Shown here piece by piece: positions 1-26,676 of a stretch of 26,676 bases of DNA. Both the position numbers and the translations under genes were made by a program. Positions within the stretch are counted from its first letter, which is position 1. Each line of letters starts with the position of its first letter. The stretch is from an uncultured Gammaproteobacteria bacterium (lineage in GTDB: Bacteria > Patescibacteriota > Microgenomatia > JAMCZE01), in NCBI GenBank assembly GCA_964371135.1, contig CAYJLJ010000002.1:11758-38433 (forward strand). Direction: 5' to 3'. The notes beneath the pieces were generated by a model. It had not been told where the DNA came from, did not search any database, and saw nothing but the letters and a program-made list of their open reading frames with translations.

Positions 1-2
1 CG

Positions 3-674
3 CAAAACTGGATCGGAGGGACAAAACCATCCGAGGCGTCATTCGTTCCCCCACCGGTCAGCAATATGGAACCGGCATTAGCCGATTTTGAAAAATTTTT
101 GTATGATGAAAGCTCAACCGTACCATTAATTCATGTTGCTTTGGTCCATGCTCAATTTGAAACTATTCACCCTTTCCTGGACGGAAACGGCAGAACCGGA
201 AGGCTATTGATTACTCTTTTGTTATATAAACGAGAGCTATTAGAGCATCCAGTTTTATTTTTATCTTCATATTTTAAAAAGTATCAAAAGGTCTATTATG
301 CAAAATTAGATGGCTATCATAACGGCCAGGTTGAAGATTGGCTTAGTTTTTTCCTTGACGGTGTTATCGATACTGCAAACGAATCAATATTAATATCCCG
401 AAAGATCAGAAAACTTCGGGATGAAGACATGGACAAGTTAATATCCCTCGCAAAAAGAGAATCTGAAAGTGGCGTTGCCGTTTTGAAAAAGTTATACAGT
501 ACGCCAATTATTACTACAAAAATAATTATGGATTGGACAGGTTTTAGTCGCGGTGGTGCACAAAAGTTGATTGATAGATTTAAAAACCTAAATATTTTAG
601 AAGATGTTAACGAAGAAACCGAATATGACAGAAAGTATAAATATGGCAAATATCTGGAAACGTTTACAAACTAA
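3..674 (+). CDS. Fic family protein (AMPylase-type) with C-terminal wHTH, 5'-truncated by the window edge
   Basis: Canonical Fic motif HPFLDGNGRTGR. The frame is open upstream of the ORF-track ATG (66) to position 3, reading QNWIGGTKPSEASFVPPP, a typical Fic segment, so the true start lies outside the window. Confidence 0.92.
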   Translation, partial: QNWIGGTKPSEASFVPPPVSNMEPALADFEKFLYDESSTVPLIHVALVHAQFETIHPFLDGNGRTGRLLITLLLYKRELLEHPVLFLSSYFKKYQKVYYAKLDGYHNGQVEDWLSFFLDGVIDTANESILISRKIRKLRDEDMDKLISLAKRESESGVAVLKKLYSTPIITTKIIMDWTGFSRGGAQKLIDRFKNLNILEDVNEETEYDRKYKYGKYLETFTN

Positions 675-678
675 AATT

Positions 679-921
679 ATGTCCGAAGATATGCAGCGGC
701 GCAAAGATTGGCGGAAATATTTAAAAACACCACTTGCGGAGAAACTGACATTGAGTGTTGGCGCCTTGTTTTTCCAAAAAGCGGATGACAGCTTTGAGCC
801 AAAATTTTTCCAACCTGAAGAATTTGAAAAACCCTGCCTGGCAATTGCGGCAGCCATGGCCGGTTCCTGTTACCTGCCGCGCCTGAATGTTGAAGATATT
901 CATAAAATGACAGCAGGATAA
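679..921 (+). CDS. Small hypothetical protein (80 aa)
   Basis: ATG at 679 lies 4 nt after the Fic stop and the ORF fills the gap before the convergent hydrolase. No recognisable motif. The ORF-track extension to 604 overlaps Fic and is unlikely. Confidence 0.35.
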   Translation: MSEDMQRRKDWRKYLKTPLAEKLTLSVGALFFQKADDSFEPKFFQPEEFEKPCLAIAAAMAGSCYLPRLNVEDIHKMTAG

Positions 922-975
922 TTAAACCGCTCCAGTTCTTTTTTAACAATTTTTGCATTCCCTCATGGGATATCT

Positions 976-1932
976 TTATCCCCAAACACTTTCACTTAAT
1001 TCCTCATGCACAGCAGGGTCATTTTGGCTGGCATATAAATTATGCGGGTCGCAGGCGGGAGTACAAATTGTTTTTACACGTATATTAAGGCCCTGGTCTC
1101 GCAGTTGATTGTAATACTCTTTATTGGCCCCGGGTGGGGCTAATGGGTCATTGGCATGTTCAACAACTTCAATTTCAATGCCAAGTAGTTCAGCGGTAGA
1201 AAAGCCAGTCTCCAGCGACTGTTTTAAAACGTTGCTGCATACCCGCAACTGTCTTGCCCGCGATACCAGGCCGTCATGGATCTTCCATACCGGTTGAAAA
1301 AGAAAATGGCGGGCATTAGCCAACTTCCGGCTTTGGTTCCATAAATAGCTCCATACCAAAACGGTATCAATCAAATTGCTCTCCCCATATGCAAATTTGT
1401 CCAGCTTGTCTAACCCGGAATCAGTGTAATTGCCAACAACTATTGCAGGGTTTATGGCTACAACTTTGGAAATTTTTCCGCTTTTTAACACGTCTAAAAA
1501 CCGCCCCGCCATATCCGTATCGGGGTTGGCTAGCGCCGCAGCCAGCATGCTAAAAAACAAACCGCCGCTGTAGCTTTCCACCGTTAACACAGCATTATCC
1601 GCTTCAACTTTCTCTAAATTGGTAACCAAGTCCCGGACAAACGGCTGGTCAAAAAAATTGGCAGCATCAATATTTTCCGCCTCTTTCCTACTTAAATGCG
1701 AGGTATTGTAAACTGCTGCTGCCATCGGGCTATCAGCTCTTTCACCGGTAAAAAGCGCGGCTTTCATCGCCTGCACGGTATTTAGCCGGTTTGAGGGAGG
1801 TAGGCCCGGTGCACCCAAACCAAATAGCGCAATCAGCTTAACATTCTCGCTATCGGCTACAAAATATACCGCATCCCGCTTGCTTCCAACCAAATGTTCC
1901 CTACCAAAACCTGTACTTGTCTCTTTAGTCAA
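976..1932 (-). CDS. Putative divergent alpha/beta-fold hydrolase
   Basis: Motif order fits the fold: LIALFGLG (oxyanion region), strand-SYSGG-helix (GxSxG-like elbow), KVVAINP, EVVEHANDPLAP (acid), DPHNLY (His). TTG start preceded by TGT-TATATT at 7 nt. Confidence 0.6.
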   Translation of the reverse strand: MTKETSTGFGREHLVGSKRDAVYFVADSENVKLIALFGLGAPGLPPSNRLNTVQAMKAALFTGERADSPMAAAVYNTSHLSRKEAENIDAANFFDQPFVRDLVTNLEKVEADNAVLTVESYSGGLFFSMLAAALANPDTDMAGRFLDVLKSGKISKVVAINPAIVVGNYTDSGLDKLDKFAYGESNLIDTVLVWSYLWNQSRKLANARHFLFQPVWKIHDGLVSRARQLRVCSNVLKQSLETGFSTAELLGIEIEVVEHANDPLAPPGANKEYYNQLRDQGLNIRVKTICTPACDPHNLYASQNDPAVHEELSESVWG

Positions 1933-2057
1933 TAGAATTAATATAACACCTTTACTAAAGTTACCATTAACTACCGTAGCCCAATTGTAATATTAATCTT
2001 TCCCAAGTCTTATCTATTTCTAACTCTAAACTAAACATAAATTCGTATCTTTTGGTA

Positions 2058-3086
2058 GTGAAGATCGCTCAAATTGCCCCGGTCATTGAATCTGTTCCCC
2101 CGAAGAAATATGGCGGGACGGAACGGGTGGTTTCGGCACTGACCGAAGAACTGGTCAGGCGCGGTCATGATGTCACTCTTTTTGCCAGCGGCGATTCGAT
2201 TAGCAAAGCGAAACTGGTTTCCGTCACCCCCCGCTCCATACGCGACTCCCGCCTTAAAGATATTTATGGTCCCAACTATTGGACGATGCTTAACATCGGC
2301 CTGGCCTACGAACGCCAGAGTGATTTTGACATTATCCACGACCACAATGGCCACCTTAGTTTGCCCACGGCCAATATCTCCCAAACCCCGGTGGTTATGA
2401 CTTTGCACGGCTCTTTTGACCCCGTCAACAAACAATTTTTTTCAAAATTGGGGAAAAAAGTTAATTTCGTTTCCATTTCTAAAAAACAGGCGGCTTCAGC
2501 ACCAAATGTAAATTGGGCGGGCAACGTTTATAACGGTCTGGCCATGAAAGATTTTCCGTTTAGTCCCAAAAATGAAGGTTATCTCCTGTACGTCGGCCGG
2601 TTTTCCTATGAAAAAGGGGCGCATATTGCCATTGAGGTGGCCCAAAACTTAAATATGCCGCTTTTAATGGCCGCGAAACTGGACTTTCTTGATCTTAGCT
2701 ATTACCAGGAAAAGATCGGACCAAACCTTGGCAGCCAGGTGAAGTGGGTCGGTGAAGTTGACCAGGAAGAACGCAACCGGCTTATGAGCAAAGCTCTGGC
2801 TCTGCTTCATCCGGTTACCTGGCCAGAGCCATTTGGCTTAACCATGATTGAGGCAATGGCTTGCGGTACACCGGTTGTTGCCTTTGACGAGGGCTCTATT
2901 CCGGAAGTAGTAAAAAACGGCAAAACCGGGTACGTCGTTACAGACGTGGAAAGTATGATGAATGCAGTGGAAAAAATTAAAAAGATCGACCGCAAATATT
3001 GCCGGGAATATGCCCTAACTAATTTTAATGATAAAAAGATGACGGAGAATTATCTCCAACTCTACAAAAAGATTTTGACCCCTTGA
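2058..3086 (+). CDS. Glycosyltransferase family 4 (GT-B fold)
   Basis: N-terminus KIAQIAP...YGGTERVV...GHDVTLFASGDS and C-terminal EPFGLTMIEAMACGTPVVA (EX7E). GTG at 2058 preferred over TTG at 2052. Confidence 0.92.
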   Translation: MKIAQIAPVIESVPPKKYGGTERVVSALTEELVRRGHDVTLFASGDSISKAKLVSVTPRSIRDSRLKDIYGPNYWTMLNIGLAYERQSDFDIIHDHNGHLSLPTANISQTPVVMTLHGSFDPVNKQFFSKLGKKVNFVSISKKQAASAPNVNWAGNVYNGLAMKDFPFSPKNEGYLLYVGRFSYEKGAHIAIEVAQNLNMPLLMAAKLDFLDLSYYQEKIGPNLGSQVKWVGEVDQEERNRLMSKALALLHPVTWPEPFGLTMIEAMACGTPVVAFDEGSIPEVVKNGKTGYVVTDVESMMNAVEKIKKIDRKYCREYALTNFNDKKMTENYLQLYKKILTP

Positions 3087-3124
3087 ACTAACTTTAGCCT
3101 GGTGTTATCTTAGCGCAACTGCCC

Positions 3125-4348
3125 ATGGACTCTAATTCACTGCACACCATCTGTTATAACGCGCTCCTGGATCTGGCTACCGGTGAGGGAATTAACGCCT
3201 CCGGAGCGAGTGAAATTTTTGGCTGCGTTTTTGGCCGCGACACGGCCATTACCGTTTTAAAAATACTAAAAGTTTTAGAGCGAAACCCAACAACAGTTGA
3301 CGTAACCCGGTTAAAAGAAATATCAAAAAGAGCTTTACTTGGTTTAATTAGTTTACAGGGAAAAGAGTTTAATTTAGAAAGCGGTGAAGAACCGGGGAAA
3401 TTTATTCATGAATACCGCAAGGACAATTTCGCCCATTTGGCAAACTGGTTTGTTTACCCCGACGGGAAACTGAGAAATTATGATTCAATAGACTCTACTC
3501 CTCTAGCTTTAATTGCTATTCACAAATATTGGTCTTTAACTCAGGATGATGAATTTTTAAAACAGGTGAAATTATCTGTTGACTACGGTCTTCACTGGAT
3601 TTTAAATTACGGCGACCGGGACGGCGATAGTCTTTTAGAGTATGAACTTTCACCGAACCGTAAATCCGGCGGGCTCAGTGTTCAGTCCTGGACTGATTCC
3701 CGGGAGTCGTTAAGACGAGCCGACGGCTCAATGCCGGTCTATCCGATTGCCCCGGTAGAAGTCCAGGGTTATGCGTGGCTGGCCTTAAAACTTTGGGGAA
3801 AAGATGAAGCGGCAGCAAAGCTCAAACAAACGTTTAACGAGAAATTTTTGGCAGTAGATAATAATTTAATTTTTCCGGTCCAGGCACTGGATGGCCACAA
3901 AAACCAAATCACAACAGTAACCGGCAATCCCCTGTTATTATTGTGGGCCAGTTGCGGCCATGAAAGCATCCTGGAAGAAAAGTACGTGGCTGATTTAGTC
4001 AAAAGAGCTTTCCTGCCGGATCTGTTTGATATTACTGCCGGCATCCGGACAATGAGTGCCTTTTCACCAACATTTAATCCCAACCAGGACTCATACCACA
4101 ACGGCAGCTTCTGGCCGATTCTTAACGGACTGGTACACGAAGGTTTAGCTAACTGGGGCTATTTAGACGAGGCAAATAGTTTAAAAGCGGCGAGTATTTC
4201 AGGATTAAATTTTTTTAAAACCCCAATCGAGCTTTATATCAAGGGCACTGACGGCAACTACTACGAATACAAAAACGAGTCCGGTCAGACTTCCTGTAAA
4301 CAACAGGCCTGGTCCGCCGCCGCCGCGCTGGATTTTTTAACGGAATAA
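3125..4348 (+). CDS. Amylo-alpha-1,6-glucosidase / glycogen-debranching-like (alpha/alpha)6 glycoside hydrolase
   Basis: Motifs FGRDT, GEEPGKFIHE, DSIDSTPL, QSWTDS, EVQGY, GIRT, SYHNGSFWP, QAWSAAA. Co-oriented with the GT4 gene. Confidence 0.85.
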   Translation: MDSNSLHTICYNALLDLATGEGINASGASEIFGCVFGRDTAITVLKILKVLERNPTTVDVTRLKEISKRALLGLISLQGKEFNLESGEEPGKFIHEYRKDNFAHLANWFVYPDGKLRNYDSIDSTPLALIAIHKYWSLTQDDEFLKQVKLSVDYGLHWILNYGDRDGDSLLEYELSPNRKSGGLSVQSWTDSRESLRRADGSMPVYPIAPVEVQGYAWLALKLWGKDEAAAKLKQTFNEKFLAVDNNLIFPVQALDGHKNQITTVTGNPLLLLWASCGHESILEEKYVADLVKRAFLPDLFDITAGIRTMSAFSPTFNPNQDSYHNGSFWPILNGLVHEGLANWGYLDEANSLKAASISGLNFFKTPIELYIKGTDGNYYEYKNESGQTSCKQQAWSAAAALDFLTE

Positions 4349-4401
4349 TCCCTCGTCATCCAGATATATTTTCGTTTAACTTTTTGTGCTAAAATTATTA
4401 C

Positions 4402-4719
4402 ATGTCTGAAAATTTTAGGTTAATTAGACGCCGAGAAATACATATTGGTCAAAAAATTACGGAAGCAGAACAGCAAAGAGCTATTAATTTTTATCGCGCA
4501 TTAAAAGTTCAGTCTATGGTAAATCATCTAAACATCTCCATGGCCAAAGCATTCGATTGGCTTCCATTGACAGGAAGACAAAATTCTAAGATGAAAAGTC
4601 AAATGGAAAGGTTACGTATGTCAAATAATCCTCACGAAGCTTTCGTCTATCAGAGAATGAAAGACGCCGAAGATATTGCTCGTCAGGCAAAGAAAAATGG
4701 CCAGAGGCGACCAGCCTAG
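4402..4719 (+). CDS. Hypothetical basic protein (105 aa)
   Basis: Clean ORF filling the gap. TGC-TAAAAT (4387-4395) lies 6 nt before the ATG. No recognisable family. Confidence 0.55.
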   Translation: MSENFRLIRRREIHIGQKITEAEQQRAINFYRALKVQSMVNHLNISMAKAFDWLPLTGRQNSKMKSQMERLRMSNNPHEAFVYQRMKDAEDIARQAKKNGQRRPA

Positions 4720-4754
4720 TATAACTTCTCCAATCGTTTTTTTATAATTTATGT

Positions 4755-5192
4755 ATGGATAAAAATAAGTTTTACCTGCTGGCTGAAACCAGAGGGAAAC
4801 TGGAGCTAAAAATAAAAGAACTCCAGGCAAAAATGCACGAGGCGGATATCGAAATCGGCGAAGCAGCAGACCATGGTACCTGGCATGATAATTTTTCCTA
4901 CGAACAGGCCCATCAAAAACGCGAGTTTTATGAAATCCAAATTAATGAATTAAAAGAAAAACTTAAAAGTGCAGAAATTATAAAACCAAACCCGGACACG
5001 TCAGTTGTTTGTTTAGGCCACAAGGTAACGTTGGAAACGGGCAAAAGTTATACCATTGTTGGTGAAATGGATACCGATCTGGACAAGGGCCTAATCTCTT
5101 TCACTTCCCCCATTGGTAAAGAATTAATTGGCAAAAGGGTTGGAGATAAAGTGGGAAATAGCGAAAAAATCAGCGCAATTTTGCTCCCTTAA
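4755..5192 (+). CDS. GreA/GreB-family transcription factor with atypical acidic tip
   Basis: N-terminal coiled-coil hairpin with HGTWHDNFSYE at the position of HGDLxENxEY. C-terminal domain motifs V.LGHKVTL, YTIVGE, ISFTSPIGKELIGKRVGD. TATAAT (4743-4748) 6 nt before the ATG. Confidence 0.85.
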   Translation: MDKNKFYLLAETRGKLELKIKELQAKMHEADIEIGEAADHGTWHDNFSYEQAHQKREFYEIQINELKEKLKSAEIIKPNPDTSVVCLGHKVTLETGKSYTIVGEMDTDLDKGLISFTSPIGKELIGKRVGDKVGNSEKISAILLP

Positions 5193-5205
5193 TTATAGGC
5201 TCAAC

Positions 5206-5235
5206 AGCCTCACAAGACCACCTCTTGCGAAGCTA
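5206..5235. repeat. Dispersed palindromic repeat, family A, copy 1 (intergenic)
   Basis: AGCCTCACAAGA-CCACC-TCTTGCGAAGCT. 5213-5235 is identical over 23 nt to 9931-9953. Confidence 0.85.
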
Positions 5236-5270
5236 TGGGAAATGGCATCACAAAGACCCAAACCTGAACG

Positions 5271-5684
5271 TCAAGAAACGAACTCGATAGAACCTAACCG
5301 TTTAGCTTTTTCAAAATAATTCTTGTCAGAAGTTAGGAAAATCCCACCTCGGGTTTTCGCTACATAATGATACAAGACGTCATAAATTGCAGCATCAGTG
5401 CTGTATGCCCACGACAAGACTTCGTCAATCTGATTTTGAACAACCGGAACGAGGACGATCGGTATTAACAAAAACTTTTTATATAAGTCCTGTGCTTCGG
5501 CCAAAATTTCCAATTTATGGCGCAAAGCGTTGGCTACTTCTAAACAAAGAAGGTCTGGAGCACATAAAACAGCTTTTTTCGCTTTGACTTCACGTTCAAC
5601 TTTCCTCAACAATACTTTTGCCTCCTTGCTTTCGTTCAAAAGAACGGCGACAGCAACAGAAGCATCCAGAACGTATGTTTTCAT
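5271..5684 (-). CDS. vapC: PIN-domain toxin (VapC family)
   Basis: YVLDASVAV (Asp1), LEVAN (Glu), IYDVLY (Asp), FLTSD (Asp). ATGA overlap with the upstream antitoxin. Confidence 0.88.
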   Translation of the reverse strand: MKTYVLDASVAVAVLLNESKEAKVLLRKVEREVKAKKAVLCAPDLLCLEVANALRHKLEILAEAQDLYKKFLLIPIVLVPVVQNQIDEVLSWAYSTDAAIYDVLYHYVAKTRGGIFLTSDKNYFEKAKRLGSIEFVS

Positions 5685-5944
5685 AATCGACCTCTATTTA
5701 TGGCATCCCTAATAGAAATTTTATTCTTTTTGGTGACTACTTTATACGCATTGAAAAATTCATCCCACGGATCGATAACCTGTTTGACAATATTCTCCCC
5801 CACCTTACTTTGTATGGCATCAACCACGAATCCGCTAACCTCGCCGGGTTTTGTTTGCTTTTGGATTTGCGAATAAAGATATTCAGGAATAGTAATAGTT
5901 ATTCGTTTCATATTAAAATCTGAAGTAGTCGCAGCCATATTCAT
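5681..5944 (-). CDS. vapB: Ribbon-helix-helix antitoxin (VapB/CopG-like)
   Basis: MKRITITIPEYLYSQI...VSGFVVDAI fits an RHH strand plus helices. Small gene directly upstream of the PIN gene. Alternative starts at 5938 and 5911. Confidence 0.8.
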   Translation of the reverse strand: MNMAATTSDFNMKRITITIPEYLYSQIQKQTKPGEVSGFVVDAIQSKVGENIVKQVIDPWDEFFNAYKVVTKKNKISIRDAINRGRL

Positions 5945-5952
5945 GTTGCATC

Positions 5953-5988
5953 TTTATATCATACTCTAAGTATGATGTCAAGTATGAT
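5953..5988 (-). promoter_or_regulatory. sigma70-type promoter with overlapping operator for vapBC
   Basis: Minus strand reads TTGACA (5981-5976), 17 nt, TATAAA (5958-5953) with a TGn extension. Inverted repeat ATCATACT-cta-AGTATGAT (5958-5976) plus a third half-site AGTATGAT (5981-5988). Confidence 0.85.
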
Positions 5989-6022
5989 TACGTAATTGGA
6001 CAAAAGGTTTATAATGTCTTAT

Positions 6023-6406
6023 ATGGATGACCCGTGGAAGAAAAAATTATCTCCAGAGCAGTATCACGTAATGCGTGAGAAAGGAACTGAACCACCGGGG
6101 TCAGGAAAATTTTACCTTAACCACGACAAAGGAATGTATGAATGTGCCGCCTGCGGCCAAACGCTTTTTAGCTCTGAGACAAAGTTTGATTCGGATTGCG
6201 GCTGGCCGAGCTTTTATGATCCGGCTGAACTCAAAAATGTCACTTTGCAGGAAGATACCACCTTAGGTATGACCCGAACAGAGGTACTTTGTTCTAACTG
6301 CGGTAGCCATTTGGGCCATGTTTTTGATGATGGTCCAAACCCGACCGGGAAAAGGTATTGTATTAATTCTGTGGCATTAAATTTTAAGCCTTCTTCACAA
6401 ACTTGA
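6023..6406 (+). CDS. msrB: Peptide-methionine (R)-S-oxide reductase
   Basis: [40 protein letters not shown], catalytic RYCINS. Start chosen from TATAAT (6010-6015) 7 nt upstream; 6014 and 5996 are alternatives. Confidence 0.95.
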
Positions 6407-6644
6407 AGAAGCGGCTGGCTTGGCCTTCCTTGGTTTTATCCTGATAAAGAAGTGCTAATTTGTTTTTATCGAACTCGATAAAAAACGCCTCCCAGGTTAT
6501 TTCTTCCAGGGCTTTATTATCACTAAATAAAAGCCGCAACATGCCAGCAGTCCCTTTTACTTTCGCAGGCCTTCCGCCCCGCTCTTCGACCCACTTTTTA
6601 ATTTCTTCATGATTACTTGATGTTTTCGATAAGCTTCCAGACAT
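6384..6644 (-). CDS. Small conserved hypothetical protein ([18 protein letters not shown]...SRFFKFV type)
   Basis: Resembles from memory a widespread uncharacterised small-protein family. A paralog is present at 7858-8064. Confidence 0.75.
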
Positions 6645-6685
6645 AGGTTATTTATGCCATACAAATATATTAAGGAGGTAAGAAA

Positions 6686-7120
6686 TTATTGGGAAACGTC
6701 CAAGAGTTCCACCTCAAAAACGAGAGTGGAATTAGGAGGAATTGCCGCTCCGGCACCACGCGCCCCATAACCTAAATCCGGCGGAATAGTTAATTTTCTC
6801 TTGCCGCCAACCTTCATACCGGCAAAACCCTGATCCCAACCTTGGATAACCTGGCCGGCCCCAACAGTAAATTTAAACGGTTCGTTGCGATCGTAAGAGC
6901 TATCAAATTTTGTTCCGTCCAGAAGTGTCCCCTTGTAGTTTACGGTTAGAGTATCCCCTTTTTGGGCCTCTTTACCTGTTCCCACAACAATATCTTCAAT
7001 TTTTAAATTAGAAACTTCCATAACTTTTTTCGGTTGATCCTTCGATCCTAACACAACAACGGCCCCGATAACTACTACCAAAATTGCTACTACCGCCCAA
7101 TACAAATAGTTTTTAACCAT
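6686..7120 (-). CDS. FKBP-type peptidyl-prolyl cis-trans isomerase with N-terminal membrane anchor
   Basis: VNYKGTLLDGTKFDSS, VIQGWDQG..GMKVGGKRKLTIPPDLGYG, IPPNSTLVFEVELL. Hydrophobic N-terminal helix. Confidence 0.93.
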   Translation of the reverse strand: MVKNYLYWAVVAILVVVIGAVVVLGSKDQPKKVMEVSNLKIEDIVVGTGKEAQKGDTLTVNYKGTLLDGTKFDSSYDRNEPFKFTVGAGQVIQGWDQGFAGMKVGGKRKLTIPPDLGYGARGAGAAIPPNSTLVFEVELLDVSQ

Positions 7121-7138
7121 GAATTTTAGAATACCAAA

Positions 7139-7869
7139 TTACTTACAGGAATTAAAGTAGTTCTGGAGCATGGAAATCTTGGCGGAAACCGGCGTGGTCC
7201 AATCGTCCTGTAAAATTCCACCAGTATCTCCTGAATTAGGATTAAGATCCCAATAAAAGGTGCTACAAATTCCTTTGGATTTCATATAATTTGCTAAGGC
7301 ATTTTGCCAAACAAAGTCATCTCTTCCTCCCCATTCTCCAACTACGACAGCATTATTTCCTGCCAAATATCCCCACTGCGCTTCCCAGATAGCCGGCATA
7401 TTTTTTGGAAAAATTGTCTTGACCTGCTCTTGCGGCAGCCAGATCCCAATCGGTAGCAGTATTCCCCGTTCCCCAGGTGGCCATACCATGTGGTTCATAT
7501 TTCAAATCTAAGCCAATAAAATTGGAAACATTTGCATACCGGCTGGCCAGGGTTTTTAAGTCAGCTATCCACTGGTTTTCAGAATATGAGCCGGTATACC
7601 ATAAATCTGATTGAGCATTACAGTCCGGGCTTTGAATAATCAATTGACGTGGGGGCAACTCCGGCAACACTTGCGGGACAAAACGGTATCCGTACCGCAT
7701 TAAAACCTAGATTTTTTTTATTTGGGCAATCATGTCTTTATAGCCCCTGGCCCACAGACCGTGAACCACGTGGGTATCGGTTTCGAAGCCGAACCAGTTA
7801 ATGCCATGCAGATTAATTTTCTGGCCGTTTTTAACAATAGAGTTACCCGAGACACTAAAGCCGGCCAAA
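7139..7869 (-). pseudogene. Decayed GH5 (subfamily 1-like) endoglucanase
   Basis: Fragments in different frames: GINWFGFET..VVHGLW, LGFNAVRIPF, PDC..QSDLWY, DLKYEPH (NEP changed to YEP), FPKNMPAIW..WGYL, VGEWGG, FYWDLNPNSGDTGGILQDDW. Frameshift at an A8 run (7712-7719), two internal deletions, no 5' end. Confidence 0.9.
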
Positions 7870-8064
7870 GTTAAAGGCACGGGCGGCAACGGTTCCGTAG
7901 GCATGATCCGCTTCACCTTCAGCAAAACCCATCACGCTCTGGAGGAAATTTCCTGGGACGAGTTTTTCCGGGAGTTTGATAAAAATGGCCTCGCTTTGCT
8001 CTATCAGGACCAGACAAAAGAAGGCAAGCAAAGCCGGTTCTTCAAATTTATTCACAATTTGTAG
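7858..8064 (+). pseudogene. 5'-truncated paralog of the 6384-6644 protein
   Basis: From KPAKVKGT onward it matches 42 of the last 61 residues of the intact copy (manual count). The N-terminal HEEIKKW segment is replaced by antisense cellulase sequence. Confidence 0.7.
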
Positions 8065-8954
8065 GCTTCCAGGCTTTTTGCCGGATTGTCCCAACCAAGA
8101 TGTCCCGGCCGGAGGCGAAAGAGATAATATTCGTTTTCCAGGGATTGGTTTACGCCGGGGATCACGGAAACGGCATTGGTAAAACCCGCCGCCCTGGTGA
8201 GATCCAGAGTTTCTTTCGTAAAAGCTCCGTACGGATAGGCAAAAGACGGGACGGCAATTCCCAGTAGGCTTTCCAGTTTTGTTTTGCTGTCCACAATTTC
8301 TCTTTTGGCGGTTTCCAATTTTAAACCCTTGAGATAGGCGTGACTAAGCGAGTGCGCCCCGATTTCCACGAGTCCGCTGTCGCGAATCTCTTTCAGCTGC
8401 TCTAAATTAAGATAGCCGCTTCGGCCGATAAAATCAGAAATAATGTAAATTGTTCCTCTGGCGTGATATTTTTTAAGAATCGGCAAAGCGTAATAATAGA
8501 AGTCTTCATAACCGTCATCAAAAGTCAGAACCACCGGCCGCTGCGGTAAGCTGGATTTTTTGGAAAGGAAATCCGGCAAATCCCGGGCGAAAAGGAAATT
8601 ATATTTTGCGGACTTGAGGGAGCTGATTTCTTTTTCCAGAGTAAACGGTGAAGTGGCCAGATTAAACCGGCCGGGATCCTTGGTCTTATCAACGTATTCG
8701 ATGTAATGATACATTACAATGGGAATGCGCATCGTGGCGGCGGATTTTGTGGCAATTCGCTCCTGCAGAACTTCCGGCGGAATCTTAAAAACCGCGGCCG
8801 GGTAATAACTATCTTCTGCCCTGTTTAATAAGGACTTTCTTGCCGGGCTATACCAAACAGAAATGGCAAGCAAAATCGCAATTATTGCCCCGCACACGGC
8901 CGCAAATCCCCAAACCCTTTTTTCGCTCAACCTCGAAGCATTATCAGTTTTCAT
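8052..8954 (-). CDS. Polysaccharide deacetylase (CE4/NodB), membrane-anchored
   Basis: IPIVMYHY, LTFDDGY, GAHSLSH, FAYPYG motifs. N-terminal TM helix. ATG directly follows the upstream TAA. Confidence 0.9.
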   Translation of the reverse strand: MKTDNASRLSEKRVWGFAAVCGAIIAILLAISVWYSPARKSLLNRAEDSYYPAAVFKIPPEVLQERIATKSAATMRIPIVMYHYIEYVDKTKDPGRFNLATSPFTLEKEISSLKSAKYNFLFARDLPDFLSKKSSLPQRPVVLTFDDGYEDFYYYALPILKKYHARGTIYIISDFIGRSGYLNLEQLKEIRDSGLVEIGAHSLSHAYLKGLKLETAKREIVDSKTKLESLLGIAVPSFAYPYGAFTKETLDLTRAAGFTNAVSVIPGVNQSLENEYYLFRLRPGHLGWDNPAKSLEAYKL

Positions 8955-9665
8955 TTATTGCGTCACAATCCTTATGCGGGCCTGATCGAGGTAGCCGGTG
9001 GAAAGAGTGGAATACATCTGAACTTTGTAGGTTTTTGAGCCGGGACCAGAGATTGAAATCGGGGAGGAAATAAAAGGCGCCGTTGAGGTTGAGGCATAAA
9101 CATCAGAGTTAAAAAAGACCGCCGGCGTGGTGCTGTCAAAAAGCCGGGCGTGGGCTTCTCCGCTGCCTGCCACCCGAAGTGTGGCTTCAAAATAGGCCGC
9201 TTTTATCGTCCCGTAATTGGCAATGTCAAAAGTAGCCTGGACACCATCAATTGTTTTCCAGTTGGCACTGCTGGCCTCGGTGTTTAAAACCGACCCGGAA
9301 CCCAGAGGAATGAAGTACTCCCCCCGGGGCAAAGTGGTAGTGGTAGTTGTTGTGACAGCGGGCCGGGAATAGTTGGCTGCTTTGACCGCCGTGTCGATGG
9401 CTGTCAGACATGACTTTGAACAAGTATCAACAGCCTCGCTGGGTTTAGCCGCTACAGGGACGGTTTTGGCTTCCGGGACTGGAGCAGCTCCGGTTACTCT
9501 CGAACTTAGTGTTTGGAATGATCCCGAAAACTGGGCCAAACGGGTCTGATAGTCAAGCAGTTCACTTCTTTGAGAAACAAAAAGATAATCAAGGAGAACC
9601 AGGTTGCCAATTATTATGAAACCTACAATCGCGATAGCAATGCGAAGAAATTTAGGAAGTTCCAT
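8955..9665 (-). CDS. Hypothetical membrane-anchored extracellular protein
   Basis: N-terminal TM helix, short coiled coil, CxxxC, Thr-rich linker, beta-rich C-terminal domain. Start overlaps the cysS 3' end. Confidence 0.8.
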   Translation of the reverse strand: MELPKFLRIAIAIVGFIIIGNLVLLDYLFVSQRSELLDYQTRLAQFSGSFQTLSSRVTGAAPVPEAKTVPVAAKPSEAVDTCSKSCLTAIDTAVKAANYSRPAVTTTTTTTLPRGEYFIPLGSGSVLNTEASSANWKTIDGVQATFDIANYGTIKAAYFEATLRVAGSGEAHARLFDSTTPAVFFNSDVYASTSTAPFISSPISISGPGSKTYKVQMYSTLSTGYLDQARIRIVTQ

Positions 9666-11013
9666 CAGAAATAGTGTACCCCATTTTCACAATTTCGTCA
9701 CGCAGTTTGTCCGCCTCAGCAAACTTTTTTTCTTTTCGTAGTGTCTCCCGCTTTTGCATCAGTTCTTGTATCTCCGAAGGTATTTCTTTTTCTGCAGTTT
9801 TATCTATTTGTAAGCCCAACACTTTATCGAATTTTAATAATAAACTCCTGTCTTCAGTTTGCCAGGCGACGGCCAGGGCCTCCGGCATATTCAAGTCATT
9901 ATTTATAGCCTGTAAAAATTCCTTCTCTTGCAAGACCACCTCTTGCGAAGCTAACTGTTTTGGCTCTGCAAGGCTCTGGAATTTTCGGCGCAATTTTTCG
10001 AGGCTATTTTGGGCATTTTGTAATGCCTCCCAGGTAAAGTTTAAAGCTGTCCTGTAGTGCGCCGTCAAATAAAAATATCTTAAAGCTAAAGGGTCAAAAC
10101 CTTTATCAATTACGTCGTGAATCGTATAGGCATTTCCAAGTGACTTGCCCATCCTTCCGCCATCAACCAAAAGAAATTCACCGTGAAGCCAGTAATTGGC
10201 AAACTTTTTTCCGGTTGCGCCTTCGCTTTGCGCTATCTCATTGGTATGATGAATGGCAATATGATCAATTCCCCCGGTATGGATATCCAGAGTTGCGCCT
10301 AAATATTTTATCGCCATGGCAGAACACTCAATGTGCCAACCCGGAAAACCTTTCCCCCAGGGGCTGTCCCATTCCATTTGCCGCTTGCCAAGTCCCGAGC
10401 TTGCCGAAGGAGAAAATTTCCACAGGGCAAAGTCAACGGGATTGCGTTTTGTTTTATCCTCTATAATTTCTTCGCGTGTTGCCACTCTTTTGTCGACTAA
10501 CTTTTGGCCACCAAGCTTGCCATATTCAGGAAATTTGGAAACATCAAAAAAGACACCGGTTTCTGTTTTGTAAGCCAGACCTTTGTCTACCAGGATCTTA
10601 ATTAAATCAATCTGCTGCTGAATATGATCCGTCGCCCGAACAAAGAAAGTAGGTTGTTCAATATTTAAAAGTTTTAGGCTATTTTTGAAGTCATCAATAT
10701 AGAAGTTGGCAATGTCCCAGGCATTTTTCCCTTCCCGCTTTGCCGCTTTCTCCATCCGGTCTTCACCCAGATCGGCATCACCCAAATTGTCCCCGGTCAG
10801 ATGGCCCACGTCGGTCGCGTTCATCACTTGAGTAACATTATAACCGTTGTATTCCAGCGTTCTTCTTAAGAGGTCATAAAAAGTAAATGTCCGCCAGTTA
10901 CCGATTTGGGGATAGTAATATACGGTTGGTCCACAGGTATAAAGTCCGACTTTTTTATCCCTGATCGGCCTAAATTCCTCCAGTTTTCTAGTTAAAGTAT
11001 TGTAAAGTTTCAT
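9652..11013 (-). CDS. cysS: Cysteine--tRNA ligase
   Basis: MKLYNTLTR, YTCGPTVY, DFALWK, WDSPWG.GFPGWHIECSAM, DIHTGG.DH...HHTNE, RMGKSLGN, ADKLRD. GGAGG lies 5 nt before ATG 11013. Confidence 0.97.
   Translation of the reverse strand: MKLYNTLTRKLEEFRPIRDKKVGLYTCGPTVYYYPQIGNWRTFTFYDLLRRTLEYNGYNVTQVMNATDVGHLTGDNLGDADLGEDRMEKAAKREGKNAWDIANFYIDDFKNSLKLLNIEQPTFFVRATDHIQQQIDLIKILVDKGLAYKTETGVFFDVSKFPEYGKLGGQKLVDKRVATREEIIEDKTKRNPVDFALWKFSPSASSGLGKRQMEWDSPWGKGFPGWHIECSAMAIKYLGATLDIHTGGIDHIAIHHTNEIAQSEGATGKKFANYWLHGEFLLVDGGRMGKSLGNAYTIHDVIDKGFDPLALRYFYLTAHYRTALNFTWEALQNAQNSLEKLRRKFQSLAEPKQLASQEVVLQEKEFLQAINNDLNMPEALAVAWQTEDRSLLLKFDKVLGLQIDKTAEKEIPSEIQELMQKRETLRKEKKFAEADKLRDEIVKMGYTISDGTS
9927..9953. 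repeat. Dispersed palindromic repeat, family A, copy 2 (in frame in cysS)
   Basis: CTTGCAAGA-CCACC-TCTTGCGAAGCTA, read as LASQEVVLQ in CysS. Confidence 0.85.
10393..10410. repeat. Possible repeat-derived insert in cysS (PSASSG)
   Basis: Minus strand CCTTCGGCAAGCTCGGGA lies in the variable loop between ALWKF and RQMEW. Single copy in the window; resembles from memory a PSTSSG-encoding dispersed repeat. Confidence 0.4.
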
Positions 11014-11014
11014 T

Positions 11015-11422
11015 TTATCCTCCCACCTGTCTTCCAAACTCCCCGGTCGATTCGGAGTTTCGCAGATTTTGTTTCAAAACGTCGTCTTTGGGCAAGCCTT
11101 TTGATTTGGGAATTTCCGGGCCTGCCGCGCCGGCCAAAGCTTTAGCGGAGGCTGGTTCACTGTTCACTTTTAACCTCTGCGTTTCCAGTTCTTCCCTGAC
11201 CTTTTGCAGCTTAGCCAGCTGCAATTGGCTGGCCGCCTGCGACAGCTGGGTCAGGGATTTTTTTGTAGGAACAGGTTTTCCTGTCACGGGATCCTGTTTT
11301 TTATTATCTCTTTTGTCTTTCTTCCCCAAAACCTGTTTCTTTCCTTCCACAAAAATATCCCTGACAGTATCTTTTGCCACTTCTCCAACTTCATCAGTAA
11401 AATTTCCCAAAGGATTATGCAT
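11015..11422 (-). CDS. Hypothetical charged protein (135 aa)
   Basis: ORF sits between the S66 peptidase and cysS with 1-nt gaps on both sides, consistent with translational coupling. Confidence 0.7.
   Translation of the reverse strand: MHNPLGNFTDEVGEVAKDTVRDIFVEGKKQVLGKKDKRDNKKQDPVTGKPVPTKKSLTQLSQAASQLQLAKLQKVREELETQRLKVNSEPASAKALAGAAGPEIPKSKGLPKDDVLKQNLRNSESTGEFGRQVGG
11129..11155. repeat. Palindromic insert in the 11015-11422 gene (PASAKALAG)
   Basis: Core GCCAAAGCTTTAGC (11133-11146) is a 14-nt palindrome with one mismatch that is a G-U pair on the coding strand. Confidence 0.5.
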
Positions 11423-11423
11423 A

Positions 11424-12395
11424 TTAAATTACTGCTGCCTCCAGAATCTCCAGTTTCTTCGTGTTCGTGTCCATTTTTGCCTGGACGCCAATCGGAATGG
11501 TCGTTCTGGGAACCTCATGGCCGAAATCCACACCATAGAGTATGGGAAACCCGAACGGCTCCGTCACTTCTTTAATCAGTTCCTTTTTCGTCGGGAAATT
11601 TTGATAGTCCACTTCGGACACGGCCGTCAGCTTGCCCACAATCATTCCGGAAATTTTACTAAAAAAGCCCGTGTTTCGGATCTGCCAAATGTTGCGCATA
11701 ATTTCACTAAACTGCTCATAATCTTCCTCCCAGAAGAAAAGATATTTTGTCTCCGGCCCGAACTGATGATCCAGCCCCGCAAAGGGGTCCCAGGCTGTCC
11801 CCAAAAGTTTGCACACACAGCTCAAATTGCCCCCGAAAAGAACCCCTTCGGCACTGCCGGGGCGGATTTCCTGCCAGACTGACTGGGGTTCAACCACGGT
11901 TGTTCCCGCTTCGTTTTGAGGCAGGGAGAGCATTTTCCAAAAATTGGACAAAGTGTATCCTGTGGGGCGAAAATCCGGAAGAGACAGGGCGTTGGGGCCG
12001 TGAAAGGTCAATAGTCCGGTTTTGGCTAAAATCGCAAGTTGCAAAGTGGTCGCGTCGGAATAACCGACAAAAATCTTGGGATTATTTTTAATGTTTTCAA
12101 AGTCAATTTGGTCCAAAATTTGAGATGCGCCCATGCCGCCGACGGCAAACAAAACAGCGCGGACTTCCGGGTCAGAAAAAGCCCTGTTTAAATCATCAGC
12201 CCGTTCTTTGGGCGTCCCGGCCACATAATCACCAAGCGCTTTTAAAACATTTTCGCCGGGTTTAACCTTATAGCCCAATTTTTCCAGCAAAACGGCCGCT
12301 GACTGCAGGTTAGCTTTACTGACCGGTTCGGACGGAGCCACAATGGCCACAGTGTCCCCTTTTTGGAGCGCTTTTGGCTTGACAATCTTGCCCAT
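11424..12395 (-). CDS. Peptidase S66 (LD-carboxypeptidase/MccF family)
   Basis: AIVAPS, LAGT-like YVAGTPKERADDLN.AF.DP, GYSDAT (Ser), GGNL, WEEDYE (Glu), DFGH (His). Confidence 0.9.
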   Translation of the reverse strand: MGKIVKPKALQKGDTVAIVAPSEPVSKANLQSAAVLLEKLGYKVKPGENVLKALGDYVAGTPKERADDLNRAFSDPEVRAVLFAVGGMGASQILDQIDFENIKNNPKIFVGYSDATTLQLAILAKTGLLTFHGPNALSLPDFRPTGYTLSNFWKMLSLPQNEAGTTVVEPQSVWQEIRPGSAEGVLFGGNLSCVCKLLGTAWDPFAGLDHQFGPETKYLFFWEEDYEQFSEIMRNIWQIRNTGFFSKISGMIVGKLTAVSEVDYQNFPTKKELIKEVTEPFGFPILYGVDFGHEVPRTTIPIGVQAKMDTNTKKLEILEAAVI

Positions 12396-12404
12396 ACAAG
12401 TATT

Positions 12405-14369
12405 TTACTCCTTTGCCGGCTCCAAAGGGAGCTTCGGTTTGGTCCAGGAGGCAAAGTCGCAGCTGGGATAGTTGGAGCAGCCGTAAAAGTTTTTTTTGTT
12501 TTTTGTCCGCTTAATGATCACTTCTCCGGCGCATTTTGGGCATGGAATTCCCGTCAGCCGGGCAAAAGGCTTGGTAAACTTGCACTCCGGAAATTTGCTG
12601 CAGGCCAGAAACTTGCCGAATTTGCCGATGCGCACGACCAGGAACGCGCCGTCATTGGGGCATTTCTCCTGTGTTGTCTCCGTTTCCACCTTCACCCGGG
12701 CCGCAGTTTCTGTCACCCCGCCCAATTGCCTGGCAAACGGCTCATAAAATTCCCGGATCACCGGCACCCATTGTTTTTCCCCATTGGCAATATTGTCCAG
12801 TTCATCTTCCATCCCCGCCGTGAATTTAAAGTCCAAAACGCCCGCAAAGTTTGCCATCAGAAAATCATTTACCGCCAGTCCCAAAGCCGTCGGCAGGAGT
12901 TTTTTATCTTCTTTTTCAATATATTGCCGGTCCTGGATTGTGGAAATAATCGGGGCATAGGTACTTGGCCGGCCGATACCGTATTCTTCCAGGGTTTTAA
13001 TCAGAGACGCTTCGTTATACCTGGGCGCGGCTTGGGTAAAATGTTGTGACGGAACAAGTTCCAATAATTCTAAAATTTCACCAATTGTTAAATTTGGCAG
13101 TTCCTTATTTTCTTCATTTTCTTCTTTCTTATCTTTTATATTTTCTTTATCATATAGTGTTTGCCAGCCGTCAAACAGCACTTTCGAGCCGGTAGCCCGC
13201 AAGGTGTAGCCGGCAGCAGTAATATCAACGCCCGTCTGCTGGCTCACGGCTTCACTCATCTGGCAAGCCACAAATCTTTTCCAAATTAATTCGTACAATC
13301 TTTTTTGGTCCCGGTCCAAATTGGAATTTTGAATTTGGAATTTAGGGTCGGTCGGTCTTATGGCTTCATGAGCTTCCTGCGCTACTTTTGATTTGGTTTT
13401 ATAAATTCTCGCGTTTTCCGGTAAATACTTTCCCCCAAATTCAGATTTAATATAGTCTCTGGCACTACTAACCGCTTCGATGGCCAAGTTCGTCGAGTCC
13501 GTACGGTGGTAGGAAATATAACCGGCTTCATAAAGACTTTGGGCAACCTGCATGGTTTTTTTGGCGGACCAACCGAAGAGATTAGAGGCCGCTTGTTGTA
13601 AGGTAGAAGTCGTAAAAGGCGGATACGGGTTGCGTTTCACCTCTTTGCTCTGAACATCCGTCACCTCGAATTTTGCCGTTTGCAGCCGGGCGGTTATTTT
13701 GTCCGCCTCATCCTTAGTGTGTATTTCCTGCTTAACCAGTTTAGCTTCAAAGGGAGAGACCCGTTGAAGCTGGGCAACGATTTCCCAGTATTCGACGGGC
13801 TTAAAAGCCAGAATTTCCCGCTCTCTTTCGACGATTAAGCGCACAGCGACGCTTTGTACTCTTCCTGCAGATAACCCGCGTCTTATTTTCCTCCAAAGAA
13901 GCGGTGAAAGTTTATAGCCGACCAACCGGTCAAGAATCCGCCTCGCCTGTTGGGCATCGACCAAAGGCATATTTATTACACCGGGCTTTTGCAGCGCTTC
14001 CCTTATTGCCGACTCCGTTATCTCATGAAAAGTTATCCGCGAGAACTTGGAATTTGGATTTTTGAGTTTGGAATTTTCGCTTATCACTTTGGACAGATGA
14101 TAGGCGATGGCTTCTCCTTCACGGTCCGGATCGGTGGCCAGTATAACTTTATCCGCTTTCTGCGCCGCCATTTGCAGTTCCTTAACTTTTTCTTTCTTGT
14201 CCGGAGAAACCACATAGTCCGGAGCAAAGTTGTGCTCCACATCAATCCCCAGCCGTTTTTGGGGCAGGTCGCGGATATGACCCATCGAAGCCTCGATTTG
14301 AAAATCCTTCCCCAGAAATTTCGAGAGCGTCCGGGCTTTGGTTGGTGATTCCACAATAATCAGGTCCAT
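12405..14369 (-). CDS. topA: DNA topoisomerase I (type IA)
   Basis: LIIVESPTKA, SMGHIRDL, ATDPDREGEAIA, SAGRVQS, catalytic SYHRTDS, QEAHEAIRPT, GIGRPSTYA, two C-terminal Cys4 zinc ribbons. Confidence 0.98.
   Translation of the reverse strand: MDLIIVESPTKARTLSKFLGKDFQIEASMGHIRDLPQKRLGIDVEHNFAPDYVVSPDKKEKVKELQMAAQKADKVILATDPDREGEAIAYHLSKVISENSKLKNPNSKFSRITFHEITESAIREALQKPGVINMPLVDAQQARRILDRLVGYKLSPLLWRKIRRGLSAGRVQSVAVRLIVEREREILAFKPVEYWEIVAQLQRVSPFEAKLVKQEIHTKDEADKITARLQTAKFEVTDVQSKEVKRNPYPPFTTSTLQQAASNLFGWSAKKTMQVAQSLYEAGYISYHRTDSTNLAIEAVSSARDYIKSEFGGKYLPENARIYKTKSKVAQEAHEAIRPTDPKFQIQNSNLDRDQKRLYELIWKRFVACQMSEAVSQQTGVDITAAGYTLRATGSKVLFDGWQTLYDKENIKDKKEENEENKELPNLTIGEILELLELVPSQHFTQAAPRYNEASLIKTLEEYGIGRPSTYAPIISTIQDRQYIEKEDKKLLPTALGLAVNDFLMANFAGVLDFKFTAGMEDELDNIANGEKQWVPVIREFYEPFARQLGGVTETAARVKVETETTQEKCPNDGAFLVVRIGKFGKFLACSKFPECKFTKPFARLTGIPCPKCAGEVIIKRTKNKKNFYGCSNYPSCDFASWTKPKLPLEPAKE
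13323..13343. repeat. 7-nt tandem array in topA (3 units, KFQIQNS)
   Basis: GGAATTT-TGAATTT-GGAATTT, 21 nt, in frame. Confidence 0.75.
14042..14076. repeat. 7-nt tandem array in topA (5 degenerate units, NSKLKNPNSKF)
   Basis: AGAACTT-GGAATTT-GGATTTT-TGAGTTT-GGAATTT, same consensus as 13323-13343. Confidence 0.75.
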
Positions 14370-14385
14370 AAGATTCTTAAGTATC

Positions 14386-15501
14386 TTAACACAAGGAATA
14401 GTTCAACCCCGAAGCTCGAATTTTCCTCCTAATCTCGAGATTTGTCAAAATTGCCCCAAGTCTTGCGGCCTCAAACCGGCTTCGTTTCACCAGTTCATCA
14501 AACTCCAGGGTCTCATTAATTAAAAGGTCAATAATGGCCTGCTCCTCCGGTGTTTCGCCTTTTGGTACTTCTAACCTGCTAACCTGCTGGCCTACCCTCG
14601 CGCTAACCTGTCCATATCCCAATTCCTGCAGTATATCTTCCACTCCCGTTACCAGCTTCGCCCCTTGTTTAAGAAGATAGTTTGTCCCTTCCGCCATTGG
14701 TGAATTGATTTGTCCCGGCACGGCAAAAACTTCCCGCCCCTGGTCCAGAGCTGCCCGGGCAGTGATGAGGCTGCCCGAATCGATGGCGCCTTCTGTGACC
14801 AAAACCGCCTGTGAAAGTCCTGAAATAATCCGGTTGCGGGCCGGAAAAACACCCCGCGCCACCAGTTTCCCCGGAGCCACCTCGGAAACAACCGCCCCGC
14901 CCGTGTCAATAATATTGTGATAAAGTTCCGTGTGCTCTTTTGGATAAATGACATCAACCCCAACGCCCAGGACGGCAATAGTTGTTCCCCTGCAGTTCAG
15001 GGTTGTTCCATGAGCCACCCCGTCAACCCCGAGAGCCAGGCCTGACACGACAGTAAAACCCGCGTTAACCAGTCCGGCTGTCAATGTCCGGGTTATCTCC
15101 TTTCCGTAGTCAGTAATCTTTCTGGTTCCAACTACTCCTATTGTCCTTCCCTCTACTAATCTGCTAACCTCCTGACTTTCTAACCTGCTTTTAATAAAGA
15201 GAATATTCGGCGGATCCGGAATATTTTTCAGACGCTTCGGATAGTTCGGATTATTAATTGTGAGAAATTTAATTCCCCTTTTTTCCAAATCCTGCGCGTA
15301 TTTGTCCACTATTAATATCTTCTTCTGATTTAGCAGTTCGCAAAGCGCGTCTTTGGGCAGATGAGTCTGGCGCAATTGTTCCTCCGTCGCGTTCCAGGCA
15401 TCCCCGGCGTTTCCGAAGTAGTTTAGCAGCAATTTTAGCCTCACCGGACCGATGCCGGTTACGGTGCTAAAAGCAATGAGATATTTTTCCTCCTCACTCA
15501 T
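14386..15501 (-). CDS. dprA: DNA-processing protein DprA
   Basis: YPKRLKNIPDPP, VVGTR, VVSGLALGVDG.AH, FPARNRIISGLS, SGSLITA.AALDQGREVFAVPG, GTNYLLKQGA. C-terminal wHTH. Familiar dprA-topA order. Confidence 0.96.
   Translation of the reverse strand: MSEEEKYLIAFSTVTGIGPVRLKLLLNYFGNAGDAWNATEEQLRQTHLPKDALCELLNQKKILIVDKYAQDLEKRGIKFLTINNPNYPKRLKNIPDPPNILFIKSRLESQEVSRLVEGRTIGVVGTRKITDYGKEITRTLTAGLVNAGFTVVSGLALGVDGVAHGTTLNCRGTTIAVLGVGVDVIYPKEHTELYHNIIDTGGAVVSEVAPGKLVARGVFPARNRIISGLSQAVLVTEGAIDSGSLITARAALDQGREVFAVPGQINSPMAEGTNYLLKQGAKLVTGVEDILQELGYGQVSARVGQQVSRLEVPKGETPEEQAIIDLLINETLEFDELVKRSRFEAARLGAILTNLEIRRKIRASGLNYSLC
14571..14610. repeat. 8-nt phased array in the dprA linker
   Basis: CTAACCTG at 14571, 14579 and 14603, with two degenerate units in phase between them. 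Confidence 0.7.
15156..15187. repeat. 8-nt tandem array in dprA (SRLESQEVSRL)
   Basis: CTAATCTG-CTAACCTC-CTGACTTT-CTAACCTG, same octamer consensus as 14571-14610. Confidence 0.7.
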
Positions 15502-15507
15502 AACTAC

Positions 15508-15582
15508 TCCCTAATATACTAATCGAAAACCAAATATACTAATTCAATTCGTATATTTTGTTTAGTATTCGTATATTAGGGA
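15508..15582. repeat. 75-bp ungapped imperfect palindrome spanning the mrdA-dprA intergenic region
   Basis: 31 of 37 arm positions are complementary around a central C at 15545. Outer 12 bp perfect (TCCCTAATATAC/GTATATTAGGGA). Confidence 0.85.
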
Positions 15583-17198
15583 TTACTCCCGAACCACTGT
15601 TCTAAAATCTTTTTGGCAACAGGCGCAGCTACATCAGACCCTTCTCCGCCGCCTTCTACAAGAACTGTAACCGCTATCTCCGGTCCGCCAGCTGGCGGAT
15701 CAGCGGGGGCGAACAGGGTTAGCCATCCATGAGTCTTTTTCAGAGCCGGATCGCCATATTCCGCCGTTCCCGTTTTGCAGGCAATTTGCGGTTTGAAATC
15801 AAACAATGGCCAGGCCGTCCCCCCCGGCGAACAGGCGCCAATCATGCCCTTCTTAATCAAATCAATTGTTTCTTTCTTTATTCCTAAATCCTTGCATCCG
15901 TTTTCCTGACCTTTATCCCACTCCTTTTGTCTTTTGTCTGGTGCCAGTACATGTGGCCGGCATAACTTTCCTCCATTTGCAATAACCGCCGTCCAAAAAT
16001 TAACCTGCAAAGGCGTGGCCAGGACATCCCCCTGGCCGATGGCGGTGTGATAGGTATCGCCCAAATACCAGTCCCTGTCCAGCTTAATCAAACCCTTTGC
16101 TTCGCCGGGCAGATCAATCCCCAGCGGAGCCTCCAGCCCAAATCTTTTTGCCCAGACAATCAGATTATCAATGCCGGTTGCCTCCCCGGCTTTATAGAAA
16201 AAAATGTCATTGCTTTTTTGGATTGCCCCAACAACATCCAAAGGCCCCTCCACGCCGCCGATTGCCAGATATTTCCAGTTGGGAAATTTGTACGGGCCGA
16301 TCACCAGAATCCCGGTGTCTTCAATAATTGTCCCGGCGGTTATTGACCCTGTTTCAAGCCCGGCGGCAGCCGTAACCAATTTAAAGGTTGATCCCGGCGG
16401 AAACGTTCCGGAAACCGCGCGGTTAAAGAAAGATTGTTTCGGGTCATTTAGACTGGCCGCGATATTATTTGGGTCAAACGCGGGAACGGAAACCAAAGCC
16501 AGGATTTCACCGGTATTCGGGTTTGTGGCCACCACAACGCCATTTTGTCCATCAAGGGCTGCATACGCTGTTTTTTGAATTTGGGCGTCGATAGTTAAAG
16601 TTAAATTACTGCCCGGCACCGGAGGTACCGTGGAAATAGTCCTTAATTTTTTGCCAACGGCATCAACTTCGATTAAATCTTTGCCGTCAACTCCCCGCAG
16701 TTTATCCTCATAAAATTCTTCGACGCCCCCCTTGCCGGTTTTATAACCATCAGAGGAACTATCTTCAGAAACATAGCCTGTTAAATGGGCAAAGGCCGGG
16801 CCGTATAAATACGACCGGATGGAATCTACCTCCGCCTGTTTGCCGGCAACTTCCAACTCAATCGCCTGGTCTTTGGAAATAGTTTGATTGTTAAACCGGA
16901 AACCTGGTAAATTAGCCGTCAACGGCACGTCGTTGCGGTCATAAATAATCCCGCGGGGCGCATGGATGGGAATCTGGGCAATCCGGTTTTCCATCGCCAG
17001 CCCGTGAAAATAGGCTCCGGCGAAAATCTGCGTTTTAATCAGGGTCGAAAGCAGTCCCAGAAACGCGGCCACCGTCAAAAGTTTTACGGCAATAATCCGG
17101 CCATGGCCACCTCCATCTTCATCATGATAATGACGGCCCGCCAACCGGGATTTTTGGCGCGTGACAGAAACAAAATCACCAAGCGATAGCCCGAGCAT
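15576..17198 (-). CDS. mrdA: Penicillin-binding protein 2 (class B transpeptidase)
   Basis: APRGIIYDRN, G..GVE.FYED.LRG.DG, PGSTFK (SxxK), SNDIFFY (SxD), CKTGTAE. Downstream of mreCD. Confidence 0.93.
   Translation of the reverse strand: MLGLSLGDFVSVTRQKSRLAGRHYHDEDGGGHGRIIAVKLLTVAAFLGLLSTLIKTQIFAGAYFHGLAMENRIAQIPIHAPRGIIYDRNDVPLTANLPGFRFNNQTISKDQAIELEVAGKQAEVDSIRSYLYGPAFAHLTGYVSEDSSSDGYKTGKGGVEEFYEDKLRGVDGKDLIEVDAVGKKLRTISTVPPVPGSNLTLTIDAQIQKTAYAALDGQNGVVVATNPNTGEILALVSVPAFDPNNIAASLNDPKQSFFNRAVSGTFPPGSTFKLVTAAAGLETGSITAGTIIEDTGILVIGPYKFPNWKYLAIGGVEGPLDVVGAIQKSNDIFFYKAGEATGIDNLIVWAKRFGLEAPLGIDLPGEAKGLIKLDRDWYLGDTYHTAIGQGDVLATPLQVNFWTAVIANGGKLCRPHVLAPDKRQKEWDKGQENGCKDLGIKKETIDLIKKGMIGACSPGGTAWPLFDFKPQIACKTGTAEYGDPALKKTHGWLTLFAPADPPAGGPEIAVTVLVEGGGEGSDVAAPVAKKILEQWFGSNP
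15684..15699. repeat. Perfect 16-bp palindrome inside mrdA (family B, DPPAGG)
   Basis: TCCGCCAGCTGGCGGA. Same TCCGCC/GGCGGA stem as 24845-24859. Confidence 0.7.
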
Positions 17199-17496
17199 AG
17201 AAAAAAATAATTTGCGACCCCGCCTCGAAAGCCAAAAACGACCAGAGGTTAAAAGGGTATTTAACTTTAAACAATTGCACGGCCAAAGCCGCCAGAAGAT
17301 AGGCCCCGGCCAAAACTCCCAGCTGATTGCCCAAAATCAGGTCTCCCAAAAACCCCGTCCCAAAGGCCAGAGCATAGATTTTGGAGGCGTTAAATTTATA
17401 GCCGGCAGCGGAAATAATAATTAGTACCGGCAAATTCACCGCCGGCGTAATTGCCTGTAAAAATACGGAAATTATTGATAAAGCAACAAGTATCAT
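17176..17496 (-). CDS. mreD: Probable rod-shape protein MreD (short)
   Basis: Hydrophobic 106-aa ORF between mreC and mrdA containing GFLGDLILGNQLG. ATG 17496 lies 10 nt after the mreC stop. Assignment rests largely on synteny. Confidence 0.6.
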   Translation of the reverse strand: MILVALSIISVFLQAITPAVNLPVLIIISAAGYKFNASKIYALAFGTGFLGDLILGNQLGVLAGAYLLAALAVQLFKVKYPFNLWSFLAFEAGSQIIFFYARAIAW

Positions 17497-17506
17497 TTCA
17501 ACTGGT

Positions 17507-18277
17507 TTAGTCTGATAAGACAAAAACCGTCTCCAGTCCCGAATAATCAAGAATCGGCAGAACGGTCGCTTTTTTAAACAGGTCCGTCCCGGCGCTGATG
17601 ATTTTTCCCAGTTTTCCCACTACTAAATCGGGGGGAAAGCTGTCACCCTCTCCCGATGTCAAAATCGGGTCATTTTCGGCTATTTCTTCGGTTTGGGCGA
17701 CCCGGTCAAGCTGCATTGAGGAATTAAATTGTCCTATAACAAGACCTCTAGCCTTATTTATCTTGACGGGAATCTTCGCCTGCGGGTCCGTGGGAAGCTG
17801 GACAAAGCTGGCTTTGGGTGTTGTCCGGACAATTTTCCCGACGAGGTTATTGAGATAGATAACTGTCTGCCCTTCTTTGACGGCGTCATTGGTTCCGAGT
17901 CCGATTTCCAGGTAGCGGCCGCTTCCCAGGACGATAGCCGGCAGCAATTTTCTGTCAGCCGGGATTTTTGCCCCCAATTGCTTACGCAATTCATTATTTT
18001 CCTCTTTTAACGCCGCCGACTCGCTAATTGTTGCGGACAATTCCAGGTTTCTCTGTTCCAGATTTTTGATTCTGGCCTCGCCGGATTTCCAGAAGGTTAA
18101 AAAGGAGAAAGTTTCACCGACCCCCTGCTTGGCGGAATAAACCGCATATTGAATGGGTACGGTTATTACCTGAACCGCAGATTTTGGCGTGTCCAGCAAG
18201 CCGGTTCCATCCACCAAAAAAACAAAAACTGCCAATAAAAATAGGGCTCCAAATGTCCTCAACTCCAAGGTCTTCAT
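17507..18277 (-). CDS. mreC: Rod shape-determining protein MreC
   Basis: TM helix, coiled coil LKEENNELRKQL, beta domain with GTNDAVKEGQTVI...LVGKI, ILTSG.G..FPPDLVVG, P..DYSGLETVFVL. Confidence 0.9.
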   Translation of the reverse strand: MKTLELRTFGALFLLAVFVFLVDGTGLLDTPKSAVQVITVPIQYAVYSAKQGVGETFSFLTFWKSGEARIKNLEQRNLELSATISESAALKEENNELRKQLGAKIPADRKLLPAIVLGSGRYLEIGLGTNDAVKEGQTVIYLNNLVGKIVRTTPKASFVQLPTDPQAKIPVKINKARGLVIGQFNSSMQLDRVAQTEEIAENDPILTSGEGDSFPPDLVVGKLGKIISAGTDLFKKATVLPILDYSGLETVFVLSD

Positions 18278-18350
18278 GCAGGGAAAGTATACCTATTTTC
18301 CGTCATTCTGGCCAGAGTCCAGAATCTCCCTCGCCACCTGAAACGTAATC

Positions 18351-18379
18351 TTGACAGGAAAAAGGAAAAAAAGTACTAT
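18351..18379 (+). promoter_or_regulatory. Near-consensus sigma70 promoter for the 18386 ORF
   Basis: TTGACA (18351-18356), 17 nt, TACTAT (18374-18379), then 6 nt to the ATG. Confidence 0.75.
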
Positions 18380-18385
18380 GTGTTT

Positions 18386-18595
18386 ATGACTGAGAGAGAA
18401 GTACAAATTATAAAATGGGGTGTAGAAACAGTCCCGAAGAATAAACGGATTACCGGTTATCTCTGTGGCACTTGTCACGAACCGATTTATCTCCTCAGCG
18501 GGATCAAAGATGCAAGTGGCGTTGTAGTAGCACAAGATATTCATGCTAGCGGTACACGATGTAAACCCGGCGTAATTGAAGCGATTGTTGAATAA
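18386..18595 (+). CDS. Small hypothetical protein, possible zinc binder (69 aa)
   Basis: CGTC plus H-x5-C. Supported by its dedicated promoter. Occupies otherwise empty space upstream of mreC. Confidence 0.6.
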   Translation: MTEREVQIIKWGVETVPKNKRITGYLCGTCHEPIYLLSGIKDASGVVVAQDIHASGTRCKPGVIEAIVE

Positions 18596-18671
18596 CACCT
18601 TTTCCCCCGCCCAATTTTTAGCTCCGCAAGAGGAACTCTTGACAAACTTTTTATGTGGTATCATTTTTATT

Positions 18672-19229
18672 ATGGGAGACGATAAGAATTATAACGGCAA
18701 TAAAGACTATAAAGGTTATAAGAGCCTGGCATTTTACCAACAATCAGAAATAATCTACGATTTTACGGTTGAATTTTGCGAAAAGTATATTGACTACAAG
18801 TCACGCACTCGCGACCAAATGGTTCAGGCAGCACGTTCCGGTAAGCAAAATATAGCCGAGGGCTATTTACAAAAAAGTATCGAGGGGAAACTTAAACTTT
18901 TGGGTGTAGCACGAGGTAGTTTGGAAGAATTGTTGAATGATTATCAGGATTTTTTAAGACAAAAAGGGTTACCGATTTGGACCAAGGATGATCCTCGTTC
19001 TCAAACTGTCCGTTCCTTGGTTTATAAAAATTATAAAAGTTATAGCGATTATAAAGGTTATATTTCCGCCCCGGAACCGGCAGCAAACGCTATGGTTTGT
19101 CTAATTAACCAGACAAACCAACTTTTAGATTCCAAACTCCGTTGGTTGCAAGACGACTTTGTCAAAAACGGTGGCTTCCGGGAAAATTTGCTGAAAAAGC
19201 GCCTGGAATACCGAAAAAAATCATTTTAA
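18672..19229 (+). CDS. Four-helix-bundle protein (23S rRNA IVP/Avd-like fold) with C-terminal suffix domain
   Basis: GYKSL.FYQ.S.IIYD.T, RTRDQMVQAARSGKQNIAEG, KLL.VARGSLEELL.DY.DFLR, LINQTN.LL, F..NGGFRE. TGG-TATCAT lies 7 nt before ATG 18672. Confidence 0.9.
   Translation: MGDDKNYNGNKDYKGYKSLAFYQQSEIIYDFTVEFCEKYIDYKSRTRDQMVQAARSGKQNIAEGYLQKSIEGKLKLLGVARGSLEELLNDYQDFLRQKGLPIWTKDDPRSQTVRSLVYKNYKSYSDYKGYISAPEPAANAMVCLINQTNQLLDSKLRWLQDDFVKNGGFRENLLKKRLEYRKKSF
18678..18722 (+). repeat. 9-nt degenerate tandem array at the 5' end of the four-helix-bundle gene
   Basis: GACGATAAG-AATTATAAC-GGCAATAAA-GACTATAAA-GGTTATAAG. Confidence 0.75.
19020..19064 (+). repeat. 9-nt degenerate tandem array inside the four-helix-bundle gene
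   Basis: GTTTATAAA-AATTATAAA-AGTTATAGC-GATTATAAA-GGTTATATT, read as VYKNYKSYSDYKGYI. Confidence 0.8.
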
Positions 19230-20276
19230 TCCCCCCGTTACCCGGACTCTTTCCAGGAGTTTGTCGTCGGTTAAAACCCGTCCGCAGCCCCGGACAACGG
19301 CCGTCATGGCATCATCAGCCACCCAAACCGGAACTTTCGTCGCTTCAGAAATGGCAATGTCAATGTTTCGCAATTGCGACCCGCCGCCGGCCAGGGCAAT
19401 CCCGCGGTTGACAATGTCTGAGGCCAGTTCCGGCGGGGTTTCTTCCAAAAGACTGCCGATGCCTGAAACAATCTGATTAATGATCGGGCTGAGAGCCTCC
19501 CGGATTTCTGAAGAAGAGATTTTGAGAGACTTGGGCAACCCCGATTCCAAATCCCGGCCCCGCACGACTGCATATTTTTCTTCCTCATTTTTGGTTGGAG
19601 CCGCCGAGCCAATCGAAATTTTCAGAATTTCGGCCGTCGGCTGGCCCACCAGAACAGCATATTTGAGTCTTAGAAAACCGCTGATCGCTTCATCCATTTC
19701 GTCCCCGGCTACCCGGATAGATTTGTTCACCACAATTCCCCCCAGAGCCGTGACCGCCATTTCCGTGGTTCCGCCCCCAATGTCCACGATTATTGAGCCG
19801 CTGGATTCATCGATGGGAAGATTAATTCCCAGAGCCGCCGCCATCGGCTCTTCGATTAAATAGGCTTTGCGCGCTCCCGCAGCCAGGGCCGCTTCCTGCA
19901 CCGCCCGCCGTTCCACTTCCGTTACTCCCGATGGTATCCCGATTATTACTTTGGGCTTGGGAATCTTGGGAATTACGCCCGGGCTTTGATGCACCAGTTT
20001 GATATAGTGAGCCAGCATCGCCGTCGTGGCGTCAAAATCTGAAATCACCCCATCAGCCAGCGGCCGGACAACCTCAATTGTTGCCGGCGCCCGCCCGAGC
20101 ATTTTTTTGGCTTCTGAGCCGATGGCAATGACTTTTTTGGTTTTTTTGTGAATGGCCACCACCGACGGCTCGCGGATAACGATACCCTTGCCCTTGACCA
20201 TTACTAACGTGTTCGACGTTCCCAAATCAATACCCATGTCAAACGACACCAGCCCAAAAAGTGAATCCAGAAACAT
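19221..20276 (-). CDS. mreB: Rod shape-determining protein MreB
   Basis: MGIDLGTSNT, EPSVVA, RPL.DGVISDF, PSGVTEVERRAV, IEEPMAAA.G, VDIGGGTT, L.GGG..L. Confidence 0.98.
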   Translation of the reverse strand: MFLDSLFGLVSFDMGIDLGTSNTLVMVKGKGIVIREPSVVAIHKKTKKVIAIGSEAKKMLGRAPATIEVVRPLADGVISDFDATTAMLAHYIKLVHQSPGVIPKIPKPKVIIGIPSGVTEVERRAVQEAALAAGARKAYLIEEPMAAALGINLPIDESSGSIIVDIGGGTTEMAVTALGGIVVNKSIRVAGDEMDEAISGFLRLKYAVLVGQPTAEILKISIGSAAPTKNEEEKYAVVRGRDLESGLPKSLKISSSEIREALSPIINQIVSGIGSLLEETPPELASDIVNRGIALAGGGSQLRNIDIAISEATKVPVWVADDAMTAVVRGCGRVLTDDKLLERVRVTGGLK

Positions 20277-20385
20277 AACTAAATCGTATCATTTTAAACG
20301 GTAAAATTACAGGCAGGCGTTTGAGCCACTGTGAGGTCTTCTGATCAGTTTGCTTTCTCCCAGCACTTCTGATATTATAGGATAC

Positions 20386-20868
20386 ATGGCTGAGTACGAC
20401 CTAGAAACATCCGAGGGCTACCGTCACTACATTGAACAGGGATGGTTACTAAACGACGTGGGGGGGGCAAAACACAGTCAATGGTACATGTTTTTAAACT
20501 CTCCCGATGGCTGTGACCCCAGAAACTTCCCAGATTGGCTGAGGCAATACAAAAGTGGAAAGGCCGGGTTCGTCACCAGGCAGGAATTTACTGCGCATGT
20601 TGAATCGGAGGATCTAAGACTTACCGCCTTAGAACAAGACAGAAAAGCAGTGTGGAATACACTAGATTATGTACAGCTGGATTTACGGGATCAAAGAGAC
20701 ACAACAGACGACCTTCAGGCCCAATCAAACTTACTTTACGCGGCAATAAGCTGGTTGGCCCACCTTGTATCGCCGCAAGAAAAAACAGTTCCCGGAAATT
20801 ACCGTGTCGATAATTCACCAGGACTTCCTGCTGGAGGAAGCTACGATCTGGAAGATGACGGCTCGTAA
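20386..20868 (+). CDS. Hypothetical protein with coiled-coil segment (160 aa)
   Basis: ATG 20386 preceded by TGA-TATTAT at 7 nt. Heptad-like run LRLTALEQDRKAVWNTLDYVQLDLRDQRDTTDDLQAQSNLL. No family recognised. Confidence 0.6.
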   Translation: MAEYDLETSEGYRHYIEQGWLLNDVGGAKHSQWYMFLNSPDGCDPRNFPDWLRQYKSGKAGFVTRQEFTAHVESEDLRLTALEQDRKAVWNTLDYVQLDLRDQRDTTDDLQAQSNLLYAAISWLAHLVSPQEKTVPGNYRVDNSPGLPAGGSYDLEDDGS

Positions 20869-20883
20869 GATTATAATGTCTTC

Positions 20884-22140
20884 GTGGACCTGATTAAAAT
20901 TTGTGACCGGGTGATTAGCTGGGGCTTTTATGTACTATTTTTTTTAGTTCCCCTTGTTTTTTCCTCCCAAACTTCGGAGCTGTTTGAATATAACAAAATG
21001 ATGCTGACGTATGGGTTAACAATAATTATTGTTAGCGCCTGGGTAATAAAAATGCTGGTTGCGAAAAGATTTATCTACCGGCGCTCTTTTTTGGAAATAC
21101 CATTAATTTTATATTTAGGCGCGCATATTTTATCAACGATCTTTAGTATCGATCCGCATATTAGTATTTGGGGGTATTATTCCCGCTTTCATGAGGGCTT
21201 ATTAGCTTCTGTTTCGTATATTATTTTATATTTTGCCGCCGTTTCCAATTTAAACCGGGAGCATGTTAAGCGAATTTTATATGTTTCTTTTGCCTCTGCG
21301 GCAGTGGTTTCTTTTTGGGGTATCCTGGAGCACTTCGGTCACTCGCCGTCATGTTTAATTATTACCGGAAATTTTGGTGTTGACTGCTGGATTCAGGATG
21401 TTAAAAACCGGGTGTTTGCAACGCTGGGCCAACCAAACTGGATGGCAGCGTATTTGAATGTGATTATCCTCGCGATCTTAGGTTTTGCTCTTTCGGTTAA
21501 AAAAAAGCTCTACCTTTTTTTAATCGTAGGATTATTTGCCGCGGCACTTTTGTTCACCAGATCGCGTTCCGGTTTTGCCGGACTCGCTGCCGGGCTTGGA
21601 GTGTTTACATTACTAATAGTCCCCATTAGCAACAAATTGAAACTACTGACTTGCGCCGTCGCTTTAATAATTGGCAGCGTTGTAGGGATAAAGTGGTACC
21701 AGAACTTGCCCGCTCCCGGGCCGGGCGTGACCGATTCTGAAGCCATCAGAAAACCCGTCTGGGAAGGGGCCGTCAGGGTTTGGGAAAGATACCCGGTATT
21801 CGGATCGGGTGTAGAGACTTTTGCCTATTCATTCTACAAAGACCGGCCGGCCTCAAAAAATCTTGATTCTGAATGGGACTTTCTATACAACAAGGCCCAC
21901 AATGAATACCTCAATCTGCTCGCGACCACGGGGACGATAGGTTTCTTAAGTTACTTAGGCATCTTAGGGGTTTTTTCAATCTGGATAATTCGTAGACGCC
22001 GCGAATTGCTTGTCAGCGCTCTTTTCGCCGCCTGGGTCACGATATTAGTGACTAATTTCTTTGGCTTTTCAGTGGTTATTATTGGGTTATATTTATTTCT
22101 TATTCCGGCATGGGCAAAAATCTTAGCATCGCAGGAGTAA
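20884..22140 (+). CDS. O-antigen ligase-like (Wzy_C) polytopic membrane protein
   Basis: Many TM helices. RVFATLGQPNWMAAY, FTRSRSG, R.PVW.GA, P.FGSG.ETF, KAHNEYL. Confidence 0.88.
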   Translation: MDLIKICDRVISWGFYVLFFLVPLVFSSQTSELFEYNKMMLTYGLTIIIVSAWVIKMLVAKRFIYRRSFLEIPLILYLGAHILSTIFSIDPHISIWGYYSRFHEGLLASVSYIILYFAAVSNLNREHVKRILYVSFASAAVVSFWGILEHFGHSPSCLIITGNFGVDCWIQDVKNRVFATLGQPNWMAAYLNVIILAILGFALSVKKKLYLFLIVGLFAAALLFTRSRSGFAGLAAGLGVFTLLIVPISNKLKLLTCAVALIIGSVVGIKWYQNLPAPGPGVTDSEAIRKPVWEGAVRVWERYPVFGSGVETFAYSFYKDRPASKNLDSEWDFLYNKAHNEYLNLLATTGTIGFLSYLGILGVFSIWIIRRRRELLVSALFAAWVTILVTNFFGFSVVIIGLYLFLIPAWAKILASQE

Positions 22141-22778
22141 TTTTAGTTGCTATTTTGATGGAAACCGGCCTCTGGAATATGTGGCAGGCAGATAAAGCCT
22201 ACGCCATGGGTAAAAACCTGGACGGCGCGCGGCAGTATGTAAATGCTTATACCTACCTTACCCAGGCAGTAGAAGCTAACCCCGGCGAGCCAACCTACCG
22301 TGACGAACTCTCATATAACCAGGCGGTTTTGGCCAGCGCCCTCTTTACTCAAATTAACAACGCCACCGCTTCGGCCATCGCCTCGCTTTCGGCCGGGGAA
22401 AAGCTCACCCTGAAGATTCCGCAGCTTGACGCGTCAGTTAACGATTTAATTGGCCGCGCTGTCAGCAATTCTGACCAGGTTGTGGCCGCGTCTCCCGATT
22501 CTCTGCCGTTTTGGAAAAACAGGACAAAAATATTTTACCAGCTGGCCGCTATTGACCCTAAATATTATTCCCAAGCCCTCGAAGCTTTAAAAACCGCCAC
22601 CAACCTGGCCCCCACCGACGCCAAAATCTGGTATAACTATGGATTATTACTGGGTAGATTGGGGCAAAAACAAGAAGCTATTCAAATTTTAGAGAAGACA
22701 CTTCAAATGAAGCCTGACTACACCGATGCCAAGACGACATTATCAGAATTCGAAAAAGAACTTAATGCCAAAAAATAA
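22110..22778 (+). CDS. TPR-repeat protein with N-terminal TM helix (possibly the split C-terminus of the preceding gene)
   Basis: TPR-like units AYTYLTQAVEANPGEP, ALEALKTATNLAPTDAKIWYNYGLLL, AIQILEKTLQMKPDY. 31-nt overlap with the ligase gene. Confidence 0.85.
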   Translation: MGKNLSIAGVILVAILMETGLWNMWQADKAYAMGKNLDGARQYVNAYTYLTQAVEANPGEPTYRDELSYNQAVLASALFTQINNATASAIASLSAGEKLTLKIPQLDASVNDLIGRAVSNSDQVVAASPDSLPFWKNRTKIFYQLAAIDPKYYSQALEALKTATNLAPTDAKIWYNYGLLLGRLGQKQEAIQILEKTLQMKPDYTDAKTTLSEFEKELNAKK

Positions 22779-23718
22779 TGATACAGTTAAGTCACCCGCC
22801 ACCCTCGCAAGAGGTGGTCTTGCGAAGCTGCGAGAGGTGGTCTTGCAAACCAAGTGGCTGAAAGTTTTTCGCGCCCGGGAAGTTATTCCCGGCATCAGCA
22901 CGATTTTTATTGCCGCCCTGGACACCCGGCGGATGATTGCCCCTTCCCAACTGCTTTTAATGATCGCCGGGTTTTTAAGCATTTATTTCAGCGCTTTTTT
23001 AATCAACGAACTGGTTGATTCCTATGACACCGATAAATATAATCCCGGGAGAAATAAAGGCATAACCAAACACGGCGTATCGAGGCGCTTCACTCTCGTA
23101 TCTTTTCTGGCTGCAAGCATTATAGGAGTGTCCGTTCTCGCCTATTTAGGCCTGACATGGACAGGACTTCTCGCGTTTGCAATACTCTTTCTCTATTCCG
23201 CCCCGATCATCCGGCTTAAAGGCTGGCCATTTATTGAATTAATAGCTGTCACCATCGGCTGCGCCCTTTTGCCCTATATTGCCTATTATCAACTGGCCGG
23301 CTTACCTTTCACCTGGCATGAATGGCTGATTATTGCTTTTTTCTCCCTGGGCTTTCCGGCCATCCAACTGGTTAACGAGGGGGCGGACATTGACGCGGAC
23401 AGGCAAGCCGGGATAACAACTACGGCAGTAGTTTTAGGCGAGAGAAATAACCTGCTCTTAATTGAAATTTTATCTTTGAGTTCGGCCATTGTTGGCCTGG
23501 TGACAATGTTTCTGACCGGGCACTGGTGGTATCTATACATAGTCACGATGATTTTCTTTTTGTTTACCGCGGCCCGGTTTGGGCTGACAATCTATCACAA
23601 CCGCGCCCGGCTCCATGAACTTTTGCGCACCGGGGAAAAATTCGGGGTGTTGGCATCTGACGCGGGAACTGTAATAATTTTAGTGATCTATGTATGCGTA
23701 AGTCTCTGGCCTTTCTGA
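22765..23718 (+). CDS. UbiA-family membrane prenyltransferase
   Basis: Asp-rich motif 1 NELVDSYDTD..N..R, YSAP..RLK, motif 2 NEGADIDADRQAG.TT, multiple TM helices. Confidence 0.88.
   Translation: MPKNNDTVKSPATLARGGLAKLREVVLQTKWLKVFRAREVIPGISTIFIAALDTRRMIAPSQLLLMIAGFLSIYFSAFLINELVDSYDTDKYNPGRNKGITKHGVSRRFTLVSFLAASIIGVSVLAYLGLTWTGLLAFAILFLYSAPIIRLKGWPFIELIAVTIGCALLPYIAYYQLAGLPFTWHEWLIIAFFSLGFPAIQLVNEGADIDADRQAGITTTAVVLGERNNLLLIEILSLSSAIVGLVTMFLTGHWWYLYIVTMIFFLFTAARFGLTIYHNRARLHELLRTGEKFGVLASDAGTVIILVIYVCVSLWPF
22804..22849. repeat. Family A palindromic repeat, copies 3 and 4 in tandem (5' end of the UbiA gene)
   Basis: CTCGCAAGA-GGTGG-TCTTGCGAAGCT then GCGAGA-GGTGG-TCTTGC, read as LARGGLAKLREVVLQ. 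Confidence 0.85.
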
Positions 23719-24287
23719 TTTCAAGGATCCTTGGTCCCCTGCCCCTGCTTTGCCTTCTCTGGTTGGCGACTGCCTTTAAATCCGGCATCGGATTTTGGAA
23801 AGCTTTGTGGGTTTACCCCTTAATCTTTCTGGTGGGTATAGCTATCCCCACGGCAATATCCCTATTAATTATGCGTGCTAAGAAAATTGATTTTGAGTGG
23901 ACAAACTTAAAAGACCGGTATCTTTTAATCCCTATTTATATTCCGTTCTGGATAGTTGATCTCTTCCTGGTTTGGAAATTAACTAATCAGACAGTATTCC
24001 ACCTTTCCTTACTCATGACCGCGGGAATTATTTCCGGAATAATTTCCTATACGGTCTTTCGGTTTAAAATCAGCGCCCATATGATGATTGCCTCCGGAGT
24101 TTTTTGGGGTGTCAATTTTATGACACATAATAATTACCTGTGGCTTTTTGTCTTTCTGTTACCATTATACTGGGCAAGACTAGTACTCAAACAACATACA
24201 AAAGCGGAATTGATTGCGGGATTAATTGTTTCCAATGGCATAATGGCCATAGCAATTTTCCTTTTTGGCTGGCCGAAAGTGCCGTAA
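23694..24287 (+). CDS. PAP2-superfamily-like membrane protein
   Basis: Polytopic. KISAH and WARLVLKQHT..ELIAG resemble the C2 (SxH) and C3 (SRxxxxxH) motifs. Confidence 0.7.
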   Translation: MRKSLAFLISRILGPLPLLCLLWLATAFKSGIGFWKALWVYPLIFLVGIAIPTAISLLIMRAKKIDFEWTNLKDRYLLIPIYIPFWIVDLFLVWKLTNQTVFHLSLLMTAGIISGIISYTVFRFKISAHMMIASGVFWGVNFMTHNNYLWLFVFLLPLYWARLVLKQHTKAELIAGLIVSNGIMAIAIFLFGWPKVP

Positions 24288-24304
24288 TTTTATATAATCC
24301 GCTC

Positions 24305-24886
24305 ATGTATCCGATCATCCAGGCACCAGATATGATTTTGCGCAACGCGGCCCAGGCAGTTGACTTGCCCGCGGACAAACTTCAAAAAATTATTGAGGAA
24401 ATGCGCCGCACCCTGATTATCCAGAAAGATCCCGAGGGCGTAGGCCTGGCCGCCAATCAGGTAGGGCTTCCTTACCGGTTGTTTTTAGCCCGCTTTGACA
24501 CCAGAAAAAACTCCCCAGTTCATGTTTTCATTAATCCGGAAATTTTGGAGCATAGCGAAGAACTTGTTCATGATGACCATAAAGGCCCGTTGGAAGGCTG
24601 TTTATCTTTGCCAAAATATTATGGCGTAGTTAAACGCTACCAATGGGTAGATCTTAAATATTTTGAACTCACTAGTCACCAGAACCTAGAACCTAGAACC
24701 TCTCGTTTTGAGGATTTTCCGGCTACTGTCATCCAGCACGAAATGGACCATTTAAACGGCAAGATCTTTGTGGAAAGGATCCTGGAACAACAGGGAAAAC
24801 TGTATAAAGTGCTATCGAAAAAAGGAAAGTCGGCCAAAGGCCGATCCGCCTCTGGCGGAGAAGACTGGGAGGAAATAGAATTATGA
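24305..24886 (+). CDS. def: Peptide deformylase
   Basis: GVGLAANQVG, EGCLS, QHEMDHL.G. TATAAT (24293-24298) lies 6 nt before ATG 24305. Confidence 0.96.
   Translation: MYPIIQAPDMILRNAAQAVDLPADKLQKIIEEMRRTLIIQKDPEGVGLAANQVGLPYRLFLARFDTRKNSPVHVFINPEILEHSEELVHDDHKGPLEGCLSLPKYYGVVKRYQWVDLKYFELTSHQNLEPRTSRFEDFPATVIQHEMDHLNGKIFVERILEQQGKLYKVLSKKGKSAKGRSASGGEDWEEIEL
24681..24701 (+). repeat. Perfect (AGAACCT)x3 in def
   Basis: 21 nt, in frame, read within QNLEPRT. Confidence 0.85.
24830..24859. repeat. Double mini-hairpin (family B) in the def 3' region
   Basis: TCGGCC-AAA-GGCCGA followed directly by TCCGCC-TCT-GGCGGA, read as SAKGRSASGG. Confidence 0.8.
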
Positions 24887-25695
24887 AAGTAGTATTTTTT
24901 GGCACATCGGATTATTGTTTACCCGTTTTAGATTCTCTAAAGACAAACTTTGACTTAGTAGAAGTAATTACCCGGGAAAATAAACCAGTTGGGAGAAAAC
25001 AGGTTTTGACTCCGTCAGCAACCAAAGTTTGGGCGCAAAAGAATAATATTTCAATAAGCACCTTAAAAAACTTAGGCGGCTTGAGTCACTTAAGTTGGGA
25101 TCTTGGTATTGTGGCCGATTTTGGAGAAATGATCCCGGAAGAATTTTTTTCTCTCCCCCGCCTCGGAACATTTAATATCCACTTTTCAAAACTCCCTGAT
25201 CTGCGCGGGGCGTCTCCGGTTCAAACCGCTCTGCTGCGCGGTGATACAACCGCCTGGATAACCATTTTTAAAATTGAAAAAACTTTGGATACCGGGCCAA
25301 TTTTGTGGCAGAAAGAGTATCCCATTTTACCGGATGATACTGCGGGAACTCTCTACGCCCGGTTGTTTGAAGAGGCAGCCAAATGCTTACCAGACTGTAT
25401 TAAGAATTATGCATTAAGTATTATGCAAAACAAAAACATATTGGTCGCTCAGGATCACTCAAAAGCCACATACTGTCAGAAACTAACAAAGCAGGATGGC
25501 TTTGTTAAATGGACTAGCTTACTAGAACCTAGAACCTATGACCTCTTCAGAGCTATGACTCCCTGGCCCGGAATTTGGACCATTAAAAATGGCAAGCGGA
25601 TGAAGATTCTGAAGTGTCATCTGGAAAATAATAAGTTGGTGCTTGATGAAATCCAGTTTGAGGGGAAGAAACCGCAGAAATATGTTCAGAGATGA
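24883..25695 (+). CDS. fmt: Methionyl-tRNA formyltransferase (compact)
   Basis: MKVVFFGTSDY, KPVGRKQVLTPS, NIHFSKLP.LRGASPVQ, LDTGPI, PWPG.W. ATGA overlap with def. Confidence 0.93.
   Translation: MKVVFFGTSDYCLPVLDSLKTNFDLVEVITRENKPVGRKQVLTPSATKVWAQKNNISISTLKNLGGLSHLSWDLGIVADFGEMIPEEFFSLPRLGTFNIHFSKLPDLRGASPVQTALLRGDTTAWITIFKIEKTLDTGPILWQKEYPILPDDTAGTLYARLFEEAAKCLPDCIKNYALSIMQNKNILVAQDHSKATYCQKLTKQDGFVKWTSLLEPRTYDLFRAMTPWPGIWTIKNGKRMKILKCHLENNKLVLDEIQFEGKKPQKYVQR
25069..25095 (+). repeat. 9-nt degenerate array in fmt
   Basis: AACTTAGGC-GGCTTGAGT-CACTTAAGT (NLG GLS HLS). Confidence 0.55.
25404..25424 (+). repeat. 7-nt degenerate array in fmt
   Basis: GAATTAT-GCATTAA-GTATTAT. Confidence 0.5.
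25517..25544 (+). repeat. AGAACCT-type 7-nt array in fmt
   Basis: GCTTACT-AGAACCT-AGAACCT-ATGACCT. Same heptamer as in def; both encode LEPRT. Confidence 0.75.
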
Positions 25696-25795
25696 CTCGA
25701 TCTAATACAACTCTTTCTCCATCAAAAACAGAAGCGAATTCCTCTGGAGTCACAACTGAATCCTCCTTGGCTTTGTTTCTCCTGTCCCCCCAAAA

Positions 25796-26676
25796 TCACT
25801 TTTTTATGAACGGAAGATAGATATTATGTGTTTGCGGTGCCGGAGAGATTTCTCTTTTTTCCGCATATATCCCTGAGTCACTGAACGCTTTATTACTCCA
25901 ACCCGAGTAAACGGTCCAAATAGAACCATTACTTGAGGAAGCTCTGGGGAAAAGTTCACTCCTGTCAGGTTTGGTTGAAAAATGCTGGTCCCAAACACTT
26001 AAATCTCCCGGCTTCATGTTTGCCTGCCAGACATCCCGATCTTCGCCCGGTTTGTTCGGAACGGTTTTGCTTACCGAACTTGATAAATGGAGCATTCCGC
26101 CAGGTAAGACACAAATATCCGGAGCATCAAAGGCCAAACGCTCGTTTGTTGAAGTCGGAGGCGTAATGCTGGCCATCCTAATTTCTCCTGAAGCTCTATT
26201 GATAACATAATACGTATAAGATGGGGCGCCATAGTTAACGGCGGTGACGATATCAAAGTGAGAAGTAGAAACAGCAGACTGTGCTGTATTGAAAGGCTTT
26301 CTGACCAGAAGCTGTGGCTCTCCGATCGTTCCGTCCTTGGCTATTTTTGAATAATAAAGTCCGGATGAAGGTCTTTCTCCCCAGGACGGCCAACCTATCA
26401 TCGTAACTACACCTTCGCCGTTTTCATTCATAGCTACTTTGGGAAATGCAAGTGAAGCGCTACTTTTTAAACTGACAGAGGTTGATGTGGTCTTTTTATC
26501 CGGGTCGAAAATAAAGGATTCCATTCTATGATCATATGGCCCAACAATATTTGTACAAATAATTAGAATTTTACCATCTGATAAACTTATGGCATTAGGA
26601 TAGTATCTGGCTTCCGGTCTCAGATCAAAAGACTCTTCCTGTTTTCCGTCTGGACTAATCCACTGAGCTAAGAATC
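25796..26676 (-). CDS. Probable exported beta-rich (propeller-like) protein, 5'-truncated by the window edge
   Basis: Manual translation finds no stop from 26524 to the window end (...FLAQWISPDGKQEESFDLRPEARYYPNAISLSDGKILIICTNIVGPYDHRMES...). Ends in NIYLPFIKK. Confidence 0.75.
   Translation of the reverse strand, partial: FLAQWISPDGKQEESFDLRPEARYYPNAISLSDGKILIICTNIVGPYDHRMESFIFDPDKKTTSTSVSLKSSASLAFPKVAMNENGEGVVTMIGWPSWGERPSSGLYYSKIAKDGTIGEPQLLVRKPFNTAQSAVSTSHFDIVTAVNYGAPSYTYYVINRASGEIRMASITPPTSTNERLAFDAPDICVLPGGMLHLSSSVSKTVPNKPGEDRDVWQANMKPGDLSVWDQHFSTKPDRSELFPRASSSNGSIWTVYSGWSNKAFSDSGIYAEKREISPAPQTHNIYLPFIKK

Follow-up and report, generated by a model that had tools for sequence, protein, structure and literature searches.

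Why do essential genes of a tiny genome carry short tandem patches with units of seven nucleotides, and how do these genes remain readable? The question is raised by a 26,676-nt stretch of DNA (hereafter, the window; positions are counted from its first letter) of an uncultured CPR bacterium of the Microgenomates type. According to the original prediction, in-frame arrays of 7-, 8- and 9-nt units had been deposited by an undescribed system in topA, dprA, mrdA, def and fmt of this window.

Our analysis revealed six period-7 arrays in essential genes of the window: two in topA, one each in mrdA and def, and two in fmt. The topA arrays, both on the minus strand and predicted as GGAATTT-type repeats, were confirmed. 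The first (13318..13346, about 3.3 copies) has a coding-sense unit of the AAATTCC type, read as TTGGAAT-type on the forward strand, and encodes PKFQIQNSN in a variable loop C-terminal of the EAHEAIRPT motif. The second (14042..14069) consists of four to five degenerate AAATTCC-type units encoding NSKLKNPNSKF, in a loop of variable length that exceeds its counterpart in the same-genus ortholog by 3 aa. The weaker array expected in mrdA (PBP2) is likewise present on the minus strand (15923..15945; 2.3 copies of coding-sense GACAAAA, CTTTTGT forward; peptide PDKRQKE). On the plus strand, the AGAACCT-type repeats noticed earlier in both def and fmt are arrays of one family, CTAG+N3, and the two genes have a 26-nt stretch in common at 88% identity. 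In def (24672..24704), the units CTAGTCA, CCAGAAC, CTAGAAC and CTAGAAC encode TSHQNLEPRTS, and the unit whose YAG falls in frame has CAG. In fmt (25521..25546), CTAGAAC, CTAGAAC and CTATGAC encode LLEPRTYD at the linker joining the two Fmt domains. The other fmt array (25399..25427, plus strand; peptide IKNYALSIMQ) has 2.1 copies of a 14-nt unit and a weaker period 7, in a segment that is shorter by 6 aa in the same-genus ortholog. Contigs C5, C13 and C81 carry GAATTAT-type arrays, which these 14-nt units resemble by eye, in an unscored comparison.

The 8- and 9-nt units, which had been assigned to the same phenomenon, do not belong to it. Genome-wide, period 8 is at the chance level (1 vs. 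1.0 expected under a Markov model; 4 vs. 1.3 in ORFs after codon shuffling), and the 9-mer array sought in fmt was not found. The sole period-8 array of the window is a dprA tract on the minus strand (14568..14611), with 2.2 copies of CTAACCTG and an in-phase third copy; it encodes QVSARVGQQVSRLE in a linker N-terminal of the winged-helix domain and falls outside the heptamer class. A second copy of this array had been reported in dprA; that site (15156..15176, minus strand; peptide SQEVSRL) is a 21-nt look-alike, and a 13-nt probe of it gave 4 matches vs. 0.44 expected. Nor is SRLESQEVSRL an insert in a DprA loop, as had been proposed, because the SQEVSRL segment is conserved without an indel in the same-genus ortholog (EQVSRI).

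Chance, compositional bias or assembly artifact, which stands as the explanation for periods 8 and 9, is contradicted for period 7, and its probability as an account of the patches is close to negligible. Exact period-7 runs of at least 10 number 26 vs. 1.0 expected under an order-3 Markov model, and degenerate period-7 arrays 20–22 vs. 0. Comparison with codon-shuffled controls, which the original prediction had put forward as a check, gave 27 vs. 0.9 inside ORFs (20 shuffles, maximum 3). Taken singly, both the mrdA array and the dprA 8-mer are weak, and three contigs with CAGT-type heptamers, toxin–antitoxin genes and a GC content of 50–58% (C46, C74, and C85), which are rich in other heptamers, are probably contamination and were set aside; these points speak for this explanation. 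However, the excess is 30-fold over codon-shuffled and Markov controls, it persists once the outlier contigs are removed, and arrays occur in independent genomes and sequencing runs. On the compositionally clean contigs, 25 of the 32 arrays lie in ORFs, which make up 86% of the DNA. The arrays, typically of 3–5 units and 21–38 nt, are dispersed over many contigs with common unit families, at a density of about one per 20 kb. Searched against Rfam, the window and the contigs C46 and C85 gave no match.

The main unit family of the studied genome, (CTAG+3 nt)n, forms mosaic arrays from the same few units at about 17 loci, and several unrelated unit families stand side by side with it. CTAG follows CTAG at a spacing of 7 nt in 27 cases and of 14 nt in 19 cases, vs. 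about 1 at other spacings; the total count of CTAG is 536 vs. 919–2669 expected. The main family of a same-genus relative (G001) is AAATT+2 nt, with 167 AATT spacings of 7 vs. about 55. An identical 21-nt composite is present in the def array and in an ORF of contig C3 that encodes 897 aa and is unrelated to def, so the recurrence of units across genes, noted earlier, includes unrelated genes. A by-eye tally of the listed CTAG-family arrays showed that about 60% of adjacent units differ in the 3-nt tail and keep the CTAG core.

The reading frame has left a signature in these units. Sense-strand coding arrays have CAG instead of TAG in the in-frame unit in 9 of 9 cases and keep the out-of-frame TAG in 26 of 27, vs. 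CTAG throughout in non-coding arrays. In-frame stops are purged by selection through the minimal change of TAG to CAG; the genic arrays are frame-compatible and stop-free, in line with the earlier view that only frame-preserving versions survive. Translation of the arrays gives peptides with a period of seven residues, for example LVTSHQS, QNLEPRT and KFQIPNS. The recurrence of these peptides in many proteins could point to selection for a surface motif of seven residues that is of use, and not to a process at the DNA level. This explanation is highly improbable: non-coding and antisense copies of the units also exist, the peptide is a by-product of a 7-nt unit read in three frames and is not conserved in orthologs, and the signal is gone in the codon-shuffle control. 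The premise that protein selection cannot create the periodicity was upheld.

Alignment of orthologs from the two same-genus genomes revealed where such units are tolerated. At 52 arrays, local identity was 0.36 vs. 0.68 at random sites of the same genes, and an indel lay within 3 aa of the array in 83% of cases vs. 20% at random sites. The suggested location in loops and linkers holds insofar as the sites are variable and prone to indels; the fmt arrays, however, are not disordered loops. The AF2 model of Fmt, with a pLDDT of about 90 at both arrays, places 25521..25546 in a linker and the start of a helix, and 25399..25427 at the C-terminal end of helix 154–181; inserts of up to about 60 aa occur at the former site in relatives. 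The alignments did not bear out the idea that the patches are simple insertions, as most window sites have about the same length as in orthologs. Heptamer arrays account for only about 1–2% of all indels between the two genomes, which makes the process a small factor in how indels evolve. The proposal that they make up most loop indels was rejected, since few of about 700 indels of at least 2 aa show a strong period 7.

Conservation between the two species is limited to a minority of arrays. Arrays were found at the same site in both at 5–6 sites vs. about 1.1 expected, and there the units differ or have diverged in phase. One common loop has AAACTCA in one species and AAATTCG in the other, with the same two transitions in every copy, in phase. 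Loops of the window also hold other arrays in relatives: the loop of topA array 1 has an AGGTTCT-type array in G012 (peptide QVLGSR), that of topA array 2 an AAATTCG-type array in G002 (NSKFEIRNSK), and the mrdA loop of the same-genus ortholog, 5 aa shorter, an AAATTCC-type array (QIPNSKSQ).

The same period-7 excess was found in five sampled genomes of the Microgenomates class. The counts are 31 arrays per 175 kb in G001, 25 per 200 kb in G014 and 16 per 160 kb in G012, and period 7 is an outlier in each. Among TopA loci, those of Microgenomates relatives contained 18 arrays, whereas the non-CPR loci had none. The arrays of the studied genome were unchanged in independent assemblies and in four metagenome runs. 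Logan contigs of the four runs, from strains about 1–5% divergent, showed no indels at the arrays, a weak test of strain polymorphism at a depth of 2–5x, where contigs hide minor variants. No replication-strand bias of the G001 arrays was evident, and no literature linking heptamer repeats with CPR or Microgenomates was found.

These observations are, in our judgment, fairly well explained by genome-wide families of short heptanucleotide arrays, a coding-tolerant form of the heptanucleotide repeats known from bacteria, probably spread by slippage or templated copying and filtered by selection. Slipped-strand mispairing in a 7-nt register would be the source of the arrays and would keep their units homogeneous. 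New sites may be reached when arrays at other loci serve as templates for copying or as donors in gene conversion, which the identical 21-nt composite and the mosaic arrays favor; at tolerant sites the arrays would persist for a long time while their units change in concert, as the sites with arrays in both species suggest, and the proteins probably gain nothing from them. The slipped-strand step corresponds to polymerase-footprint slippage, an origin proposed for heptanucleotide repeats (Mrazek et al., 2007, as cited in PMC4679880). Slippage and copying leave the register of 7 unexplained. Under pure slippage, identical neighboring units and random unit sequences would be expected, whereas varied tails and a kept CTAG core are seen. 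The same few units occur across loci and genera, so local slippage is not all that acts.

A rival explanation is that the arrays are deposited by a dedicated mobile or enzyme-driven system, which would leave them as solo arms or footprints of small cassettes ended by inverted arrays, like those next to PF05635 genes, or would contain an enzyme writing core-anchored heptamers. We regard such a system as unlikely, although several features are suggestive: unit families that are species-specific within one genus, a conserved core with a variable tail, and the identical 21-nt composite in unrelated genes. Genes of the PF05635 family (23S rRNA IVS protein/Avd-like four-helix bundle) are numerous in these tiny genomes, with 2 in the studied genome and 4–5 in each of five relatives. 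The window copy, given here for context (18664..19229, plus strand, in the mreB–mreC interval), belongs to an island of 0.94 kb that the same interval of G001 lacks. The suspected flanking of four-helix-bundle genes by arrays was observed at one locus, the G001 gene at C2:77858-78085, which stands between inverted arrays of that species' dominant unit; heptamer arms were sought and not found at the two genes of the studied genome (window and contig C7). Eight further inverted array pairs in G001 have no PF05635 match between the arms. The arrays studied here, of the same kind as the arms at that one G001 locus, are single, unpaired and inside other genes: those of the window lack an inverted partner and form no hairpins (z −0.01 to +0.7), no target-site duplications were noticed at the flanks read, and low-depth contigs of strains with up to about 5% divergence show the arrays without change. 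Reverse transcriptase (PF00078) is absent from the studied genome and from the 96%-complete G001, which also counts against such a system; an origin from a diversity-generating retroelement or another reverse transcriptase was rejected on this ground. A broader proposal, which we consider possible although well short of probable, is a specific process of Microgenomates-class CPR bacteria, acting on DNA, that builds core-anchored arrays (CTAG+N3 here, AAATT+N2 in the sister species), copies them between loci and rewrites the same tolerant segments of essential proteins again and again, perhaps with a link to PF05635 cassettes with arms of the same repeats.

The arrays might instead be functional DNA motifs, that is, sites spaced by 7 bp that are bound or recognized by a protein, for example one of the nucleoid or one acting in methylation, restriction or DNA uptake; they would be maintained or spread by selection or uptake-biased recombination and present in genes only where tolerated. 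The CTAG or AAATT core is conserved and the tail variable, CTAG is otherwise strongly avoided and yet set at an exact 7-nt spacing 27 times, and inverted pairs occur among the intergenic copies. Competence genes are common in this bacterial group, and dprA is present in the studied genome. DNA uptake sequences of Neisseria and Pasteurellaceae are single 9–12-nt motifs at about one per kb; they are over-represented, species-specific, arranged in intergenic inverted pairs and tolerated in poorly conserved protein parts. The likeness is in this behavior only, the species-specific dominant motifs recalling uptake-sequence dialects, whereas the arrays are tandem heptamers of several unrelated families in one genome and far sparser. 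Since, in addition, only a minority of the arrays are conserved from one species to the other and no candidate binding protein was identified, a functional motif appears quite improbable.

Among the long microsatellites of bacteria, the heptanucleotide class is the most common, and no mechanism for it is generally accepted. Heptamers are not driven from the genes of these very small genomes, and selection therefore leaves a readable record: the change of TAG to CAG, the restriction to tolerant sites, the concerted change of units and the species-specific families can be used to test how such repeats originate. The arrays put low-complexity residues into essential enzymes, may be of use as strain markers, and may cause some contig breaks in MAGs, as inferred from a few arrays at contig ends. 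Should an enzyme that writes or copies the arrays exist, it would represent a novel type of genome editing.

Comparison with known repeats does not support the first suggestion of a candidate undescribed system, since heptanucleotide repeats as a kind are a known class of bacterial simple repeats (PMC4692102, PMC4679880). Among prokaryotic LSSR, as summarized in these two papers from Mrazek, Guo and Shah (2007), heptanucleotides are the most abundant unit length, far above expectation, in dispersed families of unexplained origin. The studied arrays similarly exceed composition (27 vs. 0.9; 26 vs. 1), are dispersed and have common unit families. Unlike LSSR, they are very short (3–5 units), mostly genic (25/32), present even in essential genes and read in frame, and their host has an ultrasmall CPR genome rather than a large one. 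At phase-variable contingency loci, repeats that shift the frame lie close to the 5' end of surface genes or variable genes and are polymorphic within populations; the studied arrays are different, being internal to their genes (topA, mrdA, def and fmt), kept in frame and without change among the sampled strains.

The GGGAATC repeats of Xanthomonas and the GGGGAYT repeats of Nostoc form one dominant, dispersed heptamer family per genome, whose arrays range from two to many units and frequently lie close to the ends of genes (Rehm et al., 2015, PMC4692102). The dominant family per genome is a common feature, and the GGAATTT and GGGATTT units found here resemble theirs. However, units such as CTAGTCA, AGAACCT and AAATTCC lack G-quadruplex-capable G-tracts, and the arrays are not G-rich and are nearly proportional in ORFs (25/32) rather than under-represented in coding DNA. 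TAACTGA direct repeats, in 2–6 copies, are known from marine Beggiatoaceae, cyanobacteria and Bacteroidetes, where most stand directly before a start codon or in intergenic regions; stop codons in the unit limit their orientation in and near genes, and the mechanism of their transfer is not known (MacGregor, 2015, PMC4679880). These repeats and the cyanobacterial STRR heptamers are, like the studied arrays, stop-codon-limited heptamer direct repeats; unlike the TAACTGA repeats, the studied arrays occupy variable sites within genes. In the studied assembly, arrays of the CAGT type are confined to contigs C46 and C74, which are probably foreign.

The window spans 11758–38433 of contig C2 in G000, a 45% GC draft genome of 738 kb in 122 contigs (84% complete; its relatives span 0.5–1.8 Mb). 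Among named organisms, its TopA is closest to that of Microgenomates-group Patescibacteria, for example Amesbacteria, Woesebacteria and Daviesbacteria. Using Tandem Repeats Finder and our own periodicity scan, we called six period-7 arrays in the span studied: two in topA (12405–14369, − strand; arrays at 13318–13346 and 14042–14069), one in mrdA, encoding PBP2 (15576–17198, −; 15923–15945), one in def (24140–24886, +; 24672–24704) and two in fmt (24883–25695, +), at 25521–25546 and 25399–25427, the latter having a 14-nt unit in 2.1 copies with a weaker period 7. The gene names of the original prediction agree with our assignment, which also covers dprA (14386–15501, −), mreC (17507–18277, −) and mreB (19221–20276, −). 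Its claim of arrays in essential genes was borne out for these six, but the 9-nt array placed in fmt was found neither by Tandem Repeats Finder nor by the scan. The window has one period-8 array, in dprA (14568–14611). The supposed second dprA array is a 21-nt look-alike at 15156–15176 (a 13-nt probe matches 4 times vs 0.44 expected); it encodes SQEVSRL, and because the same-genus ortholog reads EQVSRI at this place and aligns without an indel, the segment is ordinary conserved sequence. Outside the span, a degenerate GGTTCAC-type heptamer array lies at 11154–11176. The TopA ortholog of the relative G009 (G009:C1:55601–57478) contains one in-frame TGA, which may stem from a sequencing error or from recoding, or may mark a pseudogene.

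Genome-wide, exact tandem runs (≥10 matched bases) numbered 26 at period 7 and 1 at period 8, vs 1.0 for each in an order-3 Markov model; degenerate arrays numbered 20–22 vs 0 at period 7 and 0–6 at all other periods but 14. Codon shuffling within 683 ORFs, the control called for in the original prediction, gave 27 vs 0.9 for period 7 (shuffle maximum 3), 4 vs 1.3 for period 8 and 21 vs 4.8 for period 9, the last excess being codon-periodic and explicable by amino-acid repeats. Twelve compositional outlier contigs are probably contamination, and three of them bear other heptamers; after removal of all twelve, 32 arrays of 21–38 nt were left, 25 of them within ORFs, which make up 86% of the DNA. 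Given the Markov, codon-shuffle and outlier-removal controls, the period-7 signal is real, and the 8- and 9-nt units that had been counted as part of the phenomenon do not form a class. The three heptamer-bearing outliers (C46, C74 and C85; L062, L063) have a GC content of 50–58% and carry CAGT-type arrays as well as genes of a toxin-antitoxin kind, similar to MazF, HEPN and a nucleotidyltransferase; they are probably contaminants of the bin that come from a genome like that of Beggiatoaceae or a cyanobacterium (compare PMC4679880).

To place the arrays within proteins, 648 reciprocal-best ortholog pairs (mean identity 68%) were aligned between this genome (G000) and its same-genus relative G001. 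Around the 52 arrays inside these alignments, local identity was 0.36 vs 0.68 at random sites of the same genes, and an indel lay within 3 residues of the array in 83% vs 20%. Overall, however, arrays contribute little to indel formation: of the ~700 indels of at least 2 aa, only a few show strong period 7. The patches in the window had been predicted to be insertions; compared with the relatives G001, G008, G010 and G012, most of them proved to involve no net insertion. The first topA array differs in length from the G001 loop by no more than 1 aa and the fmt linker array equals G012, G010 and G008 in length (−4 aa vs G001); the def array is 2–4 aa longer than in G001 and equal to G010, and the second topA, mrdA and second fmt arrays exceed G001 by 3, 5 and 6 aa, respectively. 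AlphaFold2 modelling of Fmt from 12 orthologs (mean pLDDT 92.5) places one array at the C-terminal end of helix 154–181 and the other at the interdomain linker and the start of helix 217–225, both confidently modelled; the fmt arrays are variable surface segments and not disordered loops.

Read in frame, a 7-nt unit regains its starting phase after 21 nt, having been read in each of the three frames; each of its trinucleotides therefore becomes a codon once per three units. Units of the CTAG type contain TAG. In sense-strand ORF arrays, the unit with an in-frame YAG reads CAG in 9/9 cases, whereas out-of-frame units keep TAG (26/27), and non-coding arrays (contigs C8, C29 and C75) have CTAG throughout. 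Ten arrays inside ORFs are sense and two antisense, a bias fitted by the two stop trinucleotides of TGACTAG, the reverse complement of CTAGTCA. These patterns show a repeat that is first imposed on the gene and filtered afterwards, as originally predicted.

CTAG is scarce in G000 (536 observed vs 919 expected from a second-order model or 2669 from base composition), and many of its copies sit within heptamer arrays: spacings of exactly 7 and 14 nt occur 27 and 19 times, and other spacings about once. At ~17 loci, mosaic arrays string together CTAG units whose 3-nt tails come from a limited repertoire (TCA, AAC, CCA, CCC and a few others); by our own count of the listed arrays, ~60% of neighbouring units carry different tails on an unchanged core. 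Two of these mosaics are the def array and, 840 nt downstream, the fmt array, and a 21-nt composite in def recurs unaltered in an unrelated 897-aa ORF on contig C3. In G001, taken whole (two contigs), the CTAG family is almost absent from the 59 arrays; units of AAATT followed by 2 nt dominate there, with AATT at spacing 7 found 167 times vs ~55. The arrays thus form families at the DNA level and are not accidents of single loci.

The same sites may carry different units in relatives. A TopA loop holds an AAATTCC-type array in G000 and an AGGTTCT-type one in the genus of G012, a second TopA loop has an AAATTCG-type array in G002, the PBP2 loop has GACAAAA in G000 and an AAATTCC-type array in G001, and the fmt linker site bears inserts of up to ~60 aa in four relatives. 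Arrays occupy 5–6 sites in both G000 and G001, vs ~1.1 expected under random placement among variable segments. In one such loop they are in phase, each unit differing by the same pair of transitions (AAACTCA vs AAATTCG), the apparent signature of concerted evolution in an array that would have been inherited from the common ancestor; in other loops the units look unrelated. Period 7 was the outlier in every relative sampled (31 arrays in 175 kb of G001, 16 in 160 kb of G012 and 25 in 200 kb of G014, which belongs to another family within the class). TopA loci contained 18 arrays across the Microgenomates group and none outside it. Logan contigs identical or 1–5% divergent run gap-free across the arrays of topA, dprA and def, and no unit-number variation was seen there, a weak test at 2–5x depth.

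The arrays fit a coding-tolerant variant of known bacterial heptanucleotide repeats. In many bacteria, heptamers outnumber all other long simple repeats (Rehm et al., PMC4692102; MacGregor, PMC4679880), and the sole cause proposed, in the summaries of Mrazek et al. (2007) in these two papers, is that slippage occurs across a polymerase footprint of 7 nt. Unlike those repeats, the arrays described here lie inside essential genes, switch unit family between two species of one genus, combine a conserved core with a variable tail and show evidence of copying between loci. Simple slippage within a locus does not account for these features, and a dedicated process is conceivable. The search for an enzyme for such a process found no reverse transcriptase (PF00078) in G000 (84% complete) or G001 (96% complete).

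Genes of the four-helix-bundle family PF05635 are frequent, with two in G000 and 4–5 in each of five relatives. The suggestion that arrays flank such genes holds for one G001 gene, where inverted arrays of the GAAATTT type, the dominant unit in G001, enclose the gene (C2 77776–78247), but neither PF05635 gene of G000 has heptamer arms, and eight further inverted pairs in G001 have no PF05635 match between the arms. The window arrays showed no inverted partner or fold (z from −0.01 to +0.7). Intergenic hairpins with inverted GAAATTT-type arrays as both arms occur in G001 at C2 3849–3920, 19990–20090, 31496–31553, 55693–55800, 96577–96630 and 140494–140586, and at C1 440826–440887.

Other structured elements were observed in the window. 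Between mrdA and dprA, a palindrome (15505–15585) has 40-nt arms, 83% complementary, with a 1-nt gap, and a variant skipping 15501–15592 is present in one sequencing run. A dispersed small hairpin element with the core GCAAGAGGTGGTCTTGC occurs in both orientations at 5213–5235, 9931–9953, 22807–22826 and 22830–22849, two copies being in tandem, with a weaker copy at 18626–18645. A 0.94-kb island between mreB and mreC (18293–19229) holds a PF05635 gene (+) and a small ORF; as mreB and mreC are adjacent in G001, it reflects an insertion or a loss. Within one ORF, the PF05635 domain is flanked by 39-nt in-frame direct repeats (18682–18720 and 19024–19062), which are 79% alike, have an internal period of 9 and encode Tyr/Lys-rich peptides.
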